Sequence record: NC_073314.1 | Reading direction: 5' to 3' (one strand) | Origin: Escherichia virus fEg-Eco19 | DNA length: 45,805 bases | Part shown: piece after piece, positions 1 through 45,805 of the stretch | Numbering within the stretch: the first letter of the stretch is position 1 | Layout of the letters: every line of letters starts with the position of its first letter | Notes under the pieces: generated by a model | Database searches by the model: none | What the model was told of the DNA's origin: nothing | What the model saw: only the letters and a program-made list of their open reading frames with translations | Position numbers and translations under genes: made by a program

Positions 1-68
1 TCACCAAACGCAACAATCAAAGCGACTATTGCAGGAGACGCAACAATACAAACACCAATAAAATTTAC

Positions 69-97
69 TTGCACACTAAGATATAATAGGCTACTAT
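69..97 (+). promoter_or_regulatory. sigma70-like promoter (TTGCAC-N17-TACTAT) with AATAG-N4-CTATT palindrome over the -10
   Basis: Read directly: TTGCAC, 17-nt spacer actaagatataataggc, TACTAT; ~30 nt upstream of ORF 129..653. Same architecture recurs near 10641-10669(-), 21039-21067(-), 44695-44723(+). Confidence 0.4.
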
Positions 98-128
98 TCA
101 TTTACACAAACGAGAGGAGAGACAGAAG

Positions 129-653
129 ATGAGTAACAAAAACGAAGTATTCGAGTACCTGATTGACCAGCTACGGCAGCAGGTAACTAGCAACCGGTGC
201 GAAGACCTGGCGCACGAGGTGTTGTCACTCAAGAATCAGTTACGTGATGCGTCGGCGCTGGTGGCTGAGTTACAGAAAGAACTTGATATCGCCAATAGCA
301 CCGTCGTTCGTTTGCGTAAAGAGATAGCTAAGTCTACCGGTGACATTGGAGAATACATCGATGCCACGGAGCAATCTGGTTGCCATAAGGAAGATACTCA
401 GTACAACGCCTGGAGGCCGCATTATGGTGCACGACAACCTGTTCCGGATGGGACTATGGTATTTATCCGGTATCGCAACGGGGAGGAGCCAAAACACAGT
501 GTAGCAGCGGAAAAGCGGTCGTGGATTTGGGATGGAACATACGCAGACATAGTGGAATACAAGATTGACACACAGGAATGTGAACATGACTATCGTTTGG
601 TTCTGTGGTGTAGCGACTTACAGCAGTGCTCTAAATGCGGGGAGATCAAATGA
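129..653 (+). CDS. hypothetical protein, N-terminal coiled coil, Cys/His-rich C-terminus
   Basis: 174-aa ORF with ATG start and GAGAGGAGAG RBS-like stretch upstream; no recognisable catalytic motif. Confidence 0.5.
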   Translation: MSNKNEVFEYLIDQLRQQVTSNRCEDLAHEVLSLKNQLRDASALVAELQKELDIANSTVVRLRKEIAKSTGDIGEYIDATEQSGCHKEDTQYNAWRPHYGARQPVPDGTMVFIRYRNGEEPKHSVAAEKRSWIWDGTYADIVEYKIDTQECEHDYRLVLWCSDLQQCSKCGEIK

Positions 654-855
654 CCAGCATATTATTTATCTGGGTATTGTCCGCAGGCCAGATGCAACTA
701 GCGGCATCAGAAACGTTTTATTCGATGGAGGCGTGCCAGTCAGCGGCACGCGCCGCAGAGAACGCGCACTTTCTGTTTCAGGGTGACAAGCCCAACGACT
801 CAGAGGTACGCGCTATCTGCTCACCTAAGCGACTTGGTAAACAGGAGAAGTGATT

Positions 856-1038
856 ATGGTACAGAGATATAGCTACAACCCAATGTTCGGGTTTACTCCT
901 GATGTTGAAGGCGGGTTAGTGCTTTACGAAGACTACGCGAAACTTGAAGCCGAGTTACAGAAATACAAAGACCAGTTCCCGGATTACGTCGAGTGCGCGA
1001 ATTGCGGGTCAATTACACATGTGGAAGGGGTGGAGTGA
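856..1038 (+). CDS. small hypothetical protein (tandem paralog A)
   Basis: Starts MVQRY; shares MVQRY...Y..Y.KLEA.L with the next ORF; C-terminal CxxC. Confidence 0.4.
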   Translation: MVQRYSYNPMFGFTPDVEGGLVLYEDYAKLEAELQKYKDQFPDYVECANCGSITHVEGVE

Positions 1039-1232
1039 TGGTACAGAGGTATGAGGTGGAAAAATGGGGCCTGCCAGAGCCTGAGATGGCTGAGTACGCA
1101 TACGGCGATTATGTAGAATACGACGCTTATCTTAAACTGGAAGCAAAGTTACGTGAATTCGCTGAACAGGTAATGTACGAACCTTGTTCGAAAGTTACAG
1201 AAGAAATGGCCCGCGAGATTCTCGGAATATGA
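1038..1232 (+). CDS. small hypothetical protein (tandem paralog B)
   Basis: Starts MVQRY at a TGATG stop/start overlap with the preceding ORF. Confidence 0.4.
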   Translation: MVQRYEVEKWGLPEPEMAEYAYGDYVEYDAYLKLEAKLREFAEQVMYEPCSKVTEEMAREILGI

Positions 1233-1522
1233 GCCTTGCAACTGACATCCTGAAACGAAGCGGCCTTGCGCCGCTGTCACCGAGAACGAACACCCGAATA
1301 TACAAGCGCCGCCGTAACGCGCTGTACCCTGAGATTCAAGCCAGACGCAAAGCAGTCCGCGCCTGCGGATTCCAGAACGGGAAGGCCGTGAATCTCGGTG
1401 AGTTTAAAACAAAGGAACGTGCAGCAATCGCTAATCGGTTATTTAATTACTGGAAATCGCTGGGGTACGATGATATTCCGACGAAACCGCAGAGACGACA
1501 ATACATCTGGAGACATAAATGA
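1229..1522 (+). CDS. hypothetical basic protein
   Basis: ATGA overlap with upstream stop; internal ATG of track ORF 1184..1522; Arg/Lys-rich. Confidence 0.4.
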   Translation: MSLATDILKRSGLAPLSPRTNTRIYKRRRNALYPEIQARRKAVRACGFQNGKAVNLGEFKTKERAAIANRLFNYWKSLGYDDIPTKPQRRQYIWRHK

Positions 1523-1956
1523 CTACTATCGCGTTTGACGGAAAGACAATGGCTTGTGACACGCGGGTATCGGGAAGCCATACCTACAACACAGACACAA
1601 AGATTTACGAGAATGAGTTTGTTGTTATTGGGGTGGATGGAGATGCGGGGGTTGGTATCCTTTTAGTGAAGGACGACGGTATTTTAGTGCCTAAGCATTA
1701 TGATTTTGATTTCTCTGCTTTGGTGTGGGTTAAAGACATCGAAACGTTGTGCAAGGTAGAGTTCTATAAATCGTGGGATTGTGCCCTTAGTTCGGTTATT
1801 CCAATTGCGGACAGTTTTGCCGCCGTTGGTTCTGGTGCGCCTTATGCATTAGCGGCTATGGAATGTGGCTATTCGGCACATGGTGGCGTGGCGGTGGCGT
1901 CGAAGTTCGACACTAACACCGGCGGCAAGATTATTACCAAACAACTATTAGGATAA
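1519..1956 (+). CDS. HslV/proteasome beta-subunit-like Ntn hydrolase (short form)
   Basis: N-terminus MTTIAFDG (Thr directly after Met) and C-terminal AVGSGAPYALAAMECG resemble HslV TTIVSV and AIGSGGPYAQAAARAL; 145 aa, shorter than bacterial HslV. Confidence 0.5.
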   Translation: MTTIAFDGKTMACDTRVSGSHTYNTDTKIYENEFVVIGVDGDAGVGILLVKDDGILVPKHYDFDFSALVWVKDIETLCKVEFYKSWDCALSSVIPIADSFAAVGSGAPYALAAMECGYSAHGGVAVASKFDTNTGGKIITKQLLG

Positions 1957-2015
1957 TTCCTACCCGTGGTATCCTCCAGTTACTGCATACTTAACACGCA
2001 CCTGGAGGATTCATC

Positions 2016-2324
2016 TTGGATAAATTTACTGAAACAGTGACGGGGTGGCTTCTCGCTGCCGCACTGGTCGGGGGATTGGTCGGACTAAGACAACATAAAA
2101 AGTCTATATCCGGGCCGATTGACGGACTGGTATTTCTCCTCACCGGCTTCGCGTGTGCCATTTTCGGTGCACCTCTTGCTGCTCAATGGTTCGGTATTAC
2201 CGGTGAGCGCGAGATAGCTGGCCTCGGATTCATCATTGCCATTCTCTGGATGCCTATCTATTCCCGCCTTTCTGGCATCGTATCGGGCGGCAATATTGCC
2301 CGCCCAGGAGGACCGCATGACTGA
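2016..2324 (+). CDS. holin-like membrane protein (3 predicted TM helices)
   Basis: Three hydrophobic stretches; immediately upstream of endolysin. Confidence 0.5.
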   Translation: MDKFTETVTGWLLAAALVGGLVGLRQHKKSISGPIDGLVFLLTGFACAIFGAPLAAQWFGITGEREIAGLGFIIAILWMPIYSRLSGIVSGGNIARPGGPHD

Positions 2325-2589
2325 GCTATTCTGGTTTGTCGTAATGCTGGCAATGGGCGCTTCGTCCCTGTTCAACGTGTATAATGAACGCGTGGACGAC
2401 GGGCTGTTCGGGCGTGTTCTCTATATCCTGACTGCTATCGTCTGTGCCGCCGGATGTATCCACCTGTTACAGGGCAGCATGTCACCAACGCTGCCTGAGA
2501 CATTAATCACATTAGTCGCGCTGCGCCAGATTCGCCAGGCGTGGCTGTCATACGGAGGACATAAGCGTGTCTCGAAATATTTCAGATAA
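2317..2589 (+). CDS. small membrane protein (second holin or antiholin candidate)
   Basis: Internal ATG of track ORF 2236..2589 (MTELFWFVVMLAMG...); two hydrophobic helices; overlaps endolysin start. Confidence 0.4.
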   Translation: MTELFWFVVMLAMGASSLFNVYNERVDDGLFGRVLYILTAIVCAAGCIHLLQGSMSPTLPETLITLVALRQIRQAWLSYGGHKRVSKYFR

Positions 2590-3055
2590 TGGATTGCATT
2601 TCTGTGCCGCGTTCGAGGGATTCCGCGGAACTGCGTATCGTGCTACGCCGAATGAGAAGTACCTGACTATTGGTTATGGTCACTACGGGCCAGACGTAAC
2701 ACCAGGTAAGACCATCACACCAGGACAGGGCTTGCTGTTACTGAATCGCGATATGGCTAAGGCTGTAGCTGCTGTTGACGCGGCAGCACACCATTCGCTT
2801 ACACAGGCACAGTTCGACGCCGTGTGTGACCTGGTCTATAACGCCGGTGCAGGTGTGATTGCAGCTACTACTGGCACGGGTAAGGCGCTGCGTTCTGGTG
2901 ATGTTGCGACGCTACGGGCTAAACTGGTGCTGTTTATCAACCAGAACGGCAAACCGCTACTGGGCCTGCGTCGCCGTACTGCAGGTCGTCTGGCGCTGTT
3001 CGACGGTAAACCATGGCAGGAGGCGGAGGCTATTGGACGCGCGGTGAAAGGTTGA
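2567..3055 (+). CDS. endolysin, T4-lysozyme-like (GH24) muramidase
   Basis: FEGFRGTAYRATPNEKYLTIGYGHYG matches the GH24 catalytic Glu / TIGYGH region; GTG start. Confidence 0.8.
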   Translation: MSRNISDNGLHFCAAFEGFRGTAYRATPNEKYLTIGYGHYGPDVTPGKTITPGQGLLLLNRDMAKAVAAVDAAAHHSLTQAQFDAVCDLVYNAGAGVIAATTGTGKALRSGDVATLRAKLVLFINQNGKPLLGLRRRTAGRLALFDGKPWQEAEAIGRAVKG

Positions 3056-3241
3056 TAGACTAACGGCAACAGAAGATTAAACAACATTGAGGGCACCCCG
3101 GGTATCATCACCCTCACGGACCTGTAACAGGGTCGAGCCAAAGTGCGGTAACGCGTGCCGGAGAATCTCTGTTGACACCTAAGACTAATCCGACGATACT
3201 TAAATCACCTCCTGCTCCATCCCTCTGCTCTCCAGTTTTAT

Positions 3242-3272
3242 CCCGGCCCTGACCCAGCCGGGATTTTTTTTA
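3242..3272 (+). terminator. rho-independent terminator
   Basis: CCCGGC...GCCGGG stem followed by a run of 8 T. Confidence 0.6.
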
Positions 3273-3293
3273 TCTATTTTCGGTAATGACTAG

Positions 3294-3322
3294 TTGACTA
3301 TTACCACCGACCCTATTATATT
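3294..3322 (+). promoter_or_regulatory. sigma70-like promoter TTGACT-N17-TATATT
   Basis: Read directly; ~40 nt upstream of ORF 3363. Confidence 0.45.
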
Positions 3323-3362
3323 TACTCCATCGACAACGAGAACGGAGTAGAGAGAGAGAGAA

Positions 3363-3551
3363 ATGACGACTAAGATTAAGCATACCGATAAATGGGGTGA
3401 TTTCCTGGAGATAGAGAAGTGCAGGGATGGTTCATTACTTATAACTTGCACCGACGGTGATAGTGACGAATTAGCTAATGTTAATGTGAGCCTGGATGAT
3501 TTTATGTCTATTGTTGAGCAGGTTATGGCGTTTTATGGAGATGTTAAATGA
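3363..3551 (+). CDS. small hypothetical protein
   Basis: 62-aa ORF, ATG start, purine-rich (AG)n leader. Confidence 0.45.
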   Translation: MTTKIKHTDKWGDFLEIEKCRDGSLLITCTDGDSDELANVNVSLDDFMSIVEQVMAFYGDVK

Positions 3552-3697
3552 AAATCACAGATACCGAAGCATTCAAAGATGCACAACTGATGGCACGCAT
3601 CGCCGTTAGCAACCTGAGCAACAGCATTCCGGCGGATGCGTTCTGGTTCGCTGCTATGCAGACACTGAAAGCAGCTTATGCAGGAGATAAGAAATGA
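3548..3697 (+). CDS. small hypothetical protein (49 aa)
   Basis: ATGA overlap with upstream stop; below the track size cutoff, translated by eye. Confidence 0.3.
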   Translation: MKITDTEAFKDAQLMARIAVSNLSNSIPADAFWFAAMQTLKAAYAGDKK

Positions 3698-3849
3698 GCG
3701 AACAAGGTCAAGTAAGCCAGCCATTACGAGTAGGCCGTAAAGTAAATCACACCCCATTCCCGACACGTGAGGAACTGATGAAACGAAACAGTTTCCCGGG
3801 GCCGGACAAGAACAAGTATCTCAATCGCATGTGGGGAGAGAAGAAATGA
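3694..3849 (+). CDS. small hypothetical protein (51 aa)
   Basis: ATGA overlap chain; translated by eye. Confidence 0.3.
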   Translation: MSEQGQVSQPLRVGRKVNHTPFPTREELMKRNSFPGPDKNKYLNRMWGEKK

Positions 3850-4034
3850 CCGACCGTGAATACGAAAAGATGATGGTAGAGGCCGCAAACGGCAAAACGC
3901 AGAATGCTAAAGCTGAAATAGGGATACTAGATAGGCGGATAGAAGAACAGGCCCGATACCTTGACCGCCTTATGGAGCGCCGCCGTGAACTGATTAACCG
4001 CTTCAACCTGAACAAAGGTGACGCCAATGCCTAA
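3846..4034 (+). CDS. small hypothetical protein, coiled coil
   Basis: Internal ATG of track ORF 3831..4034 (MTDREYEKMM...). Confidence 0.4.
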   Translation: MTDREYEKMMVEAANGKTQNAKAEIGILDRRIEEQARYLDRLMERRRELINRFNLNKGDANA

Positions 4035-4266
4035 AATCACAATCGCATTACTAGAGCGCCGTATTCTGGTGCTTGAGTCAGAGAAACAGACGTTAGGTGG
4101 GCAACTGTCGATTAACGGTGGATTTCAACTGGAGGCGTTTAAGTTGCTACTTGAGCGCATGAAAGCGGACGAAAAGCCTTGCGCGCACGACTACTACATG
4201 CATTTAGTTGATGGGGTACATCGAGTCACATGCTTAAAATGTGGTAAAGCGTATGAAAGCGCCTGA
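4027..4266 (+). CDS. small hypothetical protein with C-terminal zinc-ribbon-like motif
   Basis: Internal ATG of track ORF 4018..4266; CxH...CxxC at C-terminus. Confidence 0.4.
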   Translation: MPKITIALLERRILVLESEKQTLGGQLSINGGFQLEAFKLLLERMKADEKPCAHDYYMHLVDGVHRVTCLKCGKAYESA

Positions 4267-4435
4267 GCCAGTAGTTATTGACGGCGTCCTGTGGAAACCT
4301 TACTCGGTTAACCACATTGACGCCGACGGGAAGAAGTTCAGCTTCTACATTTTTGCAATTAGCCGTGAGCACGCCGCCTGTGTGGTTGATGATATACGAG
4401 AAACGGCGTGGCTCGGTGATGAGATAGTGGGGTGA
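4253..4435 (+). CDS. small hypothetical protein
   Basis: Internal ATG of track ORF 4241..4435 (track start is GTG). Confidence 0.35.
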   Translation: MKAPEPVVIDGVLWKPYSVNHIDADGKKFSFYIFAISREHAACVVDDIRETAWLGDEIVG

Positions 4436-4522
4436 GAGTATGAGTCTTCAGGTTGTTATAAGTCTGGTGGGTCTTAGTTACTTCATCGGGCTGTTGGTTG
4501 GATCTCTGTGGGGTAGATACTA

Positions 4523-4693
4523 ATGTTCAATGATATTAACGCGGCAATCGAAGAAGCAATCTGGCGTCGTTACAACGGTGAGCAACAGCGCCACTTTTGC
4601 CTGGTGCAACGCGGTAACATGGTAGCCGTAGTGCAGGACCGCGATAACAAATATCCTAATGCGATGTGGACAACGAGGAATTTCTTAGGATGA
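4523..4693 (+). CDS. small hypothetical protein (56 aa)
   Basis: Translated by eye; stop overlaps next start. Confidence 0.3.
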   Translation: MFNDINAAIEEAIWRRYNGEQQRHFCLVQRGNMVAVVQDRDNKYPNAMWTTRNFLG

Positions 4694-4926
4694 TTACCAG
4701 CATTCCGAACCTGATTAAAGAATTCGGCACGATGGCTGAGACATGCCGACAAACAGGCCTCAACGAAATGACGATTGCTAAGTACAGCAAAGACGTAAAA
4801 TGCGAGCGACATGTAATTTATAACAACCGTCTGATGACGCACGTTAAGACAAGCCCGGTGTTATTCACGCGCCGCGGTATCACTAAAACAGAGCAACGCA
4901 TCGCTAAAGAGGAGAGTGGGGTATGA
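4690..4926 (+). CDS. small hypothetical protein, possible HTH
   Basis: Internal ATG of track ORF 4666..4926; segment TMAETCRQTGLNEMTIAKY looks HTH-like. Confidence 0.35.
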   Translation: MITSIPNLIKEFGTMAETCRQTGLNEMTIAKYSKDVKCERHVIYNNRLMTHVKTSPVLFTRRGITKTEQRIAKEESGV

Positions 4927-5078
4927 AAAAGTTAACTATCTACTGGAAAACAGGCGCTACGTCAGAACTCGATGTTTTCAGCGTAACGCAGTGCGAGAAG
5001 TTCTGGTATGCCGAAACATTCAACGGTGAAGTTAGAATCCCAATCGCACTGGTAGACGGCGGCGATATAACCGAATAA
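4923..5078 (+). CDS. small hypothetical protein (51 aa)
   Basis: ATGA overlap; translated by eye. Confidence 0.3.
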   Translation: MKKLTIYWKTGATSELDVFSVTQCEKFWYAETFNGEVRIPIALVDGGDITE

Positions 5079-5088
5079 CCCAACCACA

Positions 5089-5113
5089 AGCCCTCTACGG
5101 AGGGCTTTTCTGT
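5089..5113 (+). terminator. rho-independent terminator
   Basis: AGCCCTC-tacg-GAGGGCT followed by TTTTCTGT. Confidence 0.6.
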
Positions 5114-5205
5114 ACATCCCGCCCAATCACCTTATATAATCCCTTTAGACGCGTAGGGCGCGTCTGGTGCGCTCTGATGGTCAGACGCATATGCAAGGGG
5201 ATTCT

Positions 5206-5751
5206 ATGAAGCTGAAACTTAAGCAGCCATCGCCAGAGGTGGTGCAAGCTGCACATGAAGAAGCTGTTAGCGCAAACCGTCGCCGTAAACGACCGCGCGG
5301 TAAACAGAGCCTTTATCAATCATCCCGTAATTCCGCCGCGTTGTGGGACCCGGACTATTGCGACGCGTTAATCGAGTTCTTCGACCGCACGTCATGGGAG
5401 CTTGTGCCTACGTCCAAGGGTGATGAACGCCCGCTGATTCAGGACAAACCGCCGTCACTGGCCCGCTTTGCCTTACGCATCGGCGTCACTATCCCGATTA
5501 TTAAGCTGTGGCTGCGCGAGATTCCCGCATTCGCAGAAGCATGGGAGACAGCGCAGGCATTGGAAGAGGCATACTTCACTGAGACAGGAGCCGCTGGCAT
5601 CTCTGCTACGTTTGCCGCAGCTAAGCTGGGCCTTAGCAAAGAGAAACCAGTTGAATCCACCGAAGAAACAGCACCGACTGAGATTATTTTCAGTGTAGCG
5701 GAGCCTGTAGGTAAAATCGTAACAACGAACATGGGCGAGGTAGAGGAATGA
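5206..5751 (+). CDS. terminase small subunit (by position)
   Basis: Internal ATG (MKLKLKQ...) with AAGGGG RBS; immediately upstream of and overlapping terminase large subunit; basic N-terminal region. Confidence 0.5.
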   Translation: MKLKLKQPSPEVVQAAHEEAVSANRRRKRPRGKQSLYQSSRNSAALWDPDYCDALIEFFDRTSWELVPTSKGDERPLIQDKPPSLARFALRIGVTIPIIKLWLREIPAFAEAWETAQALEEAYFTETGAAGISATFAAAKLGLSKEKPVESTEETAPTEIIFSVAEPVGKIVTTNMGEVEE

Positions 5752-6998
5752 GTATTCAGTTATCTGCCCCGCAGGCGCTGTTCCTGAATTGCGATAACAA
5801 ATACAAAGCCTACGTCGGCGGCTTCGGCAGCGGAAAGACATTTGTCGGCTGTCTCGACCTGCTTACGTTCATGCTCAAGCACCCTGGTACGCGCCTCGGA
5901 TACTTCGGCCCAACATATCCGGCTATCCGTGACATCTTCTACCCAACATTCGAGGAAGCGGCTAATTTACTCGGTCTCGATGTGCTGGTTAAATCCGGCG
6001 ACAAAGAAGTCGTGGTTACCCGCGGTAAGACGGTGCTCGGGACTGTTATCTGCCGCTCGATGGATAACCCCGGTTCTATCGTCGGCTTCAAAATCGCCGC
6101 TGCGGTCGTTGATGAACTGGACGTATTGAGCCGTGAAAAAGCTGAACTGGCGTGGAACAAAATCGTCGCCCGTATGCGTCTTGTTATCCCTGGCGTAATT
6201 AACCACATCTCTGTCACCACGACGCCAGAAGGGTTCAAGTTCGTTTACTCCAAGTTCAAAGAGAATCCGACACCGAGTTACTCAATGGTGCAGGCCTCCA
6301 CACACGAGAACGCGCGATTCCTGCCGCCGGATTACATTAGCTCGCTGACCGAGACTTACCCAGCGCAACTGATTAACGCGTACCTGAATGGGGAGTTCGT
6401 TAACCTGACATCCGGCAGCGTCTACTACGCCTACGACCGACGTAAGCATCGCAGCAAAGAGACAATCCAACCGGGCGACACGCTGTACATCGGGCAGGAC
6501 TTCAACGTTACGAAGAACGCCAGCGCTGTGTATGTGCAACGTAAAGACGGCTGGCACGCGGTAGCAGAACTTAAGGGCCTGTTCGATACGCCAGATACCG
6601 TGCGTGTGATTACCGAGAAGTGGAAGTCGCAAGGCCACCGCATCGTCGTTTACCCGGACGCCAGCGGCAAGAACCGCAAAACCAACTCGGCATCAATCTC
6701 CGATATCGCCTTACTACAGCAGGCCGGTTTTGATGTTCGCGCTAAATCCGCCAACCCACCGGTTAAAGACCGTGTTTTAGCCGTGAATACCGCGCTGGAA
6801 AAAGGTAAGCTGTGGGTTAACGACCGCTTATGCCCTGAGATAGCGAAGACACTGGAGCAGCAGGCATATGATGATAACGGAGAGCCTGCTAAAGACGGTG
6901 TCATTGACCATATGGCGGATGCTCTCGGCTATCCTGTAGTTTATGAGATGCCGGTGGTTAAGCCAGTAATCAACATCCCGGTGACTTTCGCACTTTAA
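5748..6998 (+). CDS. terL: terminase large subunit
   Basis: Walker A GGFGSGKTF near N-terminus; 416 aa; followed by portal. Confidence 0.8.
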   Translation: MSIQLSAPQALFLNCDNKYKAYVGGFGSGKTFVGCLDLLTFMLKHPGTRLGYFGPTYPAIRDIFYPTFEEAANLLGLDVLVKSGDKEVVVTRGKTVLGTVICRSMDNPGSIVGFKIAAAVVDELDVLSREKAELAWNKIVARMRLVIPGVINHISVTTTPEGFKFVYSKFKENPTPSYSMVQASTHENARFLPPDYISSLTETYPAQLINAYLNGEFVNLTSGSVYYAYDRRKHRSKETIQPGDTLYIGQDFNVTKNASAVYVQRKDGWHAVAELKGLFDTPDTVRVITEKWKSQGHRIVVYPDASGKNRKTNSASISDIALLQQAGFDVRAKSANPPVKDRVLAVNTALEKGKLWVNDRLCPEIAKTLEQQAYDDNGEPAKDGVIDHMADALGYPVVYEMPVVKPVINIPVTFAL

Positions 6999-7010
6999 GA
7001 GGATTATTCA

Positions 7011-8492
7011 ATGTTAACTATGAACGGTCAGAATCAGGGTGTTAAGACAAAACACCGGGAATGGCTGCATCACTTCAATAAATGGCAGAAGGTGCGCCAC
7101 GCGCTGGAAGGCGACCTCATCCGTTACCTGCGCAATGTCGGGAAGAACGAGCCTGACCCGACCTATGCGGCACAGCGCCAGGAAGAATACGAGAACGGCG
7201 CTATCTGCTACAACTTCACTAAACGTACCCTGGCGGGGATGGTCGGCAGTGTTATGCGTAAAGACCCTGAGCAGATTATCCCGCCTGAACTTGAGTACCT
7301 GTTACGCAACGCTGACGGTTCAGGTGTCGGACTATGGCAGCACGCGCAGGATACGCTAATGGAGATTGATTCGGTGGGTCGCGGCGGGTTGCTGGTGGAC
7401 GCCCCTGAGACAGCTGCAGCAACGGCAGCCGAGCAGAACGCAGGGCTATTAAACCCGGTCATCGCATTCTATACCGCGGAGAACATCATCAACTGGCGAC
7501 TGGCTCGCGTCGGTTCAGTGAACCGCGTGACGATGGTTGTATTACGTGAGATATGGGAATACTCAGAACCTGGTGCAGAGTTCGAAACAAAGTTCGGCGA
7601 GCAATACCGCGTCCTTGACCTGATTGATGGGCGCTACCGCCAGCGCATTTACCGCTTCGATGCCGAAGGTGGCGCTCAGGATGAAGTAATCGAAATATTC
7701 CCGGAACTTGGCGAACAGTTACGCGGCAAAATCCCGTTCACGTTTATTGGCGCAAGCAATAACGACGCGACCATTGACGATGCGCCTTTGCTGCCGTTGG
7801 CCGAGCTTAATATCGGGCATTTCCGCAACAGCGCAGACAATGAGGAATCCAGCTTCGTTGTAGGTCAGCCAACTCTGTTCATCGCCCCTGGTGAGAACAT
7901 GAGCATGGAGCAATGGAAAGAAGCTAACCCCCACGGCGTGCGCATGGGGTCGCGTTCGGGCCATAACATCGGCTACGGCGGCAATGCGTTTCTGGTCCAG
8001 GCAGGAGAGAACAACCTCGCCAAACAGAACATGCTGGATAAAGAGAACCAGGCAATCCAGATTGGTGCACAGCTTATTACCCCGACGCAGCAAATCACCG
8101 CGGAATCGGCACGCCTGCAACGCGGCGCTGATACGTCTGTTATGGCAACAATCGCACGTAACGTAAGCATGGCGTATACCGATGCGCTGAAATGGGTTGC
8201 GGGGATGCTCGGACTTAGTGACGGTACTGAAATTGAGTTCAAACTGAATATGGAGTTCTTCCTGCAACCTATGACCGCCCAGGACCGCGCTCAGTGGATG
8301 GCGGATATTAACGCGGGCCTGTTACCGGCTACCGCTTACTATGCTGCGTTGCGTAAGGCAGGGGTAACTGACTGGACCGACGAGGATATTCAGAACGCTA
8401 TCGAAGACGCACCTCTGCCGTTAGGTGCTGTTACTCAGGTGGCGGGGGAGATTCCGCGGTCGGCGCAGCAACAGGACACCACTCAGCCGTAA
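7011..8492 (+). CDS. portal protein
   Basis: 493 aa, directly downstream of terL, AAGAGG RBS. Confidence 0.7.
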   Translation: MLTMNGQNQGVKTKHREWLHHFNKWQKVRHALEGDLIRYLRNVGKNEPDPTYAAQRQEEYENGAICYNFTKRTLAGMVGSVMRKDPEQIIPPELEYLLRNADGSGVGLWQHAQDTLMEIDSVGRGGLLVDAPETAAATAAEQNAGLLNPVIAFYTAENIINWRLARVGSVNRVTMVVLREIWEYSEPGAEFETKFGEQYRVLDLIDGRYRQRIYRFDAEGGAQDEVIEIFPELGEQLRGKIPFTFIGASNNDATIDDAPLLPLAELNIGHFRNSADNEESSFVVGQPTLFIAPGENMSMEQWKEANPHGVRMGSRSGHNIGYGGNAFLVQAGENNLAKQNMLDKENQAIQIGAQLITPTQQITAESARLQRGADTSVMATIARNVSMAYTDALKWVAGMLGLSDGTEIEFKLNMEFFLQPMTAQDRAQWMADINAGLLPATAYYAALRKAGVTDWTDEDIQNAIEDAPLPLGAVTQVAGEIPRSAQQQDTTQP

Positions 8493-8528
8493 GTTCACAT
8501 ATAGCCCCGAAAGGGGCTTTCTTATAGT

Positions 8529-9605
8529 ATGCTATTAACTTTAGTACCACAGGGTTTAACTATGAGCTTACTTACATCTCTAATCAGCCACCAGATTTGG
8601 CTGCAACGCACTGCATCCGGTGAGGTGAAAGACCTCGCGCCGTTCATTAAGGAGATGCGGGACGAAATAAAACGGCAGGTGCTGTTATTCGGTGACGACG
8701 GGCGGAGCACTGCGCGACTGAATAAACTGTTACTCGACCTTGAAGAAGCGCTAACCGGACTTACCGGCGATTGGCAAACAAAGCTGACAGAAGACCTTAT
8801 GGAACTGGCGGCGTATGAGGCCGAGTGGAATGTAAAGACACTGACCACCAACGTAGATGCGGAATTTGTTACGCCTACTGCCGAACAGGTGTGGTCCGCT
8901 GCCGAGTTTCAACCCTTATCATTAAGCGACAAGCCTGTTGACTTCACCAAGTTGATGTCTGGCTGGGGTGAAACAGAAGTGTCGCGCCTGGTAACCGGCG
9001 TTAAGATGGGCTTTGTACAAGGCCAGACAACACGGCAGATTGTTAAGAATGTTGTTGGCGCTGGTGGGCTGGCGGACATCTCTGAACGTAATGCTGCTAC
9101 TGTAATCCGCACCGCGCTGTCCCACGTATCCAACGAAGCCCGTAACGAGACGTACCGCCAGAACGACGACATCATCGAGAAGTACGAGTGGGTGTCAACG
9201 CTGGACAGCCGTACCAGTACGATTTGCAGAGCCAGAGATGGAATGACGTGGGAAATTGGTAAGGGGCCGATGCCCCCCGCCCATCCGAACTGTCGAAGTA
9301 CCACTGCGCCTGTAATCAGTTCCGAGTTCGACTTCCTGGATAAAGGAGCGAAGCGAGCGGCTAAAGGTGCGGAAGGCGGTACTCAGGTAAGCGCGGACAC
9401 CACTTACTACGAGTTCCTGAAACAACAACCGGCGTGGTTTCAGGATGAAGCGCTCGGCCCGGTGCGGGGTAAGATTTTCCGTAACAGCGGTATATCGCCG
9501 GAAGAGTTTCGCGTAATATCTGTAGATGGTTTCGGGAATCCGCTCACGCTTAAGCAGATGGCGGAACTCGATAAACGTGTTGCTGATTATCTGAAAGGGG
9601 AATAA
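8529..9605 (+). CDS. head morphogenesis protein (Mu F / SPP1 gp7-like)
   Basis: Position after portal; ICRARDGMTWEIGKGPMPPAHPNCRSTT region matches the conserved Cys/His region of this family. Confidence 0.65.
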   Translation: MLLTLVPQGLTMSLLTSLISHQIWLQRTASGEVKDLAPFIKEMRDEIKRQVLLFGDDGRSTARLNKLLLDLEEALTGLTGDWQTKLTEDLMELAAYEAEWNVKTLTTNVDAEFVTPTAEQVWSAAEFQPLSLSDKPVDFTKLMSGWGETEVSRLVTGVKMGFVQGQTTRQIVKNVVGAGGLADISERNAATVIRTALSHVSNEARNETYRQNDDIIEKYEWVSTLDSRTSTICRARDGMTWEIGKGPMPPAHPNCRSTTAPVISSEFDFLDKGAKRAAKGAEGGTQVSADTTYYEFLKQQPAWFQDEALGPVRGKIFRNSGISPEEFRVISVDGFGNPLTLKQMAELDKRVADYLKGE

Positions 9606-10066
9606 TGATGGGCTTTTTCAAAGTAACCGATGTACCCGCGCGCCGCGTAGTCCAGTACGCCCGCGTGTCCGGCTCCGGCGAGAACGTGGTGTTTATTGAA
9701 GATGAGAGTGTACTTGGTACACCTGTAGACGATATGCCGTTTGCAGACAAGACCGGTATTGCACTACCCGCCGCGGGGATGCTTTACGAGATTCCGTATC
9801 TGGCAGATGCTGGTGATGTGTATTTCTCTGTGCAACCGAAAGACACGGAACTGGTAGACGGCAGCGCAACTATCACTGTCGAAGTTAAGGCAGGCAAAGC
9901 GCCATACGCGCTGACCTGGTACAAAGACGGTAAGGAAGTTGTAAACGCACCAGAAGAGGCTTTGTCGCTGACGGTTAATGCCGTAGGTGAATACTTCGTT
10001 AAAGTTACTGATGCTGATGGGGCAGAGGCGGTAAGCAAGGCGGCGAAGGTTACTAAGCCAGAATGA
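9605..10066 (+). CDS. Ig-like domain structural protein
   Basis: ALTWYKDGKEV...GEYFVKVTDADG resembles bacterial Ig-like fold. Confidence 0.4.
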   Translation: MMGFFKVTDVPARRVVQYARVSGSGENVVFIEDESVLGTPVDDMPFADKTGIALPAAGMLYEIPYLADAGDVYFSVQPKDTELVDGSATITVEVKAGKAPYALTWYKDGKEVVNAPEEALSLTVNAVGEYFVKVTDADGAEAVSKAAKVTKPE

Positions 10067-10069
10067 TAA

Positions 10070-10090
10070 AAGGCCCCGAAAGGGGCCTTA
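10070..10090. terminator. bidirectional hairpin terminator
   Basis: AAGGCCCC-gaaa-GGGGCCTT between convergent ORFs 9605..10066(+) and 10094..10615(-). Confidence 0.5.
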
Positions 10091-10093
10091 GCT

Positions 10094-10615
10094 TTATTTA
10101 AATCGCGCAGGCATTAACACCATAAAGGCCGTGTTTGAAAATAGTATTTTGCATCCTCTGGTTTGGTCCTGGAAATCGAAACGAGCAATTTCATTTTTGT
10201 ATGCCTTAGAAATCTTGTACGCGTCTGCCAAATAGCGCAGAGTGAACCCTATACTATCGACAACACCCGGTGTGATGTGCGCCACGCGTCTCCAGTCAGG
10301 AAAGTTTCCTTCTACAACATCTACCGGAAGTGTACATATAAGCGCACGATTATCGTCATAGAAAGATACACTGCCGTTGTCGTGGTCTACCTCTGCGTAG
10401 TTAAATTTAGAAGGCTCTCTCCCTTTGATGTTTATGAGAGTCCCTTTCTCAACGTTGGTCTTCACATTGTCGCAGAACAATCTATGACCGTCCGTAGACA
10501 CTATCAATCCTTCAGGGTCTATGTAAAAAGCGTTCAAATAGTGGCGAACATCATTTTTAGCCCTGCATATTTTCGCCCCTACATACGCAGGGAAAGTAAT
10601 TACTGTAGTAACCAT
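10094..10615 (-). CDS. hypothetical protein, opposite-strand accessory gene in head module
   Basis: 173-aa ORF with AGGAGA RBS; visibly AT-richer than flanking head genes; own promoter. Confidence 0.55.
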   Translation of the reverse strand: MVTTVITFPAYVGAKICRAKNDVRHYLNAFYIDPEGLIVSTDGHRLFCDNVKTNVEKGTLINIKGREPSKFNYAEVDHDNGSVSFYDDNRALICTLPVDVVEGNFPDWRRVAHITPGVVDSIGFTLRYLADAYKISKAYKNEIARFDFQDQTRGCKILFSNTAFMVLMPARFK

Positions 10616-10640
10616 TTCTCATCTCCTGTTTAAGTTAACT

Positions 10641-10669
10641 GAATAGTACCCTATTATATTGGGGTGTGC
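10641..10669 (-). promoter_or_regulatory. sigma70-like promoter (TTGCAC-N17-TACTAT class) with AATAG-N4-CTATT palindrome
   Basis: Reverse complement reads TTGCACaccccaatataatagggTACTAT; ~30 nt upstream of the ATG at 10615. Confidence 0.45.
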
Positions 10670-10723
10670 AAACTATTTGTTTACGTATTCCAGTTATTCC
10701 ACTCAATTGTAAATGTTGGAATA

Positions 10724-10766
10724 AACTATTCGAATAGTTGACTTTTCACTGAAAATATGATAAGCT
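10724..10766 (+). promoter_or_regulatory. 16-bp perfect palindrome AACTATTCGAATAGTT abutting a TTGACT-N17-TAAGCT promoter
   Basis: Read directly from sequence. Confidence 0.35.
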
Positions 10767-10772
10767 CCACCT

Positions 10773-10973
10773 GAGCTTGTGAAGTATGAACAAGCGACCG
10801 CGGCGCGGGCAGGTAACGGAGCGGGACGTAAGTCCTGAGTGTAGTTACGCTGACGCGTTCGGAAGGGCCATACTCTATTGCTTGTGTAAAAAGTAACTGG
10901 TTTACTGAGATTACGCCGTTTCTATGTTTAAATGATAAGGACTAGCGCCCCGCTTTAAGGCGGGGCTTTACTT
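10773..10973 (+). ncRNA. candidate small non-coding RNA (promoter to terminator, no ORF over 36 codons)
   Basis: GC-rich ~200 nt between promoter at ~10738-10766 and terminator at ~10947-10973. Confidence 0.2.
10947..10973 (+). terminator. rho-independent terminator
   Basis: GCCCCGC-tttaag-GCGGGGC followed by TTTACTT. Confidence 0.5.
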
Positions 10974-10990
10974 ATCGAGAAAGGGGAAAC

Positions 10991-11350
10991 ATGAATCTTA
11001 AAGCAACTGTCGTAGCCGGAGCATGTTTCGTCGTCCTAGCCTACGCACACGGCATCTATCAATACCGCAGCGGCTGGGGTGAAGGCCGTGCTAATCTCGT
11101 TTCGCAGCAGCAGCAGAAAGCACAGGCCGCGCTGGTGAAGAAAACACAACGGCAGCAGCAGGATGAATCAAAGGCCGCCGCCGCTGACAACGAAGGCAAA
11201 ACGAAATCAGAGGTGATAACCCGTGAAGTCGTTAAGTACATAAGTCGACCCAATAAGGTATCTTGCAAGTTTGACGCTGATAGAGTTAGAATCAAATACG
11301 ACGCTGTCAACAACGCAAACGGGATACCAGGGTATGACGATATTAAATGA
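10991..11350 (+). CDS. putative i-spanin (Rz-like)
   Basis: N-terminal TM helix, then Q/K/A-rich helical region, conserved Cys near C-terminus; 119 aa. Confidence 0.4.
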   Translation: MNLKATVVAGACFVVLAYAHGIYQYRSGWGEGRANLVSQQQQKAQAALVKKTQRQQQDESKAAAADNEGKTKSEVITREVVKYISRPNKVSCKFDADRVRIKYDAVNNANGIPGYDDIK

Positions 11351-11840
11351 TACTTTCTACTACGATGATGGGGTTCTTTACTGGCGTAGCAGTAAGCTCG
11401 CCAATAAAACAGGAACCCCAGCAGGGTGCCTAACTACGCCGAAAGGCGCAAAACGGCGACAGACGATAGAGGTTAGATGGATGGGGAAGGCGTTTCAAGC
11501 GCACCGTCTTATATGGGAACTTTTCAATGGGCCAATTCCGACGCCATATGAGATAGACCACATTGACGGGAACCCACTCAACAATCGTATAGAAAATCTA
11601 AGGCTTGCTACTAGCCAAGAGAACAGTCGTAACGTTGGTCTCACGTCCGCTAATAGTACAGGGTTCAAAGGGGTTTCCAGGTTCCCAAACGGCAGATTCC
11701 GTGCGGACATAAGAATCCGCAACAAGACCAAATACCTCGGTCAGTTCGACTCCCCCGTCGACGCACACAAGGCCTACGTGCAAGCTGCCAAGAAGCTACA
11801 TGGAGATTTTTTCAAATGCGACTGCCAATATTGCTCTTAG
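11334..11840 (+). CDS. HNH homing endonuclease with AP2-like domain
   Basis: AHRLIWELFNG...EIDHIDGNPLNNRIENLRLATSQENSRN, then GFKGVSRF...AYVQAAKKLHGDF; paralogous to 31390..31875 and 33289..33786. Confidence 0.75.
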   Translation: MTILNDTFYYDDGVLYWRSSKLANKTGTPAGCLTTPKGAKRRQTIEVRWMGKAFQAHRLIWELFNGPIPTPYEIDHIDGNPLNNRIENLRLATSQENSRNVGLTSANSTGFKGVSRFPNGRFRADIRIRNKTKYLGQFDSPVDAHKAYVQAAKKLHGDFFKCDCQYCS

Positions 11841-12055
11841 TTATATGGTGCTACGGGTGCTCAAGTCCCGCGCCGTCGTCAATGCCAACTCCGTCCCCGG
11901 ATACGACGATGATGCAGCCGCCGTGCAAACTGGCACCGCCAAGTAGCGACGCTGACGAGGATTTAGCTATCGACGTTCAGAACGCCGAATGTGTACGGCA
12001 ACTGAGACTGAAAGTGTTCATGTTGCAGGATTACGTGAGGAATATTCTGGAATAG
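11816..12055 (+). CDS. putative o-spanin (Rz1-like lipoprotein)
   Basis: MRLPILLLVIWCYGC signal with lipobox-like YGC, then Pro-rich PAPSSMPTPSPDTTMMQPP; overlaps HNH 3' end. Confidence 0.4.
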   Translation: MRLPILLLVIWCYGCSSPAPSSMPTPSPDTTMMQPPCKLAPPSSDADEDLAIDVQNAECVRQLRLKVFMLQDYVRNILE

Positions 12056-12137
12056 TTGCCTTGCATGTTGGAATAATTTATTCTTGACATGTAAATCCGG
12101 GTGGCCCGGGTTCCAACGTCCAGGGGACATACTGACT

Positions 12138-12839
12138 ATGAATCGTTTTTTACGTTATCCGTTCCAGGAAGAAGCTGGAGCAGAAGATAAATCTGGTGGC
12201 GGTGACGCTCCGAAAATGTTCACCGCTGAAGAAGTTCAGGCGCTGATTGAGAAAGAAGTTGCCGGGCTTAAGGCCAATCAGGAAGCATTGCTGGCGGAGA
12301 AGAAAGAAGCCGCCCGCAAAGCAAAAGAGGCCGAAGAAGAACGGCAGCGCGCACACCAGGAGGCGTTAAAAGCCGCTGGTAAGATGGATGAGTTCGAAAA
12401 GACGATTCGTAGCCAGTATGACCCGGTGTTAGCCGAGAAAGATGGTCGCATCTCCAAAATGGCGGAGCGCATCCTCGGCAGCGAACGTAAAGCGGTGTTA
12501 GGCTCTTTCGCAGGTGACTTTATTACCCCGGAAGCAGTAGACATTCTTGCTCCGTTCGTTAAGACTGAGTTCGAAGGTGATGATGTGGTTACTAAGTTTG
12601 TTGGGCCAGACGGCGGTGTAATCACGACTGACCCTGAACAGTTCCGCAAATACCTGCGCGAACACAAAGCGTTTTCGCATTTGATTAAAGCAAATGCAGC
12701 TTCCGGCGGCGGGGCTTCCGGTGGCAAAGGCGGCGGGGCCGCACCAGCGTTTAAAGACATGAGTGAAGCAGAGCGTTTAGCTCTGTATAAATCGAACCCT
12801 GCCGAATTTGAACGGCAACTTAAAGCCCTGAGGAAATAA
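12138..12839 (+). CDS. scaffolding protein (by position and composition)
   Basis: Internal ATG of track ORF 12084..12839; acidic coiled-coil protein directly upstream of major capsid gene. Confidence 0.5.
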   Translation: MNRFLRYPFQEEAGAEDKSGGGDAPKMFTAEEVQALIEKEVAGLKANQEALLAEKKEAARKAKEAEEERQRAHQEALKAAGKMDEFEKTIRSQYDPVLAEKDGRISKMAERILGSERKAVLGSFAGDFITPEAVDILAPFVKTEFEGDDVVTKFVGPDGGVITTDPEQFRKYLREHKAFSHLIKANAASGGGASGGKGGGAAPAFKDMSEAERLALYKSNPAEFERQLKALRK

Positions 12840-12841
12840 TA

Positions 12842-13891
12842 ATGGCAATTACCACTATCGGCGATATCGTAACCGGCAACATCCCGGTCCTGGCGTCTTA
12901 TATGACCGAGGACCCGGTAGAAAAAACCGCGTTCTTCCAGTCCGGTATCCTTACCCCTACTCCGTACGCCGCTGAGATTGCCCGCGGCCCGTCCAACGTC
13001 GCTAATATTCCTTTCTGGAAAGCGATTGATACATCTATCGAGCCGAACTACTCGAACGACGTATACCAGGACATCGCAACCCCGCGTAACGTGCAGACCG
13101 GCGAGATGATGGCGCGCGTTGCGTATCTGAACGAAGGTTTCGGTCAGGCGGATCTGACTGTAGAACTTACCAGCCAGAACCCGCTGCAATCCGTAGCGTC
13201 TCGTCTTGATAACTTCTGGCAGCGCCAGGCACAACGCCGTCTGATTGCTACCGCGCTCGGTCTGTACAACGACAACGTAGCTGCTACCGACGCATACCAC
13301 AAGCAGAACGACATGGTCGTAGACGTGTCCGCTACTCCGGGCTTCGACTCCGGCGCGTTCATCGATGCTACCCAGACTATGGGTGACGCTCTGATTGGCA
13401 ACGGCGGTGAAGTGTTGGGTGCTATCGCGATGCACAGCTTCGTTTATGCGCAGGCACGTAAGCAACAGCTTATTGACTTCATCCGCGACGCTGACAACAA
13501 CACCATGTTCGCCACCTACCAGGGCTACCGTGTGATTGTTGATGACAGCATGACCGTAGTCGGTACAGGTAGCGACCGTAAGTTCATCTCCATCATCTTC
13601 GGCAACGGTGCTATCGGCTACGGAGAAGGTAACCCAACCAATCCGCTGGCCTATGAGCGCGAAGAGTCTCGCGGCAACGGCGGCGGTGTAGAAACCCTGT
13701 GGACCCGTAAGACCTGGTTGCTGCATCCGTTTGGTTACAGCTTCACCAGCGCGGTAATCACTGGCAACGGGACCGAGACTATCGCCCGCTCTGCTTCCTG
13801 GCAGGACCTGGCGAACGCCTCCAACTGGAACCGTGTTGTTGACCGTAAGCATGTACCGATTGCCTTCCTGGTAACTGGTGCCGGGGCTTAA
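12842..13891 (+). CDS. major capsid protein
   Basis: 349-aa ORF after scaffold, followed by strong terminator. Confidence 0.7.
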   Translation: MAITTIGDIVTGNIPVLASYMTEDPVEKTAFFQSGILTPTPYAAEIARGPSNVANIPFWKAIDTSIEPNYSNDVYQDIATPRNVQTGEMMARVAYLNEGFGQADLTVELTSQNPLQSVASRLDNFWQRQAQRRLIATALGLYNDNVAATDAYHKQNDMVVDVSATPGFDSGAFIDATQTMGDALIGNGGEVLGAIAMHSFVYAQARKQQLIDFIRDADNNTMFATYQGYRVIVDDSMTVVGTGSDRKFISIIFGNGAIGYGEGNPTNPLAYEREESRGNGGGVETLWTRKTWLLHPFGYSFTSAVITGNGTETIARSASWQDLANASNWNRVVDRKHVPIAFLVTGAGA

Positions 13892-13907
13892 GGTTAAGCT
13901 ATAATCG

Positions 13908-13931
13908 AGAGGGACTTCGGTCCCTCTTTTC
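13908..13931 (+). terminator. rho-independent terminator
   Basis: AGAGGGAC-ttcg-GTCCCTCT followed by TTTT. Confidence 0.6.
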
Positions 13932-13950
13932 ATTTACTAAGAGGTAAATT

Positions 13951-14321
13951 ATGGCTAAGACTGGAAAAGGCTTGCCGCGCAGCCTTCAGAATGTCGACTT
14001 CGGCGACCTGGACATCAGCGTAGGCTGGGGAGAAGTAACAGGTAAACCGGCGGTAATCGCGGCGGGGCGACCCAAGAGGCGGCACGTACCGCTATTGGTG
14101 CAGGTACGTCAAGCCTTGCGATCGGAACAACTTCGACTACCGCGATGGCGGGAAATAAGTTCGTTCAGGGTGCTGCGGTTACAGACGTCGGCACGCAGAC
14201 CGTTACGGGTGAAGAGGCTGCTGCGGTTGCTACGTCCGCACAGACTGCGGTTAACGCGGTAGGCACTCAACTTAACGCCTTACTGGCACAACTTCGTGCC
14301 GCTAAAATCATCGCATCCTGA
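13951..14321 (+). pseudogene. structural gene with apparent -1 frameshift near a G-run at ~14061-14068
   Basis: Track ORF 13951..14262 turns Arg-rich and junk-like after ...AVIAAG; the -1 frame from ~14067 to stop at 14321 reads a natural Ala/Thr/Gly-rich sequence ending LNALLAQLRAAKIIAS. Confidence 0.4.
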
Positions 14322-14332
14322 GGAGCTTAAAA

Positions 14333-14674
14333 ATGGTTGATGTAATTAAACGTCGTATTACTGGTGTGTCCGCCGATACCGTGGGTGCTAAAATCGATAT
14401 GGCAAATATCTCGCCAGCGTCTTTCTCTTCCGCGCCGGCGGCTACTACCTCCGTTACCACAGGTGGAACCATGACACTGACCGTAGTGGTAACTGGCGGT
14501 CTGGAGCCGTATTCCTACCAGTGGTACAAAGATAACAACGCCATCGACGGAGCCACCGCAGCTACCTATGCGAAGGCGTCCACTACTACCGCAGATTCAG
14601 GCACGTATAAAGTGGTTGTTCACGATGTGTATGGTAATATTATCTCCAGCAGCACCGTAGCAACTGTGTCTTAA
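14333..14674 (+). CDS. Ig-like domain protein (possible head decoration)
   Basis: YSYQWYKDNNAIDGATAATYAKASTTTADSGTYKVVVHD resembles an Ig-like domain. Confidence 0.45.
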   Translation: MVDVIKRRITGVSADTVGAKIDMANISPASFSSAPAATTSVTTGGTMTLTVVVTGGLEPYSYQWYKDNNAIDGATAATYAKASTTTADSGTYKVVVHDVYGNIISSSTVATVS

Positions 14675-14710
14675 TACAACGGCCCTTCGGGGCCGTAATA
14701 AGGAAAGGTC

Positions 14711-14890
14711 ATGGCAGATAATTACGTAATCCGCGAAAAGTACACCCACGTTGATATTGTTGACGGTCAGGTAATGCCGGTTCGCGGTGTTGTAGAAGCG
14801 GATGAACTGGTTGCGACTCAACCGGACAACGAAGAAGCGCACAACAACGGCGGTGGTACTAAGCGTCGTCGCCGTAAGTCAGAGGAATAA
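14711..14890 (+). CDS. small hypothetical protein (59 aa)
   Basis: AAGGAAAGG RBS; translated by eye; basic C-terminal tail. Confidence 0.35.
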   Translation: MADNYVIREKYTHVDIVDGQVMPVRGVVEADELVATQPDNEEAHNNGGGTKRRRRKSEE

Positions 14891-14893
14891 TTT

Positions 14894-15406
14894 ATGCCGC
14901 TAATCGTGGAAACTGGGGTGATCGTCCCAAATGCCGACAGTTACATTAGTCTGGCTGACGCCCGCGCGTTAGCGGCTAATTATGGCCTTGAGCTGCCGGA
15001 AGACGATACCGCAGCAGAGGTGGCCTTACGCAACGGTGCTACTTATGTAGGGCTTGCAGAACCGCAGATGTGCGGTCGTCGAGTATCCGCCGAACAGTCT
15101 CTTGCATACCCCCGCACCGGCGTAACGTTAAATGGCTTCCCTGTAGCGAACAGTGTTATCCCGAAACAGATAATTCTTGCGCAGGTAATCGCCGCAGTTA
15201 CGTATGGCGCAGGCACCGAAGTGCGGGCTAACTCAGACGGCCGTTCCGTGCAGACTGAGCGTGTCGAGGGTGCAGTGACAGTGACCTACTTCAACAACGG
15301 CAACAGTGGCGCTACGACCGCGATTACGGCTGCGGACGACGCCTTACGCCCGTTACTGTGCGGCGGTCTTAACAATGGCTTCTCGTTTAACGTGTACCGG
15401 GGTTAA
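14894..15406 (+). CDS. head-tail connector/adaptor candidate
   Basis: Position between capsid and tail genes; ISLADARALAANYGLELPEDD resembles connector N-termini. Confidence 0.35.
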   Translation: MPLIVETGVIVPNADSYISLADARALAANYGLELPEDDTAAEVALRNGATYVGLAEPQMCGRRVSAEQSLAYPRTGVTLNGFPVANSVIPKQIILAQVIAAVTYGAGTEVRANSDGRSVQTERVEGAVTVTYFNNGNSGATTAITAADDALRPLLCGGLNNGFSFNVYRG

Positions 15407-15408
15407 AA

Positions 15409-16023
15409 ATGGCGAATACTAAAACAGAGATATTCACGCTAATCGGTTCCGAGCTACCAGACAACACGACCGGACTTATCACGCCAGCGAAGCTGCGCGG
15501 GGTATTAACCCAGATGGCGGACTCACCTATTTACGCCACTCCCGGTGTTAAAGAGGTTGAAGTTCTCCGCGCAGCGTCAACAGTAGCGCAAGCGCCCGCC
15601 GCAGTAGATACAGCATTGCAGTTAACTTTCGGCTCTGCTCAGGGTAGTGCATCTGACCCGGTAATGATTAATGCTGCGGGGCTGGTTACGTTCAACACCG
15701 CAGGTAATTATGCCGTTCGCATCAAGTTACAGGCAGGCCGCACTGGTGCTAGCGGAACCTCTATCTTGCTATCGCGCATTCTGGTTAATGGCGCACAATA
15801 CGGCTCGCCAGCCGCTACGAAACTGGTAAGCGCGGATACTACAATTCCTATTGAGTCTCGTGTTGCTATTAACCCGACCGCAGGCCAGACGTTTGCCGTT
15901 CAGATTATGCGGGATAGCGCCGGGAGTAACTTCGGCGGCGTATACCCACAAGCCGCTACCGTAACTGCATGGGGTACAGCGCCGTCCGCGCTATTGGTTA
16001 TTTCGAGACTGGAGGCCGCTTGA
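15409..16023 (+). CDS. hypothetical structural protein
   Basis: 204-aa ORF in structural operon, tightly packed. Confidence 0.4.
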   Translation: MANTKTEIFTLIGSELPDNTTGLITPAKLRGVLTQMADSPIYATPGVKEVEVLRAASTVAQAPAAVDTALQLTFGSAQGSASDPVMINAAGLVTFNTAGNYAVRIKLQAGRTGASGTSILLSRILVNGAQYGSPAATKLVSADTTIPIESRVAINPTAGQTFAVQIMRDSAGSNFGGVYPQAATVTAWGTAPSALLVISRLEAA

Positions 16024-16117
16024 TGAATAAGTTCACATGTGGTGTAGTTTTTGGTTTTCTTACCGCGGTAGTCTTGCACAGTTACGGTGTTCTTTTGACG
16101 CTGCAAGAGGTGCTAAA

Positions 16118-16477
16118 ATGAGCACCGCTTTCAGTAAACGTATGCAAGGCGTGGGTACACGCCTGTTAACCAAATTCGGTAGCACGGTATCTCTGGTTCG
16201 CGCTGGCACGAAAGTGTGGGATGAAGTTCTCGGTGAATACGTCTGGTCTGCGGATGAAGTGTTGCCATTGAAAGCTGTTCCGGTTCCGGTAAACGCGGGA
16301 CTGGTGAACGGTACGACGATTCAGGCGGGAGACGTGATTGTTAAAGCCGATTGCAGCGTCGTACCGAATATGGAAGACAAGGTGCAATTCGGCGGCGAGC
16401 AATGGTCCGTCGTAGCCATTGAGAAGAAGATGGTTAACGATGATGTCGTGGCCTACTTTATTCAGGTGAGAAAATGA
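16118..16477 (+). CDS. head-tail joining protein candidate
   Basis: Internal ATG of track ORF 16037..16477; position. Confidence 0.3.
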   Translation: MSTAFSKRMQGVGTRLLTKFGSTVSLVRAGTKVWDEVLGEYVWSADEVLPLKAVPVPVNAGLVNGTTIQAGDVIVKADCSVVPNMEDKVQFGGEQWSVVAIEKKMVNDDVVAYFIQVRK

Positions 16478-16869
16478 GTTTCGCGCTGGACGTCTCTAAG
16501 TTTGTGGAAAAGGCGAAGAAGAATCCTGAGAAGGTGATGCGTCAGGTGTCTATCAAGCTGTTTTCCGCTATCATAAAGGCTAGTCCAGTGGACACCGGCC
16601 GCTTTCGTATGAACTGGATGGCGTCTGGTGGTACTTCTGCTTCCGGGATTACGGACGCCACCGATAAATCAGGAAACACGGCAACCGGAAACGCTACAAG
16701 TTTCGTAATGAAAGCCACCGACTGGCACGAGTTCACGCTAACAAATAATCTGCCGTATGCTCAACGGCTGGAGTATGGTTGGTCGCAGCAAGCGCCGCAG
16801 GGCATGGTCAGGACTAACGTGTCTCGCTTCCAGCAACTCATTAACGAAGAAGCCAACAAGGTGAAATGA
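16474..16869 (+). CDS. HK97 gp10-like tail component
   Basis: VDTGRFRMNW and NNLPYAQRLEYG match the conserved gp10-family motifs. Confidence 0.5.
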   Translation: MSFALDVSKFVEKAKKNPEKVMRQVSIKLFSAIIKASPVDTGRFRMNWMASGGTSASGITDATDKSGNTATGNATSFVMKATDWHEFTLTNNLPYAQRLEYGWSQQAPQGMVRTNVSRFQQLINEEANKVK

Positions 16870-17282
16870 TGGGCTACTTTGAGGACTTAACCAAAGCATT
16901 TGATGTGCCGCTGGTAGCCTTCGGAACAACCAACGGCATCAAGGTCTCGCTTGAAAACATCGACGCGCCGACGTCAACCGATACGCCGTATCTGGCAAGT
17001 TACATGTTACTTGCGGATACAGAACAGGCGGATTTGTTCTTCACAGAACAACGCTCAGGTGTTTATCAGGTCGACATTAACTACGCATCGGTGAAAGGTA
17101 GCGCGCCAATCAATAAAATGGCAGACTTACTTAACACGGCATTTAAAGCAGGTAAGTCATTTTCACGTAACGACATCTGCGCCGAGGTTCAATCGGTAAG
17201 CCTGGGGCCGCTGATTGTAGAAAACGGATGGGCCAAACGACCATTGTCAATTAACTTTATTGCATTCACCAAGAGGCTGTAA
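16866..17282 (+). CDS. tail completion/terminator protein candidate
   Basis: Position immediately upstream of major tail protein. Confidence 0.3.
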   Translation: MMGYFEDLTKAFDVPLVAFGTTNGIKVSLENIDAPTSTDTPYLASYMLLADTEQADLFFTEQRSGVYQVDINYASVKGSAPINKMADLLNTAFKAGKSFSRNDICAEVQSVSLGPLIVENGWAKRPLSINFIAFTKRL

Positions 17283-17284
17283 AT

Positions 17285-18451
17285 ATGGCTACAACTCCTT
17301 TTAAGGGCGCGAATACAGCGCAATTCTATGTGGCGGAAGTGACCCCGGGCGTAACCCCAGACAGCCCTGTCTGGTCGCCGCTGCGCAATACGGGCGGTGT
17401 TCCTGCGGTAACCCGCGATGCGCTGACTTCCAACGAACTCGACGGCAGCAGAGAAACCACATCCATCCGCACCGGTAACAAACAGGTTAGCGGGGAGTAC
17501 GCCATCGAACTTAGCTCACGTAGCCAGGATGATTTCCTTGCGGGTGCTATGACTTCTACGTGGCAGGACGGGGTAGAGATTACGGGTGCTGAAATTACGG
17601 TCGCTCCAGCAGGTAAAACATTCACCCGCGCTGCCGGTAGCTTCATTACTGACGGTGTAGAGGTTGGCGACCTGATTGCATTCACCGACTTAACCGGCGA
17701 CAACGCAAAACCGTTTATCGTGACCGCGGTCGAGGCGCTCGTAGTAACAGGCGCAGGCATTCAGCACACGCTGACAGCAGAGACAAAAACCAGTAAGGCT
17801 AAGACCGGGGATAAACTGGAAACCGGTAACGCATGTAAGACGTTCTCTATCCTGACATGGTTCAAAGGACAGTGCGGGAACCCTGACGCGTGCATGTTGA
17901 CCAAAGGCGTGGAAATCTCCGGTTTTACTATCGAGCAGGCCGTGAACGCGATGGTGACAGGCAGCTTCCCGTTCATCGGTCTGAGTCAGGAAATTCTTAC
18001 CGCGCCGCCAGCAGGTTCCGACTTCTCCCAGGTTACGTTCACCGATGAGCCGTTCTCGTCTGTAGATGTGTCTGTGTTCGACGGCTCTACTCCGTTGCGT
18101 TGCGATACTCTTACCATCACCAACGACAACGGCGCATCCGCTCAGTTTGAACTAGGGAACAGTAGCGTTGCGTTCGTGGAACGCGGCCGCGCAGCTAACA
18201 CATTCTCCATCTCTGGTAAGCTGTACGACATGGCGATGATTCAGAAGTTTATCAACGAACAGCAGGTAGAGATTAACTCTATTCTGGCGGGGGTAAACGG
18301 GGCTATGTCTTTCAGCCTGAAACGTGCCGAGTTGACCGCAGTTACGCCAGAAATATCTGGCCCAGAATCAATCACCCAGAGCATAGAGGGACAGTCCACC
18401 GGCAATCAGTACCAGTCATCTATCGTAATTCAGCGTATTAGTTACACATAA
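17285..18451 (+). CDS. major tail protein (by position and size)
   Basis: 388-aa ORF upstream of G/GT chaperone and tape measure; followed by terminator. Confidence 0.5.
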   Translation: MATTPFKGANTAQFYVAEVTPGVTPDSPVWSPLRNTGGVPAVTRDALTSNELDGSRETTSIRTGNKQVSGEYAIELSSRSQDDFLAGAMTSTWQDGVEITGAEITVAPAGKTFTRAAGSFITDGVEVGDLIAFTDLTGDNAKPFIVTAVEALVVTGAGIQHTLTAETKTSKAKTGDKLETGNACKTFSILTWFKGQCGNPDACMLTKGVEISGFTIEQAVNAMVTGSFPFIGLSQEILTAPPAGSDFSQVTFTDEPFSSVDVSVFDGSTPLRCDTLTITNDNGASAQFELGNSSVAFVERGRAANTFSISGKLYDMAMIQKFINEQQVEINSILAGVNGAMSFSLKRAELTAVTPEISGPESITQSIEGQSTGNQYQSSIVIQRISYT

Positions 18452-18493
18452 CTTGTGGTATAAGAAGAGTAAAGGATAGCTTTAGCGGGCGAA

Positions 18494-18525
18494 AAAGAGA
18501 GGGGTCGTGCCCTCTCTTTCCTTTA
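18494..18525 (+). terminator. rho-independent terminator
   Basis: AAAGAGAGGGG-tcgt-GCCCTCTCTTT followed by T-rich tail. Confidence 0.5.
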
Positions 18526-18558
18526 TACGGTAAATACACGAGCCTGACGAGGTGAATA

Positions 18559-19191
18559 ATGTTCTTGTATGAAGAATTTGAAAAGATACCAGCATCAAAA
18601 CGGGCGGTATCATGCCGTAAAACAATCTGCGGAGTCGGTGTCAACGATGCAGATTTCACCACCAGTATTTTCAACGGCAAAAAGTCTGTTAACCACCCGG
18701 TGTACGATATTTGGTGTGCGATGATATTCAGGTGCTACCATGGGTCCGTTAAGCATCCAACATACTCAGGAGTGGTAGTGTGTGAAGACTGGCTGTATTT
18801 CTCCAACTACTTTAAATGGTACAAAGATAACTACGTAGAGGGTTGGCATGTTGACAAAGATTTGCTTACGGATTCTAAAGAATACTCACCGGATACCTGT
18901 ATATTTGTCCCAAGAGTTTTAAACAACTTTCTAACCGACAGCGCAGCGGCTAGAGGTGACCTACCGATAGGCCTTACTTATAGGAAAACAAACGGCAAGA
19001 TTCGATGCAGGGTTAATAATCCGCTAACCGGGGTGCGCGAAAACTTAGGCGATTTTACCGATTTGGATGAAGCCATCAAGGCCAGAACGCTGCGGAAGTT
19101 AGAGATAGCCGGAGAACTTAAGCCACTTATGGATTCCATAGACGGGAGAATCTATCCGAGGGCCGTTTCTGTAATTAAGGCACAACGATAA
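18559..19191 (+). CDS. HNH endonuclease (YGGRGI/EGW-DKD-YSP family)
   Basis: ICGVGVNDADF...IWCAMIFRCY...YVEGWHVDKD...YSPDTCIFVP; paralog of 24270..24920; AT-rich. Confidence 0.55.
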   Translation: MFLYEEFEKIPASKRAVSCRKTICGVGVNDADFTTSIFNGKKSVNHPVYDIWCAMIFRCYHGSVKHPTYSGVVVCEDWLYFSNYFKWYKDNYVEGWHVDKDLLTDSKEYSPDTCIFVPRVLNNFLTDSAAARGDLPIGLTYRKTNGKIRCRVNNPLTGVRENLGDFTDLDEAIKARTLRKLEIAGELKPLMDSIDGRIYPRAVSVIKAQR

Positions 19192-19196
19192 AACTA

Positions 19197-19220
19197 AGGC
19201 CCCTTTCGGGGCCTTTTTCT
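19197..19220. terminator. bidirectional hairpin terminator
   Basis: AGGCCCC-tttc-GGGGCCT with T-run; sits between convergent genes. Confidence 0.5.
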
Positions 19221-19450
19221 TACTCATCAATGTTACTCCGGTATTCCCGTAACTTCTCCAGGCTTTCAATTGCTTCCGCCAAGTCGGTTCCCGTGTCTTT
19301 GTGCCCGCGAAGGCCCATACACAATAGCTTCTTTAATGCGTGCTGTAGCGCCGGGTCGCGGATGTCGAAGGCGCGTAGCACATCATAAACGTCTACTGTC
19401 ATAGTGCTGCCGTGGGTGTTTGTCATTGTGCGGTTGTATTTATTTGTCAC
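19220..19450 (-). CDS. small hypothetical protein (DUF3310-like pattern)
   Basis: QHALKKLLCMGLRGHKD...DLAEAIESLEKL resembles a common small phage protein family; last gene of a 4-gene minus-strand operon. Confidence 0.4.
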   Translation of the reverse strand: MTNKYNRTMTNTHGSTMTVDVYDVLRAFDIRDPALQHALKKLLCMGLRGHKDTGTDLAEAIESLEKLREYRSNIDE

Positions 19451-19640
19451 TGTTAACTCTCTTAAATCTGGCTATGCCTGACTCGTTAATGTTGCCTATT
19501 TCAAAGAAGCTGCGATATTTAGGCGAATACATTCTTACGTCGCCGTTCTCTAGGGTGACCCCTTCATATACAGCGCCTACTTCGAATCCATTTTTCTCCG
19601 CGTACGGACTCACATCGGTGCATTCATACATATCTTTCAT
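19440..19640 (-). CDS. small hypothetical protein
   Basis: 66-aa ORF overlapping both neighbours. Confidence 0.4.
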   Translation of the reverse strand: MKDMYECTDVSPYAEKNGFEVGAVYEGVTLENGDVRMYSPKYRSFFEIGNINESGIARFKRVNSDK

Positions 19641-20767
19641 CCCAGCATCTCCGGTGAAATAGTTAAACGTGCGACCTCGCCATATTCGGCACTATAGGTA
19701 ATTACATTTGCACTACGGCCTGACATCCATCCACCGCGCGAGGCGTAGGCGTCTTTAGCCGCCAGGGTGCGGTGTTGCTCAACAATCATGTTACGGCTTT
19801 CCACAATCTTCTGATGGTGGAGGTGGCCTATGTGGGCGTAGCTGTAAACGCTTTCGCCAAATGCTTTGCGGAACTTGGCAATCATAACCGGTTCGATAGC
19901 GTCGAATCGTGCCTTATGCCCGTGGTGAAAGAACAGCGTCGTTTTGCCGTGTTGCACCATCTTGTAAACATCTGGCGACGTATCGACGAACACACGAGGC
20001 TCATTGTCGTACAGCGTACTAAACATCTCAGCTAACCAAATCATTCCGCTTTCGTCGTGGTTTCCTTGCACGATAAGCAAGCGAACATTTTTATGCTTAA
20101 CCAGCGCCATACCGACAACACGGCGGACCATACGAATCATGTAGCGGACAAGTTTCTGATAGCGAGTGTCCGCATCAAGAACGTGACCACTTGCGGGGGT
20201 AACCGCATCCAGACTATCGAAGTGCGCAAGGTCGCCCAGCAGGTTAATAACTCCTGTTCCCGCGTCCGGTGCTTTCTGGAATGCCGCGTCGAACCATCGA
20301 GAGAACAGGTCTTCTGCAATCTTCATGTCCCAGTCGTCGCCGCTCTCGTCGGCCCAGGCCAGCATACCGAGATGGAAATCAGATACAGTGTAAAGATTAA
20401 GTAGTTTATCGTCACGTTTGGCGCGAACGGCTTTAACAGGCGCAACCGGCGTAATCTCTGACTTCATGCCCTCGATTACAGCTTTCATCAACTCGACCTG
20501 ACGTTCTGCGTCAGTGTCGGTCTTAACCCATTGCAGCTTAGTGTTGCCGAACTCGTCCACAAGTGACGATGTGCCTTTAATCTTGTAGCCATCCGGCACA
20601 AGATGGCTAACGTCACGACCGTGACCTACGCCTTTCTTCGCCAGCTTCGCTTTACGGATACGAATAACTCGGTCTGAGATGCCGTATTTACGGGATATGT
20701 CGATAATCTTTGTTCCGGCGTTCAATTCTTCCTGTAACTGTTCGTCGGTTATTTTCTTCTGGGCCAT
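19637..20767 (-). CDS. HTH-domain protein fused to calcineurin-like metallophosphoesterase
   Basis: N-terminal IIDISRKYGISDRVIRIRKAKL (HTH-like); then phosphoesterase motifs DFHLG, GDLAHFD, GNHDE, HHGH, GHLHH; GAGGAAG RBS. Confidence 0.6.
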   Translation of the reverse strand: MAQKKITDEQLQEELNAGTKIIDISRKYGISDRVIRIRKAKLAKKGVGHGRDVSHLVPDGYKIKGTSSLVDEFGNTKLQWVKTDTDAERQVELMKAVIEGMKSEITPVAPVKAVRAKRDDKLLNLYTVSDFHLGMLAWADESGDDWDMKIAEDLFSRWFDAAFQKAPDAGTGVINLLGDLAHFDSLDAVTPASGHVLDADTRYQKLVRYMIRMVRRVVGMALVKHKNVRLLIVQGNHDESGMIWLAEMFSTLYDNEPRVFVDTSPDVYKMVQHGKTTLFFHHGHKARFDAIEPVMIAKFRKAFGESVYSYAHIGHLHHQKIVESRNMIVEQHRTLAAKDAYASRGGWMSGRSANVITYSAEYGEVARLTISPEMLG

Positions 20768-20805
20768 GCTTACTTCCTCGTGTTTAGGATTTGTCCTATA
20801 CTAGC

Positions 20806-20997
20806 TCACTTCTCGTTAACATTCGAGTTGCACGCCCAGATTAAAATAAATACCCACGGCAGCAGAACCCAACCGAGAAACAGGTTAGCCATGAATATCG
20901 CTAATTTAGCTTTATGGCTGCGCATATGCGCCACGAGAAATGGGATAAAATAAACTAAAACGATAATGATTAAGAAGAACATAGTAATACCTGTCAT
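20806..20997 (-). CDS. small membrane protein (2 TM)
   Basis: 63 aa, two hydrophobic helices; first gene downstream of promoter at ~21039-21067. Confidence 0.5.
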   Translation of the reverse strand: MTGITMFFLIIIVLVYFIPFLVAHMRSHKAKLAIFMANLFLGWVLLPWVFILIWACNSNVNEK

Positions 20998-21038
20998 GGG
21001 GTAGCTCCTGTTTGAGTTAACATTGTTGGTGTAAGTGA

Positions 21039-21067
21039 ATAGTACCCTATTATATTGGGGTGTGCAA
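21039..21067 (-). promoter_or_regulatory. sigma70-like promoter (TTGCAC-N17-TACTAT class) with AATAG-N4-CTATT palindrome
   Basis: Near-identical to the 10641-10669 element (shared run GAATAGTACCCTATTATATTGGGGTGTGCAA). Confidence 0.45.
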
Positions 21068-21175
21068 GTAATGTGTTAGAATTATTTTGCGCCTAGTGTC
21101 GCACACGAAAAGCGGGTGGTTCCCGTCTGGCGCATTTACCGTTAACCTGAAACCTCTTAACCAAAGGATTAAAGA

Positions 21176-21595
21176 ATGAAACTTTCTGATTTTTATTTCG
21201 AAGAGAAAGCACTGGTAGGCAAGAAGATGCCGATTCTGCTACCAAACGGCGAAGACTCTGGCGAGTGGCTTAATGTTGTAAGCCCGGATGCAGATGCTGC
21301 CGTTAAAGCGGGGCGTGCTTTCATTATCGCGTACCGTCGCGGGTTGGCGCGCTTTGAAGAACTGGAAAAAGCCGCCAAAGAATCCGGCGACTATACTGAG
21401 TACAACCTGTCGGTTAACGAACTAGCGGAAGACCTCAACCGTCAACTCGCGGCAGAAGTCGTAAACGGCTGGAGTTTTGACGATGAGCCTTTCTCTAAGG
21501 AAGCATTTAACAAATTGCTCGACCAGTTCAAAGGGCTTGGAACACAAGTAGCGGCGTTTCATAACGCTGAACGTAAAGCATTACAGGAAAAGTAG
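21176..21595 (+). CDS. tail assembly chaperone (G-like)
   Basis: 139-aa acidic protein immediately upstream of tape measure. Confidence 0.5.
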   Translation: MKLSDFYFEEKALVGKKMPILLPNGEDSGEWLNVVSPDADAAVKAGRAFIIAYRRGLARFEELEKAAKESGDYTEYNLSVNELAEDLNRQLAAEVVNGWSFDDEPFSKEAFNKLLDQFKGLGTQVAAFHNAERKALQEK

Positions 21596-21960
21596 ACGCG
21601 CTGTACAGGTTCGCCACCTATGAGTTCGTTGATAAGCATAAAATCAGAGAGTTTGATTCTATAGCTGACGGGCACGAACAGGCGCTTATCGCGATGGGTG
21701 TAATCGATAAGAAAAAACGTGCAGCGCGACGGGGCGGGCCAGAATGCCCGCCCCTTTTTATATCCACCTTTGAGACGTATTGCGACATTAAGTTTACGCG
21801 ACACGTGCGCGAGGACGCTGTAGTATTGTTTGCAAGAGAATCCGTTACGTGGCAAGACCTGAAAGCCTATCTCGATGTTACGCAAAAACAGCTTAGCCTG
21901 TTCGAGATAGACATTATCATGGGCTTAGAAGCAATCTTTGAAGGTAGAAATCATGGCTGA
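21577..21960 (+). CDS. -1 frame extension (T segment) of tail assembly chaperone
   Basis: The -1 frame is open from ~21577, overlapping the last 6 codons of G, and runs to 21960; candidate slip at G-GAA-AAG (~21586-21592). Confidence 0.4.
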   Translation, partial: SITGKVDALYRFATYEFVDKHKIREFDSIADGHEQALIAMGVIDKKKRAARRGGPECPPLFISTFETYCDIKFTRHVREDAVVLFARESVTWQDLKAYLDVTQKQLSLFEIDIIMGLEAIFEGRNHG

Positions 21961-24226
21961 TACCGCTAGCTTGATAGTACGAGTATCATCGACCGGCGTC
22001 GATAAAACCACATCACAATTGAACGGGCTTACCAAAGCCGCAGGTGCTGCCGCGGCTGCCGTTGTCAGTCTGGAAACCGCAAAACAGGTGTTCAGTGCGC
22101 TGGTGGACTCTCAGCGCAACTTCGATAAGCTGAACTCCGGCCTCATCACAATGACCGGGAGCGCCGAGAACGCGGCTAAGGCTTTCAGCGTCCTGCAACA
22201 GTTCGCAAAAGAGACTCCATACGGGCTTAACCAGGCGGTTGAGGGCTTCACTAAACTTGTAGCCCTCGGCCTGAACCCCAGCAAAGAGGCGTTAATCTCC
22301 TACGGCAATACCGCCGCTGCGATGGGTAAAGACCTTAATCAGATGATTGAGGCCGTAGCCGACGCCAGTACCTTTGAGTTTGAGCGACTGAAAGAGTTTG
22401 GCATCAAGTCGTCGCAACAGGCGGATACGGTTTCTTTCACGTTCCGTGGCGTAACGACTACTGTTAAGAAGAACTCCGAAGAGATTCAGAAATACCTGCT
22501 AAACATCGGTAACACTGATTTCGCCGGGGCGATGGAGACGCGCTCGAAGACCTTAGACGGTCAGTTATCCAGCTTGGCGGACTCTTTCGATGGTCTTGTA
22601 CTCGCAGTTGCGCAATCAGGTTTCGGCGACGCCGTAGGTGAGCAAGCTGCGAAGGCAGAAGATGCGATCACGGCACTTACCGACGCCATCGCGTCTAATG
22701 AGATAGCCGCCACGCTCCAGGATTGGGTGACACTGTTCAATGAATCGTTCAAGTTTATTTCTGATGCCTTAAACGACCTGGCATACGATACAGAGGACAA
22801 ATCCGTGGATATGTCCGACTCTCTGGGGACTATCCCGGACGCTATTCGTGAATGGTTGCCTGACATCCAGCAGACGTTTCACGAGGTTATTGCGTGGTTC
22901 CAGCGCATTGACGATTACGCCGTAGCGTTAGGTCAGACCCTTGCCGACGTGTTTGACCCGAGCAAAACGGCGGCACTCACATTTAAAAACCTGACCGCAG
23001 AAGCTGACGCCGCATACGTCGCCAGCATAAAACGCGCCGAGGCCGAATCACAGGCCATCACCAACAGGTCTAAGCAGCGTAAGAAAGAAATTGAGGAACA
23101 GCGCAAGCAGTACGACGAGCGCAAGAAGCAAGAAATTGACTTAGCCAGCCTTGTTAATAAAAAAGGTGGAACTGGCGGCACCGGAAACACCGACGATAAA
23201 GACGCGAAAGCCGCCGCTAAGAAAGCGGAGCAATTGCGTAAACAGGCTCAGGATTATCTGGACACTTTGGCCCGTCAGAACAACGACGAGTTAAAGGCTA
23301 TTGACGCCCAGGAACAGCAGAAACTGGCTAAAGCAAAAGAGTTCTACAGCCAGGGCGCGTTGTCTCTGAAAGAATACGAGCAAGCAAAAACAGCTATCGT
23401 CCTCGAAGCCGGACAAAAACGGCAAGATGAACTGGATAAACGCCAGAAAGAAGCCCTGGAAAAGCAGCAGAAAGGCGACGACTTCATGGCCCAGATTATG
23501 GGTCAGAACGCTACTGAGCTTGAGCTTCTCGACATCCAGGAACAGCAGAAGTTGGCGGTAGCCGATAAGTACCGTGAACAGGGTCTGATTAGCGAGAAGC
23601 AGTATCAGGCCGCGCTCAACGCCATCAACGAGCAATACGCCACCAAGCGTGCTGAGGCAACGGCAACGGCCTTTGGTAACATGGCCTCAAATATCGGGTC
23701 CGCGTTGGGCGAGGCTTCTGGCGCATATAAGGCATTCGCTATCGTACAGGCCACTATCGCCACGTACACCGCAGCTATTGAAGCGTATAAGTCAACGGCC
23801 GCTATCCCTGTTGTTGGTCCGTTCCTGGCACCTGTAGCCGCTGCTGCTGCCGTTGGGGCGGGTATGGCGCAGATTTCCGCTATCAGGTCCGCCCGTGAAC
23901 AAGGCGGTCAGTTATCTGCGGGGCAGGCTTCTACTATCGCCGAACGTGGTAAACCAGAAGTTATCATGCCCGCGGGCGCATCGCGGGTTCGCACTGCACA
24001 GCAGATGAAAGAAATTATGGGGCAAAACGGCGGCGGTACCGGGCCGGCCAATATCAGCATTATAAATAACACCAGCGCACAAATTGGTAATACCAGTGTT
24101 GAACAGGACGAAGAAGGCCGCTTGCGTATCATCATAGAGGAGCAAGTTGCTGCTTCACTGCAGAATAGTAACAGCAAAATATCGAAAGCTAGGAAGGCTA
24201 CAAGAAACGCACCCGGCTTTAAGTAG
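21953..24226 (+). CDS. tape measure protein
   Basis: Long Ala/Gln/Lys-rich coiled-coil protein with internal EQQKLA repeats; follows G/GT. Confidence 0.8.
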   Translation: MADTASLIVRVSSTGVDKTTSQLNGLTKAAGAAAAAVVSLETAKQVFSALVDSQRNFDKLNSGLITMTGSAENAAKAFSVLQQFAKETPYGLNQAVEGFTKLVALGLNPSKEALISYGNTAAAMGKDLNQMIEAVADASTFEFERLKEFGIKSSQQADTVSFTFRGVTTTVKKNSEEIQKYLLNIGNTDFAGAMETRSKTLDGQLSSLADSFDGLVLAVAQSGFGDAVGEQAAKAEDAITALTDAIASNEIAATLQDWVTLFNESFKFISDALNDLAYDTEDKSVDMSDSLGTIPDAIREWLPDIQQTFHEVIAWFQRIDDYAVALGQTLADVFDPSKTAALTFKNLTAEADAAYVASIKRAEAESQAITNRSKQRKKEIEEQRKQYDERKKQEIDLASLVNKKGGTGGTGNTDDKDAKAAAKKAEQLRKQAQDYLDTLARQNNDELKAIDAQEQQKLAKAKEFYSQGALSLKEYEQAKTAIVLEAGQKRQDELDKRQKEALEKQQKGDDFMAQIMGQNATELELLDIQEQQKLAVADKYREQGLISEKQYQAALNAINEQYATKRAEATATAFGNMASNIGSALGEASGAYKAFAIVQATIATYTAAIEAYKSTAAIPVVGPFLAPVAAAAAVGAGMAQISAIRSAREQGGQLSAGQASTIAERGKPEVIMPAGASRVRTAQQMKEIMGQNGGGTGPANISIINNTSAQIGNTSVEQDEEGRLRIIIEEQVAASLQNSNSKISKARKATRNAPGFK

Positions 24227-24233
24227 TAACAGA

Positions 24234-24258
24234 AAGGCCCGAAAGGGCCTTATTTCTC
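24234..24258. terminator. hairpin terminator (bidirectional context)
   Basis: AAGGCCC-gaaa-GGGCCTT followed by ATTTCTCC. Confidence 0.5.
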
Positions 24259-24269
24259 CAGCCTCTGGG

Positions 24270-24920
24270 CTAACGACCCTCTTTTATCAAGGCGATAACG
24301 CGGTCGAACATACCTTCCCTTATCGCCTCTATCTCACATCTTCTTGATTCCGCCGCCCTTATCTTTTCAACAATGTAAGCATCTAGCGCTTCTTCCTGAG
24401 TTTCAAAACGTCCTAGATTAATAGTTTTTTTATCACAGCTCACTGAGGCTTTAAATTTACCTCTAGATTCTTCATAAAAAACACCTGTAGGTGTTCCACT
24501 ATTTTTCTTCTCCTTTAGGAAAACATTCAACCATTTCGGGATGAAAATGCAAGTGGTAGGGCTGTATACCTTATTAATACCAGAGAATATGTCCTTATCT
24601 AGCTCCCATCCCTCCACATAATTACAAAGCCACCATCTACGGAAGGACATAAACCTTTGCCACCCATGCCACACAGTTACATCCCTGTACGCAGGCCTTT
24701 TGTTTTTATACTCGGCGTCCACGCAACGTTGGATCATCCCTCGCCATGTAGCGTACGCCAGACACGTCTCACGGCTGCCGTTTATCTTGGGGCTAACCAC
24801 ATAATCGGCGTCATTTATGCCAAAACCACATATAGTTGCGCGCTTAGTTTTGCTGCTTTTGTTCGCAGGATAATTCGCACGCAGCCACATGCTCTTGGCT
24901 ACTTTTTCGGTTGGCATCAT
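24270..24920 (-). CDS. HNH endonuclease (YGGRGI/EGW-DKD-YSP family)
   Basis: Internal ATG with AGGAGA RBS; ICGFGINDADY...YVEGWELDKD...YSPTTCIFIP; paralog of 18559..19191; AT-rich. Confidence 0.55.
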   Translation of the reverse strand: MMPTEKVAKSMWLRANYPANKSSKTKRATICGFGINDADYVVSPKINGSRETCLAYATWRGMIQRCVDAEYKNKRPAYRDVTVWHGWQRFMSFRRWWLCNYVEGWELDKDIFSGINKVYSPTTCIFIPKWLNVFLKEKKNSGTPTGVFYEESRGKFKASVSCDKKTINLGRFETQEEALDAYIVEKIRAAESRRCEIEAIREGMFDRVIALIKEGR

Positions 24921-24955
24921 GTTAGTATCTCCTAAACTAATAGGAGTATCTTGCC

Positions 24956-25456
24956 ATGTCTTCTTTGAAATTTCCAGCAAGTTTAAAGCCGGTGGTGTCG
25001 AAAGGCTACTCAATGACCAGACGTAACAACGTCTGGAGCGTCGATTTAGCTGGCGGAGGTGTACGTCAGGGACGCGACACGTATTACGACGTGTTCCCGA
25101 TAAGCGTAACCCTGATTACATCGGCGCTAGGGCGGCAGGCGTTTCTGTCGTTCCTTGAGAAAGTCGATGGCGGTGCGTCAAGTTTCTGGATGGCACATGA
25201 CTTCGGCATGGGTATCGAGGATTACCAGGTAACAATCACGTCAACCATCGCTGAGTCCACCGAAGACGGGATTAACTGGACAATTACTTTCACGGCAACC
25301 GCTGAGAAATCGCCGTTCCAGGATCTTGAGAACCAGTGCCTGATTAACAATCTGCCGGATTTGTACGGTTGCTATGGTGACGGGCTGGGGTGTTTCCTTA
25401 AAGCCTACGGAACTGCACAATCAACGTTTCCACGAATTTGGGACCCGATGCAATGA
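24956..25456 (+). CDS. minor tail protein (distal tail, M-like by position)
   Basis: First tail gene after tape measure; AGGAG RBS. Confidence 0.45.
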   Translation: MSSLKFPASLKPVVSKGYSMTRRNNVWSVDLAGGGVRQGRDTYYDVFPISVTLITSALGRQAFLSFLEKVDGGASSFWMAHDFGMGIEDYQVTITSTIAESTEDGINWTITFTATAEKSPFQDLENQCLINNLPDLYGCYGDGLGCFLKAYGTAQSTFPRIWDPMQ

Positions 25457-25968
25457 GCCAGGAATCAGTAGAAGCATCCTATCGCCGTAAGCTGGCGTCT
25501 AACCCGGACGGCGAGATGGACTACATCACGTTGCAAATCAGCCACCCGTTGCTATCAAAGACGTACTATCTTGTGCGCGGGCTACAGGAACTTACGGCAA
25601 CACTGGAGACAGGCGAAACTATCACGTTTGAGCCAACCCCGATGGAGGCGTCGGGGGCCGCTAACAATAGTGATATGGACCAGACGACGACGTTTACTCT
25701 ACCGGATATCCTCAATCAACTGGACGATGAGATGGATAAAATCCCGATGAGCAATACTGAGTTGCCGAAGTTCGTATTCCGCCGTTACGTCAGCACCGAC
25801 CTGTCTTACCCGGCTGACGGCCCCGTCGTGTACGAGTTACAGGCCATCAACCAGGAGAAAGGCGAGTTTTCTGCGGATGTTGGTACGCCTATGCTGAACC
25901 AACGAAGCACTGGTATACTGATGACACCTAAAGAGATACCGTTATTACGCGGCCTGTTGACCACATGA
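25438..25968 (+). CDS. minor tail protein (L-like by position)
   Basis: Overlapping gene order typical of siphovirus tail-tip operons. Confidence 0.45.
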   Translation: MGPDAMSQESVEASYRRKLASNPDGEMDYITLQISHPLLSKTYYLVRGLQELTATLETGETITFEPTPMEASGAANNSDMDQTTTFTLPDILNQLDDEMDKIPMSNTELPKFVFRRYVSTDLSYPADGPVVYELQAINQEKGEFSADVGTPMLNQRSTGILMTPKEIPLLRGLLTT

Positions 25969-26330
25969 ATATTAACGACTACACGGGCATACCTTACGAC
26001 TTTCGCAAGCGCAATTGCTGGCATCACGTGTGCATTGTCCGCGCGGATGCCGGGCTAGATACTCCGGCGTTCGACGTTACAAGCCCGACGGCAATTAACG
26101 AAGCGTTTGACGAAGGCCACCGCAACACAAAAGGGCTTACGAAAATTGATAAGCCTGAAAACTTCTGTGCGGTGCTTATGGGGTATCGCCGTGGGGGTCG
26201 TATCGTGTGGCACGCAGGAGTTTACTTCGACGGGATGGTCAGCCATTGCGAGCTTGCCTCACGTCAGGTACGGCTTGACAGGCTGGCGGACCTCAGAGAC
26301 ACGTACACGGAGATTGAATTTTGGCGATAA
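25965..26330 (+). CDS. tail assembly protein candidate (K-like, Cys/His motif)
   Basis: NCWHHV and later His residues suggest an NlpC/P60-like Cys-His core; position. Confidence 0.35.
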   Translation: MNINDYTGIPYDFRKRNCWHHVCIVRADAGLDTPAFDVTSPTAINEAFDEGHRNTKGLTKIDKPENFCAVLMGYRRGGRIVWHAGVYFDGMVSHCELASRQVRLDRLADLRDTYTEIEFWR

Positions 26331-28876
26331 TCCTGCACTACACGCGAAACGCTGATGGAGCTTTCGACCGTACAAAACACGTCGGGATGCCGATGGAGTT
26401 TGTCGTTAACCGTATCCCGGACGGCGTGCCGGTGCGCGTCTACCTGGGCGAGATTGGCGATGATACTGATGTCACCGACGACTTCGACGCGCTTAAAGAT
26501 GAAGACGCTGTGTACCACATTATTGAGGGTGCGGGTAGCGGGGCGCTCGGTGCGGTTAGTAAGGTGTTTGGTTTTATCCTTAAGCCAATCGCTAAGTTGT
26601 TTGGGTTGAACATGTCCGCAAACGCCAACTACACGGCGACTAACAACCAGACAACATCGCCTAATAACAGTCTCACAGACCGCTCCAACAAGCCGCGCCC
26701 CTATGAGCGCTCTTATGACATCTGCGGGACTGTGCAGACAATCCCTAACGACCTGATGCAGACGTATAAGGCGTTCAACTCCACGGGTGCTTTGCTGGAG
26801 TATTCGTACTATGATGCCGGGCGCGGGCATCTGCATATCGAGTCTGATGGCGTCACGGAAGGCGATACCCTGATAAGCGACATCACCGGTTCCTCTGTTG
26901 CTGTATATGCACCGTACACGTCACCGAACAACACCGCATCGCCGCAACTACAAATCGGCGACGTCATTGACCAGAAACTCTATGTGACATACTCCAACGA
27001 CGACGTTGACGGTATTGTACTGAAAGCGCCAAACGACATCGGGGCTAACCCAAGCGCCGACGGCACAGCCAAACGTATTTCAAACACCGGCTACATTTAT
27101 GACCCGTCCGGCGACTCTGCTTTTTCTGAGTTTCTTAGCGTCGGTGATGTCGCGGTGTTGAGCAACTTTGACGTTGCTGATGTCACTAACCTGAACGGCT
27201 CGTTTGAGGTTTTATACGTTGACGACTTCGAAGTAAGATTAGCCGTAAACGGGGCGTCTAACTGGGCCGCGTTGACTAGCGGGCAGACGTACACGCTAAC
27301 AGAGCGTTCAGATACGTTTATCGGCCCCAGCAACACCTATGACGTATCCCTGACCGACTGGTATTACATGGTGCGCGGGGAAGTTGACCGTGTGCTTGCT
27401 AACGTTGCAGGGCAAAACGGCCTCTACAAATATGACGGCGGCTATAATCGCACCAGCGTAACGGTAGAACTCCAGTACCAGATGATTGACTCTCAGCGTA
27501 ACCCGTTGAGCGACATTTACACGGTACGGGCTACGATTACTGGTAATAGCACGGATTACGTCGGTACGTCTATCTACGGGCAGTTGCCTACTGCATCGCG
27601 TTTCCGCGCCCGTATGCGCCGTGTAACGAATTTCGACAAGGACTACGACGGAACGGTAAGCGACGAGATAACCTTCATTAACCTGTACGGGCAGTCTCTG
27701 GACACAACCCCGCACTACGGCAACCGAACTACCGTACATTGTGCCCGTAAACAGACACCGCGTGCAGCCAGTATCGACAACCCGGAACTGCGCATGATCG
27801 CGACAGAGATGTGCTACAAATACTTAGGCAATGGGGTATTCGATACAGTAATGACCCCAAATACTCAAGCGGTGCAGTCGCTAATCAGACTGGCTCGCGA
27901 CCCGGTGGTGGGTAATCTGGAACTGACGACGGCAAACATGGATAAGTTGCTTGCCGTGCAAGAAGAAATTGAGTCCTATTTTGGCAGCGAATTAGCGGGA
28001 CAATTCTGCTACACGTTCGACGACTACGACACCACGATGCAGGACATCGTTCAGACTATAGCCGAAGCCGTGTTTTGTACTGCGTACCGTAAAGGTGCAG
28101 ACATTATGCTGCGTTTCGACCGCCCGGTTGCAGGGCCCGAGATGGTGTTCACTCACCGCAGCAAAACTACTGGTACAGAGAAATGGACCCGCACGTTTAA
28201 TGATTCTACGACCTACGATAGCCTGTCGTTCTCGTACATTGACCCGGATACTAACGTACAGGAATCTATTTATATCCCGGAAGAACTCGGCGCAAACACG
28301 GAGGAGTACGAATCGAAAGGCGTGCGTAACTATCAGCAGGCGTACTGGCTGGCGCGGCGTCGCTATCAGCGCAATGCGTTAAGTAAAGTTGTCGTAGAGT
28401 TCGAAGCTACCGAAGAGGGGGCACTCGCTACACCGGGCGGCGTAATCAGTGTCGTTAAAGGCTCGCGTATCGCGCCGCAGGATGGCTATGTTGTTGCCGT
28501 TAATGGGCTTACGCTGACACTGTCACAGCCGGTTACGTTTACCCCCGGCGATGACCACTCCATCATCCTCAAGAAGCGCGATGGCTCCGTGCAGAGTATT
28601 TCTGTTATCAAAGGAAACCACGACCGCGAAGTGATTATGCTCTCCGCGCCGGAGGAAGCAATATACACGGGGAATAGCGCACTAAAAACTGAGTTTTCAT
28701 TCGGCAACGAAGCAAGGCATAATGCACAGAAGATAGTTGTTTCTTCAATCGACCCGGGCGACGACCGCACGGTCAAGATTACAGGCTACAACTATGACGA
28801 CGGATTCTATAAATACGACGGCGTCGCTCCATACGGTAGCGGTTTCTCCGACGGATTCAGCAATGGTTTTAATTAA
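26321..28876 (+). CDS. tail tip / central tail fiber protein (J-like by position)
   Basis: 851-aa ORF following the minor tail genes. Confidence 0.45.
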   Translation: MAIILHYTRNADGAFDRTKHVGMPMEFVVNRIPDGVPVRVYLGEIGDDTDVTDDFDALKDEDAVYHIIEGAGSGALGAVSKVFGFILKPIAKLFGLNMSANANYTATNNQTTSPNNSLTDRSNKPRPYERSYDICGTVQTIPNDLMQTYKAFNSTGALLEYSYYDAGRGHLHIESDGVTEGDTLISDITGSSVAVYAPYTSPNNTASPQLQIGDVIDQKLYVTYSNDDVDGIVLKAPNDIGANPSADGTAKRISNTGYIYDPSGDSAFSEFLSVGDVAVLSNFDVADVTNLNGSFEVLYVDDFEVRLAVNGASNWAALTSGQTYTLTERSDTFIGPSNTYDVSLTDWYYMVRGEVDRVLANVAGQNGLYKYDGGYNRTSVTVELQYQMIDSQRNPLSDIYTVRATITGNSTDYVGTSIYGQLPTASRFRARMRRVTNFDKDYDGTVSDEITFINLYGQSLDTTPHYGNRTTVHCARKQTPRAASIDNPELRMIATEMCYKYLGNGVFDTVMTPNTQAVQSLIRLARDPVVGNLELTTANMDKLLAVQEEIESYFGSELAGQFCYTFDDYDTTMQDIVQTIAEAVFCTAYRKGADIMLRFDRPVAGPEMVFTHRSKTTGTEKWTRTFNDSTTYDSLSFSYIDPDTNVQESIYIPEELGANTEEYESKGVRNYQQAYWLARRRYQRNALSKVVVEFEATEEGALATPGGVISVVKGSRIAPQDGYVVAVNGLTLTLSQPVTFTPGDDHSIILKKRDGSVQSISVIKGNHDREVIMLSAPEEAIYTGNSALKTEFSFGNEARHNAQKIVVSSIDPGDDRTVKITGYNYDDGFYKYDGVAPYGSGFSDGFSNGFN

Positions 28877-28888
28877 AGAGGACTCTAT

Positions 28889-31225
28889 ATGTCAAGCGGA
28901 TGCGGTGACGTTTTAAGCCTGGCGGATTTACAGACCGCCAAGAAACACCAGATTTTCGAAGCCGAGGTTATCACCGGCAAATCCGGCGGTGTTGCAGGTG
29001 GCGCCGATATTGATTACGCGACAAATGCCGTTACAGGGCAGACCCAAAAGACGTTACCAGCCGTGTTGCGTGACGCTGGTTTTTCTCCGGTGTCATGGGA
29101 CTTTTCCACTGGTGGTACGTTAACCGCTAATGACCGCGACAAAGTGGTGTATGACCCTGTAAGCAAGACGTGGTACTCGTATACCGGGACTCTGCCGGTT
29201 GTTGTCCCCGCATCGTTTAACCCGGTTGGTAACGCTAACTGGAAGCCGCAGACTGACCCGGATTTGCGCAATGATTTATCCAGCACAGACAATGCGACAT
29301 TAGGTGATGCCATGGTCGGCGTCCGACAACCATTTACCGACGCTGTCGGCAGGACGCAACACGATAAAAATAGAGAAGTAGTTTCCGTTCTGGACTTCTA
29401 TTTAGGTACTGACCCTGATTACACAAACGCCCTTAACCGAGCGCTTACAGCTAGTAACGGGGTGCTTGTACCGCAAGGGGAGTATAGTACGTCGCTACTC
29501 TCCCACCCGACATGCTCTCTATTCGGAACAGGGGGTGGGGTTTTAAAACAATCAAACGATTCTGGAAACCACTTAATCTTTGATAAACCTGCAGGAGGGC
29601 TACTTAGCACCCTGAGTATTGTAGGAAATAAGGCAACGGACTTCACACAAGGTCAGCAGGTTTCCTTCGCCGGTGGGCAGGACGTTACTATTAAAGGTAT
29701 TGATTTTAAAAATGCAAAGGGAACTGGATTTAGTTTAATAGCATACCCTAGTGATGAGGGTCCGTCTGGATACATTGTAAGCGGCATACGGGGCGACTAC
29801 TCCGGGTATGCTACAAATAAAACAGCGGGGTGCGTGCTGTTTGAGTCCGCAAGTAATACTATAATCAACGATGTTATCGCCCGAAACTACCCCAAATTCG
29901 GGGCGGTTGAGTTGAAAACAGATGCTAAATGTAATGTTGTTAGTGGCGTCATTGGGCAAAGCTGTCAGCACGTTGTTTATAATGGCACCGGGACGACCAA
30001 TGCCCCTAGCAGTAATATTATCAGTAATGTTGTTGCTAATAACGCTAAGTATGCCGCTGTGGTCGCCGGCAAGGGTTCAGGTAATCTGGTGACAAATGTT
30101 GTAGCTGATTACTCCTCCTCCGAGGCCACGCAAGCACACGGCGTTACATTACAAGGCAACTATAATGCCGCTGATAATATTCTAATGGTTGGGTGCAGCG
30201 GAACTAATAGTTTAGGGCAAACGCAAACCGCGACTTCTATTAGGTTTTTAGACAGAGCTAGTAATAACTACGCATCGGTTTTCCCTATGTATAGTGCTTC
30301 CGGGGTTGTTACACTAGAGACAGGGACTACCCGTAACTTTGTGGAAGTAAAGCACCCTGGACCCAAGAACAGTCTTCTTAGTTCACTATCTACTATAACC
30401 GGGGTCTCTAGCATTGATGGTACTACCACCAGTAACGTGGTACACGCCCCCGCTATAGGACAATACATAGGGTCCATGTCCGGTAGGTTTGAGTGGTTCA
30501 CTAAGTATATAGATACTTCTGCATTGCCTTTTGTGACAGCTGATAAATTCAGACTAATTTCCGATGGGGCTACATCTTTGGCTATTGGCGGAGGTACGAC
30601 CTCTCAGATAAAATTACTCACATCTGATGGTACTTCTCGAACTATTTCTCTGGTTAATGGTAATTTACGCTTAGCCTCTGACGCATCGGCGTATATTCAA
30701 ATAGCCCCGACGGCTATTACACCATCCAGTGCAAACACCGTCGCTATCGGGTCGGCAAGTCGCGCTTTGTCCGGCGGATTCACTCAAACAGCGTTTACGG
30801 TTACGTCTGACGAGAGAGCCAAGACACTACCCCTGGAATTAACTGACGCTATGTTAGACGCTTGGGCTGAAGTTAATTTAGTTCAATATAAGTACCTGGA
30901 TAGGGTTGCAGAGAAGGGGGAGGATGCAGCTAGGTGGCACTTTGGAGTAGTAGCCCAACGAGCAATTGAGGCGTTTACCCGGCACGGGTTGGACGCGACT
31001 AAGTACGGTTTCCTGTGCTACGATAAGTGGGAAGCGTCTCCGGAAATTATTGATGAGGAATCTGGGGAAGTATTAACAAAAGCTACGGCGGCAGGGGAGC
31101 GGTATGGTATTCGTTATGATGAGGTATTGATATTAGAGGCTGCGTTACAGCGACGTAAAGCAGCTCAGTTAGAGAAAAGGATTATAGCGCTTGAGACATT
31201 AGTGGCTACCCTGACAAACAGTTAA
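28889..31225 (+). CDS. tailspike/tail fibre with beta-helix core and C-terminal intramolecular chaperone (S74-like) domain
   Basis: Central repeats (NIISNVVANNAKYAAVVAGKGSGNLVTNVVAD) typical of right-handed beta-helix; C-terminus ERAKTLP...WHFGVVAQ...ILEAALQRRKAAQLEKRIIALE resembles the autocleaving chaperone domain of endosialidase-type spikes. Confidence 0.65.
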   Translation: MSSGCGDVLSLADLQTAKKHQIFEAEVITGKSGGVAGGADIDYATNAVTGQTQKTLPAVLRDAGFSPVSWDFSTGGTLTANDRDKVVYDPVSKTWYSYTGTLPVVVPASFNPVGNANWKPQTDPDLRNDLSSTDNATLGDAMVGVRQPFTDAVGRTQHDKNREVVSVLDFYLGTDPDYTNALNRALTASNGVLVPQGEYSTSLLSHPTCSLFGTGGGVLKQSNDSGNHLIFDKPAGGLLSTLSIVGNKATDFTQGQQVSFAGGQDVTIKGIDFKNAKGTGFSLIAYPSDEGPSGYIVSGIRGDYSGYATNKTAGCVLFESASNTIINDVIARNYPKFGAVELKTDAKCNVVSGVIGQSCQHVVYNGTGTTNAPSSNIISNVVANNAKYAAVVAGKGSGNLVTNVVADYSSSEATQAHGVTLQGNYNAADNILMVGCSGTNSLGQTQTATSIRFLDRASNNYASVFPMYSASGVVTLETGTTRNFVEVKHPGPKNSLLSSLSTITGVSSIDGTTTSNVVHAPAIGQYIGSMSGRFEWFTKYIDTSALPFVTADKFRLISDGATSLAIGGGTTSQIKLLTSDGTSRTISLVNGNLRLASDASAYIQIAPTAITPSSANTVAIGSASRALSGGFTQTAFTVTSDERAKTLPLELTDAMLDAWAEVNLVQYKYLDRVAEKGEDAARWHFGVVAQRAIEAFTRHGLDATKYGFLCYDKWEASPEIIDEESGEVLTKATAAGERYGIRYDEVLILEAALQRRKAAQLEKRIIALETLVATLTNS

Positions 31226-31231
31226 ATAAAC

Positions 31232-31258
31232 AAGGCCCCAAACGGGGCCTTTTCTCTA
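31232..31258 (+). terminator. rho-independent terminator
   Basis: AAGGCCCC-aaac-GGGGCCTT followed by TTCTC. Confidence 0.55.
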
Positions 31259-31389
31259 CTCTTCTGATAGCTTCTCCAGAACAAACGCCAGTTGCGCATT
31301 AGCTGCGTCTCTTTGCTGCCGTAGTCGTAGAACCTCTTCTTCAAGTTCCTTGATACGTTTTTGCAATGCTGGAATCGGGGCTATGATGT

Positions 31390-31875
31390 TCACGTCGTTT
31401 CTCCGTGGTTTTCATGAAATCCGTAAGCAGCCTCCGCGGCTTTACGCGCGGCAACAGCTTCGTCAAAATTATCAAACTGTCCTAGATGTATTTTTCTTCT
31501 GTCGACTTTTATCTCTGCCACCCATTTGTTTCTTCTCTTTTCCCGCCATACACCAAGAGCGCCGCTAGTATTGTTTACCCCTATTGATGCGTTGCGGCTA
31601 TTTTCGGTGTTGGTAACTTTCCGTAGGTTGCGTATTCGGTTATCAGTTCGTATATGATTAATGTGGTCTATCTGTTCCTGTGGCGTAAGTTGGTTATCTG
31701 GATTGCAGATATTCCATGCTAACCGGTGTGCTAGTTCTAGTTTTCCGTTTACTCGGATACGAATGTACCCATCCCGTGGACAAAAGCATCCCGCTTTCTT
31801 TCCAATAAAACCCCTACGTTTTGTTTCAGCCCATGTGAAAATACCGGTTTCAGGGTCGTATGATACCTTGCTCAT
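31390..31875 (-). CDS. HNH homing endonuclease with AP2-like domain
   Basis: AHRLAWNICNPDN...IDHINHIRTDNRIRNLRKVTNTENSRN, then GALGVWRE...AAYGFHENHG. Confidence 0.75.
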   Translation of the reverse strand: MSKVSYDPETGIFTWAETKRRGFIGKKAGCFCPRDGYIRIRVNGKLELAHRLAWNICNPDNQLTPQEQIDHINHIRTDNRIRNLRKVTNTENSRNASIGVNNTSGALGVWREKRRNKWVAEIKVDRRKIHLGQFDNFDEAVAARKAAEAAYGFHENHGETT

Positions 31876-33296
31876 TTCTTACTCCTACGTTTCATATACT
31901 CAAGGAGGATATCCTGCACCTGTTTTTTCTCGTCTGTGCGTGAAGTGACAACAGAATCCAACGTATCTTTAGCAATAATCTTGTAGATAAAAACAGGGCG
32001 ATTATACCCCGATTGCTTTTGCCGTACTGGCCCTATGCGCTCTACAACCTGTAAATAGTGTTCGAGGTTCCACCCCTGACTGAAAAATGCCATATGATGG
32101 CCGCCGTCTTGTAGCGATATGCCGTGCCCGGCTGACGCGGGGTGCACGCATAAGATTTCGATTTCACCGCGGTTCCACGCTTCCATCTGCTTATTGCCCT
32201 TCGCACCTTTGGCGAACGCCTGTGCCTGAGGGAATCGCTTAAGGATACGCTCAAGTTCGTGCTTAAACTGATAAGCTACCAGTAACGGTGCACCCTGTAG
32301 CTCCTCCACAATCGACTCTAGCGCATCCAGTTTCGTGTCGTGCACTTTCTCCCATTCTTTGGTTGCTTCACCGTCCGGCCCTGATACATACACAGCACCA
32401 GATGCAATCTGTAAACACTTCGACGTCTTTGCTGCCGCGTTAGCCGCTTCAACTTCTCCGCTCTCAAGTTCCGCGAATAACTTTTCCTCCATATCGATGT
32501 ACGCCTGGCGCGCCTTCTTCGGCAGGTCGATTTCAACAGGGACGATAACGGGCGCTTCGCAGCCAAACCACTCGGCAGCGTCAATCGTGAGACTGATGTC
32601 CTTCATCTTCTGGTGAATTTCATTATCCGCGCCAGGGCGCGCATGATACTCACGTGCCATAGCCGATTTGCCTTTCTGGACAGAGTTAAACCATCGGTCG
32701 GTGAATGCCGTGTATGAAGAACCGAGGCGCTCGCCAGCGTCGATAAACCAGTTCTGACCCCACAAGTCTTTGAGGCCGTTCGGTGACGGCGTTCCCGTCA
32801 GGTTGATGAAACGCTTAACCTTACCGAATGCCACTTTACTAAGCGCCTTTGCCCGCTTGCTGCCACCTGAACGGCTACGGAAAGATTTCAGTTTCGTGCT
32901 TTCATCGGCAACAATAACCGTAAAAGGCCAGTCGTCTTTGCCGTAATAGTCAATAAGCCACTCGATAACTTCGTAGTTTGTACAGACCACATTAGCGTCT
33001 GACTCCAGCGCCGCGATGCGGCGCTTCTCCGAACCAGTTGCATCTACGACGCGCAGACAAGGGAAGTTCCAACGTGCCTGTTCCGCGGGCCACGTACCGG
33101 ATGCAACACGTAAAGGAGCCAGAATTAATACCCGGTCGTAGTCCGTAAGTTGGCCGTTGCGGAACAGTCGGTTGAGAACCCACAACGTTGACCCCGACTT
33201 GCCGCTGCCCATCGAAGCCCAAATATTACAGCGAGGGTGCTGCAACATGAACGAAGTCATGAGCTTTTGGTACTCCCTGCGGGTAAATTTAGCCAT
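31872..33296 (-). CDS. SNF2-family (superfamily 2) helicase
   Basis: Walker A MGSGKSGS, motif II VIVADESTKLK, C-terminal QVVERIGPVRQ. Confidence 0.65.
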   Translation of the reverse strand: MAKFTRREYQKLMTSFMLQHPRCNIWASMGSGKSGSTLWVLNRLFRNGQLTDYDRVLILAPLRVASGTWPAEQARWNFPCLRVVDATGSEKRRIAALESDANVVCTNYEVIEWLIDYYGKDDWPFTVIVADESTKLKSFRSRSGGSKRAKALSKVAFGKVKRFINLTGTPSPNGLKDLWGQNWFIDAGERLGSSYTAFTDRWFNSVQKGKSAMAREYHARPGADNEIHQKMKDISLTIDAAEWFGCEAPVIVPVEIDLPKKARQAYIDMEEKLFAELESGEVEAANAAAKTSKCLQIASGAVYVSGPDGEATKEWEKVHDTKLDALESIVEELQGAPLLVAYQFKHELERILKRFPQAQAFAKGAKGNKQMEAWNRGEIEILCVHPASAGHGISLQDGGHHMAFFSQGWNLEHYLQVVERIGPVRQKQSGYNRPVFIYKIIAKDTLDSVVTSRTDEKKQVQDILLEYMKRRSKK

Positions 33297-33786
33297 TATT
33301 AACCCCGTGGTTGGTATGGAAACCGTATTCTATTTCTGCGGCTTTACGTACCGACAATGCCTCTTCGAACGTCTTAAATCTGCCTAGTTCCATAAGTATT
33401 GTTTTTACACGTATGCGCGCTCGCCAAATACCTTCTTTTATCAAAAATTCCACACCAGTTGCGCCGGTCTTATTACATGTGTACAAGCTCTTGTTCTGCA
33501 TGTTTTGTTGCGTTGTAACCTTACGTATGTTGTCCCCTCTGTTGTTAGTTTTGTCATGATCTATGTGGTCTATTTCATCGTCCGGCCCTAATAAATCATC
33601 AGGGTGTAACGTATCCCACGCTAAACGATGCGCCTGATACATCTTTCCGTCTATTTTTATCCTGACGTAGCCGTTACTTTTACTGCCGCCCGCTATGGAG
33701 CCAGCGGAACGACCTCGCGGGGCAACCACCCATGTGAAAATCCCGGTGTCTGGGTTATAGTCCAGTCTGCCGTCGAAGCATTTCAT
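33289..33786 (-). CDS. HNH homing endonuclease with AP2-like domain
   Basis: AHRLAWDTLHPDD...IDHIDHDKTNNRGDNIRKVTTQQN, then GATGVEF...AEIEYGFHTNHG. Confidence 0.75.
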   Translation of the reverse strand: MKCFDGRLDYNPDTGIFTWVVAPRGRSAGSIAGGSKSNGYVRIKIDGKMYQAHRLAWDTLHPDDLLGPDDEIDHIDHDKTNNRGDNIRKVTTQQNMQNKSLYTCNKTGATGVEFLIKEGIWRARIRVKTILMELGRFKTFEEALSVRKAAEIEYGFHTNHGVNNG

Positions 33787-33974
33787 TTTGCCACCAGAAC
33801 CAGCTCTTTACGCCCGAACGCCGTAACGTTACCCGTTACATCTTCAATAACCAGTTTACCGTTCGACTCGACGAACACCGTGTCAACGGCAACAGGACGA
33901 CGTGTTTTAACGTTGAAAATCATGTCGCCCGGTACGATGTCACGTGCTGGTTTGCGGTCATATTCGTGTTTCAT
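33783..33974 (-). CDS. small hypothetical protein
   Basis: 63-aa ORF ~25 nt downstream of promoter at ~34008-34036. Confidence 0.4.
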   Translation of the reverse strand: MKHEYDRKPARDIVPGDMIFNVKTRRPVAVDTVFVESNGKLVIEDVTGNVTAFGRKELVLVAK

Positions 33975-34004
33975 TTCTCAATTCCTTATATTGTTGGTGT
34001 GTGA

Positions 34005-34292
34005 TTAACTATAATAGTTCGCTATTAGGTCGTCAACCTGTTTAAACGAACCGACGACAAAAACATTAGCACCACGCTTACGCATCCGCTCGTGTTCCCG
34101 TAACTGGTGTGGGTCTGGCTTCGTGTTTTCGTCTTTCTTAACCTCGACAAACCAGACGATGCCGCCAGGGAGAATTACCAGCAGGTCGGGGGCGCCTACT
34201 CTATTTTCGTACGACAATTTGCGTACGAGGCCCCCCAGGGCCTCGAATCGCTCTTTTGCGTATTTCTGGATGCGCCCCTCAGGCGTACTCAT
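34005..34292 (-). CDS. VRR-NUC domain nuclease
   Basis: GAPDLLVILPGGIVWFVEVKK...HQLREHERMRKRGANVFVV matches the PD-(D/E)XK core of VRR-NUC proteins. Confidence 0.6.
   Translation of the reverse strand: MSTPEGRIQKYAKERFEALGGLVRKLSYENRVGAPDLLVILPGGIVWFVEVKKDENTKPDPHQLREHERMRKRGANVFVVGSFKQVDDLIANYYS
34008..34036 (-). promoter_or_regulatory. sigma70 promoter TTGACG-N17-TATAGT with AATAG-N4-CTATT palindrome in spacer
   Basis: Reverse complement reads TTGACGacctaatagcgaactatTATAGT. Confidence 0.45.
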
Positions 34293-34494
34293 CTATGCAC
34301 CCCTCCCGTTTGGTATGCTCAATCCCACAGCGCGGACAGATTCGGCAGTCTTCTTCATAAAACCAGTAAATTTTCATTCCAGCACCCACAGATAAATTGC
34401 GATGAACATGCCTAATACGGCGACAATCATGCCATATTGGCCCTCGTAACAGTAGACACCGGCGGCAAACCCAGCCAGTACCGCGATAATCAGT

Positions 34495-37400
34495 TTACTT
34501 AGCATAGCGTTTCAACTCCGCACCTTCCGCTACAAGAGGGAAGCCTTCTGCCCACTCCGGCAACGCGCACATTAATTTCTCCAGTTCAGCCACCGTGTAC
34601 TCTGGGGTGTCCGGAGTTTCACACACCAGTTCATCGTGTACCGAAAGCACGATAGGATACCCACCACCCTCAACGTTAATCATCGCATATGCCAGTAAAT
34701 CACGGCACAGCGCCTGAACAATGTTTTCACAGGCTTTGCCGCCGTGTGTGTATAGAGTTGTCCATTGGCGGGTTAACTGGTTTTCACCCTGATACTTGAT
34801 TCGCACATTCGTGTTCATCCGTCCGTCTTCGTCTGTTTCCTTTGTCACGCTAACGCCGATTCCCGGATACGAGAGGATACGGCCCGACGGCAACTCCATA
34901 CACAACCACCAACCAGGAACCTTCCTGCCGGATGAATCAAATTCTACAGTACGCCATATGCGGATAGCCCTTTCCCCATTCCTGCGCAAGTGTGCCCCCG
35001 CCCAAAATTCACGACCGGGATTACGAACAGCAGCTAAAATTCCGTCTTTAAGGTCGCGCCAGAACGCTACTGTTTCCGGGTGTGACTCGCGCCACATACG
35101 CTTGATTGCGTCACATGTGCGCCACACTTTCTTATCAAGAATATACGATGGTCGGTCATCCTTTTCACCCGGATGCGGTGGTCGCTTGGCTTCCTGAATA
35201 CGCGCCCACTCATACCCACGCGCGGTAGCAGCCCAGATGTGGTCGGGGAAAGTCCCGTCCATTGTTTTTGCCATCTCAATAAGGTCAAGACCTAAGTTTT
35301 TAGCGAACGTAACGAATGCTCCGACGCCGCCTTCGTATCCGAGTCCAAGCTCGCAGTTATGCGCCACAAGAAAGCCAGAGTCGGAAGCGATAAGAAAACG
35401 GTTGCCGTCTTCCACATCAATCAGGTCGTACACTGGCTCGCAGTAGGTTAATTTCCCGTTCAAGCTCAGCAATGCGGGCAACGGCTGCATCATACTTTCG
35501 TTGAAGCTCAGGTATTCGCCGTCTGTTACGGCAGTTTTCAGAACGGCTGACAAACCGAATGTTTCCAGGTTCGTAGTTACCGTCTGTGTCGATTCTATCC
35601 ATTTCGAGGTTCGGGTCATCCCAGCCTTCCAGAGTTTGAACATATCTAAGAAAAGACCTTTTATCAGTCCTCCACTGGTCAAATACCGTGATGCCTCTTG
35701 CCCCATAGTTTTTATAACCCTTATCCCTGGGGCTTGTTGTCCGCGTGATTGCCGCGGACAGCCGGTTGAGTAATCGCGTTCTGTGCACATCATCCGGCAT
35801 TGCGTCTTCGTAGCAGAAATATTGTTTACGATATTTTTTTGTTGCTTCAAGGGCGCAACGGTTGCATTGAGTGGTTTTACCTGCTCTGACATTGTCATAA
35901 TAGACCCGCCCCGGCATCTCTCCGCAATCACATTGGACGAGTAGTTGTCTTTGGCCTTGTCGTTTTGGTAACTCGCGCAGGATAACCAGGCGTCCATACC
36001 TATCTCCAGGGCGCGGTCCATCATATATTTGTTTGAAACGAGTTGCTTTGCCTGCTTCCAGGAATGCGTCAAGATTTTGTGGTCTTCGGTCATTAGCACC
36101 CCGTCCACATTTATCACCGGTTTCCACCCCATAAGGTGCGCGCCTTTTGTATTCACCCATTTTTCGCCACTCCATACTTTATCTGTCGATGTGACCGCCA
36201 TAATATCCTTAAATCCGCCATAGGTCAAAACTTGGGTATGGCGGTGAAGGCAGGCTTTACCAATCTGGCGTAAGTCTTTGCGTTCTTTCTTAATGTAATC
36301 CGGCTCCATACCAAACATCTTACCCGCGGTTACGCAGTAAATATCCAACCCGGCGCGGAACGTATCGAGCGCGGTTTCTTCACCAGCCAGCCACGCAAGC
36401 CCTCGGCCTTCAACGTTAGAGTAATCGGCAACAACAAACTTATGTCCGGCTTCCGGTATGATGCAGCTACGAACGGTCGATGCCGTTAGCTTGGCCACAT
36501 CGAAACGGCGATGGGCGCGACCCTTAAGTAACGCCGAAATGCCTTTATCCAGCTCATCATCGTGATAGTAACCGCGTGCCAGGTTCTGCGGCTGGAAGCC
36601 TTTACCAGCCCATCGCAGAGTACGTTTTGCCCCACCGTACTGCAAGCAACCACGACGGCGGTCGTCGGACGAGCGGCCTAACAGCAATGGGTTATATTTC
36701 GTTGACGCGGTAGACGCGGCCCCGAGGCGCATTTCGATAATCGCGCGAGCGTCGTCTGGTAAATCATCATCCGAAAGCAGGTCATTAAGCGTCGACTTCT
36801 GCGCATTGTGGATGCGGTGCGCTGGGGCAAGCTCACGCAGAATCGGCAGAAAGTCCTTACCAGTAAGCGAGCCGCCGTATTTGCGTTGGGCTTCTTCCTG
36901 CAACCGTGCCTTGTGCTTCTCCACAGCTTCAATCGCGGCTTCTGCCAGGGCAACGTCAACCTTAAACCCGCGGTCGTTGATTAACTGGTCCAGTTCCAGT
37001 ACACGGTCTTCGAACTCGGAGTTACCCCACCGCGGCAGCTTATGGAAGACTTCACGCATTGCGGTGATGTCACTCACGGCGTATTTGATGAACAGTACCC
37101 ACTCGTCCGGGTGTGTTTCAGCGGTGTAGCGACGGATTTTGTAGTTCTTCGGCGTCGGTTTAGAGAAACGCTGAATCAGCGCCTTGCCTCGTTTGTCTTT
37201 CGCGTTGTCTGCTGACACGCCCAGCACTTCGCACAACGCATCGAGGGAACCCGGCAGCGCGTGACGAAACGCCCAAATCATCGTATCAATGGTGTTGCCT
37301 ACAGGAATATCAAAGTCCCAGCAGTGTTTCATGATGAGCCTATCGAACATTGAGCCGTTGTGCCATACCATCTTGATGCGACTGTTCGGCTTAACCAGAC

Positions 37401-37593
37401 GGCGTAGAGCGCGGTGTAAATCACCCGGCATGTCGCTGCCGTCGGTGCAATCCCATACCTGCACAGGCTCGTCGTCAAAGGCATAGGTACAGATGAGCAC
37501 TTCGGTTGACGGGTGTTCGGCGTAAGCGTAGGAGCCGACTTTCTTCAAATCGGCTTCGGAGAATGTTTCAAAGTCCAGGTATAAGTAGCTCAT
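34495..37593 (-). CDS. family A DNA polymerase with 3'-5' exonuclease domain, interrupted by an intein in motif B
   Basis: Exo motif LYLDFETFS, motif A VVADYSNVEGRGLAWLAGEE, motif B split as RQIGKA | intein | CELGLGYEGG; likely start is the internal ATG (MSYLYLDFET) with AAGGA RBS, track ORF starts at an upstream TTG. Confidence 0.85.
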   Translation of the reverse strand: MSYLYLDFETFSEADLKKVGSYAYAEHPSTEVLICTYAFDDEPVQVWDCTDGSDMPGDLHRALRRLVKPNSRIKMVWHNGSMFDRLIMKHCWDFDIPVGNTIDTMIWAFRHALPGSLDALCEVLGVSADNAKDKRGKALIQRFSKPTPKNYKIRRYTAETHPDEWVLFIKYAVSDITAMREVFHKLPRWGNSEFEDRVLELDQLINDRGFKVDVALAEAAIEAVEKHKARLQEEAQRKYGGSLTGKDFLPILRELAPAHRIHNAQKSTLNDLLSDDDLPDDARAIIEMRLGAASTASTKYNPLLLGRSSDDRRRGCLQYGGAKRTLRWAGKGFQPQNLARGYYHDDELDKGISALLKGRAHRRFDVAKLTASTVRSCIIPEAGHKFVVADYSNVEGRGLAWLAGEETALDTFRAGLDIYCVTAGKMFGMEPDYIKKERKDLRQIGKACLHRHTQVLTYGGFKDIMAVTSTDKVWSGEKWVNTKGAHLMGWKPVINVDGVLMTEDHKILTHSWKQAKQLVSNKYMMDRALEIGMDAWLSCASYQNDKAKDNYSSNVIAERCRGGSIMTMSEQVKPLNATVAPLKQQKNIVNNISATKTQCRMMCTERDYSTGCPRQSRGQQAPGIRVIKTMGQEASRYLTSGGLIKGLFLDMFKLWKAGMTRTSKWIESTQTVTTNLETFGLSAVLKTAVTDGEYLSFNESMMQPLPALLSLNGKLTYCEPVYDLIDVEDGNRFLIASDSGFLVAHNCELGLGYEGGVGAFVTFAKNLGLDLIEMAKTMDGTFPDHIWAATARGYEWARIQEAKRPPHPGEKDDRPSYILDKKVWRTCDAIKRMWRESHPETVAFWRDLKDGILAAVRNPGREFWAGAHLRRNGERAIRIWRTVEFDSSGRKVPGWWLCMELPSGRILSYPGIGVSVTKETDEDGRMNTNVRIKYQGENQLTRQWTTLYTHGGKACENIVQALCRDLLAYAMINVEGGGYPIVLSVHDELVCETPDTPEYTVAELEKLMCALPEWAEGFPLVAEGAELKRYAK
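35356..36252 (-). mobile_element. intein (299 codons) in DNA polymerase motif B
   Basis: Hint blocks in polymerase frame: N-terminal CLHRHT, block B LMTEDHKILT, blocks F/G VYDLIDVEDGNRFLIASDSGFLVAHN followed by Cys. Confidence 0.7.
35417..36175 (-). CDS. HNH endonuclease ORF inside the intein, in a different frame from the polymerase
   Basis: 252-codon ORF offset from polymerase frame (37647-36175=1472, not a multiple of 3); GYKNYGARGITVFDQW...EGW...DRIDTDGNYEPGNIRFVSRSENCRNRRR; shares EGW...DKD...YSP motif with 18559..19191 and 24270..24920. Confidence 0.55.
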   Translation of the reverse strand: MEWRKMGEYKRRAPYGVETGDKCGRGANDRRPQNLDAFLEAGKATRFKQIYDGPRPGDRYGRLVILRELPKRQGQRQLLVQCDCGEMPGRVYYDNVRAGKTTQCNRCALEATKKYRKQYFCYEDAMPDDVHRTRLLNRLSAAITRTTSPRDKGYKNYGARGITVFDQWRTDKRSFLRYVQTLEGWDDPNLEMDRIDTDGNYEPGNIRFVSRSENCRNRRRIPELQRKYDAAVARIAELEREINLLRASVRPD

Positions 37594-37745
37594 TTCTTTT
37601 TCCTTAAATCCAGTGCCTTCGTTTCGCTTAATCTTATTTTCATACAATCACGACAAATCCACACATGTCTGTACCCGGCGCGGTACTCATCCGCGTACCA
37701 CGGAAGTGGCTTCATGTATCGGTATACGTGCTTGCAGAAAAACAT
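37590..37745 (-). CDS. small Cys-rich protein (51 aa), coupled to polymerase start
   Basis: Translated by eye (MFFCKHVYRYMKPLPWYADEYRAGYRHVWICRDCMKIRL...); stop overlaps polymerase ATG as ATGA. Confidence 0.25.
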   Translation of the reverse strand: MFFCKHVYRYMKPLPWYADEYRAGYRHVWICRDCMKIRLSETKALDLRKKK

Positions 37746-37758
37746 TATTTTCGACCCT

Positions 37759-37785
37759 TAGTAAAAAGGCCCAATGAAGGGCCTC
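37759..37785 (-). terminator. rho-independent terminator (minus strand)
   Basis: Reverse complement: AGGCCC-ttcatt-GGGCCT followed by TTTTACT; just downstream of the SSB-like gene stop. Confidence 0.45.
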
Positions 37786-37804
37786 AGTTAAATTGGTTCA
37801 GATA

Positions 37805-38437
37805 TTAACGGCGACGACGTTCGCGGCGAGGTGCTTCATCTTTTTCATCGTCATCGTCTTCCAGGTCATTGACGCTTGCGGCGACTTTAGAACCACCAAA
37901 CGCTTTACCTTCGCCAACATATTTAATTGCCAGCAGGTTAACGCCTAGAACTTTATATTTCTGGCTGAACCAGATTTCAACGCTTACATTAGCTACGCAG
38001 CCACTGTAAACCTGTTCACCTTCAATCTGTTCGCCGTCTACGTTGAAGTCCTGCTCTACCTGAGTCTCTCCTTTTTTAGATGTTACAATCAGTGGCTGTT
38101 TCTGTGCCTTAGCTTTGAAGTAGAAGCCTTCCGGGAAGTCTTCAAACGGATTGTCGCGTTCAGCAATATCTTTAATTGCACATTTATCCATGTGCTTACC
38201 TTCGCCGTAGTTGGACTTCATCCACTTCTCGGCAGCGGCTGCACCTAACGCTTCTTCAACTACAGCGTAGACAGTGTCGTAGAGCGCGTCGATTTGCGCG
38301 TGGTCAGACGGCAGGATTATAGTCGCGCTGTACTGGCCTTTAGTGATGGAGCCATCATCGTTTTCACGGTCTTTTTCGCGTTCGAATACGTTAACCCAGG
38401 CAGTGTTTACTTTACGCAGATTCAGCTTAATACCCAT
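37805..38437 (-). CDS. putative single-stranded DNA-binding protein
   Basis: 210 aa with acidic DLEDDDDEKDE stretch near C-terminus, in replication module; assignment by analogy only. Confidence 0.35.
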   Translation of the reverse strand: MGIKLNLRKVNTAWVNVFEREKDRENDDGSITKGQYSATIILPSDHAQIDALYDTVYAVVEEALGAAAAEKWMKSNYGEGKHMDKCAIKDIAERDNPFEDFPEGFYFKAKAQKQPLIVTSKKGETQVEQDFNVDGEQIEGEQVYSGCVANVSVEIWFSQKYKVLGVNLLAIKYVGEGKAFGGSKVAASVNDLEDDDDEKDEAPRRERRRR

Positions 38438-38493
38438 ATCTCGATTCCTCAGTTTTTAGTTTACTCCGGGAAGCTGCCCGGCCAGTGATTAGA

Positions 38494-38522
38494 ACTATAA
38501 TAGCCAACTATTCAGGTGTCAA
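38494..38522 (-). promoter_or_regulatory. sigma70 promoter TTGACA-N17-TATAGT with AATAG-N4-CTATT palindrome in spacer
   Basis: Reverse complement reads TTGACAcctgaatagttggctatTATAGT. Confidence 0.5.
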
Positions 38523-38526
38523 CACT

Positions 38527-39768
38527 TTATTCCAAATCTTCTTCACTAACCTGATTCCACTCAGGCCGTTTGTCGTCTGCCGTTGTGATGCATGGGGCAC
38601 CTGGTTTACGTGTGATGAAGTCTTTCAGTTCTTCTTCCGGCACAACTTTAACCGCTTCGGTCGGCGTCATGAGCACTTCTTTAGTCAGCTTGTCGCCGTA
38701 GAGTTCTGTTACTTTCTCCGCGTCTTTCCACGCACGATTGCCCATCTTACCTTCAACCAGCTTGTACCCAGGAACTTTCTTACCGGAATGCAACGCGGCA
38801 GCCATAGCTTTCTCAACCTTGTCGATGTGCTGGCGCAACAACGGCAACTTCTCGTACTCAGCTACGAGTTCCTCCGGCGTAAGTTCCAGCGCAAAGTCGT
38901 CCTCCAGTTCTTCCGCCAGCACCGCGTTGACGGTTTTTGTACGCGCGGCGCACTGCTCTGAGAAACGGCACCATTGGCAACCGTCGACAGACGGCCTGAA
39001 GTCCGACGCTTTCAGGTTCTTTTTACCACGGAAATACGCATCAAGAGCTAACAGCGCCCGTTTCTGCGCAAACTTAGCGAACAGTTCCAGACCTTCAACC
39101 GAGATGTCCCACTCCGACGCGCCGCCAGCGTATGGCTGAAAGATGACCAGACGAACGGTTGTTATGTTATAACGTCTCTTGAGTCGGCGATAAACACCTA
39201 GAGCGTAGAGCATAAGCTGCTTGTTTTCTTTCGCTTCGACACGATGCCGTCCTGTTTTCAGGTCGCCGATGATAAGCATGTGCCCGTCAGTGTTAGCCAG
39301 TTCCTGAACGGCAACAAGGTCAGCGGTTCCGAACGTCTCAACGCCTTCATACCCAGGATGCAATACCTCAGTAAGATTGACGCGCATTTCCAGCTTGGCG
39401 TAAGTTGCTACATCGATAATCGGTTTGCAGTAGTCGGTGTACTTTCGCACCTGCTCAATCATGTCCGCCGTAATCAGTACCGCGCCTTTCATCGGGCTGA
39501 TTAGCGCCTTAATCTGGCCTTTACCCTCATCCAGCACGTAAGCGCCAACTTCACGCTCTAACGGCAACGCAGTGCCGCGGATATAAGCGTTGAGATGGAC
39601 TTCAGCTATGGTGTGGCACGCTGTCCCCGTAACGGCGGATTTACCCGACGTGTTAGGAATATCTTTTTCACAGGCCAGTGATGCGGCGCATGACAGCCAT
39701 TTTTTAGCACCTGACGGCGAAAGTAAGGCGTGAACATCGTTATTGCCGCCGCGTTCTTTTAGAATCAT
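38527..39768 (-). CDS. PD-(D/E)XK exonuclease, Cas4/RecB-like, with Cys cluster
   Basis: N-terminal SPSGAKKWLSC, GTADLV...IGDLKTG, QLMLYALG, and Cys cluster C-x...GCQWCRFSEQC. Confidence 0.65.
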   Translation of the reverse strand: MILKERGGNNDVHALLSPSGAKKWLSCAASLACEKDIPNTSGKSAVTGTACHTIAEVHLNAYIRGTALPLEREVGAYVLDEGKGQIKALISPMKGAVLITADMIEQVRKYTDYCKPIIDVATYAKLEMRVNLTEVLHPGYEGVETFGTADLVAVQELANTDGHMLIIGDLKTGRHRVEAKENKQLMLYALGVYRRLKRRYNITTVRLVIFQPYAGGASEWDISVEGLELFAKFAQKRALLALDAYFRGKKNLKASDFRPSVDGCQWCRFSEQCAARTKTVNAVLAEELEDDFALELTPEELVAEYEKLPLLRQHIDKVEKAMAAALHSGKKVPGYKLVEGKMGNRAWKDAEKVTELYGDKLTKEVLMTPTEAVKVVPEEELKDFITRKPGAPCITTADDKRPEWNQVSEEDLE

Positions 39769-40127
39769 CGTAAACTCTCCAAATACAAGTTTAATACCTG
39801 TAGCTGTTCTTCTGAGGGGGTGAAAGAATCATCGCGATGTAAGTCGCTTAACTGTTGCAACATTCCTGCGAACTGACGTCTTGCGTCAACAGCGGCCATG
39901 TGATGCTTTTCACTTTTGTATATTAATGTTTTCGGGTAATCCTCAAGCCTACCAGAAGATTTATTCACGCGGAGCGCCCGGGCTTCATGCGCAATGTGGA
40001 TGTACTTTTTGCCGTTTTGTAACACAGTAGCTACGCCGCTGTTCTTTCTGCGGTCACCGACGGTGTAAACCTTGTCACCGCTGCGCAAATTAAGCCACCA
40101 TTTATCCGTCATACCCTGCTCCCCCAC
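39765..40127 (-). CDS. hypothetical protein
   Basis: 120-aa ORF, GTG start, overlapping neighbours in operon. Confidence 0.4.
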   Translation of the reverse strand: MGEQGMTDKWWLNLRSGDKVYTVGDRRKNSGVATVLQNGKKYIHIAHEARALRVNKSSGRLEDYPKTLIYKSEKHHMAAVDARRQFAGMLQQLSDLHRDDSFTPSEEQLQVLNLYLESLR

Positions 40128-40381
40128 TGGTCAATTAAATGTCTGGTCTGGTGCTGGCAATGCATGGCCCATCCATACATCGACTCGAAGACATAAAAGT
40201 CAGGCTTGGCAAAAGTCGTGCGCTTAATCTGCGACACATGACGGCCTATATCTTTAGCCCGCGGTACTTTGCCTAAGTACGCCATCTCTTCCATCTGGTG
40301 CGCACCTGACGGCGCACGCAACAGCCACAACGCCTCTGTGTTATCCCGCCTGTCAACGGCGCGGTAGAGTTGGTAAATCAT
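40109..40381 (-). CDS. hypothetical protein
   Basis: 90-aa ORF in operon. Confidence 0.4.
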   Translation of the reverse strand: MIYQLYRAVDRRDNTEALWLLRAPSGAHQMEEMAYLGKVPRAKDIGRHVSQIKRTTFAKPDFYVFESMYGWAMHCQHQTRHLIDQWGSRV

Positions 40382-40391
40382 AATTACGACC

Positions 40392-40420
40392 CTCAGTTAA
40401 AGCGGCCCGAAGGCCGCGAG
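40392..40420 (-). terminator. hairpin terminator candidate (minus strand)
   Basis: Reverse complement: GCGGCC-ttcg-GGCCGC followed by TTTAACT; just downstream of the 40425..40925 stop. Confidence 0.4.
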
Positions 40421-40424
40421 ATAA

Positions 40425-40925
40425 TTATTCTTCTTCGAAATACTTGTTCTTGATTGCTGTCAGGCGTTCCAGGTACTCGGCCAGGTCTTCGTCTTTAATC
40501 GCGGCAATCTTCATCTTCTTACCGGTGAACTCTTCCAGCAGTTCATCAGAATCGTCGCACGCGGCATCGCTCGGACCTTCGTTAATTGCATCGTCGATAG
40601 CCTGAATCTGGTCACGAAGAGACTGGTAATCGACTTCTTCTTTCTCTTCTTCTGGTTCTGGCGTCGGCTCCTCTACTTTAGCTTTACGCGGCTTACGTTT
40701 TGGCTTCTCTTCTTCTGCCGGTTTAGTGTCGACGATGTCTTCACCTTCAACCGGGATTTCTTTTGTTTCTTCTTTAATACTTTCAGAGAACTGCTCAATT
40801 TTATGAGCGGCTACCGCGGCAGCCTCTTTGGCAGTAGTTGGCGCGAACTGTTTCGCACTATTCGCAGCAATCAGTTCATGTGCAACTACGAAACGTTCCA
40901 GTAATACTAAGAATTTCTCTAACAT
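40425..40925 (-). CDS. acidic coiled-coil protein, early gene
   Basis: 166 aa, Glu/Asp-rich with a central KPKRKPRKAK patch; driven by the strong promoter at ~40957-40985. Confidence 0.5.
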   Translation of the reverse strand: MLEKFLVLLERFVVAHELIAANSAKQFAPTTAKEAAAVAAHKIEQFSESIKEETKEIPVEGEDIVDTKPAEEEKPKRKPRKAKVEEPTPEPEEEKEEVDYQSLRDQIQAIDDAINEGPSDAACDDSDELLEEFTGKKMKIAAIKDEDLAEYLERLTAIKNKYFEEE

Positions 40926-41030
40926 TTGTTTCTCTCCTCTCGTTTGGTATGGGCTAACTATAATAGTGAACTATTCACATGTCAATGGGCTTTTCTAAAA
41001 TAATTAATATGGTACTATTCACATATCAAC
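40889..41030. repeat. direct repeat copy 1 (142 bp), divergent promoter/operator region
   Basis: Identical by eye to 41310..41451; contains the first 12 codons of ORF 40425..40925, TTGACA-N17-TATAGT (minus), an AATAG-N4-CTATT palindrome and a plus-strand TGgTACTAT extended -10. Confidence 0.7.
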
Positions 41031-41049
41031 TGACTAAGGAGTAATTAAA

Positions 41050-41265
41050 ATGCAACCATCTGAACTAGGCATTCGTGTAGAACAACGCCGTAAAGAACTC
41101 GGCATCTCCCAGCGCCGTCTGGCGGTGCTGACCGGGGTTTCCCAGGGCGCAATTAACCAGCTGGCACTTGGGGTAACCCAGGACGTCCGCCCGGCAACGC
41201 TGTTTAAACTGGCGGAAGTGCTGGAGGTAGACGCCAAGTGGCTGGCGCTAGGTGAAGGGGCTTAA
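41050..41265 (+). CDS. Cro/CI-type (XRE family) HTH transcriptional regulator
   Basis: 71 aa; ISQRRLAVLTGVSQGAINQLALG is a canonical XRE HTH; only plus-strand gene in a minus-strand module; GGAG RBS. Confidence 0.7.
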   Translation: MQPSELGIRVEQRRKELGISQRRLAVLTGVSQGAINQLALGVTQDVRPATLFKLAEVLEVDAKWLALGEGA

Positions 41266-41280
41266 TGCCCCTTTCTTTTT
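41256..41280 (+). terminator. rho-independent terminator
   Basis: AGGGGC-ttaat-GCCCCT followed by TTCTTTTT, overlapping the cro-like stop codon. Confidence 0.6.
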
Positions 41281-41309
41281 ACCTATTCCAAATCCTCCTC
41301 TTCCGATCT

Positions 41310-41451
41310 CGAAACGTTCCAGTAATACTAAGAATTTCTCTAACATTTGTTTCTCTCCTCTCGTTTGGTATGGGCTAACTATAATAGTGAACTATTCACA
41401 TGTCAATGGGCTTTTCTAAAATAATTAATATGGTACTATTCACATATCAAC
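41310..41451. repeat. direct repeat copy 2 (142 bp)
   Basis: Second copy of promoter/operator region plus a 12-codon 5' fragment of ORF 40425..40925; also contains the last three codons and stop of the primase gene. Confidence 0.7.
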
Positions 41452-43611
41452 AAATCCATCCCCTATTCTTTCGGGTATACGATATGTTCTCGGTACTACT
41501 TCGCCGTTAGCATCGCAACCAAGCATTAGTTCTCCATCTTTCAACATTTTATCAAGATGGGTGTTAGTCCCAGAGAAGTCACCGGAACGAGCCACTATCT
41601 GCTGCTGAGTAAAACCACGACCTGTATCATCTGACTGTTGCAGGTCTTCCAGTGCCGAAAGTATTGACTCCTTCCTTACCTCATCCCTGCCGCGTTTAAC
41701 TTCTTCCTTTACTTTTTGTTTACCTTCGTTAGTTAGCCCTTCTTCCCGCTCTTTCTCCTCGTCAGTTTTGAACGGCTCGAAGCCCCACGGCATCAGCACA
41801 AGAGCCTTGTGCGGTTCCGGCAGGTCGAGGTTTACGATTGTACCGTATTCCTCCGTGCTGCCCAGGAACTCAACCGCGCGGTATTCTTTCGGCGGCGGGG
41901 CTTCACGGAACTGTACAGACTCCAGCACCATGCCGACAGTTTTCTGTTGAGGTCCGTGTTTGAATTTCGAGTGGTATACATTTATCTGACGGTCGGTCGC
42001 GCGTTCGATTGTCAGTTCCACATCGACGCCCGCATACAGAGCGCCACTACCACGGGCTTTCTTTCCGCCCTTCGGCGTATGGTGAACAACCCCTACCGCG
42101 GCTTTAGTCGCGTCGCGTACTTCTTTCAGGATAGCGATAACTTTGCCCATACCGATTGCCGTTGATGAACTGTTCTCGTCGAACTTATCAATCGTCAGGG
42201 CCAGGGTCTGGTTAAGTGTGTCAAACGCAACCATGCCAATTGGTTCATCGCCCGCAGTTTCACGCATTATCTTAATCAGGCTTTTCAGTTTTCCGACTTC
42301 ACCCATATCGATGACGTGTACATAATCTTTACCCTCAACGCCGTATTTAGCCGCGAGTGCATCAATACGTGTACGTGTGGCTGCGCCACCTTCACCGTCG
42401 ATATAGAAATGGTGGCAACGCTGGGTATCCGCCCCCGCAAACCGGTATCCCGCCGCGCTAAGGTACATCATCCCCAGCGTATAGAACGATTTGTACGTGC
42501 CCGATTCCCCGACAATATCCCATATGCAATCCGACGGCATGTACCCTTCAACGACGAAATCAGCCTTTACCGGTTCCGGTAGCTCGTCCTCCTCTGAGTC
42601 ATCCTCGTCTTCCAGGTCGTCCAGGCTGCAAGTTACAGGATCCTCGTTCTCTGTGCGGTGTAGTTCTTCAATCTCTTCATCCGGTAAATCAGGCAAAGCA
42701 GCACGAATGCTGTTAATGCTAATAGGTTGCTTGTCTACGTTAAGCTCGTCCGGAAGGCCGCACATACGCAGGGCCAAATGTTGTCGGCGGTTAAGCTCGG
42801 TGCAGGCACCGTTGTTCGTATGCTGGCACACGAAGCGTACTTCTTTACCGTCAAGCATGATGCTGGTGGAGCCTTTGCCAGTGTGTAGATGTTCGTTAGG
42901 ACATGGCACTTCATACCCGCGCCCGGAAGATAGAGCGTCAAGACCAAGTTCCGCTTCGCAGAAATGCGCTATATCGGCGTTAAGCCCATGCTCATCTGCA
43001 GCAAGTGTCTTAGCTTCACGTTTACGCAACCCCATCTCTTCGGCTTTCTTGATGTACCGCTCTGCACTGATAACACGCCCTTCTGTGACCGTTATCTTCG
43101 ACTCTTTGTGCGGCAGGTAGATAAGGCGGTTACCGTCTTCTGTGCAGTGGTCGCGCAGCGCTTCGTCTATTCCTAACTCTGCGCAAATAGCCCGTTGCAC
43201 CATCCACGCGTCGTTAGATTTGAACGGAGTGCGAGCCGGAACCAGAACGCGGAAGGCGTAATCCCCGTTTTTACACGTGTGCTGGTGCGACGCCGTTGTA
43301 TGCAGAATATTGAAGAACGGTGCGTTCTTGAATTTGCGGGTAAGGTCGCGGTACTGAGTACGGTTTAGATGGTCGAAGTCGAACTTAACCACACTATCTT
43401 CCAGAATCGCGTTCTTACGGCGACCACCAACAGGCGCAATTGCTTTCTGCTTAATCTTGGCCGCGTCGTACTCTTCCTTAGTCCACGACGGGTCTACAGA
43501 CAAACGCTTCGATGTATCGCAGACATACTCTACGAACTGCTCCAGCGGCATTTCACGAGCTACAGGGTTTTTATCGAACGTGTTGCGCAGCGTTGCAAAA
43601 ACAATATTCAT
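41440..43611 (-). CDS. primase-helicase (zinc-binding N-terminal region, P-loop C-terminal domain)
   Basis: Cys/His cluster CPNEHLHTGKGS...FVCQHTNNGAC; P-loop VGESGTYKSF; 723 aa in replication module. Confidence 0.55.
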   Translation of the reverse strand: MNIVFATLRNTFDKNPVAREMPLEQFVEYVCDTSKRLSVDPSWTKEEYDAAKIKQKAIAPVGGRRKNAILEDSVVKFDFDHLNRTQYRDLTRKFKNAPFFNILHTTASHQHTCKNGDYAFRVLVPARTPFKSNDAWMVQRAICAELGIDEALRDHCTEDGNRLIYLPHKESKITVTEGRVISAERYIKKAEEMGLRKREAKTLAADEHGLNADIAHFCEAELGLDALSSGRGYEVPCPNEHLHTGKGSTSIMLDGKEVRFVCQHTNNGACTELNRRQHLALRMCGLPDELNVDKQPISINSIRAALPDLPDEEIEELHRTENEDPVTCSLDDLEDEDDSEEDELPEPVKADFVVEGYMPSDCIWDIVGESGTYKSFYTLGMMYLSAAGYRFAGADTQRCHHFYIDGEGGAATRTRIDALAAKYGVEGKDYVHVIDMGEVGKLKSLIKIMRETAGDEPIGMVAFDTLNQTLALTIDKFDENSSSTAIGMGKVIAILKEVRDATKAAVGVVHHTPKGGKKARGSGALYAGVDVELTIERATDRQINVYHSKFKHGPQQKTVGMVLESVQFREAPPPKEYRAVEFLGSTEEYGTIVNLDLPEPHKALVLMPWGFEPFKTDEEKEREEGLTNEGKQKVKEEVKRGRDEVRKESILSALEDLQQSDDTGRGFTQQQIVARSGDFSGTNTHLDKMLKDGELMLGCDANGEVVPRTYRIPERIGDGFVDM

Positions 43612-43734
43612 TTCTTTTTCTCCGCACGTTCTAAGGCTTCCTGCATACGGCGCATTGCGCGGTTCATCTTTACCGGTGCGAAGAAGTCAGCGCCGTGTTT
43701 CTGACGGCGTAGCTGTGGAACTATTAACTTCGTC
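43609..43734 (-). CDS. small basic protein (41 aa), coupled to primase start
   Basis: Translated by eye; stop overlaps primase ATG as ATGA. Confidence 0.25.
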
Positions 43735-43774
43735 ATTGTATAATCCTTGTGCTTACTTTGATGATTTGTGCTTT

Positions 43775-43806
43775 GCCCCGACGTTCTTGCGTTGGGGTTT
43801 CTTTTT
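43775..43806 (+). terminator. plus-strand intrinsic terminator inside a minus-strand operon
   Basis: GCCCCGACG-ttcttg-CGTTGGGG followed by TTTCTTTTT on the plus strand. Confidence 0.35.
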
Positions 43807-44095
43807 ACCGTTTAGCCAACTCTTCCAGCAAATTTTTATACTCTTCAAAATATTCCTCGACCAAATCATCGCCGAAATAGAAGTCGATATACTCGAGATT
43901 ATCTCTTACGTTAAGCGACGCCGACATGGTGCTTAGTTGACGTAAGCTAATTAGCTTCATTTCTGTTTCTACACAGAAAGGCCGGTAGGTATCGAGGTGG
44001 CAAGAGATGTTGAAGCATAAAGCGAACTCTCCCGCCACGGAGTGAACCATATACACTTCGTTTTCTGCTTTATTGTGGAAAATTACACCTTTCAT
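43805..44095 (-). CDS. hypothetical protein
   Basis: 96-aa ORF overlapping upstream gene stop. Confidence 0.4.
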   Translation of the reverse strand: MKGVIFHNKAENEVYMVHSVAGEFALCFNISCHLDTYRPFCVETEMKLISLRQLSTMSASLNVRDNLEYIDFYFGDDLVEEYFEEYKNLLEELAKR

Positions 44096-44274
44096 TTCAC
44101 ATTCTCCTTAATCCATTCTTCAACTTTATTACGGTCAAATGTACCTGGTAAACGGCGACCCATAACCTTAATACAACAATCAGGGAATTTACCACTGCGC
44201 AACCAGTTATTAATTGTCTGACGTGTTACCCCAATACGCTCGGCTACTTCATTCTGTGTCATGTAATGCTGCAT
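44092..44274 (-). CDS. AlpA/excisionase-type HTH regulator
   Basis: Internal ATG with AGGAGA RBS; MTQNEVAERIGVTRQTINNWLRSGKFP matches AlpA-family HTH. Confidence 0.55.
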   Translation of the reverse strand: MQHYMTQNEVAERIGVTRQTINNWLRSGKFPDCCIKVMGRRLPGTFDRNKVEEWIKENVK

Positions 44275-44305
44275 TTTTATATCTCCTGTTTGTTTGGTGA
44301 AACCG

Positions 44306-44334
44306 AGTATAGGATAGCGGGAATGTAAAAGCAA
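44306..44334 (-). promoter_or_regulatory. sigma70-like promoter TTGCTT-N17-TATACT (leftward)
   Basis: Read from reverse complement; ~30 nt upstream of the AlpA-like ATG. Confidence 0.4.
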
Positions 44335-44371
44335 CCAATCCATGCTATATTTAATCTTTACAAAAAAGTTA

Positions 44372-44401
44372 TTGAAAGTTCTTGACACATGTTTGTATAA
44401 T
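44372..44401 (+). promoter_or_regulatory. sigma70-like promoter TTGAAA-N18-TATAAT (rightward)
   Basis: Read directly; divergent from the leftward promoter. Confidence 0.4.
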
Positions 44402-44407
44402 GGTTTT

Positions 44408-44629
44408 GGGACTTGTATATATTACGGAGTTGACGAACCCTCCCCGAGGGATTCGTCAACCCCTCCCAGACAGCTGAGATGCTTGTTTTAGGGTTTAAGG
44501 ATAAGTGTATCTAAATCTCATTTAAAGAAGTAACCCACTGAAATATCTACTGTTTCTTAATGTGCCGTAGATTCGCAACCGTAAAAATGTAACGATTATT
44601 GGGCAGGCCTTAAGGCCTGCCCTTTAGTT
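44408..44629 (+). ncRNA. candidate small non-coding RNA / structured leader
   Basis: Promoter at ~44372-44401, 14-bp imperfect hairpin at ~44429-44460, then strong terminator at ~44601-44629; no ORF over 10 codons. Confidence 0.25.
44601..44629 (+). terminator. rho-independent terminator
   Basis: GGGCAGGCC-ttaa-GGCCTGCCC perfect 9-bp stem followed by TTTAGTT. Confidence 0.6.
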
Positions 44630-44694
44630 ACCAAGTAATAAGAATAAAGGCACAACCCTACCTGAAGAATCACAACGGCAACGTAACTATTTTC

Positions 44695-44723
44695 TTGCAC
44701 ACCCCAACATAATAGGATACTAT
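44695..44723 (+). promoter_or_regulatory. sigma70-like promoter (TTGCAC-N17-TACTAT class) with AATAG-N4-CTATT palindrome
   Basis: TTGCACaccccaacataataggaTACTAT, ~35 nt upstream of ORF start. Confidence 0.45.
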
Positions 44724-44757
44724 TCACTTATCGAAACGAGACAGATGAGTGAGGGTT

Positions 44758-45039
44758 ATGTTTAGGAAGGGTCAGTTGGTTAAAGTAAAAGGGGGCGAAG
44801 TGATGGAAGAATTAATTTGTGTGAAAAGTAAATTAGTTGAGTTCAAACCGGGGATTTCATATTCCGGATATTCAACCTCTGATTACGATTATGTTATCGA
44901 TGAAACCGGAAGCGAATGGGTAGTTGACCAGTTCGGCGACGACGAATTCGGGGTATTCGATGGTGGGCTGAAAGCCTCATTCACAACGGCATCGAATCAT
45001 GATGCTCGTGCCGACGACTCTGAGGGAGGTTGCCGTTAA
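44758..45039 (+). CDS. hypothetical protein
   Basis: Internal ATG of track ORF 44749..45039. Confidence 0.4.
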   Translation: MFRKGQLVKVKGGEVMEELICVKSKLVEFKPGISYSGYSTSDYDYVIDETGSEWVVDQFGDDEFGVFDGGLKASFTTASNHDARADDSEGGCR

Positions 45040-45236
45040 TGAGAATTCGAATAATTGATGTCGATTATGTGCTGCCGCCGGGGTATGGTGACCATTCTTT
45101 GCGCCACTTTGGTGTTTCGGTGGGCGATGAGTTCGAGGTTACGTCCAGTAATGATTACGGATGTACAGTCAAACATTGCGGAGAGGAACTGTACGTGCGT
45201 AGACGTGAATATGTAGTTCTGGGGACTAAGTTATGA
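45039..45236 (+). CDS. small hypothetical protein (tandem paralog A)
   Basis: MRIRIIDVDY...; shares MRIRI.D....FG.SVGD.F with next ORF. Confidence 0.4.
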   Translation: MRIRIIDVDYVLPPGYGDHSLRHFGVSVGDEFEVTSSNDYGCTVKHCGEELYVRRREYVVLGTKL

Positions 45237-45388
45237 GAATCCGTATAACTGACCGCAGGCTTATAGATTTCGGTATCTCGGTAGGTGATGTTTTTCTGGC
45301 GTTCAGCAGCAACCATTATGGTTTTATGATTGAGTACAAAGGGTCGTTATTGTTCGTGTATCGGGATGAATGCGAGGTTATGGTATGA
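45233..45388 (+). CDS. small hypothetical protein (tandem paralog B)
   Basis: MRIRITDRRLIDFGISVGDVF...; ATGA overlap. Confidence 0.35.
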   Translation: MRIRITDRRLIDFGISVGDVFLAFSSNHYGFMIEYKGSLLFVYRDECEVMV

Positions 45389-45528
45389 GAGAAGCATTTG
45401 AACGTTGGGCCGTCGTCGAGGGTCTGCCGGTTTACAAGGGTTCGAAGAAAGAGTACCTGAACGTTAAGACGCGTCTCGCGTGGCGGGCGTGGAAAGCTGG
45501 TGTGCAGTATGCGATGAATACGAGGTGA
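45385..45528 (+). CDS. small hypothetical protein (47 aa)
   Basis: Translated by eye; ATGA overlap. Confidence 0.3.
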   Translation: MREAFERWAVVEGLPVYKGSKKEYLNVKTRLAWRAWKAGVQYAMNTR

Positions 45529-45531
45529 GAT

Positions 45532-45717
45532 ATGGGTAAGTGGATTAAGTGTAGTGAGTGTATGCCTAAGCCTTATGAATACGTTCTTGTAACTGATGGT
45601 TTTGTCGGCTGTGAGGTTATGCGTGTTAATTCAGATGGCTACTGGGGGCCCGCAAAGAGTTTATATCATGGTGATATCACACACTGGATGCCGTTACCAG
45701 AGCCACCAGAAGTGTGA
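45532..45717 (+). CDS. DUF551-like small phage protein
   Basis: WIKCSECMPKPYEYVLV...ITHWMPLPEPPE matches the conserved pattern of this family. Confidence 0.45.
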   Translation: MGKWIKCSECMPKPYEYVLVTDGFVGCEVMRVNSDGYWGPAKSLYHGDITHWMPLPEPPEV

Positions 45718-45760
45718 TGTTATATTGTAACAATAGTTTGGGATTTTACTGAGTGACTTA

Positions 45761-45790
45761 CGCTGCTACCCAGCAGCGTATCATTTTTCT
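45761..45790 (+). terminator. rho-independent terminator
   Basis: CGCTGCT-accc-AGCAGCG followed by T-rich tract. Confidence 0.5.
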
Positions 45791-45805
45791 CATTTTTGTT
45801 CTATT

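Follow-up and report, generated by a model that had tools for sequence, protein, structure and literature searches.

Two unrelated families of paired small genes in an accessory block of a Kagunavirus genome

The whole 45.8-kb stretch of DNA analysed here, hereafter the window, represents the entire, circularly permuted genome of a siphophage of the genus Kagunavirus (Guernseyvirinae). It carries two pairs of small open reading frames (ORFs), pair A (A1 and A2) and pair B (B1 and B2), all four of which are present at the coordinates given in Table 1. In megablast comparisons with deposited phages, both ends of the window matched siphophages of Escherichia and Salmonella that belong to Kagunavirus and Jerseyvirus (Guernseyvirinae), over 200 in number and 85-95% identical. 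In phage 590B, window positions 44400-45805 correspond to 35585-37044 and window positions 1-3055 to 37045-40391, that is, they are contiguous, so the last base of the window abuts the first. The location of the pairs at both ends of the window, as reported in the first-pass annotation, is therefore an artefact of where the circularly permuted genome was opened: the two ends form a single continuous plus-strand block of small genes, which pairs A and B share. This block is situated between the replication module and the HslV-like peptidase/lysis cassette and consists of two adjacent operons. Reading of the sequence revealed overlapping stop and start codons (TAATG, ATGA, TGATG) at nearly every junction of both chains, so that the genes in each are translationally coupled.

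Table 1 Features of the small-gene block and its surroundings, in the order of the circular genome, with further copies of the promoter-like element
Feature	Position	Strand	Remarks
Helicase-primase	41440-43611	minus	first in the gene order
HTH gene	44092-44388	minus	between helicase-primase and the intergenic region before the B operon
Promoter-like element	44695-44730	plus	precedes the B operon by ~20-25 nt
B operon	44749-45717	plus	five small genes, among them B1, B2 and one for a DUF551 protein
First gene of the B operon	44749-45039	plus	96 aa; C-terminal tail TTASNHDARADDSEGGCR
B1	45039-45236	plus	65 aa; MRIRI family, long form; 11-residue loop insertion
B2	45233-45388	plus	51 aa; MRIRI family, short form; start overlaps the B1 stop (ATGA)
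Terminator-like hairpin and T-run	45759-45780	plus	divides the B operon from the A operon; same hairpin in 590B
Promoter-like element, second copy	69-104	plus	precedes the A operon by ~20-25 nt
A operon (second small-gene chain)	129-1522	plus	includes pair A
First gene of the A operon	129-653	plus	174 aa; coiled coil; C-terminal EC.H...CSKCG zinc-ribbon-like tail
A1	856-1038	plus	60 aa; MVQRY family; AGGAG Shine-Dalgarno sequence 8 nt upstream
A2	1038-1232	plus	64 aa; MVQRY family; start overlaps the A1 stop (TGATG)
HslV-like peptidase, two holins, endolysin			downstream of the A chain
Promoter-like element, further copies	10636-10657 and 21032-21053	minus	core match

Both operons are preceded by a promoter-like element. 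Its 22-nt core, ATAATAGGNTACTATTCAYTTA, was found in four copies in the window, with zero expected, and each of these copies closely precedes the start of a gene. When all four are aligned, the conserved element extends to ~37 nt, comprising TTGCAC, a conserved spacer of 17 nt, TACTAT and a conserved leader, and the element ahead of the B operon has an exact pattern match in 29 relatives examined. The sigma-70 consensus is matched at only 8 of 12 positions, so the element may need a phage factor. The four elements probably act as promoters, and both operons probably share a temporal class. The pairs had been ascribed to early regions: they do belong to promoter-proximal small-gene operons beside the replication module, and it is this position that suggests an early class for both. 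Upstream of the B operon, a sigma-70-like promoter matching at 11 of 12 positions (44372-44401, plus strand) is followed by an ORF-poor, strongly structured stretch up to 44640 (fold z-score -4.9), in which a hairpin with 13-bp arms (near 44428-44460) precedes a terminator-like, GC-rich one (44601-44622). No Rfam family matches this stretch, which may represent an operator region, a leader or a small RNA. Scans of the complete window for tRNAs and Rfam families likewise returned no matches.

Several other features of the window were recorded. ORF 635-853 (plus strand; 72 aa, or probably 67 aa from the probable start at 650; phrog_3766) lies directly upstream of A1, and its N-terminus, MTSILFIWVLSAGQMQLAAS, appears by eye hydrophobic and signal-peptide-like, so that its product may be exported. 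The gene at 1519-1956 (plus strand) immediately precedes the holins, and its counterparts in relatives carry the annotation HslV-family peptidase or ATP-dependent protease; a Pfam search with it was empty at 1e-3, and NCBIfam yielded only weak matches to HslV and proteasome beta (E 0.02-0.08). Three scattered paralogous ORFs with an HNH_3 domain (11271-11840 on the plus strand, 31390-31875 and 33289-33786 on the minus strand; 34-46% identity), two of which also have a weak AP2 domain, are probably homing endonucleases. ORFs 18559-19191 (plus strand) and 24270-25013 (minus strand) are 35% identical across 204 aa. Finally, a perfect 142-nt direct repeat (40889-41030 and 41310-41451, 421 nt apart) is found at the 3' end of the helicase-primase gene and could be either a real duplication or an assembly artefact.

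A key question is whether the four ORFs are real genes and whether the members of each pair are really related. The proteins are very short (51-65 aa), and pair A reaches only 24.3 bits by BLASTP (E 2e-5; identity 16/44), which leaves room for the suspicion that the similarity arose by chance or that the ORFs are not genes at all. All four ORFs possess a Shine-Dalgarno sequence and overlapping stop and start codons, and relatives carry annotated counterparts. The local alignment score of pair A is 58, compared with 25.5 +/- 5.0 for shuffled sequences, none of 5000 of which scored as high; removal of the first five residues leaves a score of 52, a value equalled by 3 of 5000 shuffles. When the profiles of A1 homologues and A2 homologues were compared (hhalign), the probability was 99.2% (E 1.8e-19). 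Pair B is more similar (BLASTP 37.4 bits, E 1e-10, identity 24/57), with an alignment score of 88 against 21.9 +/- 4.2 for shuffled sequences and of 87 without the first five residues, neither of which was attained in 5000 shuffles, and B1 and B2 cross-match each other's PHROG family (phrog_10916 and phrog_30395). The shuffle tests and the profile-profile comparison, together with hundreds of conserved homologues, pN/pS values below 1 and the confidently predicted fold of B1, refute chance similarity and spurious ORFs, to which we give practically no credence. The paralogy of the tandem small genes proposed in the first-pass annotation is thus borne out for each pair by significant similarity in BLASTP and shuffle tests, for pair A also by profile alignment and for pair B also by PHROG cross-matches, and pairwise alignment extends the similarity past the shared starting residues. 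Control comparisons of A with B remained at chance level; families A and B are unrelated to each other. The window therefore carries two true pairs of paralogues, which are old duplicates.

The family A proteins share a common scheme. A fixed M-V-x-R-Y start, predicted to form strand 1, is followed by a hypervariable N-cassette of 12-25 residues, which is predicted to be a small beta-hairpin and ends in G-x-[WYL]-V-x-Y; the rear of the protein consists of a conserved hinge helix, YEDYAKLEAEL, and one of many interchangeable tails. In A1, these parts are the N-cassette SYNPMFGFTPDVEGGLVL, the hinge in exactly this form and a CxxC tail (QKYKDQFPDYVECANCGSITHVEGVE), while A2 is composed of the N-cassette EVEKWGLPEPEMAEYAYGDYVE, the hinge YDAYLKLEAKL and a tail of the EILGI type. 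A1 falls into phrog_29624 (E 1e-45) and is 98% identical to hypothetical proteins of fFiEco03 and fPoEco01; a protein 100% identical to A2 is encoded in fFiEco02, fFiEco03 and fPoEco01. In family alignments, residues 1-5 (MVQRY) and 24-60 are nearly invariant, and residues 6-23 are unalignable and variable in length. The AF2 model of A1 (pLDDT 68) contains predicted strands at residues 4-8 and 12-15, a helix at residues 24-40 and a disordered tail.

Profile searches among 5.8 billion proteins yielded 439 clusters for family A and 669 clusters for its N-module, and the DNA around family A clusters measured at most about 46 kb among the matches listed, which is consistent with phage genomes of this size. 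Parsing into cassette, hinge and tail was performed for 213 members from the 669 protein clusters retrieved, and these proteins formed 26 N-cassette clusters and 24 tail clusters, with 15 of the 26 cassette types joined to at least two tails. The cassette of A1 in the window is also found on an A2-type tail (P0043), and that of A2 on an A1-type tail (P0001). Some relatives have optional coiled-coil inserts or a zinc-ribbon-like extension, and the C-terminal tail of the first gene of the A operon is the very module that extends some family A proteins in relatives (BLASTP against P0100, E 5e-5). Two chimeras were also identified: in one (L036, 3670-4008), an A1-type gene is joined to an A2-type tail at DYV|KLE, and in the other (L013, 3827-4498), the N-terminus of a homologue of ORF 129-653 is joined to the family A CxxC tail. 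The architecture of family A is thus modular, with many different pairings of cassette and tail among relatives. These pairings probably arise by recombination at the conserved sequences of the start and the hinge. On the basis of the sequences, we rejected the idea that a diversity-generating retroelement causes the cassette variation, since cassettes differ by indels, cannot be aligned and display no adenine-specific substitution pattern.

The substitution patterns differ between the modules. Among relatives, pN/pS peaks in the N-cassette, where it was compared between members of one cassette type, at 0.63 in A1 and 0.20 in A2, as opposed to 0.07 in the hinge and tail of A1 and 0.03 (hinge) and 0.12 (tail) in A2; the values for family B are 0.35 (B1) and 0.29 (B2). 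All values are below 1, and relaxed constraint would give the same numbers for the cassettes, so these do not demonstrate positive selection. The CxxC tail was also considered as a sequence conserved at the DNA level, that is, as a dual coding/RNA element. Across 23 loci, its nucleotide diversity at codon positions 1/2/3 is 0.034/0.027/0.14, compared with 0.053/0.031/0.21 in the neighbouring core gene, and the third-position diversity rules this possibility out. The CxxC tail is under ordinary purifying selection acting on the protein.

A fixed five-residue start with hypervariable sequence directly after it could also mean that MVQRY and MRIRI are targeting or processing signals on differing cargo, directing proteins to the capsid, as in the internal proteins of T4, or serving as a tag for an HslV-like peptidase. 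The gene of such a peptidase is present in the same operon (1519-1956), and in one relative a neighbouring small gene is labelled "internal head protein"; this label, however, is automated and concerns a different gene. In the structure models, residues 4-8 of A1 and 2-5 of B1 are predicted to form strand 1, so the fold itself accounts for the conservation of the N-termini. Moreover, distant members of family A keep only the pattern M-V-x-[RK]-[YF], and no cleavage motif is evident. We regard such signals as highly improbable.

Family B is of a different nature. The AlphaFold model of B1 (pLDDT 91.3, pTM 0.78) is a five-strand SH3-like barrel, and the short form, B2, lacks the 11-residue loop of B1; as modelled with this confidence, family B is a stand-alone SH3-like barrel that exists in a long and a short form. 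B2 is assigned to phrog_30395 (E 1e-39), and the search for family B members returned only 48 clusters. In some B2-type genes (L005, 2688-2900; L037, 2510-2698; protein P0162), the N-terminus contains two to three tandem copies of a 7-residue (21-nt) repeat, RITDRRL, which is present as one copy in the B2 gene of the window. The C-terminal tail of the first gene of the B operon is common to a third family B subtype (MMQIIITD...), which occupies the same position in three loci (L016, L026 and L029). This gene was nevertheless rejected as a third paralogue of pair B: its body is not detectably B-like (hhalign probability 4.5%), and the tail alone is shared.

Another important question is how the two copies of each family came to lie side by side. 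Copy number was compared in 41 Kagunavirus-like loci, anchored on a conserved downstream gene, for family A and in 35 with enough upstream sequence for family B; many of these loci come from a single metagenome project (3300045988). Family A is present in 0, 1, 2 and 3 copies in 7, 18, 15 and 1 loci, respectively, and family B in 0, 1 and 2 copies in 12, 20 and 3 loci. In Jerseyvirus-like loci, 0, 1 and 2 copies of family A were found in 16, 7 and 1 cases, and no family B genes were found. Copy number thus differs among close relatives, and both families are mosaic, in a genus with ~90-99% identity between core genes, in agreement with the fast evolution that had been presumed for such genes. 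In the two-copy loci of family A, a CxxC tail is followed by an EILGI tail in 10 cases and by another tail in 4. The window has the common two-slot arrangement, with a near-invariant CxxC tail in slot 1, an EILGI tail in slot 2 and differing N-cassettes.

The earlier description of the pairs as tandem duplicates of fast-evolving genes implied a recent duplication in place followed by rapid arms-race divergence. The copies are indeed adjacent and co-oriented, their stop and start codons overlap, and their first 15 nt are nearly identical in each pair. They are, however, only 36-42% identical, and both A types and both B types also occur alone in other genomes; these two observations rule out recent in-place duplication of the pairs as they stand. 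At least 10 other Kagunavirus-like loci show the same two A slots, each with its own kind of tail. The matches in other phages indicate that each copy is closer to genes there than to its neighbour. The long and short forms of family B are mostly single in a locus and thus largely behave as alternative alleles. Even with rapid divergence added, recent duplication seems to us very unlikely. The window has more probably gained both forms of family B by recombination between phages.

What could these proteins do? Searches of Pfam, NCBIfam and PADLOC with the four proteins and their neighbours gave no significant match (the only PADLOC hit was that of A1 to a methyltransferase model, E 0.037, 11.5 bits), and the only PHROGs matched were families of unknown function. 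Sequence searches of the PDB with both family profiles reached E ~0.01 at best, with nothing meaningful for family A; a fold search returned only generic SH3-like barrels for family B and nothing for family A. A literature search found no paper on these genes. Small tandem paralogues of this kind had been proposed in the first-pass annotation to be host-takeover or counter-defence factors: they do belong to the fast-evolving accessory genes, while the searches listed here lend the functional part no support, and either role would be a guess. In published phenotyping, Kagunavirus isolates are described as highly sensitive to restriction-modification systems, and their sensitivity to the Old defence system varied; the former makes a broad or strong anti-restriction role unlikely.

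The genes could instead encode small regulators of the phage's own programme, with family B binding nucleic acids through an SH3-like fold (like the integrase C-terminal domain, KOW or Sso7d) and family A as a coiled-coil regulator. The nearby HTH regulator gene and conserved promoter-like elements would fit such a role, as would a weak GD-box-like match of 14-22 residues between the family B profile and designed DPBB proteins (E 0.0096). A conserved programme, however, would not be expected to have regulators that are absent from 7 of 41 (family A) and 12 of 35 (family B) relatives, or whose recognition cassette is swapped among 26 types. In addition, no HTH, RHH or AbrB matches were found in Pfam for the four proteins and family members, and B1 and B2 do not appear notably basic by eye. 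On balance, we consider a regulatory role rather unlikely.

One further match concerns family A outside the subfamily. A weak tblastn match led to a 152-aa "EaE protein" of the Enterobacter phage vB_Ecl_MII_001, which carries EaA and EaE genes. Its N-terminus, MSVTRYE...GGYVSYDDYAALEAK, aligned with the family A N-module profile with a probability of 96.9% (hhalign, E 1.4e-10, residues 3-48). The body of the EaE protein (residues 19-147) matches phrog_492, phrog_27745, phrog_614 and phrog_368, of which 492, 614 and 368 are families of unknown function. No homology to this body was found in A1 and A2, which are 60-64 aa long and have PHROG matches only to phrog_29624 and phrog_37174. A tblastn search with the EaE N-terminus among isolated phages returned only the record of the query. 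In P22, the eaE gene is part of the early-left operon, and in phage epsilon34 the eaE N-terminus has been reported as fused to an HNH endonuclease (PMC2629481). Being shared with this one EaE-annotated protein and fused elsewhere in eaE, the N-module of family A may be a portable head domain.

Taken together, these data suggest that the four ORFs probably represent two unrelated families of small cytoplasmic accessory proteins, encoded in two coupled adjacent operons, with family A being modular and family B SH3-like. Recombination at the conserved start and hinge would shuffle the cassettes and tails of family A, neighbouring copies of which have sometimes fused or been lost among relatives, and the family B pair of the window would have been assembled by recombination between phages. 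Both families would be non-essential protein-binding adaptors or inhibitors, made before lysis under the control of host-type promoters. The hinge helix of family A may dimerise, its hairpin cassette may provide a variable recognition surface and the tail may be the constant business end, with the CxxC tail forming a putative zinc site shared by two chains. A bolder version, which we consider quite unlikely, is that family A is a system of combinatorial recognition, with swappable hairpin specificities, alternative effector tails, copies paired via the hinge, possibly a shared CxxC zinc site, and an adaptor domain common to EaE proteins. If true, one phage would have two specificities available simultaneously to meet variable factors of the host or of prophages, and the N-module shared with lambdoid EaE would be an adaptor domain that is widespread in phage early regions but so far unrecognised.

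Mosaic small accessory genes of variable copy number are an ordinary feature of phages, and the same proteins have already been deposited as hypothetical in published Kagunavirus genomes (98-100% identity) and grouped in PHROGs. Three results are of modest use: the scheme of cassette, hinge and tail shuffling within genes, derived from 213 members; the link of the family A N-module to the long-uncharacterised eaE of P22-type phages; and the conserved promoter-like element common to both small-gene operons. Since Kagunavirus is represented in the BASEL collection and serves as an engineering chassis, the genes are also cheap candidates for deletion, either to make room in the genome or to screen for effects on host range and defence.

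Three known protein families were compared with A1 and family B. Lar restriction-alleviation proteins (PF14354) are, like A1, small phage proteins with CxxC, but they possess a four-cysteine ribbon, as opposed to the single CxxC of A1, and this assignment was rejected with a score of 13.2 bits against a cut-off of 28.6 bits (E 0.11, residues 33-52). For family B, a swapped hairpin of the AbrB/MazE kind and a double-psi barrel were discarded, the predicted monomer being a complete SH3-like barrel and no SpoVT_AbrB match being found in Pfam. The SH3-like domain of FeoA and of the DtxR C-terminus is similar in size to family B and agrees with it in the predicted five-stranded small barrel, and one depositor has labelled the 51-aa form 'FeoA family protein'. 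Compared by eye, the family B motif L-x-x-[FL]-G-[VI]-x-[VP]-G-[DS]-x-F-x-V resembles the core of E. coli FeoA. In Pfam, B1 and B2 had no match to any family at E<=1, and 3 of 25 family members had weak ones to FeoA (PF04023; best E 0.014); no association with FeoB/iron transport or DtxR was found among the scanned neighbours (small phage ORFs, DUF551 and phrog_15836).

The EaE proteins of P22-like and lambdoid phages share with family A an N-module of the form M-x-V-x-R-Y ... G-G-Y-V-S-Y-D-D-Y-A-A-L-E-A followed by a helix, as well as the status of non-structural small genes in a mosaic region, and the fusions of the eaE N-terminus parallel the swapping of tails; the C-terminal EaE body of ~100 residues, in contrast, has no counterpart in A1 and A2. 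The T4 internal-protein locus, the early-gene clusters of T-even phages and the lambdoid ea/nin mosaics are hyperplastic regions of small genes. The pairs in the window resemble them in their tandem small paralogues, in the conserved sequence at gene boundaries, in a copy number that varies between close relatives and in the dispensability implied by absence from some relatives. In those regions, the unit of exchange is the whole gene, whereas in family A it lies within the gene, in the cassette, hinge and tail.

Follow-up and report, generated by a model that had tools for sequence, protein, structure and literature searches.

A predicted minimal proteasome-like N-terminal nucleophile hydrolase of the known PPH family, encoded next to the lysis cassette of Escherichia virus fEg-Eco19

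The window analysed here is the whole 45,805-nt stretch of Escherichia virus fEg-Eco19 under record NC_073314.1. It contains, on the plus strand, an ORF at 1519..1956 that ends in a TAA stop and encodes a 145-aa product containing AAVGSGAPYALAAMECG. We refer to this gene and its product as PPH, after the protein family to which it is assigned below. Five small ORFs with no assigned function precede it (phrog_6094, 3766, 29624, one without a match, and 9632), it is followed by two holin genes and an endolysin gene, and 3' of the endolysin lie further small ORFs and then the terminase. The features of the locus are:

1229..1522, plus strand: upstream gene, 97 aa, phrog_9632, translationally overlapped with PPH
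1509..1512, plus strand: Shine-Dalgarno GGAG, 6 nt 5' of the ATG (sequence reading)
1519..1956, plus strand: PPH coding sequence, 145 aa plus TAA, predicted minimal proteasome-like Ntn hydrolase
1519-1521 and 1520-1522, plus strand: overlap of the PPH ATG with the TGA of the upstream gene (ATGA; sequence reading)
1971..2010, plus strand: intergenic hairpin, arms 1971-1979 and 2002-2010, MFE -22.5 kcal/mol, z -3.06
2016-2324, plus strand: holin, phrog_2359, TTG start at 2016
2317-2589, plus strand: second holin, phrog_2508
2567-3055, plus strand: lysozyme-type endolysin (PHROG 33703/7; Pfam Phage_lysozyme 1.3e-26)

The start of PPH is fixed, since an in-frame TAA (1516-1518) directly precedes the ATG and makes any upstream extension impossible. 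This means that Thr is necessarily residue 2. A preliminary description of this ORF, made from the sequence alone, had given the 145-aa translation with its MTTIAFDG start and internal motif and had placed Thr directly after the initiator Met. Both statements were correct, and with ATG 1519 unambiguous the predicted catalytic N-terminal Thr is retained on the only possible start.

PPH has many relatives among phages. Megablast of positions 1000-3100 returned 156 phage records, all of them Guernseyvirinae, and the best matches were E. coli Kagunavirus phages at about 85-90% nucleotide identity. When the protein was used as a tblastn query, full-length orthologues were found in 300 phage records, headed by Escherichia phage vB_VIPECOMC04 (96% identical and annotated in GenBank) and including many Salmonella Jerseyvirus genomes at about 65% identity; tblastn with distant members showed the family to be distributed over many genera (455 annotated phage records). 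In a virus-specific library, residues 1-142 matched PHROG 1040, "peptidase HslV family", with an E-value of 5.6e-33. When 1.84 billion cluster representatives were searched exhaustively with a profile, 7,433 matched at E<=1e-3 and 1,528 at E<=1e-10, giving a family of at least 7,433 clusters. These relatives are nearly all 135-165 aa long and align from residue 1, and among the best 150 of the profile matches 134 begin with MTT.

The wider relationship of PPH emerged only with a deep alignment. Searched as a single sequence with phmmer, it matched BPH (Betaproteobacteria proteasome homologue; PDB 5ovs, 5ovu), HslV and a proteasome beta subunit in the PDB at E-values of 0.5-0.9 through the GSG segment only; matches in NCBIfam were marginal (E 0.02-0.08), and the score against Pfam Proteasome (PF00227) was 14.8 bits, below the gathering score of 22.4. 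A 7-sequence profile was still marginal (E 6e-4). The result became decisive only with a 133-sequence profile, whose members are 26-43% identical to the query except for one close orthologue at 73%: against the PDB it gave HslV at 6.2e-14, proteasome beta5 at 2.2e-11 and BPH at 1.2e-10, with 168 proteasome-like chains matched overall. In hhalign, the comparison with E. coli HslV reached a probability of 97.6% (E 4.4e-12) at about 21% identity. PF00227 at E<=0.01 matches 69 of the 133 diverse family members, the best at 3e-11; this model under-covers the PPH branch, and the sub-threshold score of the single sequence is no argument against homology. These profile comparisons place PPH firmly in the proteasome-like Ntn hydrolase superfamily (proteasome beta, HslV, BPH and Anbu), at roughly the same distance from HslV as from BPH and the beta subunits.

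The predicted structure agrees with this placement. An AlphaFold2 model built with the 133-sequence alignment was confident (pLDDT 91.7, pTM 0.87) and showed the alpha-beta-beta-alpha sandwich of the Ntn fold. The beta core is present, the only modelled helices are residues 43-51, H3 (107-115) and H4 (120-130), and the chain finishes with a strand at 138-142. HslV residues from about 60 to 90 fall in a gap of the hhalign alignment, which corresponds in the model to one loop:

1672..1710, plus strand: loop residues 52-64, pLDDT 68-83 (AF2, hhalign gap), at the site of the end of H1 and of H2 in HslV

The preliminary description had proposed a short HslV/proteasome-beta-like Ntn hydrolase, about 30 aa shorter than HslV, lacking a central part and resembling the HslV GSG segment. 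The profile, profile-profile and fold evidence supports this proposal, and the significant profile match on which it depended was found (6.2e-14 for HslV in the PDB). The protein has 145 aa against 176 aa in E. coli HslV, the missing central part is helix H2 with the end of H1 (hhalign and the AlphaFold model), and G104-S105-G106 aligns with the GSGG motif of HslV.

A further suggestion of that description, that this is not a standard phage gene, does not hold, since the gene belongs to PHROG 1040 and to PPH (PMC8665760) and is annotated in many GenBank phage records. The PPH family was described in 2021 by Fuchs, Alva & Lupas (PMC8665760) as an HslV/BPH-like group I family of about 140 residues with neither a propeptide nor the C-terminal S12/H5. 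Helix H2 is absent uniquely in PPH and RPC, while PPH keeps H1, H3, H4 and the S1-S11 core, and its genes are found in tailed phages and prophages, chiefly those of Proteobacteria (PMC8665760). The protein studied here has 145 aa, a Met-Thr start and no propeptide, S12, H5 or H2, it is encoded by a Kagunavirus-like siphophage, and we found no meaningful difference from the family as described. We base the assignment on these described features together with PHROG 1040 (the match given above), which serves as a proxy for the authors' own set (reference WP_042125023.1), and we regard membership in both the proteasome-like superfamily and PPH as close to certain. The gene is thus not novel but already known, as part of a named, modelled and routinely annotated phage family. 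GenBank labels for it vary ("peptidase HslV family protein", "HslV family peptidase", "ATP-dependent protease", "protease", "hypothetical protein"). In the full-text literature we found no experimental work on PPH or on phage HslV-like proteins, and the genome notes repeat the annotation.

Membership in the superfamily does not make the protein an HslV. Compared with HslV (ClpQ), PPH is 31 residues shorter, lacks H2 and the residues of the pocket for the HslU tail, and has an Asp where E. coli HslV has Cys159. Against the NCBIfam HslV equivalogs TIGR03692 (cut-off 157.75) and NF003964 (cut-off 137) it reaches 12.6 and 13.6 bits, more than 120 bits short in each case. Judged by equivalog score, by H1 plus H2 with their pocket, and by the presence of an hslU partner, PPH falls outside HslV proper.

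These differences bear directly on whether PPH could work with host HslU. In HslV, helix H2 bears Arg86, Arg89 and Lys90, a basic pore cluster that rearranges upon HslU binding and whose mutation cripples activity (PMC5777263), and the C-terminal tail of HslU is held by Phe54, Phe57, Ala79, Lys80 and Gln114 (PMC6429459). The segment with Arg86/Arg89/Lys90 and Ala79/Lys80 is absent from PPH, and the equivalents of Phe54, Phe57 and Gln114 are Ile47, Val50 and Pro95, positions that are variable within the family. It could still be argued that PPH rings dock on host HslU, or on another AAA+ protein such as ClpX, and redirect ATP-dependent degradation for the phage: HslV is among the two closest solved relatives and requires HslU for activity (PMC6429459), most PPH phages infect Proteobacteria, which have HslUV, and "ATP-dependent protease" is a frequent GenBank label. 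We consider such a hijack distinctly unlikely, given the missing and unconserved pocket positions, the equivalog scores and the finding that BPH, an equally close relative, failed to pull down HslU (PMC5777263). The same is indicated by a homologue in a Microbacterium phage (hhalign 99.3%, E 2e-20), Actinobacteria being listed as lacking HslV in Table 1 of PMC8665760. Since H2 is absent and PPH occurs in this actinobacterial phage, an obligate partnership with HslU is unlikely, and the interaction with host HslU entertained in the preliminary description is disfavoured on the same grounds. The loss of the canonical pocket may nevertheless leave room for a different mode of binding to HslU or to another unfoldase.

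The catalytic residues show the opposite pattern to the pocket. Conservation was calculated from 138 diverse family members, the query numbering counts Met1, and the register against HslV was taken from hhalign. The corresponding codons are:

1522..1524, plus strand: Thr2, predicted N-terminal nucleophile (Thr1 after Met removal; = HslV Thr1), T 98%, S 2%
1558..1560, plus strand: Asp14 (= HslV/proteasome Asp17), 99% conserved, invariant in close orthologues
1600..1602, plus strand: Lys28 (= Lys33), 99% conserved, invariant in close orthologues
1630..1641, plus strand: G38-V-D-G41 (= GxxG oxyanion-hole strand), G38 94%, G41 100%
1828..1836, plus strand: G104-S105-G106, G 100%, S 88% (T 9%), G 100%
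1909..1926, plus strand: D131-T-N-T134-G-G, D 96%, T/S 94%, G135 85%, G136 76%

In the hhalign register, Gly41 corresponds to HslV Gly45 and proteasome Gly47, and Ser105 to HslV Ser124 and proteasome Ser129. The D131-T-N-T134-G-G stretch matches the Asp166-x-x-Ser169-Gly-Gly of proteasome beta subunits, with the Asp position being the one occupied by Cys159 in E. coli HslV. Two further positions are strongly conserved among the 138 members (Thr3 94%, Ala110 100%). Of 121 close orthologues, 120 retain Thr2, and of the 145 positions only 35 are invariant among 120 close Guernseyvirinae orthologue clusters, Asp14, Lys28, Gly41, Gly104, Gly106 and Asp131 among them. By comparison, the mean column identity of the family is only about 20%. 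The predicted catalytic network is therefore of the proteasome-beta type (Asp166/Ser169-like) and, judged by its conservation, is strongly selected.

That this network is conserved while the rest of the protein evolves quickly favours an enzyme over an inert decoy. The decoy reading, raised in the preliminary description, would make PPH a catalytically irrelevant decoy or a poison subunit, shutting down HslUV either by tying up HslU or by assembling together with host HslV, and small phage proteins that inhibit host proteases do exist. Near-invariant catalytic residues are hard to reconcile with this role, since purifying selection is strong on every catalytic position; moreover, the missing parts of PPH are the very elements that contact HslU, and at about 21% identity to HslV co-assembly is unlikely. 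We consider a decoy extremely improbable. Among the options offered in that description, an active protease or hydrolase is the best-supported candidate.

Comparison with the other solved relatives indicates what kind of enzyme PPH might be. With the 20S proteasome beta subunits (PF00227, MEROPS T1A) it has in common the fold and the full Thr1/Asp17/Lys33/Gly47/Ser129/Asp166/Ser169 network, but it lacks their propeptide, H2, H5 and alpha-subunit partner. BPH, at about 185-200 aa, forms tetradecamers and differs from PPH in having H2 and a long acidic pore loop. Although its active site is complete, BPH, the nearest structural relative, is inert on standard peptide substrates and casein (PMC5777263), so that general protease activity need not follow from an intact site. 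Proteasome subunits, too, show no activity when isolated from their ring (PMC8665760). A modelled tandem of three PPH copies (AlphaFold, 16-sequence alignment) gave a pTM of 0.51 and a pLDDT of 69, where a pTM of about 0.3 would be expected for independent domains and the value obtained falls short of a confident assembly. Connectase, the archaeal proteasome-like protein ligase (PDB 6zw0, 8jtu), shares with PPH a proteasome-like fold with reduced apical helices, and it is a precedent for a non-ring, substrate-specific enzyme of this fold. Rather than a general protease, PPH might be a sequence-specific transpeptidase or ligase like connectase, or else an amidohydrolase whose substrate is some non-protein amide, for instance a signalling molecule or a peptide derived from peptidoglycan, although we think this unlikely.

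The gene order around PPH recurs in Kagunavirus vB_VIPECOMC04 and Jerseyvirus Ent3. Between PPH and the first holin is a 59-nt spacer containing the 9-bp hairpin, whose 3' arm includes the holin Shine-Dalgarno GGAGG (2004-2008) and which is identical in vB_VIPECOMC04 and K1G. The equivalent spot in Jerseyvirus is occupied by a different, terminator-like GC hairpin with a T-run after it. These intergenic hairpins suggest a boundary at which the upstream small-gene unit ends with PPH, the lysis genes being under separate control. PPH thus probably closes an upstream small-gene operon and lies outside the adjacent lysis cassette. A promoter and terminator consensus scan of positions 1-6000 found sites no commoner than in shuffled sequence, and none of them delimits a transcription unit. 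The placement of PPH in an early region, as the preliminary description had it, stands as a matter of position only, PPH being the last small ORF before the holin-holin-endolysin cassette.

Outside the Guernseyvirinae the position of PPH is not conserved, and among the contexts examined adjacency to lysis genes is limited to this subfamily. In Jedunavirus the gene lies in a small divergent island within the tail module; in Pseudomonas phage Aurca01 it is at the end of a Nin-like region, in phage EL it adjoins the PhuZ tubulin, and in Vibrio phage VnaP it is found among miscellaneous genes and encodes 277 aa with a C-terminal extension. In roseophages it stands beside a zeta-toxin-like or polynucleotide kinase gene, with a SleB-like gene 1.8 kb upstream in DSS3_MAL1, and one metagenomic contig has a weak Peptidase_M15_4 match about 500 bp upstream. 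No AAA+ unfoldase gene was found next to PPH in the window, in annotated relatives or in 6 other phage and metagenomic contexts, and PPH has no conserved partner gene. PADLOC gave no match and hence no tie to known defence systems.

Within the Guernseyvirinae themselves PPH is not universal. Many Kagunaviruses, the type phages K1G and K1ind2 among them, gave a two-piece megablast match with about 420 bp missing, which corresponds to a precise absence:

1521..1938, plus strand: 418-nt segment cleanly absent from K1G-type Kagunaviruses (megablast, K1G annotation, junction alignment)

According to its annotation, K1G has the holin directly 3' of the upstream gene. Its junction reads ...CATAAAT followed at the breakpoint by AAACCGTTATTAAGATAA-TTCCTACCC, the opening bases of the PPH start being joined to a diverged version of the gene's final 18 nt. 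This structure implies that PPH is ancestral in the subfamily and has been lost in K1G-type phages. By a rough count, the gene is retained in about 35 of about 114 non-Salmonella records that share the region. Since K1G-type phages retain the same holins, endolysin and intergenic hairpin, the cassette is intact in phages lacking PPH, and PPH is dispensable for lysis and for virion assembly. In Kagunavirus PPH is, on this comparative evidence, a dispensable accessory gene with a presence/absence polymorphism.

The deletion weighs against two roles that the surroundings of PPH might otherwise suggest. The first is that PPH processes a holin or antiholin, the endolysin or a spanin to time lysis. 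Such a regulator would account for the adjacency to the cassette conserved in Kagunavirus and Jerseyvirus, and the M15 peptidase and SleB-like genes upstream of PPH in the metagenomic contig and DSS3_MAL1 might be taken to agree with it. However, the cassette is complete in K1G-type phages without PPH, a terminator-like hairpin separates PPH from the holin in Jerseyvirus, and the gene is away from lysis genes in Jedunavirus, phage EL, Aurca01 and VnaP; we consider this role very improbable. Association with the lysis cassette as a general rule was likewise rejected, the adjacency being Guernseyvirinae-limited and the cassette surviving the K1G-type deletion. The second is a capsid maturation or scaffold protease, in whose favour it can be said that the genome of the closest relative encodes a scaffold and a major head protein but has no annotated prohead protease. 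Scaffold-using heads without a protease are common, however. Furthermore, the gene is found away from the head module, K1G-type phages are viable without it, and its genomic context is different in other phage groups. A prohead protease was rejected on gene position and dispensability, and we find the idea scarcely credible.

We therefore favour, with moderate confidence, a model in which PPH hydrolyses a peptide or protein target through its N-terminal threonine, does so without HslU, and is retained by some phages as an accessory factor. In the small-ORF operon ahead of the lysis cassette, PPH would be the last gene to be transcribed. With Thr at position 2, removal of Met1 by methionine aminopeptidase is expected, as for HslV, and the host enzyme would thereby expose a free N-terminal Thr as the nucleophile. 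Activation of this Thr would fall to Asp14 and Lys28 and the oxyanion hole to Gly41, with Ser105, Asp131 and Thr134 steadying the site in the manner of proteasome beta subunits. With H2 absent, peptide-bond hydrolysis would proceed without HslU, and the target would be a host or phage protein or peptide. We infer catalytic activity, Met removal, HslU independence and the substrate class, as well as the oligomeric state and the timing of expression. Our confidence is held at this level because BPH with a perfect active site is inert on standard substrates, because isolated proteasome subunits need assembly, and because PPH itself may or may not assemble (pTM 0.51 for the three-copy tandem). A more specific version of the hydrolase model, which we regard as possible but doubtful, is that PPH works without an unfoldase, and possibly without forming a ring, as a substrate-specific threonine enzyme (protease or transpeptidase) and serves as a dispensable host-takeover or counter-defence factor against one host protein.

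As a discovery the gene carries little weight, since a name and a model for the family date from 2021, a PHROG is devoted to it, and hundreds of phage genomes already carry the label. No other viral branch of the proteasome superfamily is widespread, and the present analysis narrows the experiments on its role, since the parts missing from PPH are exactly the HslU-binding elements of HslV and the proteasome-beta-type catalytic network is strongly selected. The K1G-type deletion represents a set of natural knock-outs and offers an almost isogenic pair with and without PPH for finding the target. Should PPH turn out to be a minimal threonine protease that acts autonomously on a defined target, it would be the smallest working form of this fold and a possible tool enzyme.

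The homologue of PPH (the 145-aa phage mini proteasome-like hydrolase) in Microbacterium phage Cassita (ON526969.1) is gene 16, annotated as 'protease'. Since its GTG start aligns to PPH position 11 (region 2190-2235), the gene as annotated lacks the catalytic Thr. In frame upstream of this GTG, the sequence AAGGAGAG-TAATC-ATC-ACT-ACC-ATT-GCG encodes I-T-T-I-A and is preceded by a strong Shine-Dalgarno (SD) sequence, which suggests that the start has been mis-annotated and that translation would begin at a non-canonical ATC or the N-terminus be processed. At the other end of the protein, some phage homologues of about 277 aa carry roughly 130 aa of extra sequence C-terminal to the PPH-like domain, and this accounts for the 277 positions of the PHROG 1040 profile. 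One such long homologue is found in Vibrio phage VnaP (3501-4334), with further BFVD matches of 260-280 aa. These proteins possibly represent the proteasome-like type that Fuchs et al. (PMC8665760) call 'RPC', which, like PPH, is without helix H2.

Downstream of PPH, the first holin of the lysis cassette appears to start with TTG at 2016-2018, which is the earliest start in its ORF and the one that the annotations of relatives use. The first holin gene overlaps the second at 2317-2324, and the second overlaps the endolysin gene at 2567-2589; these overlaps suggest tight translational coupling of the cassette. One further feature lies upstream of it in the window:

1971-2010, intergenic hairpin between the PPH stop (1954-1956) and the TTG (2016) of the first holin

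The hairpin has 9 bp (arms AUCCUCCAG...CUGGAGGAU; -22.5 kcal/mol, z -3.06) and contains the holin SD GGAGG (2004-2008) base-paired with an upstream anti-SD. It could serve to control holin translation, or else act as a weak terminator. The Kagunaviruses vB_VIPECOMC04 and K1G share the arm sequences unchanged. Jerseyvirus Ent3 has another hairpin at the same place (about 3480-3515), followed by a T-run.

In vB_VIPECOMC04, which is the nearest relative with an annotation, two 'Rz-like spanin' CDSs (29824-30888), with an HNH endonuclease gene between them, adjoin the scaffold gene, far from the holin/endolysin cassette, and the lysis genes therefore occupy two loci. This genome contains several dispersed HNH or homing endonucleases.

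Within Kagunavirus, PPH shows a clean presence/absence polymorphism (window 1521-1938; K1G 585-660). The gene is kept in roughly one third of the E. coli-infecting relatives, and K1G, K1ind2 and many other Kagunaviruses carry a 418-nt deletion of the gene. Since approximately its last 18 nt remain, the loss of PPH in the K1G-type Kagunaviruses is secondary.

Follow-up and report, generated by a model that had tools for sequence, protein, structure and literature searches.

The window analysed here, the whole 45,805-nucleotide stretch of DNA from Escherichia virus fEg-Eco19 (NC_073314.1), contains a gene for the small subunit of the terminase, terS, which is preceded by an intrinsic terminator, a sigma-70-type promoter and two hairpins (Table 1). 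The terS stop codon overlaps the terL start codon in the sequence ATGA (5748–5751), and the hairpin 3′ of the Hoc-like gene is the likely end of a unit comprising terS, terL and the portal, head morphogenesis and decoration genes. The later structural genes have promoters of their own at 10642 and 21038, and the phage's other promoters have a different palindrome, AATAGT-N3-CTATT, in common. On the upstream side, the cluster of same-strand genes that closes with a 51-residue ORF is a possible source of read-through transcripts; in all of the lineages looked at, same-strand upstream genes are followed by a terminator. Homology to the window breaks at about 5068–5086 in many Kagunavirus genomes, from which we conclude that the downstream cassette is a separate mosaic unit.

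Table 1. Features of the terS leader region and of the flanking genes
Feature	Position	Strand	Description
Small ORF, 51 aa	4923–5078	+	phrog_22569, function unknown; last of upstream same-strand cluster
Intrinsic terminator	5088–5113	+	Stem GCCCTC/GAGGGC (5090–5095/5100–5105), UACG tetraloop, then TTTTCTGT
Sigma-70-type promoter	5111–5140	+	−35 TGTACA (5111–5116), 18-nt spacer, −10 TATAAT (5135–5140)
P0, 5′ strand	5132–5145	+	UUAUAUAAUCCCUU; −10 box and discriminator; anti-Shine–Dalgarno strand; upstream of the predicted start
Hairpin 1 (the palindrome)	5146–5166	+	9 bp including terminal U5146·G5166 and U5154·G5158; AGG triloop 5155–5157 (MFE)
Hairpin 2	5167–5190	+	Outer stem GUGCG/CGCAU, bulged C5172, inner stem UCUGA/UCAGA, UGG triloop (MFE)
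Shine–Dalgarno sequence, spacer and AUG	5195–5209	+	AAGGGG 5195–5200, AUG 5206–5208; 5196–5209 is the P0 3′ strand
terS, terminase small subunit, 181 aa	5206–5751	+	phrog_3064 'terminase', E = 2.5e-72; annotated terS in relatives
terL	5748–6998	+	Terminase_6N/6C
Hairpin AAAGGCCCC-GAAA-GGGGCCTTT	10069–10090		3′ of Hoc-like gene; minus-strand RusA-like gene next; likely end of terS unit

The terminator escaped an automated terminator scan because its stem can be extended with A–T pairs, to 5088–5107, and the extension uses up the T tract. The stem covaries in relatives, GCCCTC/GAGGGC alternating with GCCCGC/GCGGGC, and contains one G·U pair in the sequence L049. The promoter that follows scores 10/12 as a sigma-70 promoter, and the pattern TGTACA-N16-19-TAYAAT occurs once in the window against an expectation of 0.03. 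Its hexamers are kept in relatives while the spacer diverges, as befits a promoter of this class: the −10 box is TACAAT in Jerseyvirus, the hexamers are TTGCCT-17-TATAAT in the St161-like and Serratia phages and TTGCTA-17-TATAAT in the Hafnia phage, and Dhillonvirus has an extended −10, TGnTATAAT. From the promoter we infer that transcription starts at about A5147, so that an mRNA initiated there would open with hairpin 1. In every lineage, pairing in this hairpin begins 6–9 nt past the −10 box, and, given the usual distance from −10 box to start, this implies 0–3 unpaired 5′ nucleotides ahead of the hairpin in the predicted transcripts. Our search of the Guernseyvirinae literature found no mapped pac sites or transcription starts and no 5′-end, RNA half-life or translation measurements.

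The preliminary description of this locus had correctly located both the palindrome and GTCAGACGC (5180–5188) between the TATAAT box and the start of terS, although the start codon itself needs a small correction, to the ATG in Table 1. The longest ORF would open at GTG 5167, and a start there (GTG or ATG in different genomes), by which the hairpins would become coding sequence, was rejected on four grounds. Substitutions are mostly non-synonymous across 5167–5205 and mostly synonymous after 5206; PSP2-22 carries an in-frame stop; in L072/L113 and Dhillonvirus the ATG further upstream does not share the terS frame; and a strong Shine–Dalgarno sequence sits before 5206. In many database records, the genome or terS begins at the 5167-type start. 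If the leader model developed below holds, the terS start-codon annotation would be corrected in many deposited genomes.

The inverted repeat AGACGCG (5147–5153)/CGCGTCT (5159–5165) is perfect, with a 5-nt spacer TAGGG, as had been noted, and AGACGCG-TAGGG-CGCGTCT has its sole exact match in the window here. A single palindrome of this kind is nevertheless unremarkable, because perfect 7-bp stems with 3–8-nt loops give 43 overlapping matches in the window compared with 18.8 ± 5.4 in dinucleotide shuffles; it is through its conservation and covariation in relatives that the palindrome exceeds chance. The GACGC repeats that had been reported alongside it dissolve on closer inspection. The heptamer CAGACGC is found six times in the window, where 6.6 copies are expected, so that there is no enrichment, and the copies are not conserved in relatives. 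The third GACGC copy (5182–5188) does no more than supply the 3′ strand of hairpin 2; its counterpart in Jerseyvirus is CATACGC, and St161-like phages have CATAACCGC there.

RNAalifold and independent single-sequence folds gave identical pairs of hairpins, which adjoin without a linker; the z-scores for folding were modest, between −1.3 and −2.5. Hairpin 2 includes GTCAGACGC, and the sequence at its apex, GAUGGUC (5176–5182), is the same in all lineages bar one variant. Hairpin 1 is followed by GGUGCGCUC, which lacks the U run of an intrinsic terminator. An alternative hairpin pairing GCGTCTG (5160–5166) with CAGACGC (5182–5188), which would make a mutually exclusive 'switch', was discarded; it is broken in Jerseyvirus by a C·U mismatch, while hairpin 2 is kept there by a compensatory change. 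Several other candidate functions were weighed on the sequence and also set aside. The loops are without the GGA of CsrA sites, the CGCUCU of Kagunavirus that recalls a lambda-type boxA is not conserved, the stems are too short for an RNase III substrate, and, for want of conservation or fit, GATGGT at about +30 was dropped as a candidate sigma-dependent pause element.

Comparison of some 60 related phage sequences, from Kagunavirus, Jerseyvirus, the St161-like, Hafnia and Serratia phages and Dhillonvirus, reveals a cassette of fixed order: intrinsic terminator, sigma-70 promoter, hairpin 1, hairpin 2, Shine–Dalgarno sequence and terS. The TerS proteins themselves are only 24–33% identical between groups. 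Among 31 unique leaders from four lineages, seven of the nine pairs of hairpin 1 vary, the only departures from Watson–Crick or G·U pairing being at one terminal pair and in a singleton. Hairpin 2 has undergone compensatory C-G to A-U to C-G and U-A to G-C changes as well as exchanges of G·U and A-U, and in the St161-like phages it has a bulge on its 3′ side. Alignment A2 has 98.8% of its cells paired, compared with 91.7% after shuffling, and the covariation score is 0.291 compared with 0.169, neither observed value being reached in 500 shuffles; slid controls gave 20–54% paired. The architecture is common also to Serratia phage Smarc3, Hafnia phage TS33 and Dhillonvirus, where the stem sequences differ (AAGGCCC/GGGCUUU, AGAUGGC/GCCGUCU and AGGUGGU/GCCACCU, with an inner stem GCCGA/UCGGC). 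At the lineage level there are about ten non-Watson–Crick pairs, all of them G·U on the sense strand and none A·C. The number of independent compensatory events is a handful, the lineages being few and related; nonetheless, both hairpins stay paired through compensatory and G·U changes, and we conclude that the conserved entity is a sense-strand RNA structure rather than a DNA palindrome.

A covariance model was built from the Kagunavirus, Jerseyvirus and St161-like sequences. It scores 72.6 bits at 5146–5190 and 8.5 bits at the next match, so that there is one copy per genome; the Hafnia leader is found well and those of Dhillonvirus marginally (15–16.5 bits). The model did not find the leaders of the Serratia phage, WF5505 (L146) and L237 at the expected place, and these were recognised via position and folding. 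The leader was unmatched in Rfam 15, at E ≤ 10 for window positions 4000–6500 and at E ≤ 1 for five relatives; it is absent from that database and previously uncatalogued.

The Shine–Dalgarno sequence and start codon are complementary to an upstream segment, as fold-back control of translation calls for, and that segment consists of the −10 box and discriminator of the promoter itself. In the window the resulting helix, P0, pairs 5132–5145 with 5196–5209 in 13–14 bp (complementarity over 13 nt, 85%). Its upstream arm must precede any start from this promoter, the start being a predicted one. At minimum free energy, P0 is predicted to form in the long transcripts of 11 of the 13 representatives, in different registers. 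The computed probability that the Shine–Dalgarno sequence is unpaired is 0.13–0.53 in the long transcripts versus 0.42–0.98 in those beginning 7 nt past the −10 box; for the window the values are 0.32 and 0.74. With strand windows chosen by the analyst, P0 exceeds composition-matched shuffles in five of nine lineages, namely Kagunavirus, Jerseyvirus, the St161-like C2 group, Hafnia and Dhillonvirus (p = 0.0015–0.018), and does not reach significance for St161 (p = 0.21), the Dhillonvirus-like contig L237 (0.10) or Serratia (0.44). In the combined Kagunavirus and Jerseyvirus alignment, 89% of P0 cells are paired, and these two groups differ by two two-sided changes: the pair between position 3 of the −10 box and a spacer base is U-A in one and C-G in the other, and that between a discriminator and a Shine–Dalgarno base is C-G versus U-A. 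Of the 17 Kagunavirus variants, 13 have a U·C mismatch in P0 and seven an A·G mismatch, neither of them compensated. A non-cognate strand pairs about as well as the cognate one, a swap that is uninformative because the strands are too alike across lineages. The complementarity may be partly inherited rather than selected, because the functions of the −10 box and the Shine–Dalgarno sequence also constrain both strands.

We propose, with confidence a little short of even, that the terS–terL–portal–head operon has a conserved cis-acting RNA leader, of which the palindrome forms hairpin 1, and that this leader gates translation according to the origin of the transcript. In this model the leader probably starts the terminase mRNA and decides which transcripts get translated. 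RNA polymerase initiating at the terS promoter would produce a transcript without the anti-Shine–Dalgarno strand, leaving the ribosome site open, and this transcript would begin with a stable 5′-terminal stem-loop that should protect the mRNA. Transcripts leaking past the upstream terminator would include the −10 and discriminator sequence, and such read-through RNA is predicted to form a three-way junction of P0, hairpin 1 and hairpin 2 in which the Shine–Dalgarno sequence and AUG are buried. The biological rationale would be that terminase goes untranslated from foreign transcription, which is upstream and probably earlier. Of the two roles that the preliminary description had offered for the palindrome, a packaging site or a translational-control hairpin, the latter comes close to this picture in that the long-range helix of the leader covers the Shine–Dalgarno sequence and AUG of terS, though the palindrome alone does not occlude the ribosome site; the packaging role finds no support, as discussed below. 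Two points sit uneasily with the model. A perfect −10 box should fire from the onset of infection, which is at odds with a clear timing rationale for blocking read-through translation, and the invariance of GAUGGUC at the apex of hairpin 2 is unaccounted for by fold-back.

Hairpins 1 and 2 could instead serve solely as 5′-terminal protection of the terS mRNA, the complementarity between −10 box and Shine–Dalgarno sequence being incidental. The fixed distance of hairpin 1 from the −10 box in all lineages, and the conservation of its pairing rather than its stem sequence, are what such a stabiliser would show, and the uncompensated P0 mismatches in Kagunavirus and the weak P0 statistics in three lineages also fit. 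We consider it unlikely, however, in view of the prediction of P0 in most representatives, its excess over shuffles in five lineages and its two two-sided changes; moreover, a passive role needs no invariant apex in hairpin 2. A further reading is a regulated operator. Most terS mRNA would then include P0 and stay silent until a factor acting in trans, conceivably a late protein of the phage, a host protein or TerS itself, bound the invariant hairpin 2 at GAUGGUC and remodelled the junction; alternatively, the factor could repress by stabilising the junction. The apex sequence is conserved despite the divergence of TerS, while the lower stem of hairpin 2 and all of hairpin 1 vary, and P0 does cover the Shine–Dalgarno sequence and AUG. 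An operator of this kind would, on the other hand, need a start upstream of a well-conserved promoter, the −35 box, spacing and −10 box of which would then be unexplained, and we found no candidate binding protein, with CsrA (GGA loops), boxA/boxB and the Rfam families all unmatched; we regard it as distinctly improbable.

The remaining explanations place the function of the element in DNA or in antitermination, and we hold each of them to be very unlikely or worse. As a pac site, the element would be bound by TerS as duplex palindromes (AGACGCG...CGCGTCT and/or TGATGGTCA) upstream of its own gene, starting headful packaging. It adjoins terS, as the pac site of SPP1 does, and the family packages by a headful mechanism. 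A Pfam search of TerS returned no domain, but the core of the protein (residues ∼49–126) is homologous across the lineages that have GATGGTC and probably holds a helix-turn-helix, so that these lineages could conceivably have a DNA specificity in common; we have accordingly withdrawn an argument that the DNA-binding domains of TerS differ between lineages. The substitution pattern points the other way. Stem changes pass through G·U and never A·C, which argues for selection on one RNA strand, since the other strand or duplex DNA would show A·C mismatches. Bulges and register shifts are tolerated, and in the Serratia phage the sequence of hairpin 1 is wholly replaced while the structure stays. 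The GACGC 'repeat' is lost in relatives, leaving GATGGTC, at a hairpin apex, as the only invariant sequence, and the element tracks the promoter and not the TerS type. Jersey-like and Kagunavirus phages have been analysed with PhageTerm and by restriction digestion in published work, which describes headful packaging in which the termini are random or went undetected, and which reports no fixed terminus, submolar pac fragment or mapped pac position. We therefore judge a pac site very unlikely. The position of a perfect 7-N5-7 palindrome exactly at the predicted +1 might also suggest a 19-bp operator over the transcription start, bound by a dimeric repressor or activator of the terS promoter. 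This seems to us extremely unlikely: the DNA symmetry decays in relatives (AGACGCT/GGTGTCT; GAGGTGCG/CGCGTCTC) while the RNA pairing is kept, the genome has no second copy, and the other promoters of the phage have their own palindrome instead. Equally hard to credit is an antiterminator RNA like put of HK022 that makes polymerase terminator-resistant. Two linker-free stem-loops just 3′ of a promoter that heads a multi-gene operon do recall put, but the leader, at 45 nt, is far shorter than put (about 65–70 nt), there is no strong or terminator-like hairpin between 5206 and the end of the unit at 10069, the downstream structural modules have their own promoters, and no catalogued RNA resembles the leader.

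The proposed gating of translation by transcript origin has evident counterparts in insertion sequences. 'Fold-back inhibition' of read-through transcripts was reportedly found in IS10 by Davis, Simons and Kleckner in 1985 and in IS50 by Schulz and Reznikoff in 1991. As in these elements, a segment 5′ of the element's own start, here a predicted one, is complementary to the ribosome site and would silence only externally initiated transcripts. At the left end of IS200, a terminator acts against impinging transcription and a stem-loop sequesters the Shine–Dalgarno sequence (PMC4513863). An upstream terminator that curbs impinging transcription is a likeness to all three; the sequestering stem-loop of IS200, however, lies inside the native 5′UTR, whereas the upstream arm of P0 lies 5′ of the predicted start. 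The terS leader further departs from IS10, IS50 and IS200 in that the gene encodes a phage terminase and not a transposase, the −10 box and discriminator of the promoter double as the anti-Shine–Dalgarno strand, and two conserved hairpins between the strands give a predicted three-way junction.

Stabilising stem-loops at 5′ termini are said to occur in hp1 of the E. coli ompA 5′UTR, in work attributed to Emory, Bouvet and Belasco (1992), and in the phage T7 phi10 leader, attributed to Mertens et al. (1996). Like these, the terS leader has a stable hairpin a few nucleotides from where a highly expressed mRNA is predicted to begin, with structure and not sequence conserved; it differs in that the 5′ end is promoter-predicted and in having a second hairpin with a sequence-invariant apex. 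Known pac sites include pacL, pacC and pacR of SPP1 around the gene 1 promoter, the P22 site inside gene 3, and the hexamer repeats of P1. The leader likewise belongs to a headful-packaging phage and is sited at terS, but it displays an RNA-structure substitution pattern and is without conserved repeated DNA boxes. For the invariant hairpin 2, a possible working analogy, and that only, is offered by phage Mu, where Com activates translation of the mom mRNA; there too an inhibitory structure over the Shine–Dalgarno sequence and start codon stands beside a hairpin that could bind protein, although no Com-like protein is present here.

We also entertain, as a possible but doubtful extension of the model, that the cassette represents an undescribed class of cis-regulatory RNA, widely conserved among enterobacterial siphophages (Guernseyvirinae, Dhillonvirus and relatives), by which terminase synthesis is gated. 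Such an RNA would comprise a three-way junction with the promoter's −10 box as anti-Shine–Dalgarno strand, translation being set by the promoter of origin, and a phage or host factor would have the invariant GAUGGUC hairpin as its receptor. Terminase cuts and packages the phage DNA, and mistimed or mis-levelled synthesis is likely to be costly. Lytic siphophages of the Jersey-like and K1-specific groups find wide use in phage therapy and biocontrol. If the leader model holds, it would provide a compact and portable form of promoter-dependent translation, in which a gene is read or silenced by the origin of its mRNA, and catalogues of RNA families would gain a new motif. Those seeking the pac site of these phages should then not treat the palindrome as the obvious candidate. 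Hits of CGATGGTCG were also seen in unrelated contigs, where they reflect chance or elements of another kind, such as the leaders of genes for small heat-shock proteins.

The inverted repeat pointed out in the preliminary description, AGACGCG (5147–5153) and CGCGTCT (5159–5165) around a TAGGG spacer, lies as described downstream of a TATAAT box, and the further element GTCAGACGC is found at 5180–5188. Taken alone, the palindrome is unremarkable, perfect 7-bp short-loop stems giving 43 overlapping matches in the window versus 18.8 ± 5.4 in shuffles. The GACGC copies are likewise present, but they are not conserved: CATACGC stands in place of the third copy in Jerseyvirus and CATAACCGC in C1, one of two St161/FSL SP-031-like groups (C1 and C2), and the heptamer CAGACGC occurs in the window at the frequency expected by chance. 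The predicted fold extends the palindrome by two U·G pairs to form hairpin 1; the third GACGC copy falls inside hairpin 2, which directly abuts hairpin 1 and is separated from the Shine–Dalgarno sequence by four unpaired bases.

Features of the terS leader and other promoter-like sites of the genome
Feature	Position	Strand	Description
Stop of 51-aa ORF upstream of terminator	5078	+	
Terminator	5088–5113	+	GCCCTC-UACG-GAGGGC then TTTTCTGT
Promoter	5111–5116, 5135–5140	+	TGTACA, 18-nt spacer, TATAAT; score 10/12
Hairpin 1	5146–5166	+	9 bp, AGG triloop; predicted fold
Hairpin 2	5167–5190	+	GUGCG / bulged C / UCUGA / UGG / UCAGA / CGCAU; predicted fold
Shine–Dalgarno	5195–5200	+	AAGGGG
terS start	5206	+	ATG
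TGAATAGT-N3-CTATTAT	83–98, 38497–38512, 40960–40975, 41381–41396, 44709–44724	-	
TGAATAGT-N3-CTATTAT	10642–10657, 21038–21053	+	
TGAATAGT-N3-CTATTAT	34011–34028	both	

Gene callers put the start of terS 39 nt farther upstream, at a GTG or ATG in the same frame that lies within hairpin 2. Three observations rule out 5167–5205 as terS coding sequence: the pattern of substitutions, a stop codon in frame in PSP2-22, and shifts of the frame in other lineages. Judged on these comparisons, the ATG in the table is the true start. In five of the compared loci (L026, L035, L044, L046 and L047) and many GenBank records, terS is called from the codon within hairpin 2, and many deposited genomes have been made to begin exactly there.

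Homologous regions were drawn from 50 IMG/VR contigs encoding a close TerS relative, from pattern scans and from GenBank phages. The cassette of terminator, promoter, hairpins 1 and 2, Shine–Dalgarno sequence and terS was found in Kagunavirus, Jerseyvirus, C1, C2, Hafnia phage TS33, Serratia phage Smarc3 and Dhillonvirus, groups whose TerS proteins share only 24–33% identity with that of the window. Among 31 unique Kagunavirus, Jerseyvirus and C-group leaders, seven of the nine hairpin 1 pairs vary, remaining Watson–Crick or G·U except for the C2 terminal pair and one singleton; two pairs are altered on both sides (U·G↔G-C and G-C↔U·G). In hairpin 2 of these leaders, C-G is exchanged with A-U and G·U with A-U; in C1 and C2 its bulge lies on the 3′ instead of the 5′ side. 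For the 16 distinct cores, 98.8% of cells are paired versus 91.7% in shuffles and the covariation score is 0.291 versus 0.169, neither value being equalled in 500 shuffles; when the partner strand is slid, 20–54% are paired. The same two hairpins emerge from single-sequence folding of Kagunavirus, Jerseyvirus and C2 leaders and as the RNAalifold consensus of our structural alignment. The Serratia hairpin 1 stem, AAGGCCC/GGGCUUU, is wholly different in sequence and occupies the same position with the same AGG loop, and that of Dhillonvirus is AGAUGGC/GCCGUCU or AGGUGGU/GCCACCU; the inner stem of hairpin 2 is changed to GCCGA/UCGGC. The lineage-level non-canonical pairs, about 10 in number, are all G·U on the + strand and never A·C, which argues that selection has acted on the hairpins as sense RNA, and not on the opposite strand or on a palindrome in duplex DNA.

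The loops are better conserved than the stems, and the hairpin 2 apex GAUGGUC is unchanged in all lineages, the sole exception being a Kagunavirus variant, L008 (GAUGAUC). A covariance model seeded with the Kagunavirus, Jerseyvirus and C-group sequences scores a single site in the window at 72.6 bits (next match 8.5) and the Hafnia element, which lies outside the seed, at 52.5 bits, with marginal matches only to the Dhillonvirus elements. The window's leader and those of five relatives match no Rfam 15 family, and our literature search found no paper that describes the element. In four St161-like loci (L051, L053, L119 and L129), the GUCU 3′ arm of hairpin 1 can pair instead with AGAC just past hairpin 2. 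The resulting predicted fold is close in energy to the first (MFE frequency 0.03) and may act as a switch particular to St161-like phages.

An inverted-repeat scan revealed a 13-nt match, 85% complementary, between 5134–5146 and 5195–5207, which brings the Shine–Dalgarno sequence, spacer and AUG into pairing with the −10 box plus discriminator; we refer to this long-range helix as P0. Thirteen variant representatives were folded from 12 nt before the −10 (long form) and from the predicted start (short form). The long form is predicted to close the helix in 11 of the 13, with lengths of 14 bp in Kagunavirus, 12 in Jerseyvirus, 9 in Hafnia, 5+5 in Dhillonvirus and 4+5 in C2, and the mean unpaired probability of the Shine–Dalgarno sequence is 0.13–0.53 in long versus 0.42–0.98 in short forms. 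For strand windows of our choosing, the duplex surpasses composition-matched 3′-strand shuffles in Kagunavirus, Jerseyvirus, C2, Hafnia and Dhillonvirus (p 0.0015–0.018) and is not above them in St161 (0.21), L237 (0.10) and Serratia (0.44). In the Kagunavirus and Jerseyvirus alignment, 89% of P0 cells are paired and two pairs differ on both sides, one joining −10 position 3 to a spacer base (U-A in some Kagunavirus, C-G in Jerseyvirus, U·C in 13 Kagunavirus) and the other joining a discriminator base to a Shine–Dalgarno base (C-G in Kagunavirus, U-A in Jerseyvirus, A·G in 7 Kagunavirus). Both strands are also under other constraints. P0 is thus supported, though less cleanly than the two hairpins. 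The promoter spacer holds an imperfect second anti-Shine–Dalgarno copy (5125–5133, AATCACCTT, versus 5138–5146, AATCCCTTT, the latter replaced by AATCCCCTT in most relatives), and the predicted L020 fold uses the upstream copy to pair the Shine–Dalgarno sequence.

The TGTACA-18-TATAAT pattern occurs once in the window, against 0.03 expected. The −10 is TATAAT in every group except Jerseyvirus (TACAAT), and the relatives have either a −35-like hexamer at 17–18 nt or a TG-extended −10. Spacer and discriminator diverge between groups; hairpin 1 begins 6–9 nt past the −10 in all lineages, so that a stable stem-loop would lie 0–3 unpaired nucleotides from the 5′ end of a transcript from this promoter.

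In the model that we propose, the observed part comprises the RNA structures, signals resembling a promoter, the complementarity, and the conservation of all three. The terS-promoter transcript would start at about A5147 and hence lack the anti-Shine–Dalgarno strand; bearing a 5′-terminal hairpin, of the type that can protect Escherichia coli mRNAs, it would be translated. RNA escaping the upstream terminator would carry the −10/discriminator and fold back onto the ribosome site, the logic by which externally started transcripts of IS10 and IS50 fold back on theirs. The proposed leader is also akin to the left end of IS200, where a terminator guarding against impinging transcription occurs together with a Shine–Dalgarno-sequestering stem-loop (PMC4513863). 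Stem-loops at the 5′ end, Shine–Dalgarno sequestration and protection from external transcription are known kinds of mechanism; the union of these in the operon of a phage terminase and a −10 box serving as anti-Shine–Dalgarno strand would be new, and the invariant hairpin 2 apex is new.

Two other readings of the leader are serious rivals to this fold-back model, namely that it is purely a stabiliser and that it is a translational operator controlled by a factor. Below these we place a put-like antiterminator and a DNA operator at the palindrome, the latter being at odds with the sense-RNA pattern of substitution. The same RNA-type pattern, and the lack of any mapped pac position in the literature on relatives, leave the packaging recognition site suggested in the preliminary description not borne out, although GATGGTC may additionally be read as DNA by TerS, since a helix-turn-helix seems to be present in the conserved core of TerS. 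Jerseyvirus K47 was classed by PhageTerm as 'P1-like headful', with a circle-like restriction pattern lacking a submolar fragment (PMC10783031); the ends of Se_F1 are random and permuted (PMC9409062), and termini were not detected in Kagunavirus fBC-Eco01 (PMC9825357). Many database records start within the leader region, either with the GTG/ATG that lies upstream in frame or some 10 nt ahead of a start codon; such starts have the look of an annotation convention and not of a physical end.

The genome is that of a Kagunavirus-like siphophage of the subfamily Guernseyvirinae, and the 900 bases round the palindrome share 88–94% identity with many Escherichia K1-type phages and 80–90% with Salmonella Jersey-like phages. 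The gene 3′ of the palindrome encodes TerS, the small subunit of the terminase (phrog_3064, E 2.5e-72); next in order come terL (Terminase_6N/6C), portal and the genes for a MuF-like head morphogenesis protein and a Hoc-like decoration protein. The unit appears to end at a hairpin at 10069–10090, and the promoter motifs of the later head and tail genes are at 10642 and 21038. Upstream, small ORFs on the terS strand cluster at 3363–5078, flanked by a terminator and a promoter-like site of their own near 3260–3320, which makes read-through into terS from a differently timed unit plausible. Many Kagunavirus genomes align to the window only from a mosaic boundary at about 5068–5086, an alignment pattern indicating that the cassette from terminator to terS travels as one unit and that the small genes upstream are exchangeable. 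Two genes before terS, an 86-aa ORF (4666–4926; phrog_268) has a weak NinH likeness (PF06322, E 4e-4, below the Pfam cut-off), and its phage XY2 counterpart is annotated 'transcriptional regulator'. Terminator-type hairpins with a common stem, AAGGCCCC/GGGGCCTT, sit at module boundaries within the structural region (10070–10089, 19196–19215, 24234–24251 and 31232–31251).

In six unrelated low-G+C viral contigs (L165, L167, L201, L228, L264 and L197), genes for small heat-shock proteins (Hsp20/IbpA-like) are preceded by a hairpin whose apex is GCCGAUGGUCGGG and, after it, by CUUGCUUAAU..AAGGAG. This element looks like a ROSE-type thermometer leader; its match to hairpin 2 was imposed by the search pattern used, and the likeness is probably coincidental.

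Other promoter-like sites of the genome share the palindrome TGAATAGT-N3-CTATTAT, absent from the terS promoter, with 36 matches at ≤3 mismatches versus 10 expected. The motif has also been noted in phage fBC-Eco01 and ascribed there to a phage RNA polymerase (PMC9825357); we consider it probably the operator of a phage regulator. The sites seem to fall into two classes, one with a consensus TTGACA −35 (38497, 40960, 41381 and 34011) and one without a −35 but with a conserved downstream ATTGGGGTGTGCAAG (83, 10642, 21038 and 44709). A perfect 142-nt direct repeat (40889–41030 and 41310–41451, 421 nt apart) could have arisen by tandem duplication of an early promoter region, or could be an artefact of assembly; each copy holds one TTGACA/AATAGT promoter and the beginning of a small ORF.

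Follow-up and report, generated by a model that had tools for sequence, protein, structure and literature searches.

A self-contained cassette in the structural gene region of Escherichia virus fEg-Eco19 encodes a truncated homologue of the β sliding clamp

Organization of the locus and its regulatory sequences

The window, i.e., the whole stretch of 45,805 nucleotides that was analyzed (45.8 kb; NC_073314.1), is the essentially complete genome of a Kagunavirus-like (Guernseyvirinae) E. coli siphophage, which looks virulent and carries its own replication set of a family-A polymerase, a helicase and SSB. The only long ORF at the locus is the minus-strand ORF 10094..10615 (Table 1), the product of which is called the mini-clamp below for reasons given with its fold. 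The 3-kb region around this gene matched 206 phage records, with 93.6% identity over the 3 kb in vB_VIPECOMC04. The gene order, as annotated in the relative Ivi, runs from terminase through portal, Mu-F/SPP1-gp7-type minor capsid and Ig-like decoration genes to the mini-clamp gene on the opposite strand, and then to spanins, scaffold and major capsid; a Pfam Phage_Mu_F match supported the assignment of the minor capsid protein. An earlier note on this DNA had placed the ORF between head morphogenesis and scaffold/capsid genes; the minus-strand ORF was found where it had been seen, but two spanin genes and an HNH endonuclease ORF, which are not head genes, intervene before the scaffold and capsid genes.

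The description of the locus as a single-gene, opposite-strand unit held: a putative promoter, an RBS, the ORF and a terminator together form a self-contained cassette. The hairpin at its left boundary lies between the stop codons of the Hoc-like gene (10066) and of the mini-clamp ORF, only 4 nt from the end of the latter, was scored as a terminator on both strands, and serves the Hoc-like gene (+) as well as the mini-clamp gene (−). The gene was AT-richer than its neighbors, as previously noticed, with a real but modest difference (43.1% GC vs 52.4–52.5% in the two upstream head genes). However, its z-score was −1.46 among the 45 genes of the window, and several other small genes had lower values (37–42%); the gene is no outlier, and the term "compositionally foreign" was an overstatement.

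The 32-nt block upstream of the gene may represent a promoter together with an operator. It can be read as −35 TTGCAC, 17 nt and −10 TACTAT, and contains an internal perfect TATAAT within an imperfect palindrome; its position and this consensus are what point to promoter function, and a simple sigma-70 scan did not call the block. The earlier note had described near-identity over ~30 nt with the promoter of the 19220..20997 cassette. The match proved stronger than that, an exact repeat of 32/32 nt that 0 of 100 shuffles reproduced, and there is a third copy at 44695–44726 that had escaped the note. In addition, a 17-nt 5′-UTR/RBS block is common to the mini-clamp gene and the gene at 20997 with 1 mismatch. 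In phage Ivi, the block was kept at all three sites.

Table 1 Features of the mini-clamp locus and of the other sites carrying the repeated block (positions in the window)
Feature	Position	Strand	Description
Terminator hairpin AAGGCCCCGAAAGGGGCCTT	10070..10089	both strands	G+C-rich, bidirectional; left cassette boundary
Inserted cassette	10090..10686	−	~600-bp indel relative to empty-site relatives K1ind1, FSL SP-101 and ER18; boundaries approximate
Mini-clamp ORF	10094..10615	−	173 aa, 19.6 kDa, ATG start; homologue of β domain II + C-terminal half of domain III
RBS AGGAG	10623..10627	−	7 nt before the ATG at 10613–10615; read from sequence
Promoter/operator block TTGCACACCCCAATATAATAGGGTACTATTCA	10640..10671	−	32 nt; exact repeat elsewhere in the genome; putative promoter
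Same-promoter cassette	19220..20997	−	Imm-like superinfection-immunity membrane protein (63 aa), SbcD/Mre11-type metallophosphoesterase nuclease (376 aa), two small ORFs
Promoter block, copy 2	21036..21067	−	identical 32/32 nt; precedes the minus-strand cassette 19220..20997
Promoter block, copy 3	44695..44726	+	2 mismatches; faces a small-ORF cluster starting at 44749

A separate non-coding element (10735–10975; 241 nt) is located just upstream of the cassette promoter on the other strand, and was more conserved than any neighboring gene (at least 95% identity in 177 of the 179 Guernseyvirinae records compared, which include phages of both E. coli and Salmonella), although it is usually unannotated. 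It opens with a predicted extended −10 promoter (TTGACT-N17 with TG-TAAGCT) and closes with a terminator hairpin (10947–10966) just before the spanin, scaffold and capsid genes. Rfam gave no match for the element, and analysis of covariation revealed no informative substitutions, the variation being too small. We take it to resemble the lambda pR′-tR′ late leader or a put-type antitermination RNA.

Gain, loss and exchange of the cassette among relatives

Comparison with relatives revealed that the segment of about 10090–10686, comprising promoter, RBS and ORF, is a genuine insertion. In K1ind1 (Kagunavirus) and in the Salmonella jerseyviruses FSL SP-101 and ER18, the site is empty, and the same terminator hairpin runs directly into the same downstream sequence. 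In Bas70, the slot holds an unrelated 67-aa gene between the identical block with its RBS and the same terminator flank; the 67-aa protein was considered as a remnant of the mini-clamp, and was rejected because the two share no similarity. In the Kagunavirus Sciku, the cassette occupies another slot, between the portal and minor capsid genes; there it has a variant promoter, an unchanged UTR and a hairpin of its own.

Presence among relatives, which the earlier note had proposed to check, was accordingly patchy: in addition to the empty sites and the alternative cargo of Bas70, close copies (at least 60% identity) were confined to about 25 of the ~206 records of related Guernseyvirinae. Relative to Ivi, the DNA identity of the mini-clamp gene was 99.0%, whereas those of the adjacent Ig-like and minor capsid genes were 85.9% and 89.5%, respectively, which indicates recent lateral exchange.

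The cassette is thus a moron in the classical sense, which has been gained, lost, swapped and moved among Guernseyvirinae. Its gene stands outside the operon on the opposite strand and is framed by a promoter (predicted, in the conserved block), an RBS and a terminator hairpin; it is present, absent, replaced or located in a different slot in collinear relatives, and is atypical in composition (43% vs 52% GC). The homologue in Sodalis phage SO-1 has already been annotated as a "possible moron". The locus provides a clean example of cassette exchange at fixed promoter/terminator boundaries in a virulent siphophage lineage.

Domain composition, pocket and family of the product

The earlier note could assign no fold or motif to the 173-aa product. 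A phmmer search against PDB sequences, however, aligned residues 16–116 to positions 144–252 of E. coli β and residues 117–171 to positions 312–365, and a profile built from 133 diverse family members (21–64% identity to the query) matched E. coli DnaN at 137–259 (E 6e-31) and 315–365 (E 1.4e-5), skipping 260–314. Structure prediction, a check that the note had suggested, gave a confident and compact clamp fold (AF2; pLDDT 92.4, pTM 0.89) with the element order b-a-b-b-b / b-b-b-b / a-b-b-b. Pfam DNA_pol3_beta_2 was matched by 114 of the 133 family members; the Pfam models of the N- and C-terminal clamp domains gave no match for the mini-clamp, and neither Pfam nor NCBIfam contains a dedicated family for mini-clamps. 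It is therefore close to certain that the product is a truncated homologue of the β sliding clamp (DnaN) in which domain II is followed by the C-terminal half of domain III; the annotations of its deposited relatives likewise speak of clamp fragments.

The dimer interface of β has one half in domain I and the other in the N-terminal half of domain III. Instead of three tandem clamp domains (Pfam DNA_pol3_beta, _beta_2 and _beta_3; ~366 aa), the mini-clamp contains only 1.5 domains in 173 aa; domain I and the N-terminal half of domain III (β ~260–314) are missing, and with them the segments for both halves of the interface. A canonical head-to-tail homodimeric ring via the domain I/III interface is therefore impossible. 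A genuine clamp could in principle be made from more subunits, four of which would supply the 12 beta-alpha-beta-beta-beta units of a β dimer and encircle DNA. The arithmetic fits (1.5 domains × 4 = 6), the exposed half-domain needs cover, and databases use the name "sliding clamp". Nevertheless, the natural interface elements (domain I and β ~260–314) are both missing, self-pairing of half-domains would break the head-to-tail polarity of clamps, and the annotation of the close relative Ivi lists no clamp loader. Moreover, the second module has no inner helix in the AF2 model, and the subfamily of 169–173 aa also lacks one of the DNA-facing helices, the one homologous to β ~197–210; a third of the DNA-facing helices would therefore be missing from such an assembly. 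We consider a ring of this kind very improbable. A conserved 57-aa ORF upstream of the mini-clamps of DS8, pYD38-A and 6991 was evaluated as a half-domain supplied in trans and dropped, since it looks helical by eye, has no Pfam clamp match and is absent from the fEg-Eco19 window.

The two pieces that are kept, domain II and the C-terminal half of domain III, jointly make up the pocket of β into which clamp-binding motifs (QL[SD]LF-type peptides) dock. In the 133-member alignment, the most conserved positions mapped to β P242, G174, R152, Y154, M362, T172, P363, L155, R365, G157, H175, D173, Y323 and R246; several of the top-conserved positions are surface arginines without an obvious structural role. 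Structures of β with peptides of Pol II, III, IV and V define a hydrophobic pocket of V247, L177, V360, P242 and M362, and hydrogen-bonding or contact residues in β–peptide structures include G174, M362, P363, R152, R246 and H175 (PMC3716654). The coincidence of the two sets indicates that the family has kept both pieces of β that build the pocket, with the lining as the most constrained part. As judged from the alignment, no positions of the family are better conserved than the pocket residues, although these could be conserved partly for folding of the II–III junction. The side of the pocket contributed by the N-terminal half of domain III, the F278 region of β, is missing in the mini-clamp, and affinity or specificity may differ for this reason. 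In AF2 docking of linker fusions with GS linkers, which was run without a positive control, neither the E. coli Pol II clamp-binding peptide TLMTGQLGLF (241–250; pLDDT 35) nor a scrambled peptide (201–210; pLDDT 31) docked, a weak result, but one that lends the pocket reading no support.

The family is large. An exhaustive HMM search retrieved 16,559 cluster representatives with a cut-off of E ≤ 1e-3, of which 3,729 also passed E ≤ 1e-10; the best 150 matches all fell within 72–242 aa in length. The mini-clamp shares the full-length profile match, the size range (~165–240 aa) and the domain boundaries of this family. It had 34 word-indexed homologues, tblastn located it in 228 phage records, and BFVD contained similar short clamp-fold proteins from Serratia, Pantoea, Burkholderia, Rhodococcus, Gordonia, Bacillus and Xanthomonas phages. 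On plasmids the family is rare, with only 12 weak matches, mostly to plasmid dnaN; a link to plasmid leading regions or anti-defence was set aside on the basis of these counts and of the absence of a PADLOC match.

We also weighed whether the gene is a functionless, decaying fragment of a captured dnaN, in line with the historical annotation of Bcep781 gp15 as "DNA Pol III b subunit fragment". The ratio dN/dS was 0.14–0.19 in the informative kagunavirus pairs, indicating purifying selection on the mini-clamp gene. Thousands of diverged, full-length family members share the same boundaries, the AF2 model is confident and compact, and the gene has its own conserved promoter block, RBS and terminator. 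The conservation data effectively refute decay.

Database labels for family members include "DNA polymerase III sliding clamp", "beta clamp domain protein", "DNA Pol III b subunit fragment" and, for PHROG 3007 (matched by residues 13–172 with E 5e-35), "RusA-like Holliday junction resolvase". The last label, which is propagated by pharokka-type pipelines, was rejected: Pfam and NCBIfam scans detected no RusA family, the predicted fold is that of a clamp, and no resolvase was present among the PDB matches. The present assignment corrects this propagated mis-annotation and also tempers the label "DNA polymerase III sliding clamp", since the sequence cannot support the ring and the processivity that this name implies. 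The family is common and has been catalogued since Bcep781, and is not new as a sequence family. Full-text literature searches returned nothing beyond descriptive genome papers, in which the gene is named as a sliding clamp (e.g., PMC9825357), and no functional characterization of the family; recognition of its members as apparently pocket-only, ring-incompetent clamps was likewise not found in the literature searched.

Three classes of genomic context were observed. In the first, the mini-clamp gene is a lone opposite-strand gene within head/tail operons (fEg-Eco19, SE1, Dhillonvirus SO-1/TheodorHerzl/WF5505, Burkholderia myovirus Bcep781, Shewanella 1/41 and Proteus Isfahan). In the second, it lies downstream of a ParB-like gene (DS8, pYD38-A and Eta), with the order SSB – ParB-like – mini-clamp – helicase in Serratia phage Eta. 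In the third, it belongs to a lambdoid replication module, between cII and O/P-like genes in Hafnia phage yong1. A metagenomic contig carried it beside a DnaA_C-domain protein, a primase-helicase and PolA. No single neighbor gene was conserved across the family. The earlier note would have abandoned its view of the locus if the gene were conserved and syntenic in all relatives with a known structural role; the first context recurs even in very distant phages (Dhillonvirus, Bcep781, Shewanella 1/41 and Proteus Isfahan), but the gene is missing from many relatives and has no known structural role.

Functional readings and comparison with known systems

We favor the reading that the mini-clamp is an accessory, probably early, pocket-only clamp that binds the clamp-binding motifs of host replication and repair proteins and acts as a sink away from DNA, with a probability that we put at roughly 45%. 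The protein would be made together with the products of the 19220..20997 genes and the small-ORF cluster, probably early, a timing suggested by this promoter company, and would act as a free-standing copy of the docking pocket of the clamp. Off DNA, the pocket would bind motifs of Pol III alpha, the delta clamp-loader subunit, Hda, Pol II/IV/V, MutS/L and others, and such a competitive sink would divert the partners of the host clamp and thereby impair host replication or repair. Since the phage has its own polymerase, helicase and SSB, and most close relatives lack the gene, accessory host manipulation is likelier than a role in the core replisome, which we regard as less likely. The earlier note had guessed at host interaction or exclusion; the fold and the replication-module contexts in other phages point instead to partners in DNA replication and repair.

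Monomeric β reportedly binds the delta "wrench" far better than dimeric β in the work on 1JQJ/1JQL, and these two entries were among the PDB sequence matches of the mini-clamp (phmmer). Over-expressed full-length phage clamp homologues are toxic to mycobacteria, which the authors attribute to interference with the host replisome (PMC9339283, PMC11373665). Ectopic clamp-like proteins can thus disturb a host replisome, although the mycobacterial case serves here as an analogy only.

The family also occurs in phages without their own polymerase (lambdoid yong1 and Eta), where an indiscriminate sink for Pol III and the clamp loader would be self-defeating; an adaptor role is favored there. As an adaptor or non-ring processivity factor, the mini-clamp would hold a partner in its pocket, be it the polymerase or nuclease of the phage or the host's Pol III or clamp loader, while a second surface touches DNA or a phage protein. 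This would suit the location of the gene within the replication modules of yong1, Eta and the metagenomic contig, and it is the better fit to these contexts in polymerase-less phages. The two remaining DNA-facing helices bear conserved basic residues (K134, 89% K/R in the family alignment; K137, 68%; K20, 59%), and the mini-clamp has a pI of 8.3; however, the family median is 6.5. The promoter is common to the Mre11/DP1-like nuclease gene, and the archaeal relative DP1 interacts with PCNA (PMC11795197). On the other hand, the gene is dispensable, being absent from most Guernseyvirinae, whose polymerase and nuclease are the same, its slot can be empty or occupied by other cargo, and no neighbor is conserved family-wide. 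A regex scan of 30 ORFs for clamp-binding motifs in the phage's own proteins returned 4–5 matches, about as many as expected by chance, none of which was terminal, conserved or convincing; for host targets of the mini-clamp this outcome is neutral. For fEg-Eco19, we hold an adaptor, the main alternative to the sink, to be rather unlikely. Clamp-fold proteins that work without a closed ring are represented by herpesvirus UL42, a monomeric polymerase tether, and by UL44, PF-8 and BMRF1, which are open dimers; unlike the mini-clamp, these have two full PCNA-like domains, are essential and use the C-terminus of the viral polymerase as partner, and the relationship is one of fold only.

The promoter is equally common to the Imm-like superinfection-immunity gene, and the moron-like, patchy and laterally exchanged distribution is typical of conflict genes. 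Both features are compatible with a decoy for exclusion or counter-defence, which would shield the resources of the infected cell from rivals or host immunity; its pocket might titrate clamp-dependent factors, either those of superinfecting phages or those of host nucleases or defence proteins that are recruited through the clamp. Other phages need clamps for late transcription (T4 gp45 and Mu MuC-beta; PMC2988020, PMC12867686), and an interaction between RecBCD and the clamp has been reported (bioRxiv 10.1101/2025.08.20.671105). Against this, the protein matched no PADLOC model, in a library that covers defence rather than counter-defence proteins, the gene is rare on plasmids, and the support is purely circumstantial. 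To our knowledge, no defence system acts through the clamp pocket, which also counts against this role; overall, we judge it unlikely.

Bacterial polymerases, the clamp loader, Hda and mismatch-repair proteins all gain access to DNA through the pocket of β, a hub that is also an antibiotic target. Extending the favored sink beyond fEg-Eco19, we tentatively raise the still doubtful possibility that pocket-only mini-clamps constitute a widespread, unrecognised class of phage host-takeover proteins, i.e., soluble mimics of the docking site that titrate delta, Pol III alpha, Hda, TLS polymerases, MutS/L and possibly RecBCD. If so, host replication and repair would be rewired in thousands of phage lineages, and the cassette would be a plug-in unit moving between slots of structural operons. 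A stably folded 19-kDa pocket without a ring would then amount to imitation of a hub rather than its inhibition, possibly a new principle of takeover, and would offer a convenient minimal scaffold to study or screen pocket ligands.

Among known proteins, the closest are the phage "beta clamp domain" proteins (PHROG 3007, Bcep781 gp15, Sodalis phage SO-1 gp7, Sciku gp004 and Ivi gp25), which have the same size and boundaries and form the mini-clamp's own family; identity was 88–98% to kagunavirus members and 29–43% to SO-1, Dhillonvirus and Bcep781, and PHROG 3007 members are likewise often lone, opposite-strand genes within structural operons. With DnaN (PF00712/PF02767/PF02768), the mini-clamp shares sequence homology over domain II and the C-terminal half of domain III, including the RYYLN, TDGHRL, FPD[YW]RRV, FNxxY and MPxR motifs that line the pocket for clamp-binding motifs; it differs in being phage-encoded, accessory and carried in a mobile cassette, with 1.5 of the 3 domains and one lumen helix gone. 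The cassette resembles the morons of lambdoid and other tailed phages in having its own promoter and terminator inside a late operon, a higher AT content than its neighbors and variable presence among close relatives. However, the classical definition of morons comes from temperate phages, where expression is from the prophage, whereas fEg-Eco19 looks virulent, and the regulatory block that serves as the putative mini-clamp promoter occurs three times across the phage genome. In terms of the favored function, the nearest comparison is with phage proteins that attack the host clamp, e.g., Twort Gp168, which is bound to S. aureus β in PDB 7EVP. Both would target the interaction network of the host clamp, with interference with host replication as the likely outcome, but Gp168 binds the host clamp itself, whereas the mini-clamp would mimic the pocket and bind the partners of the clamp.

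Conserved non-coding element ahead of the structural genes

Comparison of the 179 Guernseyvirinae records, which come from Salmonella and E. coli phages, revealed a non-coding element that was at least 95% identical in 177 of them, whereas the coding DNA flanking it was only 60–95% identical. From its signals, a transcribed stretch of ~200 nt is predicted between an extended -10 promoter and a terminator hairpin. The element was left unannotated in most records and matched no family in Rfam; its single-sequence fold gave z = -1.7, and covariation analysis was precluded by too little variation. Candidate roles for it are those of an sRNA or of a late-operon leader or antitermination RNA.

Positions of the features in fEg-Eco19 and in related phages
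Feature	Genome	Position	Strand	Remarks
Ultra-conserved non-coding element	fEg-Eco19	10735-10975	+	directly upstream of spanin, scaffold and capsid genes
Extended -10 promoter of element	fEg-Eco19	TTGACT at 10738; TG-n-TAAGCT, end 10766	+
Terminator hairpin of element	fEg-Eco19	10947-10966
Promoter block copy	fEg-Eco19	44695-44726	+
Promoter block copy	fEg-Eco19	21036-21067	-
Promoter block copy	fEg-Eco19	10640-10671	-
HNH homing-endonuclease ORF	fEg-Eco19	11271-11840	+	189 aa; phrog_99; insertion within spanin locus
Second HNH endonuclease ORF	fEg-Eco19	18559-19191	+	210 aa; phrog_953
Family-A DNA polymerase ORF	fEg-Eco19	34495-37647	-	1050 aa
Mini-clamp cassette	Sciku	1400-2060		other slot; portal / minor capsid genes either side
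Unrelated ORF	Bas70	2597-2856		67 aa; occupies slot that holds mini-clamp in fEg-Eco19
Small ORF 5' of mini-clamp	DS8	1979-2152		57-58 aa
Small ORF 5' of mini-clamp	pYD38-A	3056-3229		57-58 aa
Small ORF 5' of mini-clamp	Klebsiella phage 6991	3295-3471		57-58 aa

Promoter block and cassette slots

The earlier note had described one promoter shared by the cassette of the mini-clamp (the 173-aa beta sliding clamp fragment of PHROG 3007) and the Imm/nuclease cassette; the sharing held, but the block occurs in three copies rather than two. Because an imperfect palindrome encloses its TATAAT, the block may double as an operator bound by a phage regulator. The annotated Kagunavirus relative Ivi keeps it at all three sites, and in Bas70 it precedes a different cargo gene. 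The ORF in the Bas70 slot had no family match.

Insertion in the spanin locus and possible insertion in the polymerase gene

In Ivi, the o-spanin gene overlaps the end of the i-spanin gene. In the window, the i-spanin is 119 aa versus 128 aa and differs at its C-terminus, and the conserved part of the o-spanin resumes only past the HNH gene, at 11816-12055; this ~630-bp insertion is shared with a single relative, the closest one, vB_VIPECOMC04. The second HNH ORF is AT-rich (44% GC), with the tail tube gene on one side and the minus-strand Imm/nuclease cassette on the other. The family-A DNA polymerase is 1050 aa long versus 746 aa in Ivi, and its Pfam DNA_pol_A match is confined to a short stretch, which together suggest an in-frame insertion of ~300 aa, such as an intein. 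Inteins are found in other genes of relatives; in Snoke, one instance is the "intein-containing capsid morphogenesis protein".

Neighbours, labels and tails of mini-clamp homologues

The small ORF preceding the mini-clamp in DS8, pYD38-A and Klebsiella phage 6991 is conserved among them (65–68% identity) and apparently translationally coupled to the mini-clamp, which a ParB/KorB-HTH protein also precedes in all three. The small protein was rejected as a clamp half-domain, with no match in Pfam. The PHROG 3007 label "RusA-like Holliday junction resolvase", supported by neither fold nor sequence, has spread into many recent phage records, as seen in GenBank annotations of homologues.

The kagunavirus mini-clamp has no C-terminal tail, and longer family members of 200–216 aa carry one of 25–35 residues past the MPxR motif. 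Among the seven long members of the family alignment, five have tails that terminate in ...AA (SQAA, SVAA), an ending that resembles ssrA-type degradation tags.

Follow-up and report, generated by a model that had tools for sequence, protein, structure and literature searches.

A conserved structured leader RNA at the head of the spanin-to-tail operon in Kagunavirus-like phages

The Kagunavirus-like phage fEg-Eco19 (Guernseyvirinae; NC_073314.1, 45,805 nt, the whole stretch analyzed here and called the window) carries at positions 10724–10973 a unit that is not a small gene: its promoter leads into a non-coding RNA, conserved and folded, and then into a hairpin terminator. This unit heads a rightward block of spanin, scaffold, capsid, connector and tail-tube genes, and divergent versions of it fill the same slot in several hundred Guernseyvirinae genomes, including E. 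coli and Salmonella phages. The RNA is very probably a non-coding structured leader, which probably acts in cis on the expression of the downstream operon. By analogy with the put elements of phage HK022, it may specifically be an antiterminator, a possibility that we place on the unlikely side. The features of the unit and its flanks are as follows.

10686–10731, no strand: repeats TATTCC (10686–10691), TTATTCC (10694–10700), GGAATAA (10718–10724) and CTATTC (10726–10731), from the sequence and its inverted repeat.
10724–10739, no strand: perfect palindrome of 16 bp, AACTATTCGAATAGTT, sharing 2 bp with the −35 hexamer.
10738–10766, + strand: putative sigma-70 promoter with −35 TTGACT (10738–10743) and −10 TAAGCT (10761–10766), from sequence and conservation.
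10775–10795, + strand: P1, a 5′-terminal hairpin (GCUUGU/ACAAGC) with a 9-nt loop, from folding and pair changes.
10786–10896, + strand: 36-codon ORF, the longest on this strand, broken in relatives and not a gene.
10798–10862, + strand: P2-P3-P4, a long irregular three-tier hairpin, from single-sequence folds and pair counts.
10863–10880, + strand: conserved single-stranded tail, AAGGGCC (10863–10869) and CUCUAUUG (10873–10880), from the alignment.
10881–10946, + strand: AU-rich spacer with no conserved structure, from diversity and composition.
10947–10966, + strand: leader terminator GCCCCGCTTTAAGGCGGGGC with an 8-bp GC stem and a 4-nt loop, from the hairpin and its tail.
10980–10993, + strand: ribosome-binding site AAAGGGGA and i-spanin ATG (10991), from the sequence, the ORFs and the annotation of relatives.

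The preliminary description had noted a palindrome, a promoter, a terminator and an ORF in this region, and all four are present in the sequence where it put them. By its sequence, the putative promoter belongs to the sigma-70 class with an extended −10 element: the two hexamers are separated by a 17-bp spacer, and a TG (10758–10759) lies one base upstream of the −10. TTGACT-N17-TAAGCT matches a single site in the whole window and none in shuffled sequences. Comparison of relatives of types A, c2, B and D showed the hexamers and the TG to be invariant and the spacer to vary; type B has TAGACT/TG/TACGCT as its equivalent, and type D has TGGACT/TG/TAACCT. The same site is independently predicted and annotated as a host promoter in the fBC-Eco01 record, and we infer a start site at ~10772–10774. 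The TG, overlooked in the preliminary description, is kept in every version of the element.

The repeats upstream of the promoter probably constitute a regulator-binding region, centered at approximately −48 from the start site. Among them, the GGAATA..TATTC inverted repeat (10718–10731), which is located just 5′ of the −35, is common to types A, B and D and more widely conserved than the 16-bp palindrome that it overlaps; it is missing from the second-copy promoters, and the GGAATAA motif shows no genome-wide enrichment. The palindrome is specific to type A, where most relatives keep it with occasional single uncompensated changes. We rejected it as statistically exceptional: a window is expected to have 0.70 perfect palindromes of this length by chance, and one or more turned up in 48% of dinucleotide shuffles. 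The weight of this palindrome comes from its position and conservation. It had been described as the operator half-sites in inverted order; its arrangement is not that of the early-promoter operators, and types B and D as well as the second copy lack it.

The 36-codon ORF is annotated as a hypothetical protein in several GenBank records. It is intact in most type A copies, in which a few substitutions near the C-terminus keep the frame. That it is a real gene for a 36-residue protein is nevertheless scarcely credible: one-base indels cut it to 9–22 codons or shift its frame in seven versions (L007, L008, L022, L030, L023, L131 and the second copy of Schulenburg), types B and D have no start codon at its position, its ATG lies inside the P1 loop, and its Shine-Dalgarno sequence is weak. 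The unit had been described as lacking a convincing ORF, and the broken frames and missing start codons agree. A mini-ORF with a UUG start after AAGGG was discarded, as neither its length nor its presence is conserved.

The first ~95 nt of the transcript form two adjacent hairpins, P1 and the three-tier P2-P3-P4. P1 begins ~2 nt past the predicted start site and occupies the very 5′ end in all types; hairpins of other sequence stand in its place in type B (ACGCU/AGCGU), type D (CGUUC/GAACG) and also c2c. In P2-P3-P4, the lower stem pairs CCG.GGCGCG with CGCGUU.CGG and the middle stem pairs CAGGUAAC with GUUAC.CUG, while the apical hairpin (10822–10837) carries a GUAA loop; together they make a coaxial irregular hairpin of ~25 bp with internal loops. 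The same two-hairpin architecture was obtained in independent single-sequence folds of all subtypes. In the alignment fitted to the model, which supplies most of the covariation count, 90.9% of the cells pair and both sides have changed in 21 of 30 pairs; slid controls were 30–39% paired, and none of 500 shuffles reached the observed value. In the structure-blind alignment, 94.4% of the cells pair, and four pairs have changed on both sides versus zero to one in slid controls. Both sides have changed in four of the six P1 pairs, and one P2 pair occurs in three forms (C-G, U-A and A-U). The fold of the first ~95 nt is maintained by selection. G-U pairs are conserved, and the RNA therefore lies on the + strand. 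Comparison across related phages had been put forward as a check of structure and covariation, and the compensatory changes support a structured + strand RNA.

Conservation within this domain extends beyond pairing. The lower stem of P2 is conserved in sequence as well, and the upper stems vary freely with their pairing kept. The P4 loops are not conserved, with GUAA, GUUAA, GUCA, CACA, AUUA, UCCG and UACG all found. Sequence conservation is also seen at the P1/P2 junction and in the single-stranded tail, which is nearly invariant in types A, B and c2 and partly so in type D; UCUAUU is also found 3′ of the hairpins in the unrelated-looking type C leader. Several further pairings were rejected. 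Pseudoknots between the tail and the internal loops had no compensatory support. A P0 pairing would join CCU, 5′ of P1, to the AGG in the tail, but this CCU probably precedes the start site and c2c lacks it. A closing stem between the −10 region and the sequence after the terminator looked fitting (GATAAG/CTTATC in type A and TACGCTA/TAGCGTA in type B), but in many type A copies an unchanged CTTATC is accompanied by GCTAAG, and the −10 is not expected in the transcript.

Nucleotide diversity over 10708–11007 is 0.005–0.06, versus 0.05–0.21 in the spanin gene and 0.3–0.6 upstream; the unit is the lowest-variability segment of its own neighborhood. This low-diversity block is sharply bounded at ~10700 and ~11010–11040, beside mosaic junctions: different phages have different genes upstream of the unit, and L019 switches to another spanin allele. 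Such a block might be expected of a DNA-level element, for example a replication origin, a linker for recombination between mosaic modules or a protein-binding array, whose transcription would be incidental. However, the compensatory changes and the strand-specific G-U pairs point to RNA and the promoter elements are precisely conserved, and we regard a DNA element as very unlikely.

The structured 5′ domain might alternatively sense a ligand or signal as a riboswitch-like attenuator, alternating with the terminator. A 17-nt inverted repeat with 82% complementarity (10820–10836 with 10938–10954) overlaps the 5′ arm of the terminator and would suit this arrangement, but the P4 changes in L023, L007 and L008 are unmatched at 10938–10954. 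A terminator/antiterminator switch is unsupported because this pairing is uncompensated in the variants. The 3′ halves are moreover unrelated among subtypes that have a common 5′ domain. Rfam 15 returned nothing for the whole window at the gathering thresholds and only chance-level matches at E ≤ 10 (<19 bits versus thresholds of 35–100), leaving the element without an Rfam match even at that cutoff. Attenuation of this kind is highly improbable.

The promoter and the 5′ domain together behave as a portable module, of which GenBank contains ~450 copies. Many Kagunaviruses have a second copy, with the same promoter, that heads the other rightward gene block; in Schulenburg-type phages, two similar copies behind identical promoters stand at the heads of the two rightward blocks, and 43 of the 179 records have the element in two places. 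fEg-Eco19, Bas70 and T102 have a single copy. fEg-Eco19 itself carries two unrelated leader cassettes, and different leader types are freely swapped between closely related phages with no obvious linked protein. The family model did not detect the leaders of type C (Cornellvirus), Serratia phage Tsm2 or Hafnia phage TS33, which fill the same slot and whose homology to the element is unproven. Beyond the phages, no homologue was found in E. coli chromosomes, the sole match in the plasmid collection was a mis-filed Kagunavirus genome, and all true matches in IMG/VR were Guernseyvirinae-like contigs. A scan for tRNA and tmRNA found none, and spanins, promoters and intergenic or non-coding transcripts go unmentioned in the main text of the K1B4 transcriptome paper. 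The element is a new structured RNA family, with no such family described before.

The unit had been called ~200 nt of GC-rich sequence, which holds for its first ~97 nt (61% GC) but not for the next 77 nt (10870–10946, 34%) or for the unit as a whole (50%, the genome average). Within type A, this AU-rich 3′ half has very low sequence diversity and is as invariant as the 5′ domain. A Rho-loading site in the spacer was dismissed, as the spacer is not C-rich (11 C versus 15 G). In fEg-Eco19, 10947–10975 has the features of an intrinsic (Rho-independent) terminator and may well act as one: the hairpin, with an energy of −17.2 kcal/mol, is followed by TTTACTTAT, and the tail to 10975 reads UUUACUUAU. 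As previously described, it stands directly before i-spanin, the first gene of the operon and so annotated in relatives, whose ATG is 25 nt past the hairpin. The terminator stem covaries (GCCCUGC/GCAGGGC in L010 and L025, GCCCGAC/GUCGGGC in the type B version L047). The U-tract is poor in type B (UUAGCGUAU), type D and the second-copy (c2) versions; family-wide, the element therefore ends in a hairpin rather than in a reliable terminator.

These features bear on the choice between a free sRNA and a leader, which the preliminary description had left between "an sRNA or a regulatory leader controlling late lysis genes". If the ~200-nt terminated transcript were the product, it would act in trans on host or phage mRNAs or proteins in the manner of lambda 6S or of StxS, the sRNA that Stx phages make from PR′-tR′. 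In type A the unit comes with its own promoter and a reasonable terminator, its full 200 nt hardly vary within that type, the unstructured AU-rich half included, and many genomes contain a second paralogous copy. However, types B, D and c2 have no terminator U-tract, and even the type A terminator has no long Hfq-type U tail. Complementarity to the phage genome is at chance level, with longest matches of 11–13 nt and E-values of 0.2–3, and no homologue or obvious partner was found in E. coli genomes. What the family has in common is the structured 5′ domain rather than a single-stranded seed. Since the 3′ hairpin covaries but its U-tract is poor in types B, D and c2, and since no promoter-like site was found between the leader terminator and the i-spanin ATG, we favor a leader over a free sRNA, which is quite improbable. 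A regulatory leader, non-coding, structured and on the + strand, thus stands from the earlier proposal, while a discrete sRNA is doubtful. The reference to late lysis genes was too narrow: the unit heads the spanin-to-tail-tube block, and the holin and endolysin genes are outside this operon.

A regulatory leader is also a reasonable reading because the only promoter nearby is on one side of the unit and the i-spanin gene on the other. Terminators on the + strand are located at 10947, 13907 and 19196; real terminators thus occur within the operon, such as that at 13907–13928, 3′ of the capsid gene, and no strong + strand promoter-like site was found between 13928 and 19196. Our best explanation as a whole, held tentatively, combines the structured leader module with a put-like mechanism. 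The RNA would work in cis with the host machinery only: the nascent two-hairpin domain would stay on its own RNA polymerase, which would become resistant to pausing and termination. A polymerase from the leader promoter could then pass the terminator at 10947–10966 and internal ones such as that at 13907–13928 and reach the distal structural genes. A partner supplied by the host alone is suggested because leader types are swapped among close relatives, because fEg-Eco19 has two unrelated cassettes, and because the annotation of two well-annotated relatives contains no antiterminator of the Q or N kind. A model of RNA polymerase binding alone leaves the invariant AU-rich 3′ half unexplained, and readthrough of a terminator with the tail UUUACUUAU could be mere leakiness. 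The single copy in fEg-Eco19, Bas70 and T102 also differs from the paired arrangement of put.

The main rival of the put-like reading is a leader for RNA processing or stability, which we judge somewhat unlikely. P2-P3-P4 would be a site for RNase III or another RNase, and P1 or the 3′ hairpin would protect the ends; the leader would set the 5′ end and half-life of the late mRNA and separate it from transcripts reading through from upstream, a role that RNase III sites near promoters have in phage T7. The ~25-bp irregular hairpin with internal loops, in which the upper stems vary with pairing kept, fits this role, as do P1 at the very 5′ end in all types and the GC hairpin before the ribosome-binding site, which is retained in types B and D though it cannot terminate there. 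Interchangeable cassettes are likewise compatible with a function that needs host factors only. However, P2 and the AAGGGCC/CUAUUG tail are conserved in sequence, which RNase III does not need, and a simple 5′ hairpin would suffice for stabilization.

Alternatively, the leader could be the site for a phage protein, either an antiterminator of the N or Q type or a regulator of translation or stability, that switches the late operon on in time; the conserved base of P2 and the tail would then be its recognition site. The conserved nucleotides at the P1/P2 junction and in the tail are in line with this proposal, and the phage encodes small HTH proteins whose role is unassigned. The layout of the leader, moreover, copies that of lambda PR′-6S-tR′, in which a leader of ~200 nt and a terminator separate a constitutive-looking promoter from Rz-like and late genes. 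Yet no Q- or N-like protein is found in relatives, going by their annotation, the loop sequences are not conserved, and the early transcribed region has neither boxA nor a conserved −10-like pause element. Leader types are also swapped without a linked protein, and one phage has two unrelated cassettes. A dedicated phage protein is improbable.

Kagunavirus and Jerseyvirus rank with the most frequently isolated phages for therapeutic and biocontrol use against E. coli and Salmonella; hundreds of their genomes are public, and they drive their late genes with no polymerase but that of the host. This element is the most conserved non-coding segment beside the capsid operon. It is currently annotated as a small protein, which is wrong, or left blank; its recognition corrects the annotation and defines a structured RNA family with clear covariation. 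The ~95-nt domain, with a defined promoter and a defined terminator, offers a compact handle on late-operon expression. If the put-like reading is true, the leader would add to put a second, independent family of phage antiterminator RNAs that need no protein, and would supply synthetic operons with a portable part. It is conceivable, though doubtful, that the element represents a new put-like family of self-sufficient antiterminator RNAs that bind RNA polymerase in virulent siphophages, and one among several unrelated interchangeable promoter-plus-leader cassettes that Guernseyvirinae exchange where their rightward operons begin, namely types A/B/D, type C, and the slot-2 cassettes of fEg-Eco19 and T102. 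RNA-only control of processivity would then be a common modular strategy of phages and not a curiosity of HK022.

Among known systems, lambda PR′-6S-tR′, together with StxS, shares with the unit a constitutive-looking promoter, a ~200-nt untranslated transcript and an intrinsic terminator immediately upstream of Rz/Rz1-type genes and a ~20-kb late structural operon. In contrast to lambda, the leader RNA here is highly structured and covarying, and the holin and endolysin genes are outside the operon. As for control of the Q type, no antiterminator is annotated in Schulenburg or Bas70, as far as annotation goes, and no Q-binding element was found; the only −10-like sequence that could serve as a sigma-dependent pause element for Q, AGTATG in the P1 loop, is not conserved in B, D and c2c. 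A nut site comprises boxA, GCUCUU(U)A, followed by a boxB hairpin whose loop is conserved. The leader has no boxA: CUCUAUUG is located 3′ of the hairpins, and its 'GCUC' part varies (CUCU, GUCU, UUCU, GGCU and CUAU). Similarity of CUCUAUUG or GUAGUUACG to boxA or ops was rejected, as critical bases vary or misalign.

Phage T7 pairs its promoters with RNase III sites, which are long irregular hairpins just past the promoter. The leader resembles R1.1, R3.8 and R6.5 in its ~25-bp irregular hairpin with internal loops, located just past a promoter and before an operon. Sites of this type are cleaved within an irregular duplex of about two helical turns, and the modeled architecture of the leader would be compatible with this. 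It differs from them in the extra 5′ hairpin, the conserved single-stranded tail and the sequence-conserved lower stem.

In Tn916, a small 'ORF' proved to be a cis-acting antiterminator RNA, canT (PMC11658703). As with canT and the conAn antitermination RNAs of conjugative elements, a leader of a mobile element has been annotated as a small ORF, is non-coding, and heads a long operon with internal terminators, on which the RNA acts in cis (PMC11658703). The hosts of those elements are Gram-positive and their sequences are unrelated, and cis action is a prediction for the leader described here.

HK022 putL and putR are cis-acting, factor-independent processive antiterminators that work through the zinc-binding domain of the RNA polymerase β′ subunit. 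The two copies, each of ~70 nt with two stem-loops, are located downstream of PL and PR and act over >10 kb (PMC9378689). A −10-like pause signal is reported to be conserved in putL and has no conserved counterpart in the leader. The family covariance model R2 found nothing in the HK022 genome at E ≤ 10, indicating no homology to putL or putR. The leader is also longer (~90 nt versus ~70 nt), and it belongs to the structural and other rightward operons of a virulent phage, whereas put belongs to the early PL and PR operons. The likeness to put lies in the arrangement: the leader follows closely on a putative sigma-70 promoter, it heads a long phage operon with terminators inside, its two stem-loops adjoin each other from the transcription start onward, and nucleotides close to their junction are conserved. 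It also has no evident dedicated protein, and many relatives carry two similar copies behind two promoters.

The unit upstream of the i-spanin gene represents a leader RNA family not described before, supported by covariation and placed at the start of the late operon in a large, much-used phage group. The finding of the preliminary description is real and of more interest than was supposed there, and its palindrome, promoter, terminator and 36-codon ORF were each located where it had placed them:

10724-10739: perfect 16-bp palindrome, AACTATTCGAATAGTT
10738-10743: −35 hexamer TTGACT
10758-10759: TG of an extended −10
10761-10766: −10 hexamer TAAGCT, 17-nt spacer
10775-10795: P1, 5′-terminal hairpin
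10786-10896, plus strand: 36-codon ORF, start ATG in the loop of a hairpin
10798-10862: P2-P3-P4, three-tier hairpin
10947-10966, plus strand: terminator hairpin GCCCCGC-TTTAA-GCGGGGC, then TTTACTTAT
10991, plus strand: ATG of i-spanin, first gene 3′ of the element

By BLAST, 180 GenBank phage records match 10600-11000 at 90-99% identity, comprising Kagunavirus (E. coli) and some Jerseyvirus (Salmonella), Guernseyvirinae throughout. In annotated relatives, the element lies between a variable leftward gene (sliding-clamp-like protein, methyltransferase or small hypothetical protein) and the i-spanin gene, which is followed by o-spanin, scaffold, major capsid, connector and tail genes. The TG and both hexamers are unchanged in every version of the element while the spacer between the hexamers varies, which is how a working promoter is conserved. 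In the genome record of fBC-Eco01, the identical 29 bp are marked, independently, as a host promoter, and the identical hairpin as a terminator. The spanin locus of the window also carries an HNH_3 + AP2-domain homing endonuclease gene (11331-11840, plus strand; Pfam E = 6e-23), flanked by the ORF of i-spanin (10991-11350) and, on its other side, by a candidate o-spanin of unusual length (79 aa, 11816-12055); in relatives, the two spanin genes overlap without the inserted gene. PLSDB entry CP088689.1 (44086 bp), listed as an E. coli plasmid, non-mobilizable and originating from human blood, matches the element at two places with 98.6% identity and, given these two matches and its Kagunavirus-like length, is probably a phage genome rather than a plasmid.

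The 36-codon ORF is shortened by single-base indels to 9 codons in the related-phage loci L007, L008 and L022, 17 in L030, 19 in L131 and 22 in the second copy of phage Schulenburg, and is frame-shifted in L023. The T102-like (type B) and pink/phiEap-2-like (type D) versions have no start codon at its position. This comparison indicates that the ORF is not a protein gene, in keeping with the original impression that no ORF was convincing, and a real micro-protein ranks among the lesser explanations. The Schulenburg, Bas70 and fBC-Eco01 records annotate it as a hypothetical protein, and the second Schulenburg copy is overlain by two small minus-strand 'hypothetical proteins', which are probably spurious. 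All these annotations (L001 1687-1797, L002 1674-1784, L267 442-558 and L044 37869-38144) probably represent mis-annotated RNA.

Of the ~200 nt of GC-rich sequence described after the promoter, only the first ~97 transcribed nt deserve the term (61% GC), as the next 77 nt are 34% GC. Single-sequence folding gave one architecture in all 28 distinct versions: the 5′-terminal hairpin P1, a gap of 0-2 nt, a long hairpin of stacked helices P2, P3 and P4, and a single-stranded tail, AAGGGCC...CUCUAUUG. Salmonella phage T102 has a divergent homologue, with ~59% identity, which retains the short blocks ACCGCGG, TTCGGAAGGGCC and CTCTATTGCTT, between which the sequence is replaced and still self-complementary. 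For the apical hairpin P4, at least seven different sequences were seen (GGGAC-GUAA-GUCCU, CGGAC-GUUAA-GUCCG, GGUGC-GUCA-GCACU, CACGU-CUCG-ACGUG, GUGCC-AUUA-GGCAC, GGGCGC-CACA-GCGCCC and GUGCC-UCCG-GGCAC). A covariance model built on 13 close sequences and the P1/P2-P3-P4 structure also picked up the divergent types. In the alignment fitted to this model, which by its fitting favours the structure, pairing holds in 90.9% of cells, and 21 of the 30 pairs changed on both sides; none of 500 shuffles came up to this, and pairing fell to 30-39% when one strand was slid by 1-3 columns. When close relatives were aligned with MAFFT, blind to structure, pairing held in 94.4% of cells, and four pairs changed on both sides, versus 0-1 in slid controls. 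One position of the P2 lower stem shows three pair types (C-G 11, U-A 11, A-U 2), and the remaining P2 sequence is conserved. Structure and covariation analysis across related phages, proposed earlier as a check, thus found a shared fold and compensatory changes. The RNA is read from the plus strand because two P2 G-U pairs, retained in 26 of 28 sequences, would be C-A mismatches on the opposite strand. These pairing patterns indicate that the element encodes a structured RNA on the plus strand; a DNA-level element is a lesser alternative. Rfam 15 contained no match to the element.

The terminator hairpin is the only conserved structure 3′ of the tail, and its stem covaries (GCCCUGC/GCAGGGC in loci L010 and L025; GCCCGAC/GUCGGGC in one type B phage). 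The window's own type A has a U-tract that is no better than fair (UUUACUUAU); in type B (UUAGCGUAU), type D and second copies it is poor. We found no promoter-like site in the 25 nt from the hairpin to the spanin start; therefore, operon transcription from the leader promoter must pass the hairpin. Between the two roles first suggested, sRNA or regulatory leader, the unit looks like a 5′ leader in most of the family, whereas a free-standing, trans-acting sRNA fits the poor U-tracts outside type A badly and is a lesser alternative. An antiterminator pairing with the terminator was considered and rejected, as variants showed no compensation.

Upstream of i-spanin, type A is found in ~178 GenBank phages, type B in ~268, and type D in pink, phiEap-2 and GRNsp27. 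Serratia phages carry a short version, and Cornellvirus-like phages a different-looking type C, known from 24 full-length records and, at 72% identity, from Pantoea AH01. The broader model R2 picks up types A, B, D and second copies, and did not detect the type C, Tsm2 and TS33 leaders. The type C leader (L034 990-1310, L035, L038 and L039) has two hairpins in an arrangement of its own, one capped by GAAA and then GGGAC-GGGCC-GUAA-GGCC-GUCCC, followed by ...GUCUAUUC. The 24 records are 81-100% identical to one another, and with Pantoea AH01 their diversity should suffice for an independent covariation analysis.

A second copy, c2, is present in many Kagunaviruses; its promoter, TTGACT-N17-TG-TAAGCT, is identical, its 5′ domain is the same apart from numerous compensatory changes, and its 3′ half differs. 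Two places per genome were matched in about 43 of 179 records; in Schulenburg they lie at 6280 and 37878, at the heads of its two rightward gene blocks, of which one comprises small genes and those for lysis, terminase, portal and head, and the other those for spanins, capsid and tail. The window phage has no c2. Its equivalent slot, occupied by c2 in many relatives, holds an unrelated promoter-structured RNA-terminator cassette without an ORF (~44362-44625, plus strand). The cassette has a TTGAAA-N18-TATAAT promoter containing TTGACACATGTTTGTATAAT, a motif also found upstream of the Cornellvirus type C leader, a long hairpin at ~44430-44470 and a strong terminator, GGGCAGGCC-TTAA-GGCCTGCCC, at 44602-44623. 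Its RNA folds far better than shuffles (z = −5.2), and its conserved 3′ third is common to 333 phages. T102 has yet another 5′ part in this slot. Because equivalent slots are filled differently, the leaders behave as interchangeable modules. The least variable block of the neighbourhood is 10708-11007, where 27 distinct type A loci have a nucleotide diversity of 0.005-0.06, compared with 0.05-0.21 in the spanin gene and 0.3-0.6 upstream. The edges of this block fall on mosaic junctions, so recent horizontal spread may contribute to the low diversity besides selection.

The palindrome by itself is unremarkable, since 0.7 perfect 16-bp palindromes are expected by chance at the window's size and composition. 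Most type A copies keep every base pair of it, and the occasional isolated changes are uncompensated; types B and D and the c2 promoters lack it. Common to types A, B and D are a GGAATA..TATTC dyad centred ~48 bp upstream of the start and TTATTCC repeats farther upstream, which look like a candidate binding region for a regulator of the leader promoter alone. The half-site AATAGT also occurs within TGAATAGTnnnCTATTAT, a motif repeated at early promoters and given as a PHIRE 'phage promoter' consensus in a published genome paper; as the half-sites face opposite ways in the two, one dimer is unlikely to bind both in like manner.

A ~32-nt repeat, TGAATAGTACCCTATTATATTGGGGTGTGCAA, occurs at 10640-10671, 21036-21067, 44695-44726 and 82-100, each time ~25-35 nt upstream of the adjoining gene's start (e.g., the leftward clamp-like gene at 10615). 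Reversed, it reads TTGCAC-N17-TACTAT; it agrees with the PHIRE consensus published for fBC-Eco01 and is probably a promoter that encloses an AATAG..CTATT operator. The o-spanin/scaffold intergenic region (12040-12100) repeats the leader promoter's upstream motifs, GAATAGTT and then GGAATAATTTATTC abutting TTGACA, followed by a small hairpin (CCGGG-UGG-CCCGG) and no recognisable −10, and may be a second site for the putative regulator. A perfect 142-bp direct repeat (40889-41030 and 41310-41451, spacing 421 bp) contains two strong promoters with operators (TTGATA.. and TTGACA-TGTGAATAGTTCACTATTATAGT) and the beginning of a small gene, so that each is present twice.

We infer a cis-acting element for which host machinery suffices, because a promoter, a non-coding RNA with a selected fold from the transcript's 5′ end and a hairpin or terminator precede the first gene, genuine terminators follow farther along the operon, at 13907-13928 behind the capsid gene and at 19196-19215, without a strong plus-strand promoter-like site in between, a search of annotations in relatives found no Q- or N-like protein, and leader types are freely exchanged among close relatives. 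A site for a putative phage protein and a riboswitch-like attenuator are lesser alternatives. The 5′ RNA might, as a tentative possibility, make polymerase resistant to the leader and operon-internal terminators without a protein factor, in the manner of put. The main rival, a processing and stability leader, is only slightly less probable. RNase III cuts irregular hairpins directly 3′ of T7 promoters, which P2-P4 resembles, and mRNA ends could be shielded by P1 and the 3′ hairpin; against this reading, the sequence itself is conserved in the P2 lower stem and in the tail.

The element's arrangement most resembles that of the HK022 put RNA, a two-stem-loop RNA just 3′ of a promoter, in two similar copies behind two promoters, that renders polymerase terminator-resistant over >10 kb without protein factors (PMC9378689). 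The likeness is one of analogy, not membership: the element is larger, and the HK022 genome gave no match to its family model. A precedent for a leader 'ORF' being RNA is canT of Tn916, where the supposed ORF is actually a cis-acting antiterminator RNA (PMC11658703).

Follow-up and report, generated by a model that had tools for sequence, protein, structure and literature searches.

An HNH-AP2 endonuclease gene with the features of a homing cassette separates the spanin genes of a Kagunavirus

The DNA analysed here is a 45,805-nt stretch of Escherichia virus fEg-Eco19 (NC_073314.1; hereafter the window), a member of the genus Kagunavirus (Guernseyvirinae). Its i-spanin and o-spanin genes are separated by an endonuclease gene that overlaps both of them, an arrangement that probably reflects a site-specific, free-standing homing endonuclease that enters the spanin locus of Guernseyvirinae-like siphophages, co-converts its flanks and turns an overlapped locus into a separated one. 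The locus has a defined anatomy and a fixed insertion site, it is distributed sporadically, its genes are under selection and its flanks are mosaic. The insertion is not a mere interruption but a cassette that brings replacements for the i-spanin C-terminus and for the o-spanin signal peptide, a point that the original prediction, made from the sequence alone, had missed. Spanin genes are textbook overlapping genes, which shift among embedded, overlapped and separated layouts. The locus provides a concrete route from the overlapped to the separated layout that recurs in different phage backgrounds, and that is polarised because there are clean empty sites, a fossil of the old i-spanin tail and a ready-made signal peptide in the cassette. 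The features of the locus are listed below.

10947–10966, + strand: GC-rich hairpin followed by T's, just 5' of the i-spanin ribosome-binding site; sequence invariant in the alignment with relatives
10991–11350, + strand: i-spanin, 119 aa, a chimera (phrog_2536 'Rz-like spanin', E=1.5e-49)
11249–11863, + strand: 615-nt cassette, absent in 207 of 208 GenBank relatives, in place of ~47 nt of the ancestral overlapped locus
11334–11840, + strand: free-standing HNH_3 + AP2 endonuclease gene, 168 aa (Pfam HNH_3 6.1e-23; phrog_99 2.6e-59)
11802–11805, + strand: GGAG Shine-Dalgarno-like motif, 10 nt 5' of the o-spanin ATG, inside the HNH His-Gly-Asp/Glu codons
11816–12055, + strand: o-spanin, 79 aa, a chimera (phrog_5672 2.8e-30; phrog_1267 5.3e-18)
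11846–11848, + strand: TGG (Trp11), a window-only change; GGG (Gly11) in the two sister alleles of Kagunavirus, whose lipoboxes read VIGC or AIGC
11860–11946, + strand: fossil of the original i-spanin C-terminus (LKSRAVVNANSVPGYDDDAAAVQTGTAK and stop), in the frame one base behind that of the o-spanin, within the mechanical ORF 11800–11946
11864–11905, + strand: 42-nt patch, ~86–90% identical to every Kagunavirus relative, encoding SSMPTPSPD as in Serratia-type o-spanins

All three ORFs were confirmed, in the order i-spanin, endonuclease, o-spanin. With ATG 11334 as its start, the endonuclease gene begins within the final 17 nt of the i-spanin gene, and its own final 25 nt contain the o-spanin start. 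This ATG is conserved in all homologues and annotated in phage vB_VIPECOMC04 (MC04), and the alternative start TTG 11271 was discarded on these grounds. The two spanin genes are 465 nt apart (11351–11815), a gap occupied by the HNH gene, and are neither embedded, overlapped nor adjacent; spanin gene separations of up to ~1 kb are on record, so that this distance does not exclude membership (Kongari et al. 2018, PMC6139136). The predicted spanin pair, split by an HNH-AP2 gene overlapping both members, is thus borne out by the ORFs and by the PHROG and Pfam matches. The spanin calls themselves had been rated as only moderately supported and turn out to be far stronger, with PHROG matches of 1e-49 and 1e-30 and annotated homologues of the 'Jersey' family, to which the window spanins appear to belong. 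A six-frame lipoprotein scan for a different spanin pair elsewhere in the window returned the ORF at 11816, its only plausible lipoprotein ORF, together with internal and antisense artefacts, and no other spanin or lipoprotein ORF.

The lysis genes were also confirmed, with holins at 2016–2324 and 2236–2589 and the endolysin at 2567–3055. Their distance of ~8 kb from the spanins, previously considered unusual, is real but normal for the genus: the spanins lie between head genes in every relative, which is the standard Kagunavirus/Guernseyvirinae layout, and the fBC-Eco01 paper likewise gives spanins apart from holin and endolysin as the genus norm (PMC9825357). In all relatives, the hairpin upstream of the i-spanin gene appears to delimit the spanin transcription unit.

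The i-spanin is composed of two parts of different origin. Codons 1–86 (10991–11248) are of Kagunavirus type, with 97.2% identity to phage Ivi and ~97% DNA identity to the annotated i-spanins of Ivi and Snoke, and the homology with HNH-free relatives stops in the alignment at about 11248. Codons 87–119 (11249–11350) form the cassette-borne C-terminus, which ends in GYDDIK and a stop. Hydropathy analysis gave one hydrophobic N-terminal segment, consistent with a single transmembrane segment in type II topology, at residues 5–23 (ATVVAGACFVVLAYAHGIY; mean Kyte-Doolittle 1.69), which is the same in Ivi, and the Snoke homologue bears a TMHMM note. The conserved periplasmic Cys92 is present.

Comparison with the GenBank relatives shows that 207 of 208 lack the endonuclease and carry the usual overlapped spanin pair, with about 155 nt shared, at this position. 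The split is therefore a defined 615-nt insertion/replacement and not a chance ORF pattern. For an endonuclease between spanins, which had been considered unusual, a GIY-YIG precedent has been published for T5-like phages (see below). Besides the endonuclease, the cassette contains a divergent C-terminus for the i-spanin and, for the o-spanin, a new start and signal peptide. In the Kagunavirus alignment the left junction lies at about 11248 and the right homology junction at TGC TCA AGT, i.e., at the lipobox Cys codon. There, the cassette-borne signal peptide MRLPILLLVIWCYG (11816–11857) meets the resident mature domain at the Cys15 codon (11858–11860). The mature part is proline-rich, retains Cys37 and Cys59, and is 91–95% identical to those of K1H and Sciku. 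The same site is used in the Serratia-type contig L008, which compared with Smarc3 has a clean 575-nt insertion, with zero recipient bases lost, directly 5' of the lipobox Ala-Cys codons.

The original i-spanin tail persists as a fossil inside the o-spanin gene, in a frame that matches the tails of the intact i-spanins of Ivi, Snoke and K1ind1. Its decay has gone to different lengths in different lineages: MC04, L019 and L008 have the whole frame, L020 has part of it, and in L007, L010 and L021 it is interrupted by stops. The upstream and fossil tails are similar only at the protein level (~60%), and no significant DNA direct repeat was found between 11290–11345 and 11860–11905; a recent in-place tandem duplication of the tail was consequently rejected.

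At the downstream overlap, the DNA that encodes the ...CDCQYCS peptide of the endonuclease gives, in another frame, the o-spanin start MRLPIL.... The block CATGGnGAnTTyTnCAnATGCGAyTGyCAATATTGyTCT is conserved in five of five aligned lineages, and all six database clusters of o-spanins starting with MRLPIL begin within an upstream HNH gene. DNA-level conservation across lineages applies to the upstream overlap block as well. Only the spanin-locus HNH clade has the CDCQYCS extension at the C-terminus: it is absent in the outgroup L018, and L017 ends differently.

In the endonuclease, the Pfam HNH_3 match spans residues 55–99. The AP2 match (1.4e-6, 28.9 bits) lies below the Pfam cut-off of 33.3 bits, and in precomputed Pfam data AP2 is listed for most of the homologues. 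Against solved structures the protein gave weak matches to I-HmuI (PDB 1u3e, E=0.0018) and to the AP2 domain of plant ERF096 (E=0.0013). The catalytic motif EIDHIDGNPLNNRIENLRL...QEN is kept across all members of the HNH clade. An Rfam scan of positions 10600–12400 found no intron family, the sole match being a meaningless snoRNA (E=0.11), and the gene is accordingly regarded as free-standing; an intron-borne endonuclease was rejected on this result and because the ORF shares sequence, in different frames, with two distinct genes. Between the window and MC04 the HNH gene differs by 18 synonymous changes and 1 nonsynonymous change (omega 0.014), and is thus under strong purifying selection. The omega values of the i-spanin (0.14–0.25) and o-spanin (0.07–0.40) likewise correspond to purifying selection.

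Among the 208 GenBank relatives, the HNH gene occurs only in MC04, which is also the only GenBank phage in which a sensitive blastn search found the cassette (95.8% identity); a third copy is carried by the metagenome contig L019 (95.3%). In the wider collection, the i-spanin/HNH/o-spanin module is present in at least 13 loci, with an upstream overlap of 17 nt, a downstream overlap of 25–31 nt, and HNH proteins that are 50–99% identical. The backgrounds comprise Kagunavirus, Serratia-phage-like genomes and other Guernseyvirinae-like contigs whose nearest GenBank relatives are Salmonella phages. In the Serratia group, none of three distinct GenBank relatives has the gene, yet six metagenome contigs do. 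The nearest non-Kagunavirus HNH protein is 73% identical to that of the window, and beyond the spanin-locus clade the next relative shows 44–46% identity in an unrelated context. A tblastn search of GenBank phages yielded no donor of the cassette, the next HNH relatives being at most 43% identical and in unrelated contexts; the actual donor of the Kagunavirus cassette is not among the sampled genomes. A scan of IMG/VR with the HNH protein retrieved two distant loci (38–40% identity), and the two IMG/VR matches to the dual-coded junction pattern ATGCGAYTGYCAATATTGYTC were discarded as chance hits in unrelated ORFs.

The sequences around the cassette are mosaic. The cassette is 95–96% identical among the window, MC04 and L019, and the 5' part of the window i-spanin, so close to the HNH-free Ivi, is only 91.8% and 90.6% identical to those of the HNH carriers MC04 and L019, respectively. 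For Kagunavirus and Serratia, the groups with known close HNH-free relatives, the flanks share 93–97% identity with those of the relatives. The Kagunavirus cassette tail FDADRVRIK... is closer to Serratia-type tails than to Kagunavirus ones, and the left tract measures ~34 codons in Kagunavirus and ~17 in L008. On the right side, the patch at 11864–11905 is of donor type in the window only; the corresponding o-spanin segments of L008 and Smarc3 read SPMPTPSPD and SPMLTPSPD. The patch is probably a longer donor tract kept in the window phage.

These observations are consistent with the following mechanism. The endonuclease ORF would travel with the 3' end of a short-form i-spanin gene (...GYDxxx and stop) and with the Shine-Dalgarno motif, start and first ~14 codons (signal peptide) of the o-spanin gene, the three parts together forming the mobile unit. 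In a mixed infection, the enzyme, whose activity and target are predicted from sequence comparison, would cut or nick an endonuclease-free spanin locus, and homing would proceed by repair from the endonuclease-carrying genome, for which the body of the i-spanin gene on the upstream side and the part encoding the mature o-spanin would provide the homology arms. Recipients with the ~155-nt spanin overlap would have the entire cassette copied in. The outcome would be a separated locus with chimeric i- and o-spanins and, within the o-spanin gene, a non-functional fossil of the recipient's i-spanin tail. Continued function of the spanins is expected, since the transmembrane segment, the coiled-coil body, the conserved cysteines and the mature o-spanin domain are retained, although function is in doubt specifically for the window o-spanin because of its aberrant lipobox.

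Ordinary homologous recombination might spread the cassette unaided by the endonuclease, phage genomes being mosaic anyway. Some lineages diverge more in the endonuclease than in the adjoining spanin pieces: between L007 and L010, the HNH proteins are 74% identical and the o-spanins ~97%, so that flank conservation may reflect spanin function instead of co-conversion. The variable donor-type flanks and the mosaic backgrounds could also be explained by ordinary recombination or by functional constraint. Extending the homing mechanism, it is conceivable, if doubtful, that this is an endonuclease lineage whose coding ends have become fused to both host genes, so that homing un-overlaps the spanins and the element is held in place by genetic hostage-taking. 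On this view the final codons of the i-spanin would supply the endonuclease start, and the CDCQYCS extension of the endonuclease would supply the ribosome-binding site, start codon and signal peptide of the o-spanin. If this were true, each homing event would convert an overlapped pair into separated, chimeric spanins across phage genera, and loss of the endonuclease gene, whether by plain deletion or by decay, would take the o-spanin with it, which would hold the element beyond what homing alone does.

The lipobox of the window o-spanin bears on an alternative that we consider unlikely, namely that the spanin pair of the window phage is dead or crippled, with an i-spanin shortened by 9 residues through the insertion and a lipobox destroyed by the later Gly11Trp change, and that the phage survives because many plating conditions do not require spanins. 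Mutants of lambda Rz/Rz1 still form plaques, and their defect shows mainly with divalent cations. The checks of signal peptide and lipobox gave a divided answer. The n-region, with Arg2, is good and the hydrophobic core is strong (mean hydropathy 3.39), but the lipobox region VIWCYGC (MRLPILLLVIWCYGC), read as VIW-C12 or as CYG-C15, matches none of the three patterns tried (classic, PROSITE-style and relaxed). The positions off pattern are Trp at −1 of Cys12 and Cys at −3 of Cys15, and the failure is due to the Gly11Trp change, confined to the window; Gly is kept in MC04 and L019, and the sister alleles (VIGC, AIGC, LVGC, LSAC, LSGC and LTGC) all fit. Nor does the window hold a substitute lipoprotein ORF. 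Against a dead pair, both ORFs are intact, Gly stands at −1 of Cys15, and Cys15 aligns with the lipidated Cys of every other o-spanin allele. Moreover, unusual lipoboxes such as AWAC are proven to be functional in spanins (PMC6139136), a short i-spanin ending in GYD.. occurs naturally in FSL SP-031, and in the carrier lineages purifying selection acts on the two spanins.

The very strong purifying selection on the HNH gene, and the strict maintenance of its position and overlaps over protein identities of 50–99%, would also suit a domesticated phage function, either packaging-associated or as a regulator of late or lysis genes, whose place reflects co-expression. HNH proteins aid terminases in HK97-like phages (also cited in PMC9825357). 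We regard domestication as very improbable: 207 of the 208 close relatives are viable phages without the gene, for which reason a packaging factor was dismissed; the gene does not adjoin the terminase genes; the HNH_3/AP2 class is typical of homing enzymes, and among solved structures the best match is to the homing nickase I-HmuI; the HNH copy of L017 appears frameshifted between intact spanins; and purifying selection is expected for an actively homing element too. Marginally less probable again is an ancestral separated layout containing the HNH gene with later losses, or a local duplication in Kagunavirus with a de novo signal peptide. The presence of the module in several genus-level backgrounds, the deep HNH divergence and the saturated synonymous sites speak for antiquity, and Kongari et al. 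(2018, PMC6139136) argued that the separated layout of this spanin family may be the ancestral one. However, each loss would have to restore the overlapped arrangement exactly, and with another signal peptide, the HNH-free and HNH-carrying alleles are 93–97% identical in their flanks yet differ by a clean cassette, and the fossil tail matches the local HNH-free relatives and not the cassette tail. The ~60% protein identity of the two tails, with no detectable DNA repeat, argues against a recent duplication in place, and the Serratia-like character of the cassette tail argues against both an ancestral layout and a local origin.

Arrival of the cassette by homing also has parallels in known systems. 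T4-like phages have free-standing homing endonucleases, the Seg and Mob proteins, and an insertion of mobE reportedly divides the nrdA gene of Aeromonas phage Aeh1 into two parts that still function. These are intronless endonuclease genes between or within host genes, inherited with co-conversion of flanking markers and tolerated since the interrupted function is preserved; the window locus resembles them in the first respect and may do so in the other two. In the mobE case, one gene is cut into two polypeptides, whereas here two originally overlapping genes are un-overlapped and both receive replacement coding ends. HNH-AP2 endonucleases of phages and cyanobacteria were reportedly described by Magnani and colleagues in 2004; as predicted for the window gene, an HNH nuclease is followed by an AP2-type DNA-binding domain. 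By contrast, I-HmuI of Bacillus phage SPO1, the weak structural match given above, is an intron-encoded HNH nickase.

The window locus adds a further case to one known from T5-like phages, in which Shivani and phiR201 have a GIY-YIG gene between their two spanin genes (Kongari et al. 2018, PMC6139136). By the published description, there too an endonuclease separates the spanins of a family that is otherwise overlapped, and relative to endonuclease-free relatives the i-spanin differs only at its extreme C-terminus and the o-spanin only in its lipoylation signal. The T5-like case concerns two phages whose spanin genes are ~700 bp apart, and differs in its endonuclease (GIY-YIG instead of HNH_3+AP2), spanin family and phage group. 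Both insertion and deletion were considered possible for it, and any change must regenerate the lipoylation signal (Kongari et al. 2018, PMC6139136). The dual-coded overlaps with both spanin genes, the fossil i-spanin tail, the spread over several genus-level backgrounds and the variable donor tracts are reported here and not for Shivani and phiR201. The window locus is also a compact natural system for asking how a selfish endonuclease can enter dual-coding DNA and spare both genes, whether an element of this kind gains stability from overlapping its host genes, and how much variation the spanin C-terminal contact and the lipobox tolerate.

Within the 'Jersey' family itself, the two-component spanins of Jersey, K1G, K1ind1–3, SETP3 and others overlap by 155 bp, and the separated members are FSL SP-031, SP-038 and SP-049 (Kongari et al. 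2018, PMC6139136). The window pair resembles that of FSL SP-031 in its short-form i-spanin ending just past GYD and in its 79-aa o-spanin, whose signal peptide bears no relation to that of the overlapped pairs. In FSL SP-031, on the other hand, no gene lies between the spanins, which overlap by 8 nt, and the signal peptide MNKLFLLAVIIGITGC is not of the MRLPIL type; its layout may be either a precursor or a footprint of the endonuclease-carrying one. As a minor observation, gene callers miss or shorten the o-spanin in these genomes, owing to the arrangement of the locus around the HNH cassette, and many database entries are 48-aa fragments that start from an internal Met.

The window was placed in the genus Kagunavirus (Guernseyvirinae), and a megablast search with nucleotides 10900–12150 returned 208 phage records, mostly of Escherichia and Salmonella siphophages. 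Three overlapping forward ORFs occupy the locus at the coordinates of the original prediction, far from the holins and endolysin:

10991–11350 (+), i-spanin, 119 aa (phrog_2536 'Rz-like spanin', E = 1.5e-49)
11334–11840 (+), HNH endonuclease, 168 aa (Pfam HNH_3, 6.1e-23; phrog_99)
11816–12055 (+), proline-rich o-spanin, 79 aa (phrog_5672, 2.8e-30; phrog_1267)
2016–3055, two holins and the endolysin

The endonuclease gene lies between the spanin genes and overlaps the i-spanin gene by 17 nt and the o-spanin gene by 25 nt. Together, the ORF positions, overlaps, profile matches and location of the lysis genes confirm the split-spanin observation. The spanin calls had been regarded as moderately supported, but the identifications are strong. 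The endonuclease matches Pfam AP2 below the curated cut-off (1.4e-6), and among solved structures it has weak matches to I-HmuI, a homing nickase, and to an AP2 domain from a plant. The distance of ~8 kb to the holin and endolysin genes is real, but it is not unusual as had been suggested: in every relative the spanin genes are bounded by head-decoration/clamp-like genes on one side and by the scaffold gene on the other, well away from the holin and endolysin, as is also the case in fBC-Eco01 (PMC9825357), and this placement is the genus norm. A GC-rich hairpin with a T-tract (10947–10966, +) lies directly 5' of the i-spanin ribosome-binding site, is unchanged across all aligned Kagunavirus relatives, and likely either terminates the preceding unit or delimits the spanin transcript.

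The whole query was covered by only one of the 208 records, that of vB_VIPECOMC04 (MC04); the other 207 lack the HNH gene and match the flanks alone, spanning ~682 nt versus 1251 nt. In the HNH-free phages Ivi, Snoke and K1ind1 the spanin pair is overlapped (i-spanin 128–130 aa, o-spanin 87 aa), with the o-spanin start 232 nt into the i-spanin gene and ~155 nt common to both. Homology with these relatives is lost near 11248 and regained at 11864, and the right junction coincides exactly with the lipobox Cys codon (TGC TCA AGT). By alignment, a 615-nt cassette stands in place of ~47 nt of the ancestral locus. It consists of a divergent i-spanin C-terminus (ISRPNKVSCKFDADRVRIKYDAVNNANGIPGYDDIK-stop, replacing the ancestral IKTPGRSVCTFDDARVLLKSHAVANANSIPGYDDDAAAVQTGTAK-stop), the endonuclease gene, and an o-spanin start and signal peptide that differ completely from the ancestral ones (MRLPILLLVIWCYG-C versus MKSLSTLKRLAAACALSTMLAS-C).

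The mature o-spanin region is DNA of the recipient, and the original i-spanin tail is thus still readable in another frame as a fossil at 11860–11946 (LKSRAVVNANSVPGYDDDAAAVQTGTAK-stop), which fixes the direction of the change from overlapped to separated genes. The cassette tail and the fossil tail share ~60% protein identity, and no DNA repeat linking them was detectable at the locus; the upstream i-spanin tail was therefore imported and is no recent local duplication. A mechanical 48-aa ORF (11800–11946, +) opens at an ATG within the HNH coding sequence and reads across the fossil tail, and its equivalent is called as a gene in the metagenome contigs L008 and L019. The real o-spanin is cut short by gene callers, which report a 48-aa fragment beginning at an internal MMQPPC.

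A protein search of metagenome assemblies revealed closer HNH relatives (73, 67, 67, 59 and 51% identity), all five in the same genomic place with scaffold and major capsid genes downstream; the next relative (44–46%) has an unrelated context. In these modules the i-spanins (118–119 aa) end in GYDxxx-stop and overlap the HNH start by 17 nt, and the o-spanins (78–83 aa) start 25–31 nt ahead of the HNH stop, except in contig L017 (the 51% copy), where o-spanin and HNH do not overlap. O-spanins starting with MRLPIL lie within an upstream HNH gene in six of six database clusters. Both overlap blocks are kept at the DNA level across lineages. The downstream block encodes the HNH peptide LHGEFY(R/K)CDCQYCS and, one frame over, a GGAG Shine-Dalgarno sequence and M-R-L-P/S-I/V-L; the CDCQYCS extension is missing from the outgroup enzyme (L018).

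Carriers occur in a Kagunavirus background (the window, MC04 and L019), in a Serratia phage group (L008 and L009, with flanks 93.5% identical to HNH-free vB_SmaS-Smarc3), and among several other Guernseyvirinae-like contigs of unknown host, of which the one compared, L007, is nearest to the Salmonella phages SE1 (82%) and FSL SP-031 (~76%). L008 differs from Smarc3 by a clean 575-nt insertion, with zero recipient bases lost, directly 5' of the lipobox Ala-Cys codons, so that the insertion point is identical in the Kagunavirus and Serratia backgrounds. Judged from sequence, the module appears both conserved and mobile. The most distant spanin-locus HNH (L017 277–994, ~50–51%) is frameshifted to 137 aa, with the remaining AP2 in another frame. 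Its o-spanin (MKIILMVLMIALTGC...) begins directly after the HNH gene, without overlap, and the spanins on both sides are intact. The frameshift reflects either decay or an assembly error, and L017 may be a decaying copy or an intermediate layout towards separated spanins of the FSL SP-031 type.

Cassette identity among the three Kagunavirus carriers is 95–96%, and the 5' part of the window i-spanin is 97.2% identical to HNH-free Ivi, compared with 91.8% to MC04 and 90.6% to L019. The Kagunavirus cassette tail (FDADRVRIK..AVNNAN) is closer to Serratia-type than to Kagunavirus tails. A 42-nt patch (11864–11905), limited to the window, diverges from every Kagunavirus; its translation, SSMPTPSPD, is Serratia-like. 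The donor-type left tract varies in length among carriers, from ~34 codons in Kagunavirus to ~17 in L008. The window, MC04, L019 and L008 keep the whole fossil tail; L020 retains part of it, and stop codons interrupt it in L007, L010 and L021. This pattern points to insertions that differ in age or tracts that differ in length. The mosaicism of cassette and flanks, the tract variation and the fossil decay are likely signs of horizontal spread. In L007 and L010 the o-spanins are ~97% identical (dS 0.3), whereas the HNH genes enclosed by these flanks share only 74% identity and are saturated at synonymous sites, indicating that the endonuclease body recombined or was replaced independently of its flanks.

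The HNH gene probably encodes a free-standing, site-specific homing endonuclease; a search of the locus for intron RNA families found none. The copied unit would include the short-form i-spanin end and the o-spanin signal peptide, and conversion of a recipient with overlapped spanins would separate the two genes, leaving chimeric spanins and the fossil tail. The steps from cleavage through repair are those we infer. A comparable case is known from the T5-like phages Shivani and phiR201, in which ~700 bp with a GIY-YIG homing endonuclease separates spanin genes that overlap by 70 bp in T5; there, differences between the i-spanins are confined to the extreme C-terminus, and those between the o-spanins to the signal sequence (Kongari et al. 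2018, PMC6139136). The window presents the same phenomenon, with an endonuclease between the spanins and the same two segments altered, but with an HNH-AP2 enzyme in another spanin and phage family. In that classification, K1G and the K1ind phages are members of the 'Jersey' family, whose spanins are overlapped, and FSL SP-031 falls in a separated branch of this family (PMC6139136). The arrangement is unmentioned in the MC04 genome announcement, and our literature search found no paper describing it for Kagunavirus. The new elements are the HNH-AP2 class of the endonuclease, the family of spanins and of phages in which it occurs, the dual coding where the endonuclease gene overlaps the spanin genes, the fossil tail polarising the layout change, and the recurrence across several genus-level backgrounds.

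The spanins of this phage probably still work, since the i-spanin transmembrane segment (residues 5–23), i-spanin Cys92 and o-spanin Cys37 and Cys59 are retained, and a naturally short i-spanin ending in GYDHE-stop exists in FSL SP-031. The lipobox bears on whether the o-spanin of this isolate is crippled. Carriers other than the window, MC04 and L019 have a standard lipobox at Cys15 (LVGC, LSAC, LSGC or LTGC); MC04 has VIGC-YGC and L019 AIGC-YGC, and in the window alone codon 11 is TGG (Trp), giving VIWCYGC. This site misses the classic, PROSITE-style and relaxed patterns, and a search of the window for a substitute lipoprotein ORF found none. CYGC may or may not be processed, and a crippled o-spanin in this isolate is considered unlikely. 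The i-spanin, HNH and o-spanin genes are all maintained: the HNH genes of the window and MC04 differ by 18 synonymous and one nonsynonymous changes (omega 0.014), and omega across comparisons is 0.14–0.25 for the i-spanin and 0.07–0.40 for the o-spanin.

Upstream, the ORF at 10094–10615 (−) is annotated inconsistently: it matches a RusA-like resolvase in PHROG (5e-35) and, weakly, a DNA polymerase III beta-clamp in Pfam; its counterpart is labelled sliding clamp in the Snoke and Ivi records, and BLAST of this segment against K1ind1 gave no match. Two further phrog_99 HNH endonuclease genes (31468–31851, −; 33358–33750, −) are 32–35% identical to the spanin-locus enzyme, and two HNH genes, Gp45c and Gp49c, are listed for the Kagunavirus fBC-Eco01 (PMC9825357). 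The Mu-F-like capsid morphogenesis gene of Snoke (L003 1–205) is annotated with a 273-residue intein. Its window homologue (8529–9605, 358 aa) is intein-free, which adds a further mobile-element polymorphism within a few kb of the spanin genes.
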